DNA of 64,000 nucleotides from Carcharhinus longimanus (taxonomy: Eukaryota), in the NCBI GenBank assembly GCA_030264375.1, contig JASCQW010000162.1, forward strand, positions 96,002,558 through 96,066,557, written 5' to 3'. How positions within the stretch are numbered: position 1 is the first letter of the stretch; each line of letters begins with the position of its first letter. This document shows, piece by piece, positions 1 through 64,000 of the stretch. Below the pieces are notes generated by a model. It ran no database searches and was not told the origin of the DNA. It worked only from the letters and a program-made list of their open reading frames with translations. A program made the translations under genes and the position numbers.

Positions 1-1349
1 TACTTAAGATTGTTGAGCGGGGCAAGGGGAGTTATTGACCAGGGGCAGACATGTTGAAAAAGCAGAGTGTACACAAAAAAAAAGACCCACCAATTTACAG
101 GCTCTGGTTGGATCAGAAATTGGGCCTCAGAGACCAGATTATTAAGCCATGCCCACTATCAGAAAAAAAGGAAAAAAAATTAAAGGGGCCTTCCAACTGT
201 CAAAATTCAATCTCAGTTCCACGGATGCCATAGCCATAGCTTGTGACTCCAATTTCTGATCTGGATCACGATCGACATAGGAACCTTTCATCCAATAATG
301 CCTATTATTGTTGATGTCATCATTGATATTCCAATATAGACTCTGTTGCTGGATAGGTTTCTTGGTCTCAGACAGCAGCTGGACAATTTTCCTGCATCAC
401 TTTCTGAGTGCATCTGAATCAAGTGCCTTCAGGCCAGCTATTTTATTGAGTCTTTCTTTGGGCTGGGGGAGGTGGGGGGGAGAAAGGAGGAAGAGGAGAT
501 TGTAAGCTAGAAGAGGTTATAGACATAAGGAGGTGAAGTCATAAAAGTACAAGAATGAGAACTTTAAATAAGATTCATTAGGAGACCGTGAACCAAGGTT
601 GGTCAGTAGAGGCCAGAGGCATTGCTGAATGTGTTCCGATAAGGATAGTTTGCATCTCATAACTGGTTGACAAATAACACATATTATATAAATCACTTTA
701 AAGTCTCTCCCCTTCCCAGATGAGGAAATGATGATCTGATGCTATTGAAGATGTGACCTATCCAATCTCTCACTGGTTAGGAAGAGAGTTGTGCTCAATA
801 GAAAAAATATATACTGTTTCACTGAACATCTCCATAGTGTAACTGAAGCCATTCAATGTACTAATAGGACCTGGAGAGGGCGCCAGAGAAGCCGAGGTTC
901 AGTCTAACCTGAGCAAACTGGAATCAGACAGTAAGTCTGCAACCTAGCCAGAGGGTGAGCTATAGTTGAAGAGCCAGAAATCTGTCTAGGGACAGAGATG
1001 TAAATATCTTCTTGTTGTAGTAATAGAAGGAACCACTGTAAAAAGGAAAGGACGCATAGAAAGGACTAAAATAAATCAGCACAGAGAAATAGAAACTGAG
1101 AGAAGCAATTTAAGAATGCATGAATGAATGTAAAGTAAAATGGGATTAAAGTTACAAGTTTGGGTTACCAGTACCATTAGCACCACTACTACCATTTGGG
1201 GTGGACCACACCGAGGACCTGGCTTTAAAGTTACTGTTGAGCAGTAATTCAAAATGCACATGTCTGGCCATAAGCAATATCAGCAATCAGATTCCTAGAA
1301 GACGAGGTTCAAGGGCAGCAGGAAATCAGGATCTGGAAGAATCAGACAA

Positions 1350-1465
1350 AGGAGAATTAGGCAGATTTTTGGTCTACAGGGGAATTAAGGAGAATGGGTT
1401 GGGTAGGTGCCGCAGGGTTAAGGCCACAGTGAGATCAGCCATGATCATACTGAATGATAGAGGAG
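1350..1465 (+). mobile_element. CR1 LINE 3' end fragment, old
   Basis: agatcagccatgatcatactgaatg matches the CR1 3' UTR also seen near 12170 and 16530. Confidence 0.6.
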
Positions 1466-1727
1466 TCACTGTCTCATGTGCCAGACTCTTGGCAGCTAAA
1501 TCTGGCAATCCCAAGTTCATTACTATGTTCTGTCAATACCTGTGTCATCCCAAGTATCACACTTAAAAGTGCAATATTTTAAAGTGGTCTTTACACTGCC
1601 TATTTAGCATACCATTTACCCAACTCTGATAATCCCTTAATTTTGAAAATAAGTTCTTCCTTCCTTCCACTTAAGAAAGTCAAATAGTACTGTTCATCAT
1701 TGTATAACTATCAAGCACTTGTTGCAC

Positions 1728-1830
1728 GCCATTGGCTGCTGTGTTTCTTTCACTACAACTGTGAACAAAACGTCAAAACTACTTCATGGTTGTAAAGCAT
1801 TTTCAGATGTCCTGCGGCATTGAAGCATGC
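1728..1830 (+). mobile_element. DeuSINE (SacSINE1/AmnSINE1-like) 3' fragment
   Basis: attggctgctgtgtttc...acttcatggttgtaaagcattt...gatgtcctg resembles the recalled DeuSINE tail and the copies at 27190 and 51080. Confidence 0.55.
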
Positions 1831-2049
1831 CTCAGTCTAACATCCAAAAGCACTCCCTAGACATTGGAGGCCTGGAATGACTGCTACCACTCTTTTCCAA
1901 ACCTTTCCTAATCCATTTCCACACTTTTTCAGCTAGGAAGTAAGGAAAAGGGCATGGAATAATATGAAGCCAAATCATACTTCCCAAACCCTCAATCTCT
2001 ACCACTTAATAATGCAAGGGCAGAAGACAGATGAGAACACAATTACCTC

Positions 2050-2290
2050 CATATTTGCTTCCAAGTCACACAATATCCTAAATTTGAATACTAAAATATT
2101 CTCTCATCATCATACAGTTAAATCCTCAAATTCCCTACCTAACAAGTATTGTGAGATCCCCTTCATCACATGGATCACAATGGTTTAAAAATACAGCTCA
2201 CCACCACTTCCTGCAATGCAATTACAGATGGACAATAAATGCTGTCTTTGCCAAAGGTGCTGTCGGATCCCCAGAATAAACGTAAATAAA
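2050..2290 (+). mobile_element. 3' end of CR1-group (Zenon-like) LINE
   Basis: cagctcaccaccacttc...caattacagatggacaataaatgctg tail, shared with 22840-23460 (-) and with the SINE at 25227. Confidence 0.65.
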
Positions 2291-4189
2291 TACTGGGCTG
2301 GCTTACAAACTTCCAAACAATTAGAGTAGCCATGGGACAGCTGCACAATCTCACCTTAAGGGGACATGGAAATTTATTTTCTAATTCCTTCAGTCAAAAG
2401 AATAAATACAATGTGCAAAGTTAAAAAGAAACACCAGCTACTATCCTCACACTAATGACAGCAACATGGAGACAGTGTGCAAATATCTATGACGATTTCT
2501 CGAACCGTTGCTGTCACAGAATGGCACAGCAAGCAAAACAACTGTGCATGTCCCACAGGATAATACAGGAGGAAACAGAGTATAATCTTAAAAAGCTGGG
2601 TGTAGATTTCATATCATTAATATTAGGCATCCATTTTTAAGAGAAGCAAATGTGTCTATGAGTGGAACAAATACTTTCCAAAGCATATGCATTTTTAAAG
2701 ATTTAGTAAAGCAATCCAAGTTGAACCAGATTGAATCTGCCAATATTTTTTTGAGACCACCAATGTTAACAATGTCTTACACGCCACCTTCAAGGGCAAA
2801 TCTCATGCACAACTAGACTTGCAGAATTCAGAGAGTACAAAAAGCTTTTGCTGAAGGTCACATTGTTCTGAAGTTGCAGCTTCTAATATTTACAGTGTTT
2901 ACACAGCAGCCAATATGAAGGTCTAATTTGATAATGCAAAACACTATAACTGCCATGAAATGTTTACACATAGCTCAATAAAACAAGCTGGGGTCCTACT
3001 GTAAATACAAATAGTGCCACTTAAGTATGGCTACAAAAGTATTACATTTTTAGAGGTACTTATTACTGTCACACAAAAATGAAAATAAAAACTCTGACAG
3101 CATAGATCAGAAGGTAAAGTGCACTTGCATAGCAGGAGCCTGAAAAACTGTGCTGGCCATGTTACTATTTCCATTAGCAAAAATAGTAGAACATACACTA
3201 CAACACTACAACCACAACTACCCATCCCTCCTCCGCTGTAAAACCGTAAGTATAACAAGAACTTGTCATTACCGAGGATAATGTTGCAATACGGACGGAG
3301 TTCCATTCTTCAAAATATATGAAAATATTTCATCTGAAGTAGCATACTGCTTTTAATTTCATAACATCACCTTCCCATGCCACAGACTTCCCCTCCCCTC
3401 ACCCCAAAGAGCTGGAACTCCATAATGCAATTCAATAGTCAAAATTTGCATTTCAGGCAAGATACGTTTTTAAGATACTTTTGGAAAGAATGAGAAATGT
3501 GCGTTTTGTTAACAGAAGAATCTGACCTCTGCTTTGCTCCACTAATTTCTGGCTGTGCCTCTGGCACAACAAAGGTCAGCACCATATGCACGCTGACTGC
3601 ATTGTTTCTGATTGCCATTCCCAACTCATAAATAGCTCTTCTAAAATGAATCAGCATTGGAACTCCATTTTTGTCAGGTAACAAAATTTCCAACTCTTTC
3701 TCCAATGGAACATTCAAAGTTTAAAGTTTACTCGTTAATTGATAGGAATGTAGATTTTAAATGCTATATAACATAGATAGTTTGCGTCATTACAGTTTGG
3801 GTGCTGTAAAATGATTCATTTCAGCTCTTTTAACAATAATGCAGTCGCACCCCACACACATGGGAAGATTTATGACATGTACAGGTTCTCGCTATTTTCA
3901 AATAAAATAGCTACAAAGGAATTTTATTAGGGACATGTACATAAGAGAGATTAAGGAGACCATTCATTGTCTTAGTGTTTCCTGTTATTAATGCAAGGAG
4001 TGCTCGGACATCCTGAGGCCCAGGCTGAGAGAGCAAGGTGTCCACTAAACCTACAATTGTCATGACAATGCAACAGTTTTGGGGGAACATCTATGGTTGA
4101 AGAATGTTCCAAATGATTAAAGCTATATTTACAATTGTTGGCATTCCCTCTTCCACACATACAACCTACTTATCTACAATCTTCTGAAG

Positions 4190-4885
4190 ATCACAGAATG
4201 GTTAAAGCACAGACGGAGACCATTCCGTACTGGCTCTCTGAGTAATTCAACTAGTACCACTTGTCTGCCTTTTCCCCATTAATCTGCACATTCTTCCCTT
4301 TCAGACGATTATCTAATTCCCTCTTAAATGTCTCAATTGAACCCGCCTCCACCACACCCTCAGGCTGTGCATTGCAGATCTTAAGAAACAAGAAATTATT
4401 TTATCAAGTGAGTGCTTAACTGCTTCTCATGCCAATTATCTTAAATCTGTACCAAGTCCTCAGAAAATTGCCTCTAAAATCAGGAAGATGGAATACAACG
4501 ACTCAATTGGTCTCATGCCATGCTTTTTAATGGCTATCCATTCTGTCCAGACACCTCTTAAATCTCCTCTCAACCTTGCCTTATCCAAAGAAAACAATCC
4601 CAACTTCTCCAATCTAACAACAGTACTGAAGTTTCTCTGAGCTGGAAGCATTCTTTGTGAATGTTTTCTGTGCCCGCTCTGTTGCCTTTGCATTATTCCT
4701 AACTATGGCATCCAGAACTGGATGTAACATACCCCAGTTGAGGCAGAACCAGTGTTTTCCCTAAGTTTAACATAATTTCCTTGCTTCTGAATGCCTGTTG
4801 ATAAAGCTAAGGATGCTGGATACTTTTATTAACCCATGGTCTCTCAGTCTCCCTGCCACCTTTAATGACTAATGAATTTTTACAC
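4190..4885 (-). mobile_element. CR1 LINE 3' part, decayed
   Basis: Minus ORF contains RLEKLGLFSLDKARLRGDL (CR1 ORF2 C-terminus); CR1 tail near 4190. Confidence 0.75.
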
Positions 4886-5454
4886 CCATGCATAAACCAA
4901 GGGAGCAAACTATGAAAATATAATTTATACTTTTTCAAGAAAAAAACATCTGGAGGGATATGCCCATACGTTGTTAAATAATACTCAAGATTTTCTGTTT
5001 TTACCCCAATTTACCCTTAAATTTTTCAGTTGCCTACAAAAGTAAAAGTTGAGGCAGGGAAATAAGAGAGAGAGAGAGAGATCTTCCATGTGAAAATCAG
5101 GGGAAATTACCACGTCATAAAATTCACAACAGGAACAAATATATGGAGTTATTTTTCCACTGACTCTGCAATTTAAATTTTCCAATCTGATTTTACTTAG
5201 AATGTTTTATTATTTTACTACTGTATAACCTTTTTTTTTGAAAGTTTATTATGTCCCTTGACATCAGAGAGGAAATCTAAAACCAGGCTCTCTGACATTC
5301 TCTGGGTGAAAGAGCCTGCTAGCAATCTATTCCAAATTTCTTTCTCCACAGCAGTTGCTTTGAATTAGTTTGAGTGGTTGATAGAGTACATCCGGACATA
5401 GTAAAGAAATAAGTCAAAATCAGGAGGAATGGAGGAACCTGGTTGCTAAACATT

Positions 5455-5738
5455 AAAGTTTCAAGTTTATTAGTGTCACAAGTAGGCTTATATTAACACT
5501 GTAATGTGAAAATCTCTTAGTCAATACATGCCAGTGTCTGTTCAGGTACACAGAGAAAATTTAGCATGGCCAATGCACCTAACCTTGGACTGTGGGAGGA
5601 AACTGGAGCATCTGGAGGAAACCCACGCAGACACAGGAAGAAGATGCAGACTCCGCACAGTCACCCAAGCCAGGAATTGAACCCAGGTCCCTGGTGCTGT
5701 GAGGCAGTAGTGCTAACCACTGTGCCACCGTGCCGCCC
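5455..5738 (-). mobile_element. tRNA-derived V-SINE (HE1-like head, non-CR1 tail)
   Basis: Reverse complement starts gggcggcacggtggcacagtggttagcactac with A and B boxes; tail cctacttgtgacactaataaac. Confidence 0.85.
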
Positions 5739-7254
5739 ACGAAGCATGAAGTAATTGAAGAGTTATCATTTTTGAAATTTAATTGGACTTATCATTTGGT
5801 AGCATACTTAAAGACACAAAGATAAACACAACAGGTCCCATCAGATGCTATCTCCAGGTAAAGCTCAAAGATGCACACAACCAAATCTTTATGTGCATGG
5901 AAAAAGCATGGGGATTGTTGAAAATTGAGGGGATTTGTAAATTTGCTTTTTTTTGTAAAATTTAGTCAAAATTAAATTAGGAATAATGTAAACTTCTGGA
6001 AATATTACTGCAAATTAGGAAGAGCTAAAAATGAAAAACAATATAGTCATTGCTCCAGCTACCTCTTGTTTTAAACCCTGGTACATCTTTGTATAAAGTT
6101 TACATCATCCTATTGTATAACACAAAACAAATGTAAGTGCATCACTGTGGATTACACAAAAATTGACCCACAGTCAGAGTTACTGAACTTGTAGTTAAAA
6201 TTAGCACTGAAGCTGTGTAGCAAAACTACCAACGTTCCTCATTTCACATGGCAATGAGGAAAAGTCAGGGGTGTGAGACAAGCCAAATTGCTCTTGCAGA
6301 AAGCCAACATGTCCTCAACTGCTCAAATGGTCTCCTTCTGTGCTGTAACTAGTTCTAAAATGATTCCAAGTGTTTTGTCCATTAAGTAATTTGAAAAAGT
6401 AAAATATTTCAGACAAATCACAACTCTGCCATAAACAGCATCAGATAACTTTCAGCTCTCCATGGTTGTTATACTCATTATAACAATAATTTCAAGGACT
6501 TTGCAGCGTCCAAATTACTTTTACTGACCCCACACTATTTCAGTTATGTTTTTATTACTTGCTCTAATAACACAGCAGTCTGCACTGATTCAAACTCAAA
6601 ATGTAACTTGAAACTTGAATTATTAACTGTTACACTGGTAACGTATAATATTTTTGAGTACCTGCAAAGGCTCAGCATTGTCATAATTTTCCTCTCACTA
6701 CCCCCACTGGTTTCTAATCTATCATCGTAATTAAGTTAATGCAAAACAATAAAAACAGCAGCAGAAAGCTAAGCAGAGCAAAGCGCAGTGTTTTGTTTCA
6801 ATTTTATATGATTTGACCTCCACTTGGTTTTAGCCTTTATAGTGAAGCAACTTGGACACACGAGCTCCAGTTGACATTAACCAGATGTTATCAACCTTTA
6901 CTGCCACTTCAACTGTTTCACAATACCATTTATGCCCCACTATTGGCAGAATACCAAAAGCCTTTTCAAAAGAAAAGGAGAGAAATATGTGTAAAGCAGA
7001 GACCCGAAGTAGGCACAAAACGGGCATACTCAAAAGAACCAGGACTGCAATATTAAAAGGAAAAAAGTAGAAACACGAACAATCAAGAAGCCAGCATGGA
7101 TAGCCATGGTTCCCTCAATGTTGTAGCTGTCCTGGAACAGCTTGGCTAAGGGCACGGCAAGTTCTGGAGCACAAGTCTTCAGGACTATTGCTGGATTATT
7201 GTCAAGGCCCATAGTCTTTCAGTATCCAGTGCCTTCAGCTGTTTGATATCATGC

Positions 7255-7374
7255 GGGCCCTGATTTTACTGGCACGGCAGCCCCGAAAATCCAGGCCCGC
7301 AGAATGGCATTCCCCATTAGCCTTGGGCATGATCTTAAGAACCTCAGGCAACTGTGCCGGTAAAATCAGAGCCT
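7255..7374. mobile_element. MITE with terminal inverted repeats, nested in LINE
   Basis: ggccctgattttactggcac ... gtgccggtaaaatcagagcc; the host LINE resumes on both sides. Confidence 0.7.
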
Positions 7375-7763
7375 TGGAGTGAACCAAACTGGCTGAAAAC
7401 TGACATTGTGAAACTTGGACTTCCTGAGGAAGCCATGATGGATCATCCACTTGGCTGAAGTTCATTGTGAATGCTTCAGCCTTATCTTTTGCACAGATGT
7501 GGAGTCCTCTTTCATTGAAGATAGGGCTATTCGTGGAGTCTTCTCCAGTGAATTGTTTATCTGTTCATTCACTATTCACGGCTGAATGTGGCAGGACTTC
7601 AGAACTTGGATCTCATCCTTTGGTTGTGGGATCGCTTAGCTCTATCAGTTGCTACCTATGCTGTTTGGCGCACAAGTATTCCTGTGTTGTAGCTTCAAAG
7701 GTTGTCATCTCATTTTTAATTATCCCCAGTATTACTTCTGGCATGCCCTCTTGCACTCTACAT

Positions 7764-8024
7764 TGATGTGGATGTGCTGGCGTTGGACTGGAGTAAACAC
7801 AGTAAGAAGTCTGACAACACCAGGTTTTAGTCCAACCGATTTATTTGATAGTAAACTCACAAGCTTTCGNNNNNNNNNNNNNNNNNNNNNNNNNNNNNNN
7901 NNNNNNNNNNNNNNNNNNNNNNNNNNNNNNNNNNNNNNNNNNNNNNNNNNNNNNNNNNNNNNNNNNNNNTTACTATCAAATAAATCGGTTGGACTAAAAC
8001 CTGGTGTTGTCAGACTTTTTACTG
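7764..8024 (-). mobile_element. Penelope-type palindromic element, centre lost in N gap
   Basis: Inverted arms flank the gap; same family as 36739-37056; near-duplicated target actctacattga (7755-7766) / actccacattga (8025-8036). Confidence 0.75.
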
Positions 8025-9432
8025 ACTCCACATTGAGCCAGGATTGATCCCTGAGCTTGGTGGTAATGGTCGAGTGGGAGATATGCCAGGCCATGAGATC
8101 AGAGATTGCGGTCAAGTACAATTCTGCTACTGCTGATGGCTCACAGTGCCTTATGGATGTCCAGCCTTGAGTTGCTAGATCTATTTGAAGTCTATCCTTC
8201 AGCATAGTAACCATGCCACACAACACAGTGGAGGATATCCTCAACGTGAAGACGGAATTTCACCTCCGCAAGACCTGTGTGGTGGTCACTCCTACCAATA
8301 CTGTCAGATGCATCTGTTGTAGGGGAGCTTGGTGAGGATGAGGTCAAGTATGTTTTTCCCTCTTGTTGGTTCTCTCAGCCCCTCCTGCAGTTCCAGTCTA
8401 GCAGCTATGTCCTTTAGTACCTGGCCAACTCAGTCTGTGGTGGTAGTACTGAGTCACTCTTAGTGATGGATGTTGAAGTCCTCTATCCAGAAAACATTCT
8501 GTGGCCTTGCCACTCTTAATATTTCCTTCAAGTGGTGTTCAATGCAGAGGAGTACTGATTCATCAGCTGAGGGGCACAGTATGTGGTAATCAGCAGGATG
8601 TTTCCTTGTCCATTTTTGATCTGGTGCCATGAAACTTCAGAGTCCAGAGTTGATCTTGAGGAATGCCAGTAAAAGTCCCTCCTGACTGTACACTAGGGTG
8701 CTGCCACCTCTGCTGGGTCTGTCCTAATGGTGGGGCAGAACACGCCCAGGAATGATGATGATGGTGTCTGGGACATTATCTGTAAGGTATGATTCCACGA
8801 GTATGACTGTGTCAGTCTGTTGTTTGACTAGTCTGTGAGATAGCTCTCCGAACTTTTACACCAGCCCTCAGATGTTAGTAAGGAAGACTTTGCAGGGTTG
8901 ACAGAGCTGGTTTGCCATAGTCATTTCCAGTGCCTAGGTTGGTGCCGTGTTGTCCATCCAGTTTCATTGCTTTGCGTTTTCTTCACAGTGGTTGGACACA
9001 ACAGAGTGGCTTGCTAGGCCATTTCAGAGGGCATGTAAGAGTCAATATATTACTGTGGATCAGAGTCGTGTGTAGGCAGGACCAAGCAAGGACAGCAGAT
9101 TTCCTTCCTTAAAGGACATTAATGAACCAAATGGGTTTCAGTGGCAAAGAGGAACAGTATAGAGTGGAAATGCTTGAAATAGCAAGGTAGCTTTTAAATT
9201 CTTAGAAAGCATTTTCATTAATCCAAAAACTGCATAAATGAGACAATCCAACACAGAGTTTTGCAGTGCTTCCTTCAACTGCCTGCAATTAGAAAGTATT
9301 GCAATAAGCATCAAATTGCTAACACCACCCGTGAATGCCACTTTATTCGTAACAAGAATAACAGCCAAACAATAATTGCTTGAAATAATGTCCCCTCCCC
9401 TTCATGAGGAGTCACGTAACTAGTAGGAAATG

Positions 9433-9467
9433 TCATTATCCAGTTCATTATCCAGTTCATTATCCAG
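9433..9467. repeat. 12-bp tandem repeat, about 3 copies
   Basis: tcattatccagt repeated. Confidence 0.85.
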
Positions 9468-10529
9468 CACTTGTGTGCAGAATTGTAGTAGCATAGGGCT
9501 AAATAACAATTAAGGCAAAGCCAACACAGCTACAGGTTCCATGTGCTCAGACCCATAACAACAGTTGTTTTTGGCTACAAGCAGAGTAACTTGAAATGGA
9601 GCGCCAGAAATGTTAATCTGTTAGCAGCTTCTACTAATCAACTTGAATGTTACTTTCAAATAAAACCAATATATTCCAACAAAATAAATGCACCATATAA
9701 AACCTCTGTGTCTCTTTTATATATATTTTTACATTAAGTGACATGATGATCTGGATTTTCCAAATGGCAAAGCAAGGGTGTGAGCTGCTGACCTTGAAGC
9801 AAGCTTACTGAAAGATCTTGCATCTCATGCCATGCAATGGAGCGTAGTGTTGTCTATTGTTGGAGATTCCCAGCATGGTGCTGAGGTGACAGTATCAAGC
9901 AGTCAAAGGAGCCAATCACACTAAAGAATTCTCACAGCTAGCCAAGCAGCAAAGTATTAATAATCAGATAATTTCTTTTTAAACAGAGCAGAAGAATAGG
10001 TATGCAATCAGATTTAAAAACAATTAGCTTAAAAATTTTCATAAATCATAAGAGATATTTAACGACAATGTACAAACAAAGCATTTTTTCTGGGCTAGAT
10101 CTACTGTTGAGCAACAACTAATATTCAGATTGTTAAAGACTCAGTCGTAACTGATGGCATTAGTTATAACTTTTCATGGAATCTCAAACATGGGCCTCAT
10201 TACAATCAGAGATTCCCAAATGTATAGTAGGGAACAGGGAAGTGTTTGAAAGTAAACAAATACTTTGGCCAGTATTTCCTCTGGTGACTACAGAGCCATT
10301 AGCCACCAGCAAAATCTTTTGGTCCCACTAAGGCTTAGGGACTTCAGCATGGATCACCAGCCCTACCAGCGGATAACCTGCAACAGAGAGTCGATTATGA
10401 TACAACTAGAAGAGCTAGCTAGCAGGAAGGGCCAGAAAATTCCTCCCTCTGTGTCTGTCTTCAGGGAGAAGAAATAAAAAACCTTCCTGGTATACTACAG
10501 AAACATAGGACTAGGAGAATGAGGAGCTG

Positions 10530-12240
10530 GAATACTACTGGAGAAATTAATGGGAATTTAAATTGATAAACCTCCTGGACCTGATTATCTACATCACGGA
10601 GTGCTGGAAGGGTTAGTTGTGGAGATAATGGATGTGTTGGTGGTCATCTGCCAAATATCTACAGATTCTGGAATTGTTCCTGCAAACTGGAAGGTAAACC
10701 CACTTTTTAAGAAAGGGGAGAAAGAGAAAGTGGGGAACTATAGACCTGTTTAGCCTGACATCAGCAATAGGGACAAAGCTAGAATCTATTATAAAAGTTG
10801 TGATAACTGGATGCTTAGAAAATAATATAGAGAGTCAATTTGGACAAAAAGAAAATCATATTTGACAAACTTGTTTCAGTTTTTTTTGAGGATGTAACTA
10901 GCAGAAGGGGGAACCAGTGAATGAGATGCATTTGGATTTCCAGAAAGCTTTCAAAAAGTTCTCAAACAGGTCAGTGAGCAAAATTAGAGTACATGGGACA
11001 GGGGTGATCTGGCATGGACTGAGAATTGGTTAACGGATAGAAAAGAGAGAGTAGGAATAAATGGGTCATTGCCAGTTTGACAGGCTGTGACTAGTGAGTT
11101 ACTGTAAGTTATCAGTCCTTAAGTTATTCACAGTCTATATCAATCTTTTGGATGTAGATGCCAAATGTAATATTTCCAAGTTTGCTGATGATACAAAAAC
11201 TGGGTGGGAATGAGAGTTGTGAGGAGGATGCAAAAAGGTGTTAAGGGAATTGTACAAGCTANNNNNNNNNNNNNNNNNNNNNNNNNNNNNNNNNNNNNNN
11301 NNNNNNNNNNNNNNNNNNNNNNNNNNNNNNNNNNNNNNNNNNNNNNNNNNNNNNNNNNNNNGGTGGGAATGAGAGTTGTGAGGAGGATGCAAAAAGGTTT
11401 TAAGGGAATTGTACAAGCTAAGTGAGTAGGCAACAACATGGCAGATGAAATATAACATGGAAAAATGTGAAATGCTCCACTTTGATGGGACAAATAAAAA
11501 CAGGGTATTTTTTAACTGGTGAGGGATTGGGAAGTGTTGGTGTCCAAAGGGACCTGGAGGTTCTTGTTCACAAGTCACTGAAAGCTAATATGTAGGTGCA
11601 GCAAGTAACTATGAAGGAAAATGGTATGTTGGCCTTGATTGTAAGAAGATTTGAATACAGGTGTAAAGAAGTCTTTCTGCAAGTATATAGAGCCTTAGAG
11701 AGACAGTGCCTAGATTTCAAGTGCAGTTTCTGTCTCCTTACCTCAGGGACATTACACTTGCCATAGAGGGAGATCAATGAAGATTCACCAGACTGATTCC
11801 CGAGATAGCGGGCTTGTTTTATGAGGAGAGATTGAGAAAATGAGGCCTATATTTCACAAGAGTTTAGAAGAATGAGAGGTGATCTCATTGAAGCATATAA
11901 AATTCTTACAGGGCTCTATAGAGTAGATGCAGGAAATATGTTCCCCTGACTGAGGTCTAAAAGTTAGGAACAAGGTCTCACAATAACAGACAAGGTCATG
12001 AGGTGAGGCAATATTTCTTTGGAATTTTCTACCCCAGGGGGCTGTAGAGACTTACGCATCAAGTACATTCAGGACAGAATGAATAGATTTCTAGATCTTA
12101 AAGATATTTAGGGATCTATTTATCCTAAATATAGGATAAAGATATTACAGGAAAGCGGCACTGAGTTAGAAGATCAGCCATAATCTAGTTGAATGGTGCA
12201 GCAGGCTCAAGGAGTCAACTGGCCTATTCCTGCTTCTATG
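10530..12240 (+). mobile_element. 5'-truncated CR1 LINE (RT to 3' tail), decayed
   Basis: PGPD, NYRPV, LDFQKAF and SKFADDTK motifs with frameshifts; CR1 3' UTR ends cctattcctgcttctatg. Confidence 0.9.
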
Positions 12241-12574
12241 TGGGAAAGTTTTCACCAAATTAACTGATTCACATTTCGCAGCAAACTTCCATCATTTTTA
12301 GATCCAATGTCATAATCAGAAAATCAGTTTTCAAACTATCAATAGCTGTACTAACCAAAGAACTTCTGTGAAAAGGAACGTTGCTTGGCTGGGTTAGCAG
12401 ATATTGACACTCCTTGCACATGTGGTGAACAATAATCCAATGCTAGCTGTGTAGAAGAACTTGAAGGGAAGGGCAGCTCGTTTCATTATTTCATTAAGTA
12501 TGATGCAGTGACATCACTATAGGGCTGAGGTTAAGAGATCAGGGGCCACCAACCAGCAAACAGGCTGCTGATTT

Positions 12575-12765
12575 TTTTTTAATCTGTTCGTGGGACACGG
12601 ACATCATTGGCAGGCCAGCATTTATTGTCTGTCCATAGTTGCCCTTACAGTATGGCTTGCTAGGCCATTTCAGAGGGCAGCTGAGAGTCAACCACATTGG
12701 TGTGGATCTGGGGTCACGTGTAGGCCAGACCAGGTAAAGACGGCAGATTTCCTTGGATATTAGGA
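12575..12765 (-). mobile_element. 3' half of the tRNA-SINE that shares ends with the Zenon-like LINE
   Basis: Reverse complement matches about 25425-25570. Confidence 0.75.
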
Positions 12766-12775
12766 AGATCCTTCA

Positions 12776-13055
12776 CAGCACGGTGGCACAGTGGTTAGCA
12801 CTGCTGTCTCACAGCACCAAGGACCTAGGTTTGATTCCCGCTGGGGTCACTGTCTGTGTGGAGTTTGCACATTCTCCCTGCGTCTGTGTGGGTTTCCTCC
12901 CACAATCCAAAGATGTGCAGGTTAGGTGCATTGGCCATGCTAAATTCTGCTTCAGCGTACCCGGACAGACACTGGAGTTTGGTGACCAGAGGATTTTCAC
13001 CGTAACTTCATTACAGTGTGAATGTAAGCCTACTTGTGACTAATAAATAAACTTT
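12776..13055 (+). mobile_element. V-SINE (HE1-like head, non-CR1 tail)
   Basis: cacggtggcacagtggttagcactgctg... ends gcctacttgtgactaataaataaacttt. Confidence 0.88.
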
Positions 13056-15029
13056 ACTTCTAAAATATAATGAAGAATCTCAGGTGGTCAGGTCTGTGTA
13101 CATGCTATATTGTTAAGCACTAAAAGCATGAGTTAACAAGGTGGCTTTGAATTTCTTCACCGAAAAATACGTGGAGCTACTACCCAATATACATCAGTGC
13201 AATAGGCCACAGTTCCCATATTCGTGCAAAAACTTTTAAACTGCATAGCGTATTTATATTTTTATAAATACATCAGAAAGAAAAGCAGATAAACTTGCCG
13301 CACAGATAAAAATTTAAAAAGATAACCTGAAAAAGAAACAGGACACCTTGGCATTATGAACACTGGAAATTGTAAAAGAAGAGAAACCGTATCCTGCTCA
13401 TTAATGTTTGGTGAATATCTCATATATGATCAATGGCATGATTTTTATTTGCTGCATGGGAGACTGTGTTTACTCAGGAATTAAATGAAGCTCAGGTTTC
13501 TGCTTCTGCCAATCAACAATTATTTACACAATTATATATGGTGAAAGCATCTGGTTTCAAGTCTTTGAAATGGGTCAGACCCAATTTGTACCACCCACCC
13601 AGCCCCATCCCATCCCTGATTTTATGATTCCTTGCCTTTATCTGAGTGTAAAATAAGTGTTTGACTAAAACCAGCATTTTCAAGGTAAAACAGGGGACAC
13701 CCTTTGAGTAGCACTGATACCAGTATGCCTATCTGTTTTTCCAAGAGCAACAGCAGGCCAGATCGTTAAAATGAAACAAGTTTGACTACATTTTGTGGGA
13801 TTTAATCAAATGTTCTTTTCATTGTTGACAGCCTATTCCTTTGGTAAGTAGGCCTTGCAATTTGTTCCAAAATATGAAGGTTAGAAATAGCAATAATTAG
13901 CATCTTCATCATCATCTTGACAGCCAAATGTTCGCATTTAAAGTAGATTTACGATATATATGCACTAATAGTTTGCCACAACATTAGGTCCATGACCCAC
14001 TGTACAAATTGCATTATACTTGGGTGTAGGACAGATCCTAGAAGTAACTGATGACGTACTCAGCAGTTGGTTCATACTAAAATAGTACAGCTATGAATAT
14101 AGAGACTAGTTTAATCAGCAAGTTTTTAAACTTGTTCCCCTCCTATTCCTGTTTCTCTAAGAATGTACAACTCATGTCCCATATTTCTGCCTAAATGATT
14201 AGGTCCATGAGTTTATTGAAGGTATTGTCTAAATCAGCACTGGTTTAATATTTGTTGTAATGAAACAGGTAACTCCTGACTCTTTTAATATTATTAGTTT
14301 TAATTTCAAAGTGTATACGCTGATCTCCAGCCACACGGCGTTCCAAACCCTGGGTGCTGCACTTTGTTACCCTCTCTGGTCAGGAACAGAACTGCAACAG
14401 ACATCACAAACCTGTGTCCAAATCCCAAAATATCCATGAACAATGTCAAGTGAGATCAACCAGTTAATCAAAATGTATTTCATACAAACTTTCAACATTA
14501 AAGCCAAAATTGGTTGGGGAACAATGCAATCAAGGGAAAGACACAGTTGTGGATCAAAATTATTTCTATTATTGGTTCTTGTTTTAGCTATGAGTCTAAT
14601 TCTGCTGTAACATCACTGCTTTCTGTATTGACATTAGCACAGGGTCAAATTAAAATTTGATGCAAAAAACAGGTAGCAGTTTGTGTGTGATTTGCTGATT
14701 AAGCATTAATTTTGAATCACTGTTACATATCAGTAAAATAATAGTTTTATTTTAGATAGCTATCGTCATCACTAACTAACATGAAAAATGGATACATGAC
14801 AGGCAAAACTTGCGAATATTTTTAGATTCTATTTCTCATATTTTGGGTGTTTTATCAGCGTTATCAAATAAAACTGCCTGTTCAGGGAGCATCAACATTT
14901 TAAATCAATTTAAAGTTGGGAAATTTTAACTTTGGCACTAAAACACTATGATAATTTCACGTCATTCACTTGTTATTGACCTTAAGAAGTTGACTGACCA
15001 GTGACTTAAATGAGCGAGGCGTATAAGAC

Positions 15030-16610
15030 TATGAAATAAGTTAATGAGGCTAAAGGTAGATAAGTCTCCTGGTCCTGATGGAATGCATCCCAAGGTACTA
15101 AAAATGATGGCAGGAGAAATAGCAAATGCATTAGTGGTAATTTACCAAAATTTGCTGGACTCTGGGGTGGCTCCCAAGATTGGAAAACAGCAAATGTGAC
15201 GCCGCTGTTTAAAAAAGGAGGTAGATATAAAGGAGGTTAGCTGAACTTCTGCAATATGGAAAATGCTTGAATCTATCATCAACAAAGGAACAGCGAGACA
15301 TCTGGATATAAATTGTCCCATTGGTAAGACGCAGCATGGGTTCATGAAGTGCAGGTCATGTTTGACTAATTTGGTGGAATTCTTTGAGAATATTACATGT
15401 GAAGTGGACAATGGGGAACCTGTGGATGTGGTGTATCTGGATTTCCAGAAGGCATTTAACAAGGTGCTGTACCAAAGACTGCTACATTAGATAAAGGTGC
15501 ACAGTGTTTCGGGTAATGTATTTGCAAGGATAGAAGATTGGTTAACTAACAGAAAGCAAAGAGGGGGTGCAAATGGGTGTTTTTCTGGTTGGCGATCAGT
15601 AACTAGTGGTGTGCCTCAGGGATCAGTGTTGGGACCGCAATTGTTTACGATTTACATAGATGATTTGGNNNNNNNNNNNNNNNNNNNNNNNNNNNNNNNN
15701 NNNNNNNNNNNNNNNNNNNNNNNNNNNNNNNNNNNNNNNNNNNNNNNNNNNNNNNNNNNNNNNNNNNNNNNNNNNNNNNNNNNNNNNNNNNNNNNNNNNN
15801 NNNNNNNNNNNNNNNNNNNNNNNNNNNNNNNNNNNNNNNNNNNNNNNNNNNNNNNNNNNNNNNNNNNNNNNNNNNNNNNNNNNNNNNNNNNNNNNNNNNN
15901 NNNNNNNNNNNNNNNNNNNNNNNNNNNNNNNNNNNNNNNNNNNNNNNNNNNNNNNNNNNNNNNNNNNNNNNNNNNNNNNNNNNNNNNNNNNNNNNNNNNN
16001 NNNNNNNNNNNNNNNNNNNNNNNNNNNNNNNNNNNNNNNNNNNNNNNNNNNNNNNNNNNNNNNNNNNNNNNNNNNNNNNNNNNNNNNNNNNNNNNNNNNN
16101 NNNNNNNNNNNNNNNNNNNNNNNNNNNNNNNNNNNNNNNNNNNNNNNNNNNNNNNNNNNNNNNNNNNNNNNNNNNNNNNNNNNNNNNNNNNNNNNNNNNN
16201 NNNNNNNNNNNNNNNNNNNNNNNNNNNNNNNNNNNNNNNNNNNNNNNNNNNNNNNNNNNNNNNNNNNNNNNNNNNNNNNNNNNNNNNNNNNNNNNNNNNN
16301 NNNNNNNNNNNNNNNNNNNNNNNNNNNNNNNNNNNNNNNNNNNNNNNNNNNNNNNNNNNNNNNNNNNNNNNNNNNNNNNNNNNNNNNNNNNNNNNNNNNN
16401 NNNNNNNNNNNNNNNNNNNNNNNNNNNNNNNNNNNNNNNNNNNNNNNNNNNNNNNNNNNNNNNNNNNNNNNNNNNNNNNNNNTTAAGGGTTATGGTGAGT
16501 GGGCAGGTAAGTGGAGCTGAGTCCACAAAAAGATCAGCCATGATCTTACTGAATGGCAGAGCAGGCTCAAGGGCCAGATGGCCTACTCCTGCTCCTATCT
16601 ATGTTCTTAT
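15030..16610 (+). mobile_element. CR1 LINE (RT to tail) spanning N gap
   Basis: [48 protein letters not shown]; CR1 tail at about 16530-16610. Confidence 0.92.
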
Positions 16611-18651
16611 ACAGTATTGCTCATTTTACCCTACTGCTCAAAGATAAAACTATCCATATCCTCCCTACAACTACATCCACAATTCAAAATCAAATGGCTT
16701 AATGCTTGTCCATTAATCATTTTATGCTTAATCTTGGTACCTAAAGAAAATTTGCTTCCAAGGCTTTATTCAAGATCCTTGGCTAGAAATCAGAGTCCCA
16801 AGTTCGATGTCAATGGAACAGGTTTCACCAGACTCTATAAGGCTAATTGACAGCCAATCACATCCTGTGCCACTTAGAACTTGAACAGGGAATGTGACTT
16901 AGCATAATAATCTATTATAAGCACACAGTCCTTTTAAATGTAGAGAGATGCAGCCCCTTAAAATGGCTGGTACTTGTTAGAAAACAAAAAGTAATCAAAT
17001 CCAAAGGAAGAAGTGTTGGGTGAGATCAATAAGAAATAAATCTAACATGGCACAAAACAAATCTGTGGGAAACTCATGGTGCAGCACAGTATTGGGCAAA
17101 ATGGACTTGTGACCACAAGAAGGTCCCCCTTATTGAAACATTCTGCAGCAATTAGCGCCATGCCTACCAGGAAATAATAACTAGATTCAGTAACGGGGTC
17201 CACTGAGTTCAAATCTGAGAATAGATATAAAACAAGATAACACATTGAGGGAATTTGGTAATTAATAGTGTGGATGGTAGTTAGCCCAAAATTCTACAGC
17301 AATAAAGCACTGTTGACTAGGCTACACATAATTTTGTATGCAAACTTCCTTTTCAATGATGCAAATTAAGGCCTCAGCACAGCACACTGTTACGATGCAA
17401 CGTACCTAACCAGACACACATTCCACAACTTTGCATATAAAACTGTTATTACAAATATGATCACCAACTGTAATGCTGGATGAAAACGACAATCCTCAAT
17501 GATATTCCACTTAGCTCCTTCCAATACTTTTGGAAATGCAGCAGCTACATTATGTATTTCAGTGAGAAAGATGGCAGCACACACTGACTATCAAATATCA
17601 GTCATCTGTTTGGTGCAGATAGTACATGAATTACCTTTGAGATGGTAGCCAAAATTGGGTCAATGATTGGTGGCAGTGATGATCTTGTCAATCGCTAGAA
17701 GTGGTAATCTCATGTTAAATGTTGGCTCTAAGTGTCGTTGCTGCAGATCAATTAAGGAAAGGCAGACTATATGACTTCAAAATGGTAAAGGCATTGCAAC
17801 TGCACACTGTAGTCCAATTATTCCCCATAACTGTACCACACTTAAAGACAATACTTGGTTTTGATTCCCCTTCCATAAAACAATAGGATATAAAGTCATT
17901 TTTAACTAAATCATTGACAGAAAAGGAAAACTTCCAATAAAAGATAAATCTTCCAGTAATCTAAAAGCTTGAAGGCTTCTCTTGCTTCAGTTTGAAGGAA
18001 GGAAAGCAGTATGTATGGCATGAAGCTAATTGCAGTAGGTTTTTATTTAAATATTCTGCATTAAATTTGGCACTTTATGACTAAGTACGTCAGTCCACCA
18101 AATGTAGAAAACAACCAAACTGCGCCCAGTAGGAAATGGGGACTGTACCTACTCTCCAGTTCTGTAACTCCCCTTCACCCATTGCAAACCAGCGGGCACA
18201 TGGTACCACTGGATCTAGCCTTCAGATTAGAAAGCTGCAAGGGACAAGATGTGAATCATTCCCAACAATACACTGAAAAACATTTCTACTACATCTATAT
18301 CTCAATATTTACTGCTACCTATTTGCATGAAATTAATTGCCTACTGTTCATCTGGAAAATATGCAGTTTTGAAGCTGAAAGTAACATGAAAATTAATCAA
18401 AGCATTAAGGTTTAAAAACTTGCAAAGAAAAATTATGTAGTTTCCTTTAAATCATTTAAAAATACACCCAAGGTCACAACAAAAAAGTGCTCATATCATA
18501 GCACCAATTGCCAATATCGCTAAAGGAGCCCCAGCTGCAATGGGAAGTGGGAAGTTAGGAATGTCTGACGACGGAGTTAGAGAAAACTAATCAATTCTCC
18601 AGGATTGATAACCTTCATCTTGATACAGCACAGAGATTAACTGAGAAACAA

Positions 18652-19543
18652 GGAGCAGAATCTCCCAAACATTTTAAGGGTCTTAACGGTGAAAATAACG
18701 GAGCAATCTGCAATGGTTTCTCAGGATGCTCCAGAATGCAATCCTCCCACATTCAGTCACTTTTCTGGAAAGTTGGAGGTTGCATGCTGCTACTGGGGAG
18801 GGGGCTAAATACATCCATGATCCTGTATTCTGAGCACCATTTTGCAAGGCCAGATCTCAGTGCACTGGGAGACCCCCTCCCTCCCACAGACATCAGAACT
18901 CCCTCCCCACCCCATCCTATCAGCACCACATTCCCCCAACCCCTCCCTGACATGGGTCATTGGCCATCAGGGTCATCCTGGTGAGTCAGCCTGCCTTACT
19001 CTTGACCCCACCTGCTTTCATGACTATCTTCATGATCCAGCTCGGTACAAACCCTGGTCGGTCCCCCCGCCTGCACAACCCCCATCATGCCCGCAACTCA
19101 TGTCCTACCCTCTCAACACTGCCCCAACTGACTGGCAGTGCCACCTGTCTGGTGGCCACTACCAGGCTGTCTGATGGGCATTGCCAGTGTGCCAGGTGGG
19201 CACTGCCTGACAATGCCCCCTTCCACACTTTAACGGCCCCCAGGTCCTCCAGCATGACCATCGTGCCAGGTCTCCGCTAGTCAAGACTAGTAGTGATTGA
19301 CACTCGCCGCAGAGGTGAGAACATTCTGGGAAGGAAAAGCTTTGGGTGCCAAACTAGCTAATGTGATCAAAATCCAGTCAATCTCATGCAAATCTGCCTT
19401 GCACCCTTTCTGGGTTCGATCCAGTTCGTGCCCTTAGACGGGAGAATCGCAAACTGTTTGGCAGTGGGTGCAAAACTGATTTTTAGACCCATGCTCTATT
19501 CTCTGGGATCCGCGCCAGGCACAATGAGATTGGAGAATCACCC
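18652..19543. mobile_element. GC-rich non-autonomous DNA transposon (PIF/Harbinger-like)
   Basis: Imperfect inverted termini ggagcagaatctcc ... ggagaatcaccc; GC-rich interior resembles 47072-47690. Confidence 0.5.
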
Positions 19544-21929
19544 AAAGAACATTAGACTACTTAACGTTACCAATCTGTTTTAAAGTCACCTTCTGATATC
19601 TCACCATATCAGATTAATTACTGGATGTTAAACTAACAACTGCTGAAACACAATGAAAATATCTAGTTATTTCAGCAGACAGCTTTCTAGGTTTCAATTT
19701 CTAGACAGGCCAAAAATCAACAGCAGGAAGGTATTAATAAATTACCACAATGGATACAAACTGTTCATACTGACTGTGACAGTGCAACATATAAAATTGC
19801 TGTCAGCAATAAATGGCGTTTAGATCATTTCTGCAGTCCTGCGTTGTGTGTTTGAAAATACATTTCATTGTTCAAAAAGAGCCTGCTGCAGCATTAATAA
19901 GAAACATTTAGTTTAACACATTTAAGGTAAAATGTCTGTGTCTTTGCCAATAAACCTAGTGGAAATGGCAGACAACACACTGGAGGTGGATGAAGTGCAT
20001 AATAACCACAGGTGAGGACTTAGAGCCTTTTTCTGATAATTAAAGATTAAAACGGCTCACCTTTACATCAATGCCTTTAGTTTAGCAAACCTCTACCAAG
20101 CATGAGACTAAAACTTGGAGGTTTTCATTAAAAAAGTGTTGTTATTGCCCATAAAAAAGGTCCAGGAGTACAAATATTAACATAGTGATTTGGTTTATTC
20201 TGGAGGAAAAGTTGTATAAATGTTACATTCTAATACTCCAATTACACATGGCAGCATGTGACATTTTCCTTCACAGTGATACTTTTGGTTCAACTATAAT
20301 TCACGTTTAAGCTCCTTCTTAAACAACTACTTATTTACTAAAAACTTCAAACATCATATCTCGCCTTCTGATAAGTGCCACAACAATGAAAAAAATCTAG
20401 ATAGTAATGGCATACTTCTGTTTTGCGCTATTTTTTGATACAAATCCCAACACAATTACTGGAACCTTACCACCACAAGACGATGTTAATTTCGTTCAAG
20501 AAAACCTTCTCTTTTGACCCATGACTACTCAGTAAATAATTAATAAGTTGAACTGCTGGATATTTGCTTCAGTTTGAACTTAATAAACGGCCACAATGAT
20601 GATTCGCTTCAGTACTCTTTTATTTAAAGACAAATACTTGGAATTTCTCGGCTCCAGCATGGCAAAGTATTAAAAAAATGCTGTAAATCTTCATGTTCCA
20701 AAATGAGCACATGCTTGACAAGGTATCCTCAGATCCAAATGATACATCTTCACATTTTAGCTGCCAGAAATGTCCAGTTTTTATAACTTTACTGTTTTAC
20801 CATCGGATGCAACACAAAGGTTGAAGCAAGTTTGCAGACATTACTATACAGCTAGTTGAAATGTTTGAGATTTTTGAGCTCACACCAATGTATTTAAATA
20901 TTTATATTTAGCTGTGTTCTCACTGACGAATGTAATGTGTTGTGTACAGACACGTTTACTGGACAATCTAAAAGATTTGGGAACAAGAAGTAATCGTAAA
21001 TGATCAGAGTCAAGTAAAACACAAAACTGCGAAGGGGTCTTAAATTTTTAAAAATCCGTTCGCAATACATTGGCAAATTGGGAATGGAAATAATCATAAA
21101 GCAGATTCTGAGTGATCTTTAAACTCTAACAACCTGCTTTTTTTTCCCCCCGTAGAGCTCTTGCCTTAACGTATTTACGAGTAGAAAAAATTGTTTTTAA
21201 CTTTTCAGTTAGAAACTTCTTAAAAGTTACAAAGTACTTACACATAAAAGCTCTGGAATGAACATGGTCTGAACATTTGCACTCCAACAGCCTCCATTTT
21301 TTCCCTGAAAGGTGTTCTGCAAGCCCTTGGAGAACAGTGAAAGTCAAACTGTACAGCAGTATATGTGTCACTGGGGGTGGCTCCAGATAAGGCCCTGGCA
21401 ACTCCAATCCTAGCACAGCTCTATGTCTAAGTGGTGCCTACTGTCTGTCTGCAGCACTCAACCTGTTCAATCCAGCACCTGCATGTGACACAATGGGCCG
21501 GCTCTACCAGACTGTAAATTTATGTTCGCAATATCATCTAAAGAATAATTTTACAGACCTTCGCCACTTAATACACACCCTTATGGCTTGTTAATTAATG
21601 CTGGCTATAGTATATAGATCCATCTACAGTAATGTAATCAAGTTCAGTAACACTGAAATATCTGTAAACCATCAAGATGGTAAATATTACAAACCTTCAC
21701 CCAATGTAATCTATATTTATATGATTACAACAAGCATACAACTGAACCACCTGAATCCTACTATTGCCGCCATACATCGGGTCGGGAAAAGAGAGTTCCT
21801 CTGATTTGACTAAGATTTCTTTACTTCAGTTCTATATCATAAAATGCAAATGGTACACTATTTAATTTGGCGTTACTTTCAATAGGGATTTCAGCCACTG
21901 TACTGTTACCTTTGTACTGTTAGTGGGAA

Positions 21930-22118
21930 AAAAAGACTCAATATTACAGAATTTAAAACCTTAACAGAAACATATCCACAGCTGCATTTTAATGCTTAAG
22001 TAAGTGTAATGAATCATCGGTTCACCTTTCTCCTTTATTTCAGGTGCTAATATACCTTCCGTGCATTTTCAGCACTTATGTTTATCTGAAATTTCCAGTA
22101 TTTGCAGTTTTTCATTTG
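21930..22118. mobile_element. Old palindromic Penelope-type remnant (second family)
   Basis: Imperfect inverted ends aaaagactcaatattacagaattt / aatttccagtatttgcagttttt; resembles 55250-55412. Confidence 0.4.
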
Positions 22119-22339
22119 ATCTTGTTTGTCTCTTCCTATATTTGATTGAATTGCATCTATTCAATCAAATCAGACGTTCAAATAATCATTTATGATCAGT
22201 TTACTGCTGAAGTTAATATTTTTCAACTCCAGAACACACTTAACTTTATCACTTCTTCCTAACAATGCTGCAGTAGTTAGCAGTTAACAGGCTGAAACAG
22301 TTACGAGAAATGAATTTAAATTGCACTGCACATCATAGG

Positions 22340-22612
22340 TTAATGATTTGGATGAGGAAGCTAAATCTCCAAATTTGTGTATGATACAAACTTGAGTGGG
22401 AGAGTGAACTGTGAGAAAGATGCTTCAGCATGAGTTGGACAGGGTGACTGAGTGGGCTTGTCCACCATGTGGACGATGCAGCACCATGTGGATAAACGTG
22501 AGGTTATCCGCTTCAGTAGCAAAAGTAGGAAGGCAGATTATTACTTGAATGGGTATAAATTGAGAGAGATGGATACTCAGCAAGACCCTGATGTCTTTCC
22601 ACATCAGTCACT
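22340..22612 (+). mobile_element. CR1 RT fragment
   Basis: NDLDE, SKFVYDT and VDKREVIRF..ADYYLNG motifs. Confidence 0.75.
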
Positions 22613-22839
22613 TCAGCTAAGATCACAACTCTAATTGACAACAACTCTTAGCAACAACTCTAATTGACAGGGCAGTTTAGACCATCTGAAAACAGGTTAA
22701 ATTATGTAATCCGCATTAATTTACATTTAACTTAACAAATTAAGCAAAAATGACCCATTATCATACACTTAGTAGAACAGTAAATATATTGCTTCATACA
22801 AACAGAAACAGTACAGTTCCAAAGCAGATATGATCTTTT

Positions 22840-23462
22840 GAACTTCATTCATGGGATTTGGGCATTGCTGACGAGGCTAGTATTTACTGCTCATCCCTAA
22901 TTGCCTTTCAGAAGGTGGTGGTGAGCTATTGTCTTGAACTGCTGCAGTCCATGTGGTGTAGGTACATCACTGTGGTATTAAGGAGGGAGTTCCAGAATGT
23001 TGACCCAGTGACAGTGAAGGAATGGCAACATGTTTCAAAGTCAAGATGCTGAGTGACTTGGAGGGGAATTTCCCATTTGGTGTGCTATCCTTGTCCTTCC
23101 AGATGGCAGCGGTTATGGGTTTGGACAGTGCTGCCTAAGGTGCCTTGGTGAGTTCCAGCAGTGCATTTTGTAAATGGTACAATGGCTGCCACTGTTCATC
23201 GGAGATGGACAGAGTGAGTGTTTTCTGAAGGGGTGCGAACCAAGTGGACTGCTTTGTCCTGGATGGCAGGTTACACTCATCCAGGCAAGGAGAAAGTATT
23301 TCACCTCACTTGTGCCTTGTAGATTTCTGGAAATGCTTTAGGAAGTCAGGAGGAGAGTTATTTGTTGCAGCAGTCCTTGCCTCTGACCTGCTTTTGCGGC
23401 AATAATATTTATATGGCTTGTCTAGTTCTGTTTCTGGTCAATAGAAACACCCAGGATGTTGA
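22840..23462 (-). mobile_element. Zenon-like LINE 3' end
   Basis: Tail matches 2120-2290 in reverse; MKYFLLAWMS and FTVTGSTFWNSL motifs on the minus strand. Confidence 0.75.
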
Positions 23463-25226
23463 TATGAAACTTTTATTTTAAAGAAAACAATTTAAATTAA
23501 CAAAGGATTGTTGATGATTTATATTTGATAAAACAATACTTGCAAATCTAGCTTTTTGACTTTAATGGACCTATATTTTCTTCAGTTGATTTTCTGATAG
23601 GGTGCGTCTGGTGACTTATTTAGCAGGTCAGCTTCATTTACATGATCTGAATAAGGCTGAAGACATTACTAGGCCTGATGTTTGGAGTTCAGCAGTGAGA
23701 GGTTGAAAATTGGATGTAAAAAGCCTGTGACAGGTGTTTAAAAGAACTTTAAAGAAAATAGCCATTCAAAAGTTATTAGGTATGTTGATAGTCATTTATG
23801 GCAGTTAATGTATAAATTTCAGCCTATGAAAAGGCAGAATAGGTAACAAAAATGGCAGCAAGCCTCATGGGTCATTCACAATAAATGTGGTAGGGACAGG
23901 CATCACAATTCCTGAACCACCTTTTGAAGGTTGACAAAATGGAAGTAAGGCTGTATGAACAGAAAAATAAGCAGGGCAACAAATTGTGAATGATTCAGCA
24001 TACTGATCATCGATCCACTTTATGCATGCTTATCAGGTGCAACTGATTGTAAATTACTGTCATGTCCAAAGATACATTTCTTTTTGCACTTAATTGTGTT
24101 CAAATTTGTTAGCTTTTTTAACCACATCAAGAGATACAATCTCCACTATAGCTGCACTTTTAAATTCCATACTATTTGCTGTGAACAGTTACTGAATGCA
24201 CCAAACACCCAAATACTGTATTTGAAGTCACACAAATTTATACAGAAAGGCCAAGCTGCGCACCTTATCTGCAAGTTGAGTTGTGTATTAAATGTTCATA
24301 AAATGTCAACACTGTTTCGTTTCCATCAATAAACAGTGATAACAGAAGCTAACATACATTACTTGGGAACCTTAGCCAAGTTCACATACATCAAAAATCA
24401 AAAGTTTGTTTTAAAAAACAAAAGGAGGTAAAGTGGTAGTATAAGTGGAATTGAAATATCTGTGTATAAGATTGCCACTTACTTTTTATCTGGAAATAGA
24501 TAAGCAATGACGCCAGTACAGTAGATATAAACTTTGTCATTAAAAAGGTGAGCATCCAGAGAAAGCAAATATATGTAGGGATAATAATGTAAGCTGGAGG
24601 TTAGTCCGCAGGAATAAGGTTCTAAACTTTGAATGATTTTCAAATATTATCTGAATGAGTTGATTGGTTCCATCTTGTAAGTAACTTCAGCTCAGCGCCA
24701 ACGCATTCACGTTGTTGAAACTCACCCAAGTCAGTGTTTATATTATGCAGAGAATAATTTATCCAACTAAACTTGATGAATCATAGGTGAATAATGTATT
24801 CAGCTCTTGAGACATCAAGATCAGTAAAGTCCCAAATCTGTGCTAATTTAACTGAGACAGGACAATAATAGAATCACTAGCATCTCACTGCTAGCAGTAG
24901 GAGATACTGTTGAAGAAACTAATTTTTGCCAAATAATCTGGCATGGGTTCCTCCCCTCATAAAAGGGAGATTGAGAGAAGGAGCAGTCTGCAATTCATTC
25001 TCTCCTGTCCTCCTTCAGCATTCTTAAGACATGATCTTCGAGCAGTTTCTGTGCTAGGGTCTGGCCAATTTTCATCATGTCTAACTCAAGAATGTTGGGA
25101 TCATTGGGTAATTTTCTAAGCACATGTTGCCATTAGAGAACTTCACCCACATGCAATATATATCACATGGTGAACTGCATTCAACTAAATGGTACATGCT
25201 GAGGGAGTGACATTTCTGACATTTAA

Positions 25227-25572
25227 GGGAGGCAATGGCATAATGATATTGTCTCTGGCCTAGTACTCCAGAGACCCAGGACACTGCCTGGGTTCGAATC
25301 ACAATACGGCAGATGGTGAAATTTGAATTTAATAAAAAAATCAGAAATTTAAAAAGTCTAATGATGACTATGAAACTATTGTTGTTTGTCAGAAAAAACC
25401 ATCTGGTTTGCCAACGTCCTTTAGGGAAGGAAATCTGCCATCTTTACCTGGTCTGGCCTATATGTGACTCCAAATTCACAACAGTGTGGTTGGCTTTTAA
25501 ATGCCCTCTAAGGGCAATTAGTGATGGGCAATAAATGCTCATTCAGCCAGCAACACCCACATCCCACAATTT
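25227..25572 (+). mobile_element. tRNA-derived SINE with Zenon-like LINE 5' body and 3' tail
   Basis: A box tggcataatga (25236), B box gggttcgaatc (25290), body ggaaatctgcc...gtgactcca, tail aagggcaattagtgatgggcaataaatgct. Confidence 0.85.
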
Positions 25573-27189
25573 AGAAAATGACCCCCAATTTATATTATTT
25601 GATTACCAACTCTGCTGTCGTCAGATAATTCATCAAAGTAAGGTGCAACTACTCATCAGAAAAGACACCAACAGTGGCATTTCTTTTTTAAAAAATTACA
25701 AATGAATTTGAAGATCATAATTCATAATTTTAATGTCATTTTATCTAGGTAATGTCAAAACTTAGTCTTCACTTTAAGATACATAATAATTATTTGAATT
25801 AAAAATTCATGTTATTTTCCCAGCTTTTAATGAGTATTATGTTATTAGCATCAGAAACATCAATACTGTGAACCTGCAGCAGCCATAACAACAACCAAAA
25901 ATATCTCATTCAAACGGAGATTTCGAGCAGTGCGGATCTTCCATGATCGGAAAATATATAGTTATTTCAAGCTGTAACAGTCAAAGGCTCCACGGCAGAT
26001 TTTCTCTTTCTCTGTCAATGGCATAGGGTTGCTATGACCTGTAAATAGCAATAGTAAATTAAATATTTCTTTTCAAGTATTTTCCAGAATATGAGGATAC
26101 ACTTTGATTTAAAACACTAAACGACACATTTAATATGAAGAACATCCTAAAATATATTGTAATCATTTCTTGTTGTTCATAAATTTTAAAGAAAACGTTT
26201 TCTTGAAAGAAGTTTAGAAAGGGTAAAAAGTAAATAAATACATACATTATTGAAACTTGCTACTCAAGTTTTATTGCAGATTGGTTTCAAACAAAAAAAA
26301 GACTTTCATCGGCTTTATAGAGTTAATTACTGCCATGTTTGTCCATACAGTCACTCAAGCATTTGAAAACCACTTCTAGAGCATTGAACCATGATAGCCA
26401 ATAACCTGTATAAACCAGTGATGAAGCATCAGCTTGCCCCACCTCTATCCCACCCCTTTCCCAGAATCAGCCTTTTGCTTAGTGCAGAACAGAATCCCAC
26501 AACTGTATTCAGTTTAGCAGTAACTAAAAATCTCTTAACAATCTATAACAGCACTTAATTTTACAGGATATTCAAACTTAACATTTCTTCAATTTCACTT
26601 TGAAACATTTCTAAATTTATCACAGGTGATAAAAAATTATTTGAATTGAAATTTTATAAGAACGTCAATATAATTTCACCTATTGTCAATTTACTCAATA
26701 GTTCGCATGTTTGAACAGCCTATTATACAAATGATCTTTATTTTTAATTTCAACACTCACTGCTAAAGCAGATGTAGCCGTTTCATGACAAAAATTTTGA
26801 CTAAAATGATTTTTGGTTTTAAAATGGCGTTACGTACACTGAAGCATACCACGGTGTCACTTGCCAGAGATATCACTGTGACAAAAATAATGCACAACCT
26901 TTCTCCCTGAATAAAAATAAGTTAACCATGCACAATTTCACCAGCAGAACTTCCTGACACATAAAATGCCAATCTAACCCTAAAAGTATCTCATTCATTT
27001 AGAAAAAGGCAAAAATATGCAACTAGGCCTTTAGTCTAAAAATCGCTACATCCTTACAGTTTTATTATTTTGACACCTGTCAATCCATTTTTCTTTAATT
27101 TGAACTCTTATTCCATAAAACAATATAAAAGCAGAGCTTCTGGGAATTTATAGCTTTGCAACATCATAACAACTTTGAATAAAAAAATG

Positions 27190-27540
27190 AAAGATTCATA
27201 TTTATAAATTACCTTTCACCACTCAGAACACCACAAAACACTTTACAAGCAACTAAGTGGTTCTGCATTTTCATCATTGTTGCAGGGTAGAAAATGCAGC
27301 TGCCAATCACCATGTAGCAAATTCACATAAATGCTAAGTGATAATGGCCAGATAATTTGTTTTAGTAATGTTAGCTGGGTGATTAATATTAGACAGAATA
27401 CTAGGCAGAACTCATCTCCTCTTCTTCAAAATAGTGGAATGGGGTCTGTCACATCGATCCGAGGGAGACAGTTGTGGCTTTGGTTTAACGTGTTATCCAA
27501 GGCTTCTGAAAGCACAGCACTCCCTTTGTACTGTACAGCA
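27190..27540 (-). mobile_element. DeuSINE (SacSINE1-like), old
   Basis: Reverse complement contains ccattccactattttgaagaagaggagatgagttct...taatattaatcacc (Deu-domain-like) followed by the typical tail. Confidence 0.65.
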
Positions 27541-27790
27541 ATGGTTTACAGCTTGTCTGGGACTAACCAGTCTCGATAAAATATTTATATTGTCTGGATC
27601 TGGATCTTCTGTGGATCATTGCTATTTAAATGGTACTGCATGGAATCCTTTGCTATACTTCTCAGTCCGTTCAAAGATTTATCCATCTATGTGAATCACA
27701 AGTTCTCTCATCCTATTTTTCACAGATAAGGGAAGGCTGAATGCCCACGCAGACAATAAAAATAATTAGAAGAGTAATAGGCTTCATCCT

Positions 27791-30595
27791 TGTGGAAGGA
27801 CTGGGTTCCCAATAACTAATGAACAAGGTCTTATAACAACAACAATTAAGAACTCTGAGCAGCTCTTACATGTTTCCAGTCTGCCCATGTTCTGGGGAAT
27901 TTGACCCAGGTGTGCTTGGAGAACATTCACCTTGTTGATGAGTCTCAGCATAAGGAGTGCAGTAGAGTAAACTGTAATCTCTAGAACATGCTTGGCTGAG
28001 CACACCGCCTATTCTGCAAGGCCATTGGGTACTGGGGGCTATGTGTGACATGCTCAAAGTCTCATGTGTGTTCAAAGTTCCTGAACTCACTGGAGGAATC
28101 CATCATCATCCTCTGAAGAATGTGGCAAAGTATCTCTTGAGCTTGGCAGATAGTCAAGTTCAAACCACCTGGAACGCAAGGCTAAAACCAAATGTTATTT
28201 ACTATTCCATTCGAAGATGTCAGCTGCTGTAAGGGACCTCATGTAGGGTGGACCTGGTTCTTTGGCTTGATGTGGCTCGAGTGCATTGCATGGTGCATAT
28301 CTGGATACGTGCTTCTCCATGCCTGCATACTTGGAGGCCCAGTATAATGATTCCTTTGCCCTCTATTCGGGTGCCCTTGGAGAGTTGCTGGTATAAAACT
28401 TTTGGAGAGGGAGACGAGGATGACAAATTGCTGGGCATGTAGTATCAGTCTGTCCTGTACAGGTAAGTCATCTTTGATGGTGAAGAATGCGCAGAGCTCA
28501 TGGAAAATCATCCTCATCTGGATATAACGAGTCTCAGCATCAGTGAGGGCACCTGATGAAAAGAGCCATTCTGAATGTAAACTGCACAAAATCCACGCTG
28601 GAAAGCTTCTGCTGATAGGAACAAAGGCATGCAAATGTCAAAGTATTGTAGCACCAAGTGAGGCTGTGTGATGCTCCTGTCAACACCATTCGACATCTTG
28701 GTAGAGGAGCTGACAAAGAGATCCAGTGACTTTAAAGAACTTAAAGATAATTTGTCATACCAAGGAAACACTGCAAAGTGTACTTGTCCACAAGAATGGC
28801 CATCTGTCATATAGTCATTTTCTTGTCTGGATCTGGTTTCACACCATCCGCTGTGAGTATGTGGCCCACATAGGGAACCCGGCTGACCCTAAATCTGCAT
28901 TTAGCAGGGTTAAGCTTGAACTGTGTGGTCCTAATTCTATCCAAGATGAGACAAAGACAGCAGCATTGGCGGCACAGTAGTTGGCACTGTTGCTTCACAG
29001 AGTCAGGGACCCAGGTTCGATTCCCAGTTTGGGCCATAGTCTCCGTGTCAATGTGGGTTTCCTCTGGGTGTTCCGATTTCATCCCACAGTCCAAAAGATG
29101 TGCTGGTTTAGGTGCATTGGCTATGCTAAATTCTCCCTCAGTGTACCCGAACAGGTGCCAGAGTGTGTGGTGACTAAGGAATTTTTACAGTAACATTACA
29201 GTGTTAATGTAAGCCTACTTCTGACTAATAAATACATTTTTTACTGTATTAAAGACGTGCATCATTTTCTTACATTATACAAACTCACAGCAGGGTATCA
29301 TTGGTGATGATCTCACAGGGTTGGGCTGCAAATAGTTGCTTGTGCATTGTTGGAAAAGCTCGATGCCGTTGGAGATGCAGATGAAATGGTATCTGCCTAC
29401 TGCAGACATGAATGTAGTGAGATTTAAGGATCCTTCTTCAAGCCAAATGTGCCAGAACCCACATTTCACACCCTGGATGCTGAAAATCTTCCATTGGGCA
29501 AGTTAGCTATGGCCTATTTAATCGTCTTTACCATCTGAGCAGTGCCTTCGAATGGACTGGGTTGATACAAATCTTGACCACATCATCTTAATTTACTACA
29601 GCCAGTATTGCTGAATTCCAGTCCGTAGCCTCACCTTTGGCAGTTATGACATCTAGTATCATCATCCAGTGCAACTTATTAACTAATTCCTGCTTCTTGG
29701 CTAAGGGTACTCTTCTCAGAGTACAGAGTGATGGTGGCTTAGATCTGCAGCTTTTGGTAAAATGCTTCAATTTGCCATGTTCATTGCAGCATTTACCAAA
29801 CATTCAGTTCTGAAGTTGGTGCAGGATATGCCCTGCACCAGGAAAACTTCTGTTTACTGCCTTAACCCTTTGCTTTTTATTTCTAACTGCACGTTTAACA
29901 TGCAAATGAAAATGCCTGATTGCAATGTTAATTCTTTCATTTGAAAATCTGCGTGCAGACAAGATTACTGTGGATCCCTTCAGACTGCAATCCCTGCATA
30001 ATCCATTAGTAAGGGTGCTAAAAGCACATTATTTTGCAAAGATTTTTAAAAATTGCAGCATAGGGCTGTATCAATTCACCAGATCTTTGGTTTGCACTGC
30101 TAAACACACGCTTATGTAGTATTATATTCCTCACTGGCAAGCACATGTTCTCATACTTTCTTAAACATTATCTGTTTAAGAAAGGGTCTTCTTTTTCCTC
30201 CTACATTTGGAAAACAAAAGACACAAATTTCTAAACAATCTTAAGGCCCACTAAGTTTAGTAAATTGTATGCCTGTACCTTTTTGCATTTATCCGATAAA
30301 CCAGCACTGCATTGCGTGTGCCACTCTTCTTCAAACTTTGCCCAGCTGCCCACAAAATTTTCATTGAACACAAGCAGATCGTTGCAGCAAAGTCCCTGTG
30401 CGATACAGCCAACTCCTGCCACAAGGTAGAACTACTGGGTTTCAATGACTGGCAACCAAGGACTTATAACAACAAGTTTATTAAGTACTCCGAGCAGCTG
30501 TAACATGCTTCCATCTGCCCGCGCTCCAAACACGTCATCACATGACTAAGTGGTCAATAATCCTAGAAACTGATTACGGTAATGCAGGCTTCACA
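27791..30595 (-). mobile_element. Decayed Gypsy LTR retrotransposon (Mag-clade-like) with internal deletions
   Basis: Direct repeats at 27791-27895 and about 30424-30530; PBS-like ttgtggcaggagt; gag WAKFEEEW..AGLSDKCKKVQAY; degenerate CCHC knuckle FGKCCNEHGKLKHFTKSC; RT GFWHIWL..TTF..GRY and KLNPAKCRFRVSRVPYVGHILTADGVKPDPDK. Confidence 0.88.
28956..29240 (+). mobile_element. V-SINE nested in the Gypsy RT
   Basis: Same family as 12776-13055; B box ggttcgattcc. Confidence 0.85.
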
Positions 30596-30954
30596 GGTAT
30601 CTTACATGTTGTAATTTGACTGATAATCCTGTAGCCAGAAGCTTCATGAAATAGGATACAAATACAGTTCACTAGTTTAGCAAAGCAGTCTGTGTGGCAG
30701 TCTGAAAGTTTAGTGTCATCCTTTTCCAATTATGGAGCTCATTCCAAAGTCGTTATTATTTCTGACATCGATTACAATTTTGAGAAATGTTACTACTTTG
30801 AACCTGTGACTGCAAGTAAAGGAGACCTGAAAAATACTGTGTTTGTACTTTCATTTGTTTAATTTTGTGCCACAGTTAACTTTCCTCTCTTCTACAAAGG
30901 CCAGGCCGAGCCACTGCATGACCACCACAGCATCCATCATCAATATGCTGTAGC

Positions 30955-31023
30955 CAGCTGCATCAAGCACGTGTGCCAAGCATGTGAAAACAATGCAATA
31001 TTGACGTCACGCAGCCCAATGAG
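30955..31023 (+). promoter_or_regulatory. Candidate promoter/enhancer: E-boxes, CRE and CCAAT box
   Basis: CAGCTG 30955, CACGTG 30968, CATGTG 30981, TGACGTCA 31002-31009, CCAAT 31016 (gcccaatgag), in non-repetitive sequence. Confidence 0.45.
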
Positions 31024-31799
31024 CTGATGTGACACCTGGATACCAGAACTGATTAATACAGGGCCTGGCAACATCTGTGCCATCCTATTCCTTAAAAAAA
31101 GTATGAAGCAGCAAGATAGGCCAAAATGTAAAGGAGCAGGCACTCTGATTACAAGCACGTAAAATTTATTTTACTTTGCCCATTGGAAAGTGTGTGCAAG
31201 TACTGCTTTCAGAGTTTTTTTTTTAATATATTTGCCCGAGACTACTGTTGGTTTCTCAGTGAGAAAGTCACCTGCGTAGTCAAAGGTTGTAACAGGTAAG
31301 TGCCTTTGGATCCGCAGCAGGGCAGGATGAAGCCAAGAATGCAAAAATGACAAGCTTCACAGTTATGCCCATTGCCAAATTTGAAGCAGACTCCTCCATG
31401 CTCCTTGACAGTCAGCAGGCTGTTTGTCAAGTAACCCATGCACCTAGCATCTCAGTGTGCAGACTGATCAATGTTTTCTGAGGCACTGCTATATAAAGGT
31501 CCTCAGGATACACCGCAACAGTATTTATCTGAGAACTTGACCTCCTGAGAGCAGGCAAATGAAACATGTCTTACTCCTGGCTTGCTGCTGCCGATTTGTG
31601 CCTGGAAGACTAAAGATATGCTGATCCCAACTTCTTACTACTAAATGTGCAGTGCTAGTATCTAAGCTGGTGTCTGTAAGTGTCAGATCAAGTAATGGGA
31701 CTGTGTCATTAGTGCTATGCTATTGCTGTTTTTCCACTTCTGCCTCGAGCTGCTAAGGCTGGGCAAGCAACAGTTCTTAGTATGTGAAAGCAGAAGCTC

Positions 31800-32560
31800 A
31801 GAAGAGGAAATTTTGGGAGGTGTAAGGGGTAGGGGTGTTAAGCAAGAAGCCAATGGTCACACCACCAGCATTTTGCTCATAGTACTTGGTGGCAATATGA
31901 TGACATGCTGGGAGTTGAAAAGGACCCTGAGGCAAGAAGATGCCATCATTCTCAATGTTGGCATCACAATGCAGACAGCCATCTCCTCCACACCTGGTCT
32001 CACCAGTTCTTCTCTGCTACCGTTACCATCTTATCCTGCTAGACAAAGGGTAGAATGCCTCCGATTATGTAACACTGTATTTCAATGATATGCCTGCCAC
32101 AGCTGATTAGCCTAAAGTGTAGGCAGCCAGAGGTAGAAGAGAGGCTGGCAGCACTGTAAGTGCGCCACGGTGAGTTGAAAATATCTGGATGTTAGGCTCA
32201 AGTGCCGCTGGGTGAGTGATGGGACTGTGGTGCAATAAGCAATGTAAAACATTGTGGTGGATAAGGGATGTCATGTGCAGATGCATTCACAGACCTTGAC
32301 GATCAGCAGGAGGTCATTAGACAGCTTGCGGCACTGCAGCCAAGTCCTTGGCTTCAGACAGGAGGAGCTGGTCTTCCTAGTCCCCTGCCCCCATCCCCTC
32401 TGAGAATGGTGTTTGAGGGTCTCCTGTCCCATGCAGAACCATGAAGTATCTCCTCCTGCCTACCTACAGTACTAATGCATCCATCACTCTGGATCCTGCT
32501 GCATGCCCTAGTATTCATTTTATGCGATTTTCCACTTCAGCAATTGTTTAGAGAAACTTG
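31800..32560 (-). mobile_element. Decayed Harbinger transposon, Myb/SANT-like ORF remnant
   Basis: Minus strand at about 32295-32355 reads KPRTWLQCRKLSNDLL, matching the RTWxQCRKKxNDL motif; outer boundaries uncertain. Confidence 0.6.
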
Positions 32561-33599
32561 CCTTTAAGAGGCAATGGGATATGCTGCTTATGGAACTGTT
32601 GTGATTTACATAATTATCAATGAGATTTAAAAGAAAAGCCAGCAATAATTACATTATGTATTATGATTTAAAAGAACCAGTGGATATTACATCTCACCAA
32701 CCTCTACAGAGTACTATATGTATAATATTCCGTTCCTCGGATATATTGATGGGATTAGTTGAAGAGGGGAGAAGGCTCATGTGGAGCATTAACACAGATT
32801 CTGTGATGCAAATGCTTTATTATACAGTAGAATAATGATGATGCGGAGGATAAACTCTTATATGCAGAAATCACCAGAAACAGTGGGATGGCAAGATATA
32901 AAGCCACCAGGAGTAATTCCAATAGTCTTTCTTTTTTAAAAAAAGTTTAATTTCAAACAGTAATCTGCATTGAGCCTGAATAGCATTGAAGTATGATCAC
33001 AAACAAATTCTCAGAAAATTACAATTTTTCAAATTGTAGGAAGATGTCAGCAATTAACTGCAGTACAATATTTTCATTGGTGGAGACGCTGGTCTGTTTG
33101 ATATGCAGTCAAAGGGAGGAATTCCAGCATTGATATCAACCCAGCACTGATATCAACCAAGATTTTCCAGGTACTCCTTTAATGCTGGTTGTCAGAGGAC
33201 ATGAAGGAAATACTAACTGGCAACTATACAAGTTGCTGATTGCTGAATATTGTAGTCAAACAGCATCACTGTGCCTAGCCAATCTGCATACCATGATGCA
33301 AGCCTCTCAGCGTCACTATACGTCTGTTGTAGGCCTGACTGCATAGCATGCAAAATATTTTTAGTGCGCCAAGTCTTTGGGGAGCTTTGCACCTTAAGGC
33401 ATGTGTAGGCGGAGTTCAGAGGAGGATTGAAGACCCTTGTGGCTGTTGACTCCTTACAAATCTCACTAGATTTCCTTGTCCTTTTAAAATGTTATGAAAA
33501 TGACTACAACCGAAGCAATCTTCTTTTCTCAGTTGTGATGCCCTTTAAGTAGCAGATGTCCAATCAAAAGAGATAATTAATGTTCCTATCATTCACGCC

Positions 33600-33708
33600 A
33601 GTGGGATTTTCCCATCCCACTGCAGTGAACGAAGATTTGGCAGGGTGCTAAGTGCTCCGATCTCGCTGCAATGGGAGCACGAGTCAGATGGCCAGTAAGT
33701 TTGTGCCC
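33600..33708. mobile_element. Short MITE-like element
   Basis: gtgggattttcccatc ... gatggccagtaagtttgtgccc imperfect TIRs; resembles 54225-54345. Confidence 0.4.
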
Positions 33709-34099
33709 TTTTAAAGTGTCTGTTCAGATAGGAATGCATGGTTTTGAGCACTTATTAATGGATAACACAACATCTGAGGATTTTTTTAAATTAAAAAAAT
33801 ACATAAGTCATAGCAAAAGTGAAACTAAAATGTCAGCCTGTAAGATTATCAAATTCAAGTTTATTAATCACATAACACTGCAAATAATGTGAGAATCACT
33901 AACATTACCTTTAGCATTCACAGGTTAAAAATAAGTGAGACACTGTTTTCTAAATTATCAAACCGGATTTTCCTTCCAAATCAATATCCAGTGCTATGCA
34001 GTGTGGACATCAGCTAAGAAATGCTGGTTCTACTGAAATGTTCCTTCCCAGTCAAATTGTCTGCAATAATCTTCAGATATATTAAACAAACTTGCAGAC

Positions 34100-34850
34100 C
34101 AAAAGCATCACAGCTAGGTTAATCAAAGACAGCCAGCATTAATCTGTAAAAAGATTGTGCTTGACTAATATAAATGACATATTTGGGAAATAACCGAGGA
34201 GTTACGGAAACAATCGTGGGTGCTATTTGCAGCATTTGAAAAGTTGCCATATCACTGACTTATAATGACAAGTGAAGCACATGGTATTGAAACAAAGAGA
34301 TACAGAGACAGGGAAATGGTTTGATATCAAAAAGGAATCAGTAAGAGTAAATGGATTCTTTAGAGACTACAGGATGTGGGCAGTAGTATGCCCCAGGAAT
34401 ATGCCCTCAGATCTCTTATTTTCTATGCTTACGAATATGTGTACAAGAATGACTTTGAAGTCTGTTAATGCTACTAAATTAAGGACTATTACAACCTGAT
34501 GAAGAATGCAGGAGACTGTGGGGAGACAAGTTGGTTAGCAATGGGGACTGATAGATGGCTGAGGTAGTCCCGTGCAAAGACGTAGAGTCACACGTTTTAG
34601 ATAAAATTACAATGAAAAATATATATTAAACAGTAAGAAGCACAATATTGTAGATGAACAGAAAGTCCCAAGTGCAACAAAAATGGATATTTAAATAAGG
34701 GGAGATGAGAAAGTGTACTAGAAAGCGAATGGATTTCTGAATTCTATTTACAGAGTGCTGAACGTCAAAACAAAATCAAGGAATTGATGGTGAGTTTGTA
34801 TAAGATATTGGTTAGACTACAGTTGGAATATACATGTGGTCTGAACATTG
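34100..34850 (+). mobile_element. Very old CR1 RT fragment
   Basis: Degenerate motifs such as VRVNGFF..VCPR and LYKILVRLQLEY. Confidence 0.6.
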
Positions 34851-35139
34851 CCAGAGCCATTGGCCGCCCAATTGATGCTAGATAACTGTCCAAAGAAATG
34901 AATATGCAGAACATCTGCCTGTTTCCAATGTGAGTCTAATTAAATATGCAAATTTAATTGTCCCACCTTCCCCCCACACACAAACACAGTACCTTACCAG
35001 CAATTTTCAGACACAAATGGGCAGACTATGTATGGTGACACTGTGCCGTTTTTTTGAGAGGTCTAATCAGAATTTCACATGTGAATTATTCAAGATATAT
35101 TGCCCTTCTCAAGTGCAGTGAAGGATGGACTATAAATGT

Positions 35140-35970
35140 TGCTTTGTTTATTTTTCTTTTTGTTAGAATTTTTTATTCCATTCTTAAAGTTACAAACCCA
35201 ATGTTTAGAGTGGACAAGGCAAACCAAAGTCCATTTCTTACTTGCTCCAAATTCAAACTGAATCCAGTTCATGGTCTTCACAAGAGAGACAAACAAGATC
35301 CAAGCTGACACAACAATTAGGGCAGCACGGTGGCACAGTGGTTAGCACTGCCGCCTTACAGCACCAGGGACCTGGATTTGATTCCAGGCTTGGGTGACTG
35401 TACGAAGTCTGCACGTTCTCCCTGCGTCTTGTGGGTTTCCCCCAGGTGCTCTGGTTTTCTCCCACAATCCAAAAGACATGCATTGGCCATATTAAATTCT
35501 TCTGCAGTGTACCTGAACAGCCACCGATATCTGACGACTAGGGAATTTTCACAGTAATTTCATTGCAGTGTTAATGTAAGCCTATTTGAGACAAATAAAC
35601 AAACTTTAAGGCACTGTATACCATTTGGTTTTGATCTGACACCTGATCATAGCCGAAAGGCTGAGAGTTGCTGCTATTTTTTTAAAAAATTATCCAATCA
35701 AAAACCAAATTGTTCCAATCAAAGTCTCTACAAGAGAGACATTACAGGTCAAGCTGACAAAACAGGGCCCATTCTTCCAGTCTTGGGCTCGATCAACAAG
35801 ATTCAAACTGATTGGAGCAGGCATTACACCCCCTCCACTGCTTGATGGGAGCTTCATCTTAGCCAAAAGGCCTAGATGGCATTTTAAAAAATTGCTTCAA
35901 ATGAAGCCTCAGTGTAACCTCAGTGACTTCTATCAAGTATAAGATCAGCAAACTACACTTGATCTTAGCA
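35140..35970 (-). mobile_element. Composite element with three U2-snRNA 5' heads (SINEU-like), interrupted by a V-SINE
   Basis: U2 matches at 35952-35969, 35856-35872 and 35639-35667; two units share the body cagctt..tgtctctcttgt; AATAAA and A-rich end at about 35140-35177. Confidence 0.7.
35320..35607 (+). mobile_element. V-SINE nested in the U2-headed element
   Basis: gggcagcacggtggcacagtggttagc...gtgttaatgtaagcct...aataaac. Confidence 0.88.
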
Positions 35971-36738
35971 GCACTTTTTGGTCTTTTTGCTATGTTGTGC
36001 CATTAAGTGCCCCACATTAAAAACCACTTCTAGATTGACTCCCAGAACCTGTCCCACAATACACTACCCCCTTCAGAGGTTAGATTGGCTTTAAGAATTG
36101 AAAGCTACGTTTAGCTCATGCTGTTTTTTTTCCCTGATCAGGTGTTTAGCTTTTCAACTCCCCAGTTAACACTGATTACAAGCTGAGATAATTTAAATTA
36201 GCAGGCACCACTAAATTTGCATTGTGCCTGCATTGGGAGCAATGTGGGTGCAGTAATCCTGCTTCATGATCCCTGCACCCTTTTCCAGACTCTGCCCAAT
36301 TTTGCCACTAAATCTCTAAAGAGCAAAGCATACTTCTCTCAATCTGTATAATCACTAACAAACTGGCTATCTCTGCACTAGAGGGTGCTATATTTTAAAA
36401 TTCATAATGAAGTGTCAGTGTCACCTTTGTTTCACCTTCAGCAAAATAGAATGTCTGATTTGGGAAACAGTAGCAAATGTAGTAATGTTACTGGATTAAT
36501 CCAGAGGCCTGGACTAATGCTTCATAGATGCAAATTCAAATCCCATCACCTGAGAAATTTAAATTCAATAAATAATTCTGAAATAAACAGCTTGTATCAG
36601 CAATGACAATCATAACATTACCACACTGTCATTAAAATAAATCTAGTTCGCAAGCTTCCTTCAGATAAGGAAATCTGCTACCGTTACCTAGTGCAGCCTG
36701 CATGTGACTCCAAACTCTCAGCCTTGTGGTTGATCCTT

Positions 36739-37056
36739 GTAAGAAGTCTCACAACACCAGGTTAAAAATCCAACAGATTTATTTGGTAGCAAAAGCCACT
36801 AGCTTTCAGGGCGCTGCTCCTTCATCTGGTAAGTGGGATTTCTGTTCACAAACAGGGCATATAAAGTCACAAACTCAAATTGAGTGCATGTCTTTATGTG
36901 CCCTGTTTGTGAACAGAACTCCCAGTTACCTGATGAAGGGGCAGCGCTCCGAAAGCTAATGGCTTTTGCTACCAAATAAATCTGTTGGACTTTAACCTGG
37001 TGTTCTGCGAATTCTTACTGTGTTTACCCCAGTCCAACGCTGGCATCTCCACATCA
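36739..37056 (+). mobile_element. Penelope-type palindromic element with 12-bp TSD
   Basis: Arms 36739-36878 / 36880-37018, unpaired tail to 37056; TSD tggttgatcctt at 36727-36738 and 37057-37068. Confidence 0.88.
36922..36964 (+). ncRNA. Minimal hammerhead-ribozyme-like motif
   Basis: CTGATGA (36930-36936), A, stem GGGGC/GCTCC with AGC loop, GAAA, palindromic AGCT; stem I is weak in this copy. Confidence 0.6.
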
Positions 37057-37507
37057 TGGTTGATCCTTAACCAGCCTCTGAAATGGCCTATCAAACCATT
37101 CTGTTGTATCAAGTCACTACAGGAAAATTGAAGAAGAATAAAACCAGACACACTTCCCGGCATCAGCACAGCACGAGAAGGAAAAACAGTGCACTCTTCC
37201 AAACTGACTTTGCAAGTCTTCCTTACTAAGATCTGGGAACTGGTGCCAAAATTTGGATAGCTGTACCTCAGGTGGGAGGTACAGCCTTGGAAGAAGCACT
37301 GAGTGTAGCAAGTGTACAGATGCTATCTGGGTGGGGGCTTTAATGTCCATGACCTTCAGCCAGTTCAGACTCCTGAGCCAATAAGTCCTAAAGAAAATAT
37401 CTGCCAAAGTGGGCCTCTGGCAGAGGGTGAGAGAACCAATTAAACTTAATGATCCTTACTGTCAATAAACTGTAATATATGCATCCATCCATGACAGTAT
37501 AGGTAGG

Positions 37508-37761
37508 TATAATGATGGCCACAGGAGATAGTTGATGGATCTTCTAGCAGGCCTCACAGGATATGAACTCCCCTGTTAGACAAGTGGAGGCTCGTGCAAT
37601 AGGGAAGGAGGAAGGAATCAGCTGGCTCCATTTAGGTTGGCACTCGAAAGACTTGGAGCTGATCTGTACTTTGTACATTGTGTTCTGAATGCTGTTCAGC
37701 AGCTACAATGTAAATAAAGGGTAGTTGGTGAGAAAAGACTGGCTTCGATAAGATTATTACA
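37508..37761 (+). mobile_element. Solo LTR
   Basis: Termini tataat...attaca, AATAAA near 37713, flanked by gtagg / gtaga; the host LINE is continuous across it. Confidence 0.65.
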
Positions 37762-38929
37762 GTAGAAGTGACCAGTACAACATCCTTGTGGAGATGAGTT
37801 CCACCTACACACTGAGGACATGTGTGTTGTGTAGCACTACCATCATGCTTGATGCAGCAGATTCAGAATAGATCTATGAAATGCGACAGTTCAAAGAGCA
37901 GAATTGTATTTTATCACATTCTGTAACCTCATGGGCCACAACATCACTTATTCTAACATAACTACAAAGCCAGAGACCACACTTGGTTCAATGAGGAACG
38001 CTGGACTACATGCCAGGCGCACCATCGGCATACCTAAAAATGAGGTGTCAGCCGATGAAACTATAACACAGGATGACACGAATGTAAAACAGCAAAAGCA
38101 GCATGCTACAAAGCAGGGCCAAGCAATTACACACCAATCAGATCAATATGATTCAGTGTTTGTATTTCAGATGTTGAACTGGATATTTCAAAAGTCGATT
38201 CTAATCTGAAATAATAGGCCTAATTATAACTGTTTAAAAGACTGGGTTTTCAGCAAGTTAAAAATTGGACTCAACAGATTTAATTTTGAAGCCAAAAGAT
38301 TGATCACCAAAATTTGATTAATTCAAACAGCAAAAGTCAAATGATTGAAACTCAACTCTGCTGGCCAACGCGTTTTGCATATTGCTGGAAGATAAGAAAA
38401 AATGCACCAAGATTGACTAATCAAACTTCAAGTATGTCCTGATAAGGTATTAAGAGGCAACACTGTGACATGACAGGGAATGGCAAAGCAATGAGTCCCC
38501 ATACACTAAGCTATTAATCCGAATAACTCTATTGCGGGCAGAATGCAGGACTGGTACTTCCATACATGGAGGGAGGAAGATTGAAAAAAATAGAGTGCAT
38601 CCTAGCTGAAAGTTGGTAAGCACTAAAGGAGGTCTTTGTAATACTGTCAACGAGTAGTTTTGAGATTGTCACTTCATAAAACATTTATTGCTTGTGTTTG
38701 ACAATATCTGAAACTACTATTATGGATACATCTGACCTAACTTCTGTTTCAGTACATGCATTAATAGGCACATTGGTAAAGATCACGTGATTATTGAACA
38801 GTTCCACAAGCCAAGTTTAATACTGAAGAGCAAATATTTTCCATTACACATGCTAAAAAAGCACCAGGGTAAACTTCCTCAGAATAGGTTACTGTAGATA
38901 GAAGTCTAGAAACAGGTCTGTTGAACGGC

Positions 38930-39495
38930 TAACCAAGATCGCTAAAGAGGGAAGAGAAAACAAAATAACAAGTTAGTGAGAGATAGGTTAAGAATTTTGG
39001 ATGGATGAAATTTACAAAGAATGAGAGGCTGATCTGGGGAGCATTAGAAAAGCTAAGTCTGTGACAAACCTGCAGATAAGGATTGAAGCTGTTGATTGAT
39101 GGAGGTAGGGGCAAAGGGTGAGGAATGTTTTGGAACTACAAGTCAACAGACTTGAGAGAGTAAGCGTTCAGATACCCAGCTCAGGCTCAAATAGTAAACA
39201 ATGTTTCAGAACATTCTAGTTTGAGACATATGGCATCATTGACAATGAATGTGTAATTTCTGGCATGAGCTTGGGGTGATACAGATGATAACAGGTTAGA
39301 AAGCATTGGGGTGGAGGGGATAGGGAGAGGGTGAGGGTAGTGGTTCGGGTCTGGAGCAGTTTACAGATACAGGTAAGAATGAGGCGGGGGGCATTTGTGA
39401 ACAAGGATTAGAAATTTTAAAACCAAGAGTTTGGAGGACCAGCTCGCATAGGTCAGTGAGCAAAGGAATGATGGATGAACAAAACTTGGTACTGC
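38930..39495 (-). mobile_element. Old L2 LINE fragments
   Basis: SIIPLLTDLCELV..LGFKI resembles the L2 motif PITPVLxxLHWLP..FKI. Confidence 0.55.
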
Positions 39496-40744
39496 ACAAT
39501 TTGGAACATTATTGCAGCAACAACATCTCATAAACTATGTCTTGGAATGGTGCCACTCTGCCTTGTGCTCTTGTCCCCATTTCTCCTCATCAGGAGCAGG
39601 ACAACATTCATCAAGATTGATTTTTTTTTAGGATTCCTGGGGCTCCTTAATGCATAATATGTCTCGAATGAGCCATGCTAAATAAAAGCAAATAAATTAA
39701 GTATTGTAATTTTAATTAATACAAAACTGTGGTTAACAACAATTTTATAATGGAAACAAACAATAATGAACAGTGTAAACTGCGTTATAGGATAAAACCT
39801 TTTAAATAAAAGATATACCAAGCTCATTTGCAATTAGTATCCCTCAGCAATAACATTAGTAATGGTGGAGGATACAATGTGGGCATTTCAAAACTTAAAA
39901 TGGCCGAAGTGTTTTTGGGTGGCAAGAGATGAAAGAAACATGAGACGGGAAACGTCCAAAAGAATCTGCTGGCAAAGTGGTTTCAAAGACTCATCATTTA
40001 TATCAAATAAGCAGCTGTTGCTGGCTGTGCAGATGCTGTTTACAAACAAGCTGGGCTTTGCCAATGCAGATGACAGCAACACTCACTTTTTACATTACTG
40101 TTAACGTTGACATCCTGTTGGCAGAAGCAAGAAATCAAACAAATGATTCAACAGCTTCTTAGTTCATCACTGCTTTGCTGAGGAAACTATCCACAACTAT
40201 CTTGTGTGCACTTCTGCTCCACAGTAGCAGATAATCAAACAGAGCCCCACTAGAACTATTAAGCTTCACCAGCAACTGTATTCCAATTCCCCCGCGAAAT
40301 GTCAACTCTTACTCCAAGTGGATACATTTACAATATTTGCATTAGTGACACATCTTGGACTGGGCAAGACTGTTGAATACTCTTGTTGCTCAGTCATCCG
40401 AAATCAACGGTGCAAACATCAAATCAGATATAGCGCTTAATTGGGTAAAAGGAATTAAGACACAAGAATACTAAATACTTCTTGCAAAACCACCAGAGAA
40501 GCTACTAGCACTGGAGGCAGGATGCTCATGGTGCTATCTGGTGTTCTGAATTCATCCGAAGCAGAATTGTCTTACCTGAGTGGAGGTCTGCAAAACAGGA
40601 TCTAAGCCACACCCCAATAATTACAGACTAATACTAAAATTCCCCAATAAGTTCAGGCAGAGGGGAAATTGTGACCAAAAGCTGTTGCAATATATTAAAC
40701 AAAATAACCCTGCATCTGACTGCTAAGTTTGTTTAAAAATAAAT

Positions 40745-41310
40745 CCACAAGACCATAAGAAGGAACAGGAGTAGGTTGTTTGGCCCCTCGAGTCTGCTCT
40801 GCCATTCATTAGGATTATGCAACATTTCTCATGTTCGTCTTCCTGCCCTTTCCCTGTAACTTTTGATTCCCTTACTGATCAAAGATCTATTTCAGTCTTA
40901 AATATACACAAGGATTCCGCCCTCATAGCTCTCTGTGGCAAGGAGTTCCAAAGACTCACAACTCTCAGAGAAGAAATTCCTCCTTATCTCAGTCTTAAAT
41001 TGATGCCTCTTTATTCTGAGACTATGCCCTCTGGTTCCAGACTCTCACATGAGGGGAAATCTCCTCTCAACATTTATTCTGCCAAGCCCCTTAAGAATCT
41101 TATATCTTCAATTAGATCACCTTTGATTCTACTAAATTCCAAAGAGTAGAGTCCCAATTTCCTCATAAGACAATCCCTCCAGAGATAATCTTAATGAACC
41201 TTCTCTACCTCCAAATAAGGGGACCAAAAGTATTCACAGTACTCGAGATGTGGTCTCACTAGTACCTTGCATAGTTGCAGCAAGTTTTCCCTACCCTAAT
41301 ACTCCAACAA
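40745..41310 (-). mobile_element. CR1 LINE 3' end
   Basis: Tail acaagaccataagaaggaacaggagtagg; minus strand reads SLEFSRIKGDLIE and LVRPHLEY. Confidence 0.85.
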
Positions 41311-41799
41311 TGGCAATGCTCTCAGTCTTGAGGAACAAAATGACAGCTTGAAAGTTCAAGCAAAAATTTCAAATATTTCCAGATTTTTAATCAATTGGTG
41401 ATTTCAGAGTTCAGATGTACTCCAAGCTAAGAGGTAGCAACCAATTAAGGCCCATTATCATTGTCACATTCAGAGGAACTAATTTCAAAAAACAGGCCAT
41501 TCAAAAGACATTTGAATGTTTAACATAGTCAAGAGCCTAACTTCCATTTTAAAATTGCCTGCGATGCCTAAAACTTAAGAGCGGATCTAATGCCTGTGCC
41601 GAGGGCTGCAGGTCACTCACTGTCAAATCAGTTTTGCATACAATTGTGTTGTGTCCAAAAGTAAATACAACACATATAGGATTCAATGAAAAGTGCAGGG
41701 GGACACCAAGCATCTGTAAAAATTAGGTGTCAACCTAGAGAATCTACAACAGTGGACTACTTGTGTGCTAATCAGTATAAGCAGCATATGACAGACAAA

Positions 41800-42756
41800 A
41801 TGAAGTGATCCCATTACCAACAAATAAGATCTAAGCACTGCAGTCTTGCCACATCCAGTTGTGGATGTGTCCGACAATTAAACCACTCACTAGAGAAGAA
41901 GGCTCCACAACTATCCCATCCTCAATGGTGGGAGAGCCTGGCACATCAGTGAAAAAGATAAGGCTGAAGCATTTACAGGAAGTGTCAAATGGATGATCCA
42001 TTTCAATCTCCTACTCCAGACTAGGTCCCCAGCATCACAGATGCCAGTCTTCAGCCAATTTGATTAGTTCCATGTGATATCAACAAATGGTGAAAGTACT
42101 GGATACTGCAAAGGCTATGGGCCCTAACAACATTCTAGCAATAATACCCAAGACTTGTGCTCAGAACTTGCTGCTCCTCTAGCCAAGCTGTTCTAGTGCA
42201 GCTACAACACTGGCACCTACCCAGTAATATGGAATTTGCCCAGGTAATATCATGTACACAAAAAGAAAAATCCAACCCAGTCAATTACTGCCCCATCACT
42301 CCACTGTCAGTAAAGTGATAAATGGGGTCATCAACAGTGCCATCCAGTGGCACTTACTTAGCAATAATCTGCTGTCTGATACTTGGTTTGGATTCTGCCA
42401 AGGTAATTCAACTCCTCATCTCATTGTTGCCTTGGCTCAAACACAGACAAAAGAGCTAAACTGAGTGTGACTGCCCTTGACATCAAGGCAGCATTTGACG
42501 GAGCATGGCAGCAAGAAACCTAGTAAAATTGAAGTCATTGAGAAGCAGAAGGGAGCTTCCCCACTGACTGAAGTCATACCGGCACAAGTATGATGATTGT
42601 AACCGTTGGAGGTCAATCATCTCACAGTTCCAGGCCATTCCTGCAGCAGCCTTTCAGGATGGTAGCCTAGACTGAACCATATTCAGCTCCTTCATCAATG
42701 ACATTCCTTCCATTATAAGATCAGAAGTGGAGATGTTCACTGATGACTGCAAAATG
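41800..42756 (+). mobile_element. Zenon-like LINE RT fragment
   Basis: AMGPNNI, ELAAPLAKLF, TALDIKAAFD, FINDI and EMFTDD motifs. Confidence 0.85.
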
Positions 42757-42983
42757 CCTTTATTCCTCAATTTCTTCTCCCTTTTAGAACATGACAGCTG
42801 GTGCTGTTTCAAATGGGGAGACAATACTCCAATTAGTAGATCTCACTTGCCTGAAGTTTCATGGTATTTTACCTTTAGCAATCCTTTCCCTAGTCAACTA
42901 AGATTTTGATCACTACATGTTGAGAAAAAAAAACAGAGGAAAAGGTTTGAGTATTCTACTCCCACAATAGCGTTTTTGAATGC

Positions 42984-43916
42984 AGGGCTGTGGCAAGTGG
43001 CGTTCCTCAGGGATCAGTGCTGGGACCTTTGCTGTTTGTAATATATAAACGATTTGGAGAAAAACGTAACTGGTTTGATTAGTAAGTTTGCAGATGTCAC
43101 AAAGGTTGGTGGATTTGCAGATAGTGACGACGACCATCAGAGGATACAGCAGGGTGGAGATCAGTTGGACACTTGGGCGAAGAGATGGCAGATGGCGTTC
43201 AATCCGGACAAATACGAGGTAATGCATTTTGCAAGGTCTAAAGCAGATGGGAAATATACAGTAAATGGCAGAACCCTTAAGAGTATCGACAGGCAGAGGG
43301 ATCTGGGTATACAGGTACACAGGTCACTGAAAGTGGCAATGCAGATGGAGGAGGTAGTCAAGAAGGTATAGGAATGCTTGCCTTCATCAGCCGGGGCATT
43401 GAGTTTAAAAATTGGCAAGTCATGTTGCAGCTTTATAGAACCTTAGTTGGGCCGCACTTGGAATATAGTGTTCAATTCTGGTCACCACACTACCAGAAAC
43501 ATTTGGAGGCTTTGGAGAAGGTACAGAAAAGATTTACCAGAACGTTGCCTGGTATGGAGGGCATTAGCTGTGAAGAAGTTGGAGAAACTTGAATTGTTCT
43601 CATTGGAATGATGAAGGCTGAGGGGAGACCTGATAGAAGTTTACAAGAGTATGAGAGGCATGGACAGAGTGGACAGTCAGAAGCTTTTTCCCTGGGTGGA
43701 AGAGTCATTTTCTAGGGGGCACAAGTTTCAGGTGCAAGGGGCAAAGTTAAAGGAGATGTACGAGGCAGATTTTGTTTACACAGAGTAGTGGGTGTCTGGA
43801 ACTCATTGCTGGGGAGGTAGTGGAAAGGTAGGGGGTTTTAGTTCAGTCGGGGCAGTGCAGGTTTGGAGGGCTGAAGGGCCTGTTCCTGTGCTGTAATTTT
43901 CTTTGTTCTTTGTTCT
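42984..43916 (+). mobile_element. 5'-truncated CR1 LINE ending at the ANKFN1-like exon acceptor
   Basis: [34 protein letters not shown]; 3' stem gggctgaagggcctgttcctgtgctgta and tail ttctttgttctttgttct. Confidence 0.93.
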
Positions 43917-43918
43917 AG

Positions 43919-44129
43919 TATTTGCAGTGTAACGAGGCTTTATTTGAAGCTATTGGGCAGCGGGATCTTGATGCTGTGCACTTACTGCTCACTCAGTACA
44001 GCTTGGATGAACTGGGGCTCAACACCCCCAATCTCATGGGGCTTCTGCCATTGGACATCGCCATCATGACCAATAACATTGGTGTTGCTCGGACCCTCAT
44101 GAAGGCCGGAGCCAGGGAGAGCCCACACT
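43919..44129 (+). CDS. ANKFN1: Internal coding exon (ankyrin-repeat region) of an ANKFN1 / wide-awake-like gene, possibly a paralog
   Basis: Translates YLQCNEALFEAIGQRDLDAVHLLLTQYSLDELGLNTPNLMGLLPLDIAIMTNNIGVARTLMKAGARESPH, collinear with recalled human ANKFN1 NFQGNEAMFEAVEQQDMDAV...LNTPNSEGLTPLDIAIMTNN...GARESPHF. Acceptor ttctag at 43913-43918, donor GTGAGT at 44130, phase 0 to phase 1 (split codon T|TT would give the F of ESPHF). Confidence 0.9.
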
Positions 44130-44409
44130 GTGAGTGCCAGCATGGAGCCTTCCATTGTTTCACTTGATGCATTATTTTGTAAACAGGTCAGATTTCATTC
44201 TTTCGAATACCTTGTAGCTTAACCCAAAGTATTTACTTAATCTGCTTCACTTACTGACTTGATTCACCTTCCCAGTAAAATGACAGGACTAAAGTTTATG
44301 AAACAAGTCAAGACTAATTTTCCTATTTGGATATTGTTCCTGTTGCTTTATTATTTTAATTTGGTTTTTTGCACAAGATCCTATTCAGAATCCATTAACC
44401 GCCAATTCT

Positions 44410-44858
44410 GGAGGTGAGTGTGACTCCTGTTGACTTCAAGGCTGCATTTAACTGAGTGTGGCATCAAGGAGCCCGAGCTAAGCTGGAATCCATGGGAATC
44501 AGGGGGAAAACTCTCCGCTGGTTGGAGCCATACTCGGCACAAAGGATGATGGTTATGGATCAATCATCTCAGATCCAGGTCATTACTGCAGAAGTTATGT
44601 ACCAACTGACACAATAAGGACCTACCTTATGTTAATTCTTTCTCTACACCCCAGCTATGACTGCAACACTACATTCTGCACTCTTTCCTTTCCTTCTCTA
44701 TCAATGGTATGCTTTGTCTGTATAGCATGCAAGAAATTATTACTTTTCACTGTATGCCACTACATGTGACAATAATAAATACATCAATCCGGTTTCTCAG
44801 GATAGTGTCCTTGGCCTAACCATCTTCAGCTCTTCATCAATGATCTTCCCTCCATACT
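44410..44858 (+). mobile_element. Zenon-like LINE RT fragment, interrupted
   Basis: DFKAAFN*VWHQG..MGIRGKTLRWLE, resuming at SQDSVLGLTIFS after the insert. Confidence 0.75.
44598..44790 (+). mobile_element. Rex/Babar-like LINE 3' UTR
   Basis: Closely similar to 61845-61999; ends tacatgtgacaataataaat. Confidence 0.7.
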
Positions 44859-45465
44859 GTCAGACCCCACTTGGAGTACTGTGCGCAGTTCTGGTCGCCT
44901 CACTACAGGAAGGATGTGGAAGCTATTGAGAGAGTGCAGAGGAGATTTACAAGGATGTTGCCTGGATTGGGAGGCATGCCTTATGAAGATAGGTTGAGGG
45001 AGCTAGGTCTNNNNNNNNNNNNNNNNNNNNNNNNNNNNNNNNNNNNNNNNNNNNNNNNNNNNNNNNNNNNNNNNNNNNNNNNNNNNNNNNNNNNNNNNNN
45101 NNNNNNNNNNCTACAAGATTATGAGAGGCATGGACAGAGTGGACAGTCAGAAGCTTTTTCTCAGAGTGGAACAGTCAATTACCAGGGACACAGATTTAAG
45201 GTGTGAGGGGCAAGGTTTAAAGGAGATGTACAAGGCAGATTTTTTTTTTTTTTACACAGAGTGGTGGATGCTTGGAACTCGTTGCCAGGGGACATAGTGG
45301 AAGCGGATACAGCAGTGACTTTTAAGGGACATCTTGACAAATACATGAATAAGATGGGAATAGAGGGATACGGTCCCTGGAAGGATAGGGGGTTTTAGTT
45401 AAGTAGGGCAGCATGGTCAATGCAGACTTGGAGGGTCCGTAGCTGAGGTGTAATTTTCCTTGTTC
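44859..45465 (+). mobile_element. CR1 LINE 3' part across a gap (may be two copies)
   Basis: RPHLEYCAQFWSPHYRKDVEAIERVQRRFTRMLPGL; the post-gap part is the same subfamily as 43640-43916. Confidence 0.88.
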
Positions 45466-46599
45466 ACTGTAGGTAAATTATGGATGAATTTGTAAACATG
45501 ACTAGGGAGGTAAAAAAAAACTTGATTTCACAAGCATCCCTGACAATCGGTTAAGATCCAAGTTATTTACTTTCCGTCTGCCTGTATCTTTCTTTTCTGT
45601 GACATATTTGTGTTGCATGTTGTTGGTTGAACCAACACAAAAACCAATTATTGCACTGTCCATATTAATTATATGCTGCTCAACAACTACTGGGAAACAT
45701 TCAGTGATGCATGGTGTATCACTGGAACCCGTGAAATCAAATAGTCAGTTCTGCAAAATGTCATAGAAATGCCTTTCAGTGTTGCTGTTTTCTCTCTACA
45801 TAATAAGATTATTAGCCAGCTTTTTTAAAACTGTCTTTATCTTGCAAAGTTTGAGATCTGCACAGTACAGTAAAATTCACCAACCTCACTTTGACCCTTT
45901 GGCTTGAACCTTTATCATCCTGTTAACAAATCAAATCTAATATAAATCATGTGGACTCCATCAATCAACACAAGCTTCCTTTAATACTGCACCATCATTT
46001 TTTCCTCCCCCCCCCCCGCGAACTGCGATGGGGAATTGCTGAAAAGGAGAGCTTTTAAAATGGAACATTGATAGCACAATATAAAGTTATGGCTGTCCAT
46101 TTTCCTGATTTTGGAAGAGAGACATCTAATTTCTCCACAACGGTTTAAAGTATGAATGGAATCCATTTTACATATTCCACATTAAAAAATATCACTGTCC
46201 CTTTGGGAACATAACTTACTGGGCTGGGTTTTGCGATAAGAATTACAGCGTGGCTGTCAGTAAATCAGACAAAAACATCTGTCGCCTACACATATGCAGT
46301 TAAATATGGAAATCTGGAAGCTTCTATCAAAAATGCTGTGTTCCTCCACAGGGATCACTGCAGTTGCCCTCGCCAATAGACTCAACACAATGATGTGAAG
46401 TCGCCCTTTACAAATAATAGAAAAGGTTAGAGCTATTGCACTCAGGAGTCAGAGTTTGTGGACATGATATGTGATATTTGCTGCCAAAATATTAATTTTA
46501 CAAATGTGGAGTCTCAGTCCTTCAGAAGCTCATTAGAGTTTGTGCTTCTTTTAAAAAAATTGCCTGTCTTTTTTTTCCTCTCTCTCAACCCCATTAGTC

Positions 46600-46736
46600 T
46601 GGTTAGGTGCATTGGCCATGCTAAGTTCTCCCCAGTGTGCCCGAACAGGTGCCGGAGTGTGGCGACTAGGGGATTTTCACAGTAACTTCATTGCAGTGTT
46701 AAAGTAAGCCCACTTGTGACACCAATAAATAAACTT
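46600..46736 (+). mobile_element. 5'-truncated V-SINE tail
   Basis: ggttaggtgcattggccatgctaag...cttgtgacaccaataaataaac. Confidence 0.85.
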
Positions 46737-47071
46737 AGTTTTTTCTAATATTTGTTTAACTTTTCTGTACATGATTTAAGTATAATTTATAATTGCTGCT
46801 TTTTACTTCCAGCTTAGTCTCTGCAGCCCCACAAGGAGTTTCTCATGATCCCATCTGCTTCCGGGTTTAACTGGGACACAAGGAGGTGAGCAGCATATCC
46901 TCAGTGGAGCTGTCTGGTTAGTAATTTCAAATTTAAGTAGTCAATTGATAATGGATTTAGTCCAGGATTCTAGCTTTAACAGCCAGCACATAGATTTCTC
47001 AAGCCATGTGGAATTTACAAAGGTCAACAGTGTAAGAACACAGCAGGAGCCATTGTTCAATGGAACTCTCA

Positions 47072-47690
47072 GGCCAGGATTTTGCACCCAAAGGTGATGA
47101 GTATCTTGGGAAAATGGAAATCTTGCCCAGGAAGGCTAGGAACCCAATTTAAATACATTTGGATCCCATCAGTGGGCTTCCCCACTATGCTGTTCCCCCC
47201 GCCACAACATTGGGATTTCTCCCCCTCGCCAACATGATGTCATATTTGCGAGGTTTACAACAGATCTGGAGCAATGGGACCTAAGTGAAGAGATCAGGGG
47301 TGGGGGTGGGGGCACACAAGTATAGACCCCCAGTGGGGCAGGGACATGCTCGAGCAGTATCCTGGCACTGTCCCCTGGCAGTGCAGGGGGTTGGGATGGT
47401 GTCCACTATGGGGGTCACGTCAGTATAATATTTAGTGCTAGAGATCAAGGTGCACTGACTGGACAGCCGACATTGCCCCACCAGTGTGACGGCATGGGAC
47501 ATGCCTCCAGCAATTTTTTTCTCAGTGCTGGAAAGTAAGGTAAGAAGAGGCTAGCGTGCTGGTGTGCAAGAGATAAGTGAGAAGAGTTTCCACTCCCATG
47601 TCCCCTTCTTTCATCTTTGCTCTCATGGCCTACCTACACTAGCGAGCACATAGCTGCATTCCAATCAGGTGTTGAATGGCCAAGATGAGA
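47072..47690. mobile_element. GC-rich Harbinger-like non-autonomous element
   Basis: ggccaggattttgcac terminus; interior tggcactg/cagtgc motifs as in 18652-19543. Confidence 0.45.
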
Positions 47691-47698
47691 CTTACCAT

Positions 47699-48021
47699 TC
47701 ATAGAATCATAAAAACTCTACAGTGCAGAAGGACACCATTCGGGCCATCGAGTCTGCACTGACAACAATCCCATCCCAGGTGCTAACCCCACAAATTTAT
47801 TCCACTAATCTGTCTAACCTACACATCCTGGGACACTAAGGGACAATTTAGCTTGGCAGTCAACCTAACCTGCACATCATTGGACTGTGGGAGGAAACTG
47901 GAGCACCCGGAGGAAACCCATGCAGACACAAGGAGAATGTGCAAACTCAACACAGCGACCCAACCGGGGAATCGAGCCCGGGTCCCTAGAGCTGAGAGGC
48001 AGCAATGTTAAGCACGGCGCC
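47699..48021 (-). mobile_element. HE1-type V-SINE with CR1 tail
   Basis: V-SINE head and body; tail (reverse complement) gcagactcgatggcccgaatggtgtccttctgcactgtag..tatgattctatg. Confidence 0.85.
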
Positions 48022-49741
48022 AATTATCCTGTGTAAAATGACAAACTGAGTTGTAGGCCATTTGTTAGGGCAAGAATACACTTGGTTATCTGTCAGGTCT
48101 GATTCTCCCAAGGTGACTAAAAGGTCCTTAAAAGGTGGACATGAGCACAAAAGGTTGAGGCATCACGGCAATTACGGTGGAGATAGACCACTCCAATTTC
48201 TCTCCAAGGGTGCATATAGCTTCCTGAAATTCTAACAGATCCAGATGTATTTCCCATTGCTGATGCAGAAGTCTGCTCTTTAATATTGATCCTCAAGGCT
48301 ATGCATCTACCTGCAGCTGAGCAGAGTTTAGTGTGTCCTGTGGCTTCTAATCGAGACCCTTCACTGCTGTCCCTTCTCTAGCAGCTGCTCAAATGTGACA
48401 TGCGGTCACTGACTGACATTCTAGCTATCTCTGATAGAGTCTCCAATAAAGTGTGCGTTGGCACAATGCTGCTGGCCTCAAACCCAACCCCCCCCCACCT
48501 CACATGTCCCACAACAAACTGATCTATTTCAGTAAAATTCCACCCTGCCTGTCTCAATGAGAATTTTTCAGTTTTATTGATTGAGGAACCATGGTGTGTC
48601 TTGGCTTGTTTTCAGATGCCCTGTAGAGGGTGCTGCACTAGAATCAGATGCCAGAGCAAAGCAGATCTGTACTCGAAAGCTGAGAAAACTGTATGCAGCC
48701 ATCAGCAAGGTGAATTGCAGTGTGTCACTCATTTGCCTGAAATGAAAAGTCTACACAATTCTATGATGCAAGACAAAAACACTTACATCTATCACCTGCA
48801 TTTATGGGGAAGCTAGATAAATATGCAAGGGGGAGAGAGAGAGAGATAGCAAGATGGATATGTTGAGAGCTGACTCATGTGGAGCATGAATACCAGGATG
48901 AACTGTTGGATCGAAGACTGGAAAGTAAATACTTGTAATACTAAGCATTAAGTAAGCACCATCCTGAAGATATGACTTTCACACAAATGATGTCTTAAAA
49001 CTGAATAACTTTCTTTTGAAGGAATGTTGATCAGCATTTTATTATTTTAAATCATGATAATCACATCAATTCTAGTCTTGGCTCCTGTTCAGACTATTAA
49101 ACAGAATTTTTCTTTCTTTAATCTTTGTGTATTATCTAGTTAATTGCTTTATCAAGTGGCCATGACAGTTCCCCATCAGAAAATATTACCGGTATGAAAT
49201 TGGCTTCCCATGTTCAAAGGGCATAACAAAAATTTTTTAAAAACTTAAGTTGCTGAATATTTAAAAAAAAACAAAGCATCGCTTTCCAAACAAACTTGTT
49301 TGCACAATGGTTGTAAAAACAACCCATTTAAAAAAACAATGTTCCCCAAAATAGTCCAAATCCCAAAAACTCTCTGGCTGGTAACCTTCTCCTGCTAAAA
49401 ACAAACTCCAACAAGGAACGTTTTGCACAAGGAAAGATCTTTGCTGCATCATTATTTCTAAGTTTCTCAAGTCCTTGAAAAATAAGCTTCGAGAAGTGGA
49501 TTTAGATTTTGTTAAATCCAAGGTCATGACTTGTAAATGATGCCTGACAACACCCATTACTGCACAAGCAATTCATTTTTATTGCCGAAGTTTATGTCAG
49601 CAAAGGAAAGCCAGATACTTTAATTATGCGGAATATTTCCCACTAGTTCAGCATATTCTCAGCAGGGAAAGATTCCTCTAAGATTTCATGATGTATTACA
49701 CAGACCTGTCATAAACAGGTGAATAGCTTTACCTTTGGGGT

Positions 49742-50090
49742 TAGAACAAAGAACAAAGAACAACCCAGCACGGGAAACAGGCCCTTCGGCCCAACAAGCC
49801 CGCGCCGCCGCATCACCCNNNNNNNNNNNNNNNNNNNNNNNNNNNNNNNNNNNNNNNNNNNNNNNNNNNNNNNNNNNNNNNNNNNNNNNNNNNNNNNNNN
49901 NNNNNNNNNNNNNNNNNNGCTCCAGGGAGGCAGACCACCATCCTGGAGTCACGCCTCTGTCCACAGAACCTCCTATCGATACCTCTGACCCTCCCATCCC
50001 CTACCACTATCACCTTGCCAGCCCCCTTCTGTCCCTCTAAGTCAGTCTCCCCCTCCTGCCCATCTTTCTGTGCCCCTGTCGTAGAACCAT
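49742..50090 (-). mobile_element. CR1 LINE: 3' tail left of gap, ORF1 esterase right of gap
   Basis: agaacaaagaacaaag tail; IVVGDGRVRGIDRRFCGQRRDSRMVVCLPG is SGNH-esterase-type CR1 ORF1. Confidence 0.8.
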
Positions 50091-50223
50091 GGGGGGTTGT
50101 TTGAAAACTATTCTCTTTTCTGAGGAACTATTATAAACCAGTGAAATCTTGTATTTCTAACTCACATTGTTGTATCCGTGACAAAAAAAAACACATAACT
50201 GTGGTGATACTCTGCATTTACCA

Positions 50224-50400
50224 CAGAACAAAGAACAATACAGTGCAGGAACAGGCCCTTCGGCGCTCCAAGTCTGCGCCGATCATGTGTTCCTAACTAG
50301 ATCATCCATTTGTATCCCGCTATTCCCAGTCTGTTCATGTGACTATCTAGGTAAGTCTTAAATGATCCAGCGTGTCTGCCTCAACCAGCTTGCTTGGCCC
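50224..50400 (-). mobile_element. CR1 3' end
   Basis: cagaacaaagaacaatacagtgcaggaacaggcccttcgg tail. Confidence 0.8.
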
Positions 50401-51079
50401 TCTATAAGGCAGGTTGAGTTTTAAATTCACATGCATTGCTTTACTGAACAAATATTTCTGACCGTAGCTGTGTCTCTGCTAAGTGTGGCACTGTAAATAG
50501 GGCCAAGGAATAGAAGATTTTTTTACACAAAACCAAATTTGCAGAAACAAGGTATGGACAATTATCTGCAGAATCAGATAGACCAAAGAAAATGACAATG
50601 TACAACAATGAAATTTGGTTAGCAGAACCCAAATATCTCATAGATTAGCCACATTACACAACTGTCTTACCATTATTCATTTAAAAGGTCAGGATTAAAA
50701 CTGTTCCTCTTGTATCATAACTTACTTTATGTCTACAAAGGATACAAAAGAAAACACAATACAATAATTATAAGGTACTTTTTCTCAAGTAAAACGATCA
50801 CAAAATAATCGTTTGGTTATGTGGTGGCAAAGCATGTAGATGATACAGCTGGTACAGAACATGCCACCTACATTAATTGGTACAATCATTTTGAAATTCT
50901 TGTCCAATTTATATCTCACACAAGACTCGTCAATAAGAAGCCTCCATACAAAAGCAATTGATTCCATAAACATATGATACCTTAGACTGTCTAAAGTAAT
51001 CAATATTCCATTAGACACAACAACGCCAATCAAATCCACCCTATACAGGTAGCAGGCTGTTCAAAAATGCAATTAGACA

Positions 51080-51395
51080 TCAGCCTTGACTCAGGATAGC
51101 ACACTCGCCTTCCAATTCAGAAGGATATAGGTAAGCCACACTCCTGAAGGTTGAGCACATAATCAAAAAGAGTTCTGTACTGTCAGAATTGCTACCTTAC
51201 AGATGAAGAACAGCAGGAGAATTTTTCCTTTGCCCTGCCTAATAGTTATCTTTCAACACTGAAAACAGGTGATCTGGTTATGTTTGTAAATGAGAGTTGT
51301 GGGAGTTCATAAAAAGTAAGTGATTGATTGCAAGATGGTTTAAGATGTTCTGAGGTCATGAAAGATGTTATAAAAAGTATCTGCTTGCTTTCCTT
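51080..51395 (+). mobile_element. DeuSINE, old
   Basis: tRNA-like head, gaagaacagcaggagaattt...aatagttatc core, tail tgaggtcatgaaagatgttataaa. Confidence 0.6.
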
Positions 51396-54194
51396 CTTCT
51401 CTCTCCCTTTATAAAGCAGGTGAATGATCTCTGCCACACCTAACTAGCGAGTCACAGCAGTGCACTGCTTGGCAACTGCAATTTGACTATAAATACAAAA
51501 TGAAGGCCAAACCTGAAAATAATCAGGACTTCCAATTGTGGCCTTGCGTAGTTAGTGTAAACTCAATGATGCTGTGCTATATTTTGGGTTCCAAGTCAAA
51601 AATCTCCCTTATAATTTCCTTCTCCAATCTTTGACAATTTTGTTGTCTGGAAAATAAGAAATGAGGAATTCACAATAATGCAGACATTAAACTACAATGA
51701 AGTTTTCCTGGTAGCATTGTTTTGATATTGTTTATGTCACTTATTACTGCTTCTAAATCAGCCTCAATGTAACAAAAGGAAAGGTTGATTTATCTCGTAA
51801 ACAGCAAGGGTATTATGAACTTTTTCAAAATAGTTGTTAAGGAGGCATATTCAAATAAGTAGAATGGAGTTGAATTCAACTGCAGTCATCACCAGAATTT
51901 AAATATCTTCCCACTCTCTGCATTAAATACAAGAATGTTTCATTCTATTACAACAAATTGCATAGAATGAAATGTAAAACTGTCCTGAACATTGCTCAGT
52001 ATGCGCTTCAAACTTCAGTGTAAACTCCAAAGTTAGACACTCTAATTTCCTGCATTTTTCTCAGCTTTTCCACAAAGGAATGCTGCATCAGACACTCTAT
52101 ATCAATTCTTTGACAAAATGTTCATGTGCACAGAAACCTTGCACTGAAAAATAAATTAGGTTTTAGTTTAAAGCACAATATTTGTATGTTTATTACAACT
52201 TGTAGCAACGTCTAGCTAGCTGTCATTCTGCCAAACAACTGTACAGACAATTGTTGTAAACACACTCCAGTGTAGGTATCAGTAGCAAAGAAATAAAGAA
52301 CTTTAGAAACACTTAATTTTCATACGAAACATTCATTCACTACGATTCAAACAAAATTGTTTATATTATGCCTGGAAAGGCTAAAATATTTCTGTTAAAT
52401 TTGGGAAAATATTTGAATAACAAGCATAATGCTACAAGTCATTAAAACAAATATATTTTGACAAGCAATTGTTTTATCAAATCTTGATTATAGCATGAAC
52501 ACTTCTAGGAGTACAGTAATATTACTAAATTTTATATCAACAGATAAAATGTACTGTCAGAAACATTTTCTAATACAACCCCCAATTTCAGATGCATTTT
52601 CAACTAGAGTTAAACTGGAGACATTATTGTCAGACTTGTACTAGTCGGGTGTAATGTGCTGCTGGCAGAATAAACATATACTGTCAACTACTTTTGACAT
52701 TGAACATTGGGCATGCATGCCTGGATATATGTGATATATGTCTACTCTCTATGTGGTTTCTTTTTAATGAGCAGAAGCTCCACACACCATCTCCTAACAT
52801 GAAGAACATTAAAACCACTGAAAAATAAATATATTTAAAAAGTGTTTATGAGGTACAATAAACAGCCTGAACAGTTTGCTGCACTGGCCTGGAACTATAA
52901 ACATGCTCTGGAGGAATTTTGGAATATGATTTCAAATGATTTGTTTACCATAAAAAAGGCAAATGGATCAGTTTTATTTTAAAATAAAAGAAAATGTAAA
53001 AAGCATCAAGATACAGACTTCTTAATGCAGCTGGTTCTTGTTGCTTCCACTCAAGTTTTCATTCAGCTGGAGAGACAGATGACATGGTGAGCCTATCGTA
53101 TCTGTCACTGATTCATTGCTGGCTGGATAAACAGGATCAAGCTTCAGGCGGGTAAGAACACACAGCTGCTGCTTAAGCAGACCCCAGCTCCGAAATGCAG
53201 ACTTCATTCTACTTCGTTTGTTTTTAAACATTGTAATTGTCAGATTATTGATGGTGGAATCCCTATGTCAAAAATGCCAAATGACAGCAGCTTTAAATAA
53301 GACTTTGGGCATGTCAGTCAATACATGTGAATGACTAAGGATCATTAGCTGGTAAAAATTTATTTCTAGTTCTACAGATGACAATTGGTTTTTGAAAACA
53401 TTTTTTTTTATACACAGGAAAAGTTGTCCAGCTTTCGCCTTTTGAAGGTTGGAATAAGATTTAACCCCCATTTTCAAGGCAGTTGTCCTTACAAAAAAAT
53501 TAGCCCAATTAATTTTTAAGCATAAAGTAGTTAGCCATTGTAATTATTCAGTTATTTTGTGTTCCTGTGTATTCATAATGCAAAGTATATGCAGAAGTTG
53601 TTCAAATCCCCACTGGTTTCCAAGCAAATAAATAAAATCAATGACTAGAGACCAAAATGTTATAAATTCTTACTTGATTAGATCCAAGTATTTAAAAACA
53701 GGGGCAATAAAGAGATAATTGTTTGGCAGAAGAAACTGGCATAGCAACAAACAGTGGAACTAATGCAAATAAGTAATGAAACTCTTTGTCCCATGTTTAG
53801 TAATGACAAATTTTGGGATGACTAAGCTAATTCTTTACATTAAGCAAATTTCTTTCACTTCCAGAAAAAAGGCAAGTTGAGAAGCTACAACACTAAAGAT
53901 TACTGCAGTTTAAAGATTATAACTGCAAATAATTATGTATAGCCCTTTTTCATTTAAGTGAAATGTTTTCACATATTAAGTCTGCAGCCAATTCAACATG
54001 GCCTCTGTACTGGAGATTAATAAACCATTGAACAAAACACTTCACCAGCTCTGGATACAAGTACAATGAATATATGAGGACATTACCAGCCCAGTGAACT
54101 GCTCCAAATATTTTAAGGTTAATATATTTATGAAAAGCAAACAACAGCTTATGACATCCACTGCACCTCAAACTTTATTCTGATTCAAACAGCA

Positions 54195-54395
54195 TTCTGG
54201 CCAAGGGTCACTGTCTTGAGACACTGCGTGGGATATTAAGTCATCCCGAAACTGTAAAATCCCACCTGAGATCAAAAAATCTTCCCATGGTCTAGCCCTC
54301 ACCTGCTCAGATTCCTATGACGGGCAGGACGGTAAAATTTTGGCCGTTAACTCTATTTCTCTCTCCACAGATGTTGCCAGACCAGCTGGATTTTA
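54195..54395 (+). mobile_element. Penelope-type remnant (second family) split by a MITE at 54225-54345
   Basis: ttctggccaagggtcactg..gagac | gttaactctatttctctctccacagatgttgccagacc. Confidence 0.55.
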
Positions 54396-55249
54396 AAAAA
54401 AGAAAATGCTGGAAACACCAGCATTGTAGGAGCAGGTGGTTCTGAACTTAATGGGCACTTCATGTTGAAACTTGTAATACAGTATAAGGTATATGGATTT
54501 AGTCCGTGACTAACTTAATAACAGATTATCTCTGAAGGGAGAAGTTTTAATTTTAGGAGGTTCTGACTTCCAAGTGGAGCCTCTTTAGAAGGAGCATTCC
54601 TTTTCTCTCTCAACCCCCTCAATCTTGTGACCAAAATTTTGTCAATTGGCTGCAGCAGGTCAAATATGTTCAAATAAACTGTACAGCACAGTTAGGATTG
54701 AATTTTCAACAATACCACCTTGCAGAAATAGGACAAGTAGTGCCACAGAAATGGTTTATTTTAATGTCAGATGTCCTGAATTTCTTTTTGCATGACCTCA
54801 GGCGCGCACACTGCACCTTAAAGAAGGCACACAAAGACAATATGCAAGAGCAGCCTGCGTGGTACCTTTATTATTGCTGCACAGCTGCATTCATACAGCT
54901 TAGAGGAAGCAGTGCTCAACACTCAGCTTCTCAATGAGACTAGGTTTGTGCAACAAATGTGCTCTTGTCAGCGTCTTGTTAAAAATAATGAAGAAAGGCA
55001 ACATGGATACAGAATGTGAGGATAGCCAGGCCCATAGACATACATTATACATACCAAGATGTACCAGCATCCTCAGGAGAGATACAAATTATGGGAGCAG
55101 GGCAGGGGGAGGGGAAAGAGCTGTGAAAGGGGAAGAAATGTGATATTTCTTCAGGGAACACAACATGCTCCATACACTGAATTAATTTGATGTTATTTTG
55201 GGCACAAATACACAAAACTGTGCAGTTCACACACACAATATTCTCAACA

Positions 55250-55412
55250 GGATAAAACGTTGGAAACAGTCAGCATGTCAGGCAACATCCTTGGAGGGAA
55301 ACACAGTTAACACTCCAGAGCAATGAATCTTCATCAGAGCTGATACTCTTTGACCTGATCTGTTTTTCTAATACTTCCTGCTATTGTTTCAGCATCTGCA
55401 ATAGTTTGCTTT
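55250..55412 (-). mobile_element. Palindromic Penelope-type remnant (second family)
   Basis: Minus strand tctgatgaagattca...gttaactgtgtttccctcc; imperfect inverted flanks. Confidence 0.5.
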
Positions 55413-56401
55413 TATGTTGGTATGGACCTTCACTGTAACCCAATTAAATGATCACTGTATTACATTTTAGAATAGCTTTACTGAATTAAAACCAAAATAG
55501 TAAATTTAAATTGAGGACAGCTAATGGAAAGCATCACTTCATCATTTTAATCTGTGGAATCAGGATCTCATTTACTTTCACTAGTTCATGTGAATTATCA
55601 AAAAAGTAAAAACACATTCAACTACATTTCCAGAACACTAAATAGAAATGGCCTTCTTCAGAAAGAAAATGCCTAAGATCCCATCGACATAGGTTCTGAG
55701 AATCAAAATCTACAAAAGATCCACTGTTTGCACAGATGAAGCCTTTGTCTTCCTTGAAATTCTTCTTGAAAGCGCCCTTTTTAGCCAGCTGTACAGCATG
55801 AAAATGTTTACATTTTTCCCACAGACGGCAACAAAAGCATCTAACAAATTGAGCCAGTTTGTTATAAAACAATGCACTGTTAAACAATTCTATTAGCTTG
55901 ATCATTATTGTGAGTACAACAGGTACTTTGTATAGATGTTAGGTGAATGGGTATTCAAATATACTGTACATACATGTTTAATATTACCAAAAATGATATT
56001 TGCTAATATTACAATACAGTTCAAACTCTGTTGCATCATCACTGACACATTCCGTAATTATTGTCTTTTGATGACAACGCAGAAGGTTCTTGGCCTATTG
56101 CTTCAGATCTGGCTGGGGCAGGTAACATTTATTAAATGGGAAATGTTTATTCATAATGTTAAACTGATACCCAGTTGTATTTTGAAGCAACGTTAGAAGC
56201 CCCGTTATCTTGAAGCTGTGCCACAAATTTCCAAAAATCAAAATGCGGCACCAAAATCAAAACAATTCAGAATTACACTAGCTGATGGCATTGTTGACTG
56301 TGCAGTCCAGATCTGAACATCAATTTGATGTTTTTAACATTGACTGTTCGTTTTAAAGCCACTGCCCAATTAATGGATGTGGGGAATGCTCAAGACAAAT
56401 G

Positions 56402-56652
56402 CATAAGAACATAAGAAATATGAGCAGGAGTAGGCCATCTAGCCCTTCGAGCCTGCCCCGCCATTCAATAAGATCATGNNNNNNNNNNNNNNNNNNNNNN
56501 NNNNNNNNNNNNNNNNNNNNNNNNNNNNNNNNNNNNNNNNNNNNNNNNNNNNNNNNNNNNNNNNNNNNNNNNNNNNNNTAGCACCAGATCCAAGATAGCT
56601 CGGTCCCTCGTCGGCTCCAACACACACTGTTCGAGGAAACTATCCCGGCAGC
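56402..56652 (-). mobile_element. CR1 LINE: tail left of gap, endonuclease right of gap
   Basis: cataagaacataagaa tail; minus strand reads RDSFLEQCVLEPTRDRAILDLVL. Confidence 0.8.
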
Positions 56653-57179
56653 ATTAAGTCAATTAGATACTACCTATTGTTGCTTGAAAATGTTTATCAG
56701 CAGATTGGCAACTGCATTTAAATCCCCAGCTACTCCGTTGGATGAAGGCCAAGTTATCAGATTATTGAAAATGAACAGGAAATACAGGTACAAGTACTGG
56801 TATTTTTAAATATTTTTCAGTTGTGATTTGATGTTTTATAAATGTGATACTTAAGCCAACCAGTGCAAGTTTGATGTAGATTTTGCGTGCATAATATTTT
56901 CAATTGTTGATAACTTATTTCACGTACAAGCTGATCTCCTGCACCTTTGGTGCGAGTGTAATTTTTCAGATTCTAAAAAGTCTGGATAATTTAAAGCCAT
57001 GAGAAACTGCTGTAGCTTGTCCAAAGCAGTAGGGCCAGATGATACAACGTTCGTGTTATTGCACCCCAAGCCTACACCACCAATTGAAAGACAGAATCTG
57101 TCCGCAGTGAGGCTTAATGAAGCTTCTGATCAGATCTAGGGATCTCCCAAGTGAAAATCAAGCACAAACTATTGAATAA

Positions 57180-57500
57180 GGAAGGTCTTGTGGCAGAGTA
57201 GGTAGCCCTTCTCTAAGCCAGAAGCTCCTGGTTCGAATCCCACCCCAGAACTTGATGAACAAGGAAGGTGCATTCGTAACACGGTCAAACAAGTTGAGTG
57301 TGTCAGCCTTCAAATCCTTCCAAACATGCCAATGACTGGCGGTAAGAGCAAGAGAGACTCCTGGTCAGCAATGCTTGATACGGAGTGACATTCCTCAAGC
57401 TATAAGCCCCTGACGACAGACTAGCGACCTGTTTGGGGAATTACTAGCTATGGAAACAGACAAATGTCTGCCTTAGTGCACCACTAGGTATGGGAAGAGA
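57180..57500 (+). mobile_element. tRNA-derived SINE of a third family
   Basis: A box tggcagagtagg (57191), B box ggttcgaatcc (57230), flanked by attgaa at 57171 and 57501. Confidence 0.65.
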
Positions 57501-59576
57501 ATTGAAATGGAACTACTGGATAGCAGGTAAAAACAGGCCACTCAAATAACGTGTTGTTTTAAGGATTCTTCAACAAAATGTTAGATCAGGTCTGCTATTC
57601 AAAATTACCATTAAATAGTCAGCATAACACAAGAATAAAATTAGCAAATTTGTGTTGGTTCAAATATGTAAAATCAAAATTAAATTTCTATTTCACGTTT
57701 AAGGGAATATCACTTTCTGAATCTATCTTTCATCAAGCCTGCATTTTGCAGTTTCTACTAGTTGGTTGGTGTTAATTGGATTCAATTTTGAGAAGAAAGT
57801 CTTTTTTAGTCCTGTTATGTTATGCACTTGTGAATATGCGCATCATGAAGCCAAAGCATTTTTATCCCTAGCAGATGAACATTTCAATTTCCATAAAACA
57901 AGGTACAGGATAATGTTAACTGCACATCATTTTTTGCAACCCTAATGCAGAAAGTAATAATTTACATAAGCTCAAAGAGAAGGAACAGGAGAAGGGAAGT
58001 TCATTTTAAGTTCAAGGACAATTTTAGGCTGAACCAAAAAATTTATGCAGAATGGTTGGACTTCCTCTTTCTTATAGTGTTTTACAACTCGGTAAAAAAC
58101 TGTTTGCTGTGAAAACAGTTAGCTCATTACAAAATGTTTATTGAACATCTCCATAATTATGTGCAGTTAAAGATATTAGGTGCTCCATGTAAATTTAATT
58201 AACAAACTAAATTGCTGAAAAGGGGAGACATGGTAAATTATCTGCAGTAAGATCTGGGAAGCAACTTCTACACAACACACAGAGGAATGTTGTAGACAGT
58301 GGGCCATAGCTTGCTGCTCCCCAGCATCGCATTTGGGTGGCTACCCCAAAGATGCATTGGGGAAATCCATCTAGAAAGTTCCAATGTAAGAGTTTATCGG
58401 CAATCATTCAGAAGTGTTAACTTCCCCTGGACGATTGCACTTGGCTGTAACAAAGCAATTTAAATCGCTAATATCAAACTATGTTTTGCACTCAGTTGCT
58501 CTGAAATAATTCAGAGGGAAAAATAACATCTCTAGTTTCAGAGTAAATATTTTAAAGACTCAGACTGAGCCCCGCACTGGAAGCGCCCCAAACTTCCCAG
58601 TCCCCAGGACTCTTTTGATAAAAGACCACAATGCATATAATCCATTCTTGCAGGAGTCAGGCATCAAAAGTGATTTTGAAACAAATAAGTAATTCAGAAA
58701 TATACTTATTGATCAATTGCATAAGTAACAGACATGAACTAAAACCGAAACCACTAGTCCAAACTTACTGTATAAAAGAATTCAATTTTTACTGGATTCT
58801 GCATGTTCAGATTNNNNNNNNNNNNNNNNNNNNNNNNNNNNNNNNNNNNNNNNNNNNNNNNNNNNNNNNNNNNNNNNNNNNNNNNNNNNNNNNNNNNNNN
58901 NNNNNNNNNNNNNTCAATACAGCACTAAAACTGAATGTGGAGCTTTCATACAACTACAAACCCGTCCTTGCTTTGATTTCAATATATTTTAATACAGCAT
59001 CAGTGCTCTTAAGTTTGAATTGTGTGCAATTGGTCTCACTAAAATTTTAGGAGTAAAATTTCCAGGATGGTGACAGACCCAAATACATATTTTTACGTTA
59101 CCAGGAAATCCTGAGAAAGAAAATCCTTGATTTACTTTACAGTAGATCATGAACATTCCCCTTGTTGATATTGTGATTGGTGCAATCATCAGATATGCTG
59201 GAAACAATTTAACAAAAGAATAAAGCATTTATTGAACAAGCGAAGGTTGTCTGTAATACACTACTCCATCACTCCAGTAATACTTTACATAGATTTATAG
59301 GGATAACACAGGTTACAAAATAAATCTTAGCAGTGATCTAAGTACACAATCCATGCAGACCAATAGACAAAATGTGGACATTCCACACTCTGAAACCAAG
59401 TGGCAGATGCCACCCAAAACAGTTTATGTGGATTTCTCACCAAATCCACACATGCCCCCACTAGGTTTCTTGTCACACTGTAAGTCAATGAAGTGGGTGA
59501 TAGGCATATTTCATATCACACCCATTTCATGTACTGAGAACAGCAGCAGGTCAACCCCATGAAGATTTAATTATAT

Positions 59577-60190
59577 GGGGAGATGCTGGCGTAGAATCAT
59601 ACACAGTGCAGAAGGAAGCCATTCAGCCCATCGAGCCTATACCGACAATAATTCCACTCAGGCCCTATCCCCGTAACCCCACATATTTACTCTGCTAATC
59701 CCCTGACACAAGGGTCAATTTAGCATGGCCAATCAACCTAACCTGCACATTTTTGGACTGTGGGAATAAACCGGAGCACCCAGAGGAAACTCACACAGAC
59801 ATGGGGAGAATGTGCAAACTCCACACAGTCACCCAAGGCTGTAATTGAACCCAGGTCCCTAGTGGTGATGTCACTGGACTAACAATCCCGAGGCCCAGAT
59901 GAATGTTTTGGGGACATGGTTCCAAATCCTACCATGACAGATGATGGAACTTAAGTTCAATTCATAAATACAAATGATACATATATATATTAAATATAAA
60001 GCTTGTCTCAATAATAGTGACACTGAAACTATCAGGTAAGGAATTCTGTCATCCTTACCCAGTCTGGACTGCATGTAATTCCCCACCTACATTGATTCTT
60101 AATTCCATTATGAAATGGCCAAGCAAGCCACATATTGCAACAAATGTGGACTTTGACAGTGACGCCTACACCCCATGAAAGAAAAAGAAT
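59577..60190 (+). mobile_element. tRNA-SINE of the 25227 family, with HE1 inserted in its A box
   Basis: ggggagatgctggcgtag | tagtggtgatgtcactggact...ggttccaaatcc...gcctacaccccatgaaag. Confidence 0.75.
59592..59860 (-). mobile_element. HE1-type V-SINE with CR1 tail, 5'-truncated
   Basis: Same family as 47699-48021. Confidence 0.85.
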
Positions 60191-61550
60191 GACTCCCTCA
60201 CTGGTGAGAAATAAGGAAGGAGACATGGTCCTCGCTGGAATGACTCAGATGGCAAGATCAGAGATTATGCTTTTGACTTCTCTGTCTCTGTCTGTCTCTG
60301 TCTCTCTCTCTCTTTCGGGTGTCTGAAATCTGGAATGGCCAAAGGCAAGAACATCTCACTTTTTGATGGCTACAATCGACTGGAGGTTAAGGCACGTGGC
60401 CTTTACTGGAAAAATACTGTGCCAACCAGTCAACAATACTTGCATAAAGCTGAATGCAGAGCTTACATAAATGATTTTTGATGTTACGAGAAGCGCCAGT
60501 AGATAGTGGAATTCAATTATGTTCATTCATGTATTTCATTTTTACAAAACAAACCATGTGGCCTCTCTCACTAGAGTGCAAGGCCCTTGCAAACAGTTAG
60601 GAAATAGACGTTCCTGCAGATTGATATTACATGGAGCTTGACAGTGGTCAGAAAGCAGGACAGCTATCTGCTCACTCAGTTTTTTTTGAGTTGCATGATC
60701 CAAAGGGCCTAGAAATAATCAAAGGAGAAACTGTGGATGTGCGAATACCCGTCTCCCTCACCCAGATAGATGTTAAATACCCTCAAAACATTTTCCAATT
60801 GTTTTTATTGATCAGTTACAGAAAGAGTCAGACATGGTCACATTCATATTTCTTACTTGAAATCACAATGGCATAATCAGAAATGAAGTGAAACCAAAGC
60901 CACAGCCTTAACCTTGATTTATTGTGCAATTTAGGGAGGTCAGAAGTGTTTAGTCAGCAACCATCTTATTGCACTTTTCAGCAGTGGTGGGATGTAAGCT
61001 GTGCTGCAAAAGATGTAAAGATAACAAGTCAATGAGATGAATTGTTTCTCTTTTCCATCAGTGCTTATTGCCACTTTGCAAAAGCCATGGTATTTGAAAA
61101 CATCAGAATATGAATATTTCACTGAAAAACTGTAGCACTCTGAAGGAAATTAACCCTTTATACTTTTAATTTTGAAAAGTTCAAAAATTTCCAGTCTTTT
61201 AACAAAGATTGTACCTCATCAAATTTGAATGAAGCACAAACACTTAAGGTGTTAATTAATTCTGGCCCCTATTTAGCAGGGCCATCAACTAACAACCTTC
61301 TATTTGATTCGGAATATAGCATGCTGTATCCCCTTGTCCTTCTCAACTTTTGTTGAAGTTTTTCCACACCATTCATTTGCAAATGCTGCCCAATTTTCTC
61401 TCACTACATATCATTCTTTCCAGTTTCATCCTTAACCTATCCCAGTGCAGCCACCACATTTTTTATTATGGATTTCTTATCTATGTATACTGTTAACTTC
61501 CAAACATTCTTCAGGGCCCATTCTTGAGTCCTGTCAAAATTTACATATTA

Positions 61551-61622
61551 TAAGAACATAAGAACATAAGAACATAAGAAATAGGAGCAGGAGTAGGCCA
61601 TCTGGCCCTTCGAGCCTGCCCC
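61551..61622 (-). mobile_element. CR1 3' tail next to a gap
   Basis: (taagaaca)n then aggagcaggagtaggccatc. Confidence 0.85.
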
Positions 61623-61737
61623 NNNNNNNNNNNNNNNNNNNNNNNNNNNNNNNNNNNNNNNNNNNNNNNNNNNNNNNNNNNNNNNNNNNNNNNNNNNNNN
61701 NNNNNNNNNNNNNNNNNNNNNNCCCAAAGAAAGAAGG

Positions 61738-61999
61738 TGGAAGAAAAAAGTTACAAAAGTCTGAGGTCATGTATCAACCAACACAAGAACAGCTTCTTCC
61801 CTGCTGCTGTCAGACTTTTCAATGGGTTCACCTTCCATTAAGCTGATCTTTCTCTACACCCTAGCAATGGGCTGGAACACTACATTTTGCACTCTCTCGT
61901 TTCCTTCTCTATGAGTGGTATGCTTTGTCTGTATAGCATGCAAGAAACAATACTTTTCTCTGTATGTTAATACATGTGACAATAATAAATCAAACCAAA
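61738..61999 (+). mobile_element. Rex/Babar-like LINE 3' end
   Basis: YKSLRS..KNSFFPAAVRLFN C-terminal motif followed by 3' UTR. Confidence 0.7.
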
Positions 62000-62269
62000 T
62001 GTATACAAACTTCTCTTTATGAAAATTAGAAAAGCCACTGAATTATCTTCCTACTACTACAAACAAAATGCTTCTTTTCTGTCCTGTGTGAAATGTTGCA
62101 CAATTCCAACTTCTGATATTGGAATGGGAAATATTTGCTTCTGTTCCGTCACTTCTAAAATTTCAGCCCAACATTCCCACAATTCCATGTTCGATTCCTT
62201 TTAATCAGGTTTCTGGACCAACCACAGTAGAGAAATGGCCATTAATAAAGTCACAAATTACATTCTTAA

Positions 62270-62535
62270 TCACGGTGACCATGATGAACTGTCATTTCTC
62301 AAACTGTTTGTAGCTTTTGACACAGTTGACCACACTATCCTCCTCCAATGTCTCTCCTCTATTGTCCAGGTGGGCAGAACTGCCTTGGTTTTGGTTCCAA
62401 TCTTAGATTTCTAATTCTCAAAGAATAATTGCATTGGCTTCCCTTCCCACTCTCATTGTCAAATCTAGAATTCCATGAGGGTTTATTTTAGGCTCCGTTT
62501 TAGTTTTCATCTCTATGCTACCTCTCAGTGACATC
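62270..62535 (+). mobile_element. L2 RT fragment
   Basis: AFDTVDHTILLQCL and a degenerate GIPxGxILG motif. Confidence 0.7.
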
Positions 62536-62542
62536 TGAAAAA

Positions 62543-62622
62543 ACTTGTTCGGGCGGGATGGGGTTGGTCTGAACCGTGCTGGGACCAGAGTGCTGGCGAA
62601 TCGAGTAAAGAGGACTGTAGAC
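62543..62622 (+). mobile_element. CR1 ORF1 esterase C-terminal fragment running into a gap
   Basis: LFGRDGVGLNRAGTRVLANRV resembles the DGLHLNxxG block. Confidence 0.7.
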
Positions 62623-63264
62623 NNNNNNNNNNNNNNNNNNNNNNNNNNNNNNNNNNNNNNNNNNNNNNNNNNNNNNNNNNNNNNNNNNNNNNNNNNNNNN
62701 NNNNNNNNNNNNNNNNNNNNNNNNNNNNNNNNNNNNNNNNNNNNNNNNNNNNNNNNNNNNNNNNNNNNNNNNNNNNNNNNNNNNNNNNNNNNNNNNNNNN
62801 NNNNNNNNNNNNNNNNNNNNNNNNNNNNNNNNNNNNNNNNNNNNNNNNNNNNNNNNNNNNNNNNNNNNNNNNNNNNNNNNNNNNNNNNNNNNNNNNNNNN
62901 NNNNNNNNNNNNNNNNNNNNNNNNNNNNNNNNNNNNNNNNNNNNNNNNNNNNNNNNNNNNNNNNNNNNNNNNNNNNNNNNNNNNNNNNNNNNNNNNNNNN
63001 NNNNNNNNNNNNNNNNNNNNNNNNNNNNNNNNNNNNNNNNNNNNNNNNNNNNNNNNNNNNNNNNNNNNNNNNNNNNNNNNNNNNNNNNNNNNNNNNNNNN
63101 NNNNNNNNNNNNNNNNNNNNNNNNNNNNNNNTTATTTTAAAAATATTCTGTACATCTATTGCCTCAATACAAAACACCTCTAGCCCTGTCATACCAGGCC
63201 ATCTGTCATTTGTTCTTGAAAATTTTTGTTGCAGTTTCTTTTGTTGCAACATATTCTCCCTTCT

Positions 63265-63368
63265 TTCAGTTCCAATGAAGAGTCTGTAACTCAAAACATT
63301 AACTCTGTTTCTTTTCTGAAAAATGATAGCAGCCCTGCTGGGTTTTTCCAGCATCCTTTGTTCTTATT
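63265..63368 (+). mobile_element. Penelope-type remnant (second family)
   Basis: ttccaatgaagagtc..caaaacattaactctgtttc..ctgctgggtttttccagc. Confidence 0.5.
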
Positions 63369-64000
63369 GAGTGGGCTGAAACCCTAGATCAAGTTTAAGA
63401 AGACTGGGAATAGCCTTCTGAGTGACCTTCATAACAGCTTTTAAAATGGCTGAATGTTTATATAACGCCAACTTGCAAAATTTAAAACCATCAGAATGGA
63501 GGTGGAGTGCCTGGAAGTAGTCCACTAGAGACAATGTAAACAAATATTAATCCCCTGAATCCACCAGATCATTCACTTGACATCCAGGCATAATCCATTA
63601 TTCAGGTGGACCTGGATCAAACCGTTAGAATAGCTTTGGGCAATGGACCCTGGCTGAGAAGGGGATTCCACCCATGTAATCTAATCCCACGGGACCTGGG
63701 ATGAACGTTCCCCAGATTGTTGTGACGACAGTCGATAACTGTCCAGCTTGTGAATGGAGGTCATGTGATGAGAAATTTAACCTTTGTGTTTAAAGGCACT
63801 AATTTCCACAGTCAGAAAAACAGGACAGAAAATCTATGAGTTGATAAGAACGAGAAGAGAACTTGCAGTCCCTCTCTCTCCAACCATTCTGCAAGAGTAT
63901 GCCTTACCTGTATTTGACGAATCAAGCACCATACACAATGAGTTCAAAGTAAACCAAGCAGATGCTGATTCCAGAGGAAAGACAGATCATCCATCAAATG

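What the first reader, a model, noticed from the sequence alone, without database searches (positions are those of the whole stretch)
36462..38145. LINE with a tRNA-like Pol III head and no ORF1, plus its deletion-derivative SINE
Seen: the SINEs at 25227-25572 and 59577-60190 have A/B boxes, a body (ggaaatctgc..ttacctgg..gtgactcca..gccctct) and the 3' tail of the Zenon-like LINE. The element at 36462 begins with the same, more decayed head and body but continues into the LINE endonuclease for roughly 1 kb. The independent LINE copy at 7105-9138 (-) carries the same body upstream of its endonuclease. Known: some SINE bodies derive from LINE 5' UTRs (bipartite elements), but autonomous LINEs normally use Pol II promoters. 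Inference: the coding LINE itself carried a tRNA head, and the SINE arose from it by internal deletion.
Basis: partly seen in the sequence, partly recalled or inferred. Interest (0 to 1): 0.7.

Follow-up and report, generated by a model that had tools for sequence, protein, structure and literature searches.

The report
Shark Zenon LINE with tRNA head
This is a decayed copy of an abundant protein-coding jumping gene whose whole family starts with a tRNA-like promoter piece and avoids the T-runs that stop RNA polymerase III, so it is likely read by that polymerase like a non-coding SINE (untested), and the short SINEs beside it are likely its own internal deletions.

Summary
Confirmed and family-wide. 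Window 36462-38145 is the broken 5' part of a 3.3-kb single-ORF, poly(A)-tailed LINE; a 318-bp palindromic insert splits its body. Of 66 genomic copies found with endonuclease-only queries, 38 begin in the first 20 nt of a tRNA-Thr-like A/B-box head; none shares another 5' end. Seven loci hold head to poly(A). All seven published shark and ray Zenon consensuses (PMC13343379 supplement) start with the same head; the paper's text never mentions tRNA. The coding strand has no TTTT and no 4-of-5-T window (11 expected); where a synonymous T would create TTT it is used 3 of 42 times against 197 of 450 elsewhere. Two CR1 families of the same genome show no such bias. The SINE is LINE nt 1-290 joined to the last 75 nt, with rarer other breakpoints. 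No in-frame ATG precedes the endonuclease. Best reading: a Pol III-transcribed coding LINE that sheds SINEs by deletion; transcription and translation are untested. Zenon, its lack of ORF1 and deletion derivatives are published. This scan noted the same thing on other DNA (159 notes, at least 14 genomes).

The parts
36462..36560 (+). decayed tRNA-derived head (A box, 19-nt insertion in the variable region, B box)
   Evidence: aligns to SINE heads above shuffles and to consensus from nt 17-37 on; family head best matches tRNA-Thr of this genome
36561..36738 (+). AT-rich spacer and conserved body, first part (consensus nt about 100-280)
36739..37056 (.). later insertion: palindromic element with a hammerhead-core-like motif, likely Penelope-derived (label recalled); 12-bp duplication at 36727-36738 and 37057-37068
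   Evidence: self-match 36739-37018 at 87.5% inverted; duplication and motif
37057..37210 (+). end of body and leader before the endonuclease (consensus nt 269-425)
37211..37505 (+). endonuclease, start and second half; consensus nt about 488-790 deleted
   Evidence: family Pfam Exo_endo_phos and Exo_endo_phos_2
37506..37744 (.). unrelated stretch inside the coding region, not identified
   Evidence: no match to the consensus
37745..38145 (+). end of endonuclease and linker (consensus nt 1017-1452); the copy stops here
25227..25578 (+). deletion SINE: consensus nt 2-291 joined to nt 3207-end
59577..60190 (+). deletion SINE with a longer 5' part (to nt 324, joined near nt 3225); another SINE is inserted at about 59594-59857
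12572..12754 (-). 5'-truncated deletion SINE (nt 209-310 plus 3207-3280)
7116..9138 (-). LINE copy, consensus nt 177-1848, 5'-truncated, with insertions and an assembly gap
41704..42756 (+). LINE fragment, consensus nt 1329-2402 (linker and RT)
22844..23462 (-). LINE 3' fragment, consensus nt 2608-3270
1984..2244 (+). LINE 3' fragment, consensus nt 2976-3237

Best explanation
The window holds a broken copy of the shark and ray Zenon LINE, a 3.3-kb element with one endonuclease-reverse transcriptase frame whose full-length form starts with a tRNA-derived A/B-box head and which is likely transcribed by RNA polymerase III. Shown: the head is the family's 5' end, there is no ORF1, the coding strand avoids T-runs, no in-frame ATG precedes the endonuclease, and the SINE is the element's two ends joined. 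Inferred: TFIIIC binds the A/B boxes, Pol III starts at nt 1 and runs 3.3 kb because terminators have been purged; the uncapped RNA would be translated without a normal start, through the conserved body acting as an entry site or through the out-of-frame AUG at nt 349 and a -1 shift; the protein would bind the predicted 3' hairpin and poly(A) and insert the copy by target-primed reverse transcription. An internal deletion keeps promoter and tail, so it would at once give a working SINE, which fits the SINE outnumbering the LINE.
For: 38 of 66 endonuclease-anchored copies begin at nt 1-20; 7 of 32 long loci hold head to poly(A). Consensus 3280 nt, one 974-codon stop-to-stop frame, 0 runs of T4 against 14 A4, 9 G4, 11 C4; older copies give a 92.6% identical consensus also with 0 T4. 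In the 930-codon frame: TTT runs 3 against 12.2 in synonymous shuffles (0 of 2000 shuffles as low); 4-of-5-T windows 0 against 11.1 (0 of 500); T versus C where T would create TTT 3:39 against 197:253 elsewhere, Fisher p 7e-7. Two CR1 families from the same genome: 27:13 versus 130:48 and 29:15 versus 92:50, with 7 and 5 T4 runs. Pol III stops at T4 and at degenerate T-rich signals (PMC3141230, abstract and section 13). Head best matches tRNA-Thr, z 7.2-7.5, among 36 distinct tRNAs. 7 of 7 published elasmobranch Zenon consensuses start with the head; 3 of 3 hagfish and coelacanth ones do not show it in their first 400 nt (by eye). SINE: 30 of 30 junction hits and 19 of 29 head-only hits are nt 1-about 290 plus about 3206-end; the SINE's four diagnostic bases are found together in 6 of 36 headed LINE copies.
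Against: No transcript, promoter or translation data. Absence of TTTT alone is not significant (p 0.05-0.08); the signal rests on TTT and 4-of-5 windows. T-run avoidance could have other causes. A and B boxes are not better kept than the body among copies (0.90 and 0.84 against 0.92), though copies decay neutrally. ARAGORN and Rfam do not call the head a tRNA. A 3.3-kb coding Pol III RNA runs against the general view that LINEs use Pol II (PMC5786205, PMC10886601). The AUG at nt 349 reads ATA in my older-copy consensus and is missing in one of seven published consensuses. Copies were top-scoring hits, not a random sample. The older consensus was seeded with the younger one, so the two are not independent.
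Confidence: 0.62

Rival explanations
1. The head is part of the family but the coding RNA is made by Pol II, from an internal promoter in the conserved body or by read-through; the head is a relic or serves only the SINE, and T-runs are avoided for RNA stability or processing.
For: LINEs are held to be Pol II units (PMC5786205 discussion). The body is nearly invariant from sharks to a ray while the head varies (by eye). Capped RNA would ease translation. Five of 58 informative copies start at nt 253-266, a small cluster inside the body.
Against: 21 of 66 copies start exactly at nt 1 of the head, so the replicating RNA includes it. The depletion is specific to T, includes interrupted runs, depends on codon context and is absent from two CR1 controls. 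No in-frame AUG is there for a capped RNA to use.
Confidence: 0.25
2. The direction is the reverse: an independent SINE with head, body and Zenon tail came first and gave its 5' part to the LINE by template switching, and the two have swapped ends since.
For: Non-elasmobranch Zenons lack the head, so it was acquired, and a SINE is a plausible donor. One junction at nt 285-297 dominates (53 of 63 SINE tails) in old-head and young-head copies alike, as one old origin would give. Template switching builds SINEs in the published model (PMC5786205).
Against: Other short copies keep more LINE sequence (5' parts to nt 310-324, one 3' part from nt 3164), so deletions happened more than once. The SINE haplotype sits inside one LINE subfamily, and both ends follow LINE age: old head with old tail base 3 of 3, young head with young tail base 36 of 44. 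The SINE's 3' part starts inside the last codons, at a 3-nt match. This rival does not remove the Pol III signature.
Confidence: 0.1
3. A one-off: a SINE inserted next to a LINE fragment in this copy only.
For: The window copy is very decayed and the second window copy lacks the head.
Against: 38 of 66 copies and 7 of 7 published elasmobranch consensuses carry the same head-body-ORF order.
Confidence: 0.01

Closest known systems
Elasmobranch Zenon LINEs (RhiTyp_, CarCar_, ScyCan_, HypSab_Zenon-1, SquAca_Zenon-1 to -3; PMC13343379; seen: passages and supplement rows cut at 400 letters)
   Same: Same family: same 5' 400 nt (about 6 differences in the first 113 nt from RhiTyp_Zenon-1, by eye), length 3244-3314 nt for the -1 consensuses against 3280 here, no ORF1, poly(A) tail.
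   Different: The paper's main text has 0 occurrences of tRNA, promoter, Pol III, polymerase III or start codon; head, T-run avoidance, missing AUG and derived SINE are not described there.
Lepidopteran Zenon and its internal-deletion derivative Persaeus (PMC6740152; seen: abstract, parts 1-2 of 5)
   Same: Single-ORF Zenon of about 3.3 kb that repeatedly yields short 5'+3' elements by internal deletion.
   Different: Persaeus has no tRNA homology and no Pol III promoter, so it is a SIDE; here the deletion product carries a tRNA head and looks like a SINE.
Bipartite SINEs from RTE and Vingi LINEs, and RTE-1_DAn (PMC5786205; seen: parts 2-4 of 5)
   Same: SINE body and tail come from the LINE's 5' and 3' ends; RTE-1_DAn and relatives are noted there to hold a tRNA-like sequence.
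   Different: In that model a head is added to a head-less deleted LINE, and only RTE, Ingi, Vingi and R2 give bipartite elements; here the coding LINE itself has the head. The RTE-1_DAn remark is one sentence with no position or promoter claim.
SacSINE1 / CmiSINEs of cartilaginous fishes (PMC5499810; seen: abstract, part 2 of 6; supplement not readable)
   Same: tRNA-headed SINEs of sharks.
   Different: Deu or CORE body and L2 tail; the SINE here has the Zenon ends. Sequences could not be compared.

Membership tests
Zenon (CR1 group) LINE | APE endonuclease plus RT in one ORF | tested here: met
   one 974-codon frame; Pfam Exo_endo_phos, Exo_endo_phos_2 and RVT_1 on genomic copies
Zenon (CR1 group) LINE | no ORF1 | tested here: met
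   425 nt precede the endonuclease; longest ATG-started frame there is 36 codons
Zenon (CR1 group) LINE | poly(A) tail | tested here: met
Zenon (CR1 group) LINE | RT falls in the Zenon clade | tested here: inconclusive
   tree of 20 RTs puts it apart from two canonical CR1s, with three unnamed proteins (98/97), but held no labelled Zenon; placement rests on 5' identity to published Zenon consensuses and that paper's tree
Pol III type 2 transcription unit | internal A and B boxes of tRNA origin at the 5' end | tested here: met
   alignment to tRNA-Thr genes of the genome, z above 7; box consensus recalled; not called by ARAGORN or Rfam
Pol III type 2 transcription unit | no T4 or degenerate T-rich terminator in the transcribed strand | tested here: met
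Pol III type 2 transcription unit | transcription by Pol III, uncapped 5' end | not testable with these tools
   only assembled contigs were on offer
SINE by internal deletion (bipartite element) | only the 5' and 3' ends of the partner LINE, joined | tested here: met
HCD SINE superfamilies (CORE, V, Deu, Meta) | body matches a known conserved domain | tested here: inconclusive
   five short motifs gave no hit in the readable MetaSINE supplement, one file not searched; SacSINE1 supplement not readable; no domain library on hand
Non-LTR insertion signature | target site duplication | tested here: not met
   longest shared flank word 4.7 versus 4.5 (7 LINEs) and 4.5 versus 4.7 (36 SINEs) in mismatched pairs; copies are about 8-10% diverged, and a duplication is not among the Zenon features named in PMC13343379

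The most novel reading that the evidence does not exclude
An autonomous, protein-coding retrotransposon that has been transcribed by RNA polymerase III since before sharks and rays split, has purged Pol III terminators from a 2.8-kb reading frame, is translated from an uncapped RNA without an AUG start, and gives birth to SINEs by deletion alone.
Probability: 0.5. Interest if true: 0.85.

Novelty: new variant of a known kind. Interest (0 to 1): 0.62.

Why it matters
LINEs are taken to be Pol II units and Pol III RNAs to be short and non-coding. A natural 3.3-kb coding Pol III transcript would break that split, show how an uncapped RNA can be translated, and give a one-step route from LINE to SINE. 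The prediction is cheap to test with reporter constructs. The family and its sequence are already in print, so the gain is the promoter and translation mechanism.

Tried and rejected
ARAGORN found 0 tRNAs in the window; Rfam gave nothing for head or body in the window or in one well-kept copy, so no known ribozyme or IRES family. No target site duplications. Box conservation among copies is uninformative. Tail diagnostic columns were set off by one to two places; only the third column was used, and the old/young tail labels printed there were ignored. First consensus carried a duplication from its seed copy and the second lost 300 nt; one search is the one used. Sequencing runs: no RNA holder listed; four runs laid were contigs and show neither start nor strand. 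Folding of head, body and tail gave hairpins without shuffle control or covariation, so no structure is claimed. The Vingi paper (10.1093/molbev/msq220) is not held; a recalled report of tRNA-like 5' ends in Ingi elements could not be checked. Literature searches for a tRNA-headed or Pol III-driven coding LINE found no such description apart from the RTE-1_DAn sentence; Repbase, Dfam and most subscription journals were not searchable. Published consensuses could be read only for their first 400 letters and were compared by eye.

Full report
What is at the place. The head at 36462 aligns to both SINE heads well above shuffles. Self-comparison showed a palindrome at 36739-37018 that also occurs in the copy at 7105-9138; it is a 318-bp insertion with a 12-bp duplication. 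With it removed, the element follows the family consensus from the head to nt 1452 at 72-75% identity of aligned positions, with one deletion and one foreign stretch. It has no RT and no tail. It scores higher against a consensus of older copies than against the younger one (380 versus 296; it was itself one of those older copies), and by eye its head is closest to the dogfish consensus, so it is likely an old insertion.

Is the head a family feature? A query from behind the body gave 30 loci, many with head, body and endonuclease. To avoid bias I searched three times with endonuclease sequence only (consensus nt 443-837). The 90 loci were 66 distinct copies, three of them the query loci. 38 of 66 begin at nt 1-20, 21 at nt 1. 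Eight were flagged for a contig end or gap; of the other 58, 36 begin at nt 1-20, 2 at 58-84, 8 at 120-242, 5 at 253-266 and 7 at 283-479. Sequence upstream of nt 1 is not shared. Seven of 32 long loci hold both head and poly(A) tail. These are top-scoring hits, tilted to younger copies.

Anatomy. The consensus from 50 loci is 3280 nt: head to about nt 95, AT-rich spacer, body to about nt 330, one stop-to-stop frame of 974 codons (nt 294-3215), about 55 nt of 3' UTR and poly(A). Pfam finds endonuclease and RVT_1 in copies. The only in-frame ATGs in the first 900 nt are at nt 96 (stops after 16 codons) and nt 837, inside the endonuclease; an ATG at nt 349 opens 36 codons in another frame across the endonuclease start. 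The head aligns best to tRNA-Thr among 36 distinct tRNAs from this genome (z 7.2-7.5), with a 19-nt insertion between the boxes; the set lacked several isotypes, so the parent is provisional.

Identity. The supplement of PMC13343379 holds seven Zenon consensuses from four sharks and one ray; all begin with this head and body, whereas two hagfish and one coelacanth Zenon do not in their first 400 letters (by eye). The paper states that Zenons lack ORF1 and have poly(A) tails and that vertebrate Zenons are not monophyletic; it does not mention tRNA, promoter or Pol III. My RT tree separates the element from two CR1 families of the same genome (34-36% identity) and groups it with unnamed proteins at 41-49%. 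The closest full-length one has a Met start 115 residues before its endonuclease. The host is inferred to be an elasmobranch from this match.

Pol III signature. The consensus has no T4 and 5 T3 runs against 53, 38 and 45 for A, G and C. In the ORF, synonymous shuffles that keep codon usage give 12.2 T3 runs against 3 seen (0 of 2000 as low); T4 alone is not significant (p 0.05-0.08). Windows with 4 T of 5 are 0 against 11.1 (0 of 500); other bases are normal. Third-position T is used 3 of 42 times where it would create TTT and 197 of 450 times elsewhere (p 7e-7). Two CR1 consensuses built from the same genome show none of this. Human Pol III stops at T4 and at degenerate T-rich signals (PMC3141230). 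This is indirect: selection against T clusters in the master RNA is shown, its cause is inferred.

The SINE. All 30 junction hits and 19 of 29 head-only hits are nt 1-about 290 joined to about nt 3206-end; 2 have longer 5' parts, 1 another deletion, 7 have no tail in the locus. The join lies on a 3-nt match, with several variants. Of 63 SINE tails, 53 have 5' parts ending at nt 285-297 and 6 at 310-329, one of those a doubtful alignment; the window SINE at 59577 runs to nt 324. SINE and LINE consensuses differ at 9 of 290 places; four are not CpG sites, and 6 of 36 headed LINEs carry the SINE's four bases. Heads and tails age together. Deletion from successive LINE masters explains this most simply; exchange between an old SINE and the LINE is not excluded. 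Moth Zenon yields deletion elements too, without a tRNA head (PMC6740152).

How it likely works. Pol III from the internal boxes, read-through allowed by purged terminators, cap-independent or shifted translation, then ordinary target-primed reverse transcription from the 3' tail. The spacing between the upstream stop and the nt 349 ATG varies from 25 to 29 nt among published consensuses (counted by eye), so coding likely starts after nt 345. Only the sequence features are shown.

Novelty. [quoted passage not shown] Seven literature searches found no description of a tRNA-headed Zenon or a Pol III-driven coding LINE; Repbase and Dfam could not be seen. Earlier notes of this scan report the same reading on other genomes; I had reached the head, T-run and SINE readings before that call, and their agreement is not evidence. 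Verdict: new variant of a known kind, interest 0.62.

Noticed in passing
window 36739-37056 and 7765-8024: Palindromic element of about 300 bp with a hammerhead-core-like motif at 36930, likely a Penelope-derived miniature element (label recalled); 12-bp target duplication; Rfam gave no hit.
   Followed up: partly
consensus nt 253-266; loci L040, L045, L049, L055, L271: 5 of 58 informative LINE copies start in this narrow stretch, at a short hairpin with a GCAA loop; could be an RT pause or a cleavage site.
   Followed up: partly
consensus nt about 170-320: The body is almost unchanged from sharks to a stingray while the head varies (by eye); candidate translation or packaging signal.
   Followed up: partly
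window 35709-35882 (-): Weak U2 snRNA-like match, E 0.92, probably a decayed pseudogene.
   Followed up: no
window 59594-59857 (-), also 5453-5738, 12776-13056, 28939-29240, 35298-35609, 47720-48022: A second abundant SINE family (HE1/V-SINE-like, label recalled), one copy inserted in the head of the Zenon SINE.
   Followed up: no
window 37506-37744: Unidentified stretch of about 240 bp inside the endonuclease region.
   Followed up: no
P0013, P0017, P0003: Annotated shark and ray proteins (anoctamin-7-like, cystathionine beta-synthase-like) carry about 120-140 residues of this RT at 57-83% identity: exonised copies or gene-model errors.
   Followed up: no
L061 (G000:C27:91612500-91619300): Full-length copy with an internal tandem duplication of about 600 bp in the RT region.
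   Followed up: no

Follow-up and report, generated by a model that had tools for sequence, protein, structure and literature searches.

Most known cases of retroposons inserted at 3′ splice sites are alleles that are both harmful and recent. In canine merle, a SINEC_Cf element lies at the boundary of intron 10 and exon 11 of PMEL; the merle report covers cryptic-merle alleles and describes short alleles in which the original acceptor is kept in use (PMC6091007). We analyzed a 64,000-nt stretch of Carcharhinus longimanus DNA (contig JASCQW010000162.1; hereafter the window, with positions counted from its first nucleotide), in which a CR1-type LINE adjoins an ANKFN1-like exon; all window features discussed lie on the forward strand. 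As in merle, a retroposon is located where an intron meets an exon, 5′ of the original AG, and use of that AG can continue. In merle, however, an antisense SINE, young and polymorphic, created an alternative acceptor and caused 162 bp to be exonised, whereas at the shark locus the 3′ end of a sense LINE, ~8% diverged and present in several species, abuts the AG, and the protein is predicted to be unchanged.

SINE insertions near acceptors are also described for dog FAM161A and HCRTR2 (PMC3976383). These are alike in that an insertion between branch point and AG displaces the host signals, but they result in exon skipping and disease, whereas the shark LINE brings its own tract and a candidate branch point. 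Exonisation of transposable elements in vertebrates, including CR1 in chicken, is treated in PMC2911107. It shares with the present case that LINEs and SINEs bear ready-made tract-like sequences usable by the spliceosome, but exonised elements enter the mRNA, whereas at the shark locus none would, and the LINE would replace only an intronic signal, that of an old exon. Among shark retroposons, HER1 is a LINE of the CR1 clade with a microsatellite tail. The HER1 LINE and the HE1 SINE, named as a pair in a table of PMC3747384, are comparable, by description and not by sequence, as shark retroposons that have their 3′ end in common. The comparison literature also includes PMC4760211 and PMC4488434. 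In a literature search carried out mostly outside subscription papers and supplements, no paper was listed that treats this locus or a fixed CR1 tail in the place of a host tract.

The sequence favors, with a probability of roughly 0.7, a reading in which a sense CR1-type LINE abuts the AG, both polypyrimidine tract and branch point are likely provided by its T-rich tail, and the exon likely is still spliced at its ancestral first codon.

The CR1-type LINE and its 3′ tail

The LINE occupies 42970–43916 (947 nt) as a 5′-truncated copy that is collinear with family copies over the whole span. It contains the end of ORF2, corresponding to the C-terminal part of the reverse transcriptase (RT) and carrying stops and frameshifts, followed by the 3′ UTR, from which ~75–80 nt near 43821–43825 and another ~8 nt are deleted. 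Its 3′ end is the (TTCTTTG)-type tail typical of the family. This tail, ttttctttgttctttgttct, ends at 43916 and is followed by AG at 43917–43918 and the codon TAT at 43919, and all of these coordinates, given in an earlier note on this DNA, were confirmed. The same tail was present in all 29 other copies fetched by a 3′ query, indicating that the pyrimidine tract before the exon is LINE-derived, as that note had held. The exact tail occurs 2206 times in the genome and is followed directly by YAG in 58 cases, so the AG at 43917–43918 lies outside the family tail sequence. This AG is at the same position in two paralogues and in homologues, and it likely is the host's own AG, with 0–3 host nucleotides left between the LINE tail and the exon.

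The microsatellite tail at 43897–43916 is the candidate polypyrimidine tract (18/20 pyrimidines) and the sole pyrimidine-rich stretch before the exon. A LINE-derived TAAT at 43893–43897, with its A at −22, is a candidate branch point; the tract is assigned to the element by family alignment and the branch point by motif only. No other AG was found in the 40 nt before the AG at 43917–43918.

We examined the affiliation of the LINE with Pfam and a protein search. RVT_1 scored above the Pfam cut-off in four of six frames from sister copies, which identifies a reverse transcriptase, and Pfam gave no match for the two ORF2 pieces of the window LINE itself, both of which lie past the RVT_1 core. The best 120 matches to the RT were mostly bird RT proteins at 40–50% identity, a ranking of matches and not a tree with labelled clades, and the LINEs of chicken are mainly CR1 according to PMC2911107. 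The family shows traits of the CR1 clade, in that its copies end 3′ in short tandem repeats and not in poly(A) and are frequently 5′-truncated. The LINE likely belongs to this clade. The RT of the shark LINE shares 76% identity with a protein filed under Carnobacterium maltaromaticum (P0138, on a contig of 3.0 kb) and 66% with one filed under Klebsiella pneumoniae (P0160, on a contig of 1.6 kb); both likely represent animal DNA inside bacterial assemblies.

The LINE body differed privately at 62 of 786 positions (7.9%), near the upper end among 15 control copies, and the organisms that carry the LINE differ by ~1–2% in the exon and downstream intron. Since the LINE is so much more diverged than these organisms are from one another, the insertion appears to be old, predating their split. 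The private differences were spread unevenly along the copy (20/257, 12/257, and 30/272), and the same was true of the controls. The window contains more LINE fragments flanking the exon, at ~41800–42755, 44400–44830, and 44840–45470, the last of which spans a gap at 45011–45110.

The exon start and its candidate acceptors

The exon at 43919–44129 is an ANKFN1-like coding exon with ankyrin repeats, 211 nt in length and running from phase 0 to phase 1, and is directly followed by the splice donor GTGAGT (44130–44135, with the GT at 44130–44131). The earlier description of the exon as intact was borne out, as its frame is open and 69 of 70 residues are identical to the Mustelus asterias ANKFN1-like model. 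A protein search yielded 147 homologues, nearly all the named ones being ANKFN1 or ANKFN1-like; statistics on homologues given here are based on the best 120 of these matches. Ank matches in a Pfam scan of the exon were weak and below the cut-off, and membership in the ANKFN1 family is indicated by the homologous ankyrin-repeat exon together with further exons on other scaffolds. The gene Nmf9 is the same as Ankfn1. The assembly contains a single copy of the exon plus two paralogous exons, and three ankfn1 paralogues next to noggin genes are described for cartilaginous fish (PMC10869764).

The position of the exon start was examined in the gene and its relatives. The upstream exon ends in ...SSL followed by GTAAGT, in phase 0, shark models read SSL-YLQCNE or SSL-NFQCNE across the boundary, and both ANKFN1 paralogues of the C. 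longimanus genome have an AG at the same codon, in agreement with the homologues. Judged from these comparisons, the exon start at 43919 is an ancestral, conserved phase-0 position.

Acceptors were scored with a weight matrix. Thirty ANKFN1-family acceptors of the same genome were picked by eye from protein alignments, and 29 of them entered the matrix, one being left out for a coordinate error. The AG ending at 43918 scored 9.6 bits, above 25 of the 29 references (leave-one-out) and above 99.95% of the 4216 AGs in the window. A second in-frame AG, at 43926–43927, scored 7.8 bits, above 22 of the 29 references. It might be argued that the LINE tail serves as the tract while splicing occurs mostly at this CAG, so that YLQ is dropped and the frame is kept. 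This is improbable, since the site lies only 7 nt behind another AG, the Gln that it encodes is present in every one of the 118 matched homologues, and YLQ is retained in three shark models. The same Gln was found in 118 of 120 homologues (the motif did not match in the other two), which indicates that the second AG is an ancestral Gln codon, older than the LINE insertion. The earlier note thus located this AG and its effect on YLQ correctly, but the AG is not a product of the insertion.

The supposed original acceptor at the other end of the LINE fared differently. The earlier note took gtttttgaatgcAG, with an AG at 42984–42985, for host sequence that could contain the displaced acceptor. The AG is present, but all 39 non-self matches of a 5′ query aligned across this sequence (38 starting at 42970–42973 and one at 42977), and one copy (L042) carries the identical GAATGCAG followed by GGCTGTG. 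The 5′ junction of the LINE is thus located at 42970/42971 and not at 42985, and 42971–42985 was rejected as an acceptor remnant because it is LINE ORF2 sequence. The AG ending at 42985 scored 1.9 bits; its use would lengthen the exon by 933 nt and bring in a stop at codon 21, close to the ~930 nt of stop-containing LINE that had been predicted to be exonised.

Just upstream of the actual junction, the sequence reads ...cccacaaTAG, so that TAG flanks the LINE on both sides. The TAG at 42968–42970 could be the left member of a 3-nt target-site duplication and could be a remnant of the old acceptor. Its length is compatible with the peak of 3–5 bp that PMC4245944 gives for CR1/L2 duplications. 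Matches of at least 3 nt also occurred in 87 of 930 shuffled pairings and at 4 of 30 other LINE copies, and the possible duplication is no better than chance. The AG at 42969–42970 scored −2.9 bits, lower than all 29 reference acceptors, and splicing there would meet a stop at codon 3. With this score and a duplication not above chance, it is at most a possible replacement candidate for the old acceptor.

Two further features were observed in the 5′ flank. At 42930–42969, just 5′ of the LINE, an ACAGAGG is similar to what lies upstream in the family itself and is followed by a small inverted repeat, GAGTA-TTC-TACTC; this flank may include letters added at integration. A strong acceptor-like site of 7.3 bits is present at 42765–42787. 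It lies 183 nt 5′ of the LINE, within single-copy DNA, and a GT occurs at 42864; the open frame overlapping the site gave no Pfam match.

The proposal that the insertion occurred at the intron/exon boundary and that the tail rescued splicing was upheld in its first part, by the family alignments, the conserved exon start, and contigs from three organisms. Rescue in the sense of selection was not supported: the tail carries no private changes (0/35), and the same holds for 4 of 15 control copies.

Read-derived contigs and the assembly

Twenty-four read runs were listed, 20 of which contain part of an exon-plus-intron query, and contigs were compared for four of them. None of the 24 runs is on record as RNA; six, guessed to be RNA, contain 0.16–0.53 of the query words and count neither way. 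The tail-exon junction is crossed by contigs in three of the four runs compared, namely X1 from organism A (43891–44222, with no differences), X7 from organism C (43891–44389), and X14 from organism E (43881–44370). X1 is possibly the source sample, and the contigs of organisms C and E carry species-specific differences. At least 31 nucleotides on both sides of the junction are present in X14 only, as X1 and X7 have 28 to the left of the exon. The presence of the junction in contigs of three organisms indicates that it is real and no assembly artefact, and its unbroken passage in X1, X7, and X14 speaks against the presence, in these three, of another exon copy that lacks the LINE.

The fragmented assembly with its scattered exons could suggest that the entire adjacency of LINE and exon is artefactual. 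This reading is now very improbable and has largely been refuted by the independent contigs, two of which, with differences of their own, come from organisms other than that of the possible source sample. In the fourth run, X6 from organism B, the contig with the exon starts exactly where the putative TAG duplication does, at 43916, and does not include the tail; this could be explained by low depth (3.5), a difference in repeat length, or a LINE-free allele. No empty-site joint was found among the 15 joints listed of 156.

A different assembly error has to be considered within the element. The junction may be real while the assembly joins two LINE copies somewhere in 42970–43916, in which case the 5′ flank would be foreign. 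This reading is compatible with the preferred one and we regard it as a possibility of some weight, although unlikely on balance. The ANKFN1-like exons are split over five scaffolds, C105, C162 (the window), C137, C166, and C175, with the upstream exon at C105:49683405–49683608 and further gene parts at C137:788222–846836 (a locus riddled with gaps), C166:10650298–10650471, and C175:7084490–7084657. The next exon (residues 134–197) was not found in the assembly, and the window showed no overlap with the other scaffolds of the gene at ≥92–93% identity; GC content was not decisive. Contigs are misplaced in this assembly, and synteny read from it is unsafe. No contig in the four runs spans the LINE at 42970–43916, the stretch 42820–42883 has depth in only X1 of the four runs, all of which cover the downstream intron (a hole that proves nothing), and 42970 is poor as an acceptor. 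Against a mis-join, individual family members align collinearly with the copy over its length, TAG is present at both ends, the uneven divergence along the copy is equally seen in controls, and an X1 contig (42683–43000, 11 differences) contains the junction of the 5′ flank with the LINE. None of the listed differences of this contig falls in 42756–42947, and 54 unaligned letters lie upstream of 42683; a further mis-join or an allele in an older repeat is possible at 42683–42755. A mis-join inside the LINE would void the statements on the 5′ flank and leave the tail-exon junction untouched.

We also compared the coding sequence among the read runs. Organism C has two exon changes, both silent, and organism E has one silent change and three replacements (Y>H, N>H, and L>V), which is no sign of strong constraint on the exon. 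Conceivably, splicing was impaired by the insertion, most transcripts lack the exon (at 211 nt, with a frameshift), and the paralogue is decaying. The paralogue is indeed fast evolving, its exon being 74–81% identical to those of other sharks, the replacements in organism E fit this reading, and SINEs close to acceptors cause skipping in dogs (PMC3976383). Decay is nevertheless quite unlikely, as no stop or frameshift was found in the exon in any of the four runs, 69 of 70 residues match M. asterias, the acceptor score is strong, and 12 other listed exon matches are free of stops.

Proposed course of events and its meaning

The favored reading, continued splicing at 43919 with the LINE tail as tract, would involve the following steps. 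Integration of the LINE would have taken place at the host (T)AG or no more than one or two bases from it, and the old tract would have been pushed ~950 nt upstream and decayed, or been lost. The allele might have been tolerated because the family tail, with its TAAT, its T-rich repeat, and 40 nt without AG, already resembles a 3′ splice site. It could then have spread with the protein unchanged. The locus probably represents an old, real, and neutral replacement of the intronic signal of an acceptor.

In a broader and more doubtful proposal, the sense 3′ end of this elasmobranch CR1 family would be a portable cassette of branch point and tract, and survivable insertions would repeatedly swap the acceptor signals of conserved exons with the protein untouched. 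A search for other exons behind a tail plus YAG covered 30 of the 57 other sites and gave 15 frames of at least 25 aa, none with a Pfam match, at a low sensitivity, since the true exon itself falls below the cut-off.

Retroposons at acceptors are already known from dog merle and FAM161A, and the present case varies this theme modestly, in that the replacement, by the tail of a sense LINE, is old, shared, and apparently silent. For shark phylogeny, the presence or absence of the LINE can be used as a marker. On its own the case is a curiosity, and recurrence would raise its importance; the cassette proposal, if true, would mean that splice signals of sharks and rays turn over by a hidden route. 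The old, shared insertion shows that splice signals may turn over while an exon boundary stays fixed.
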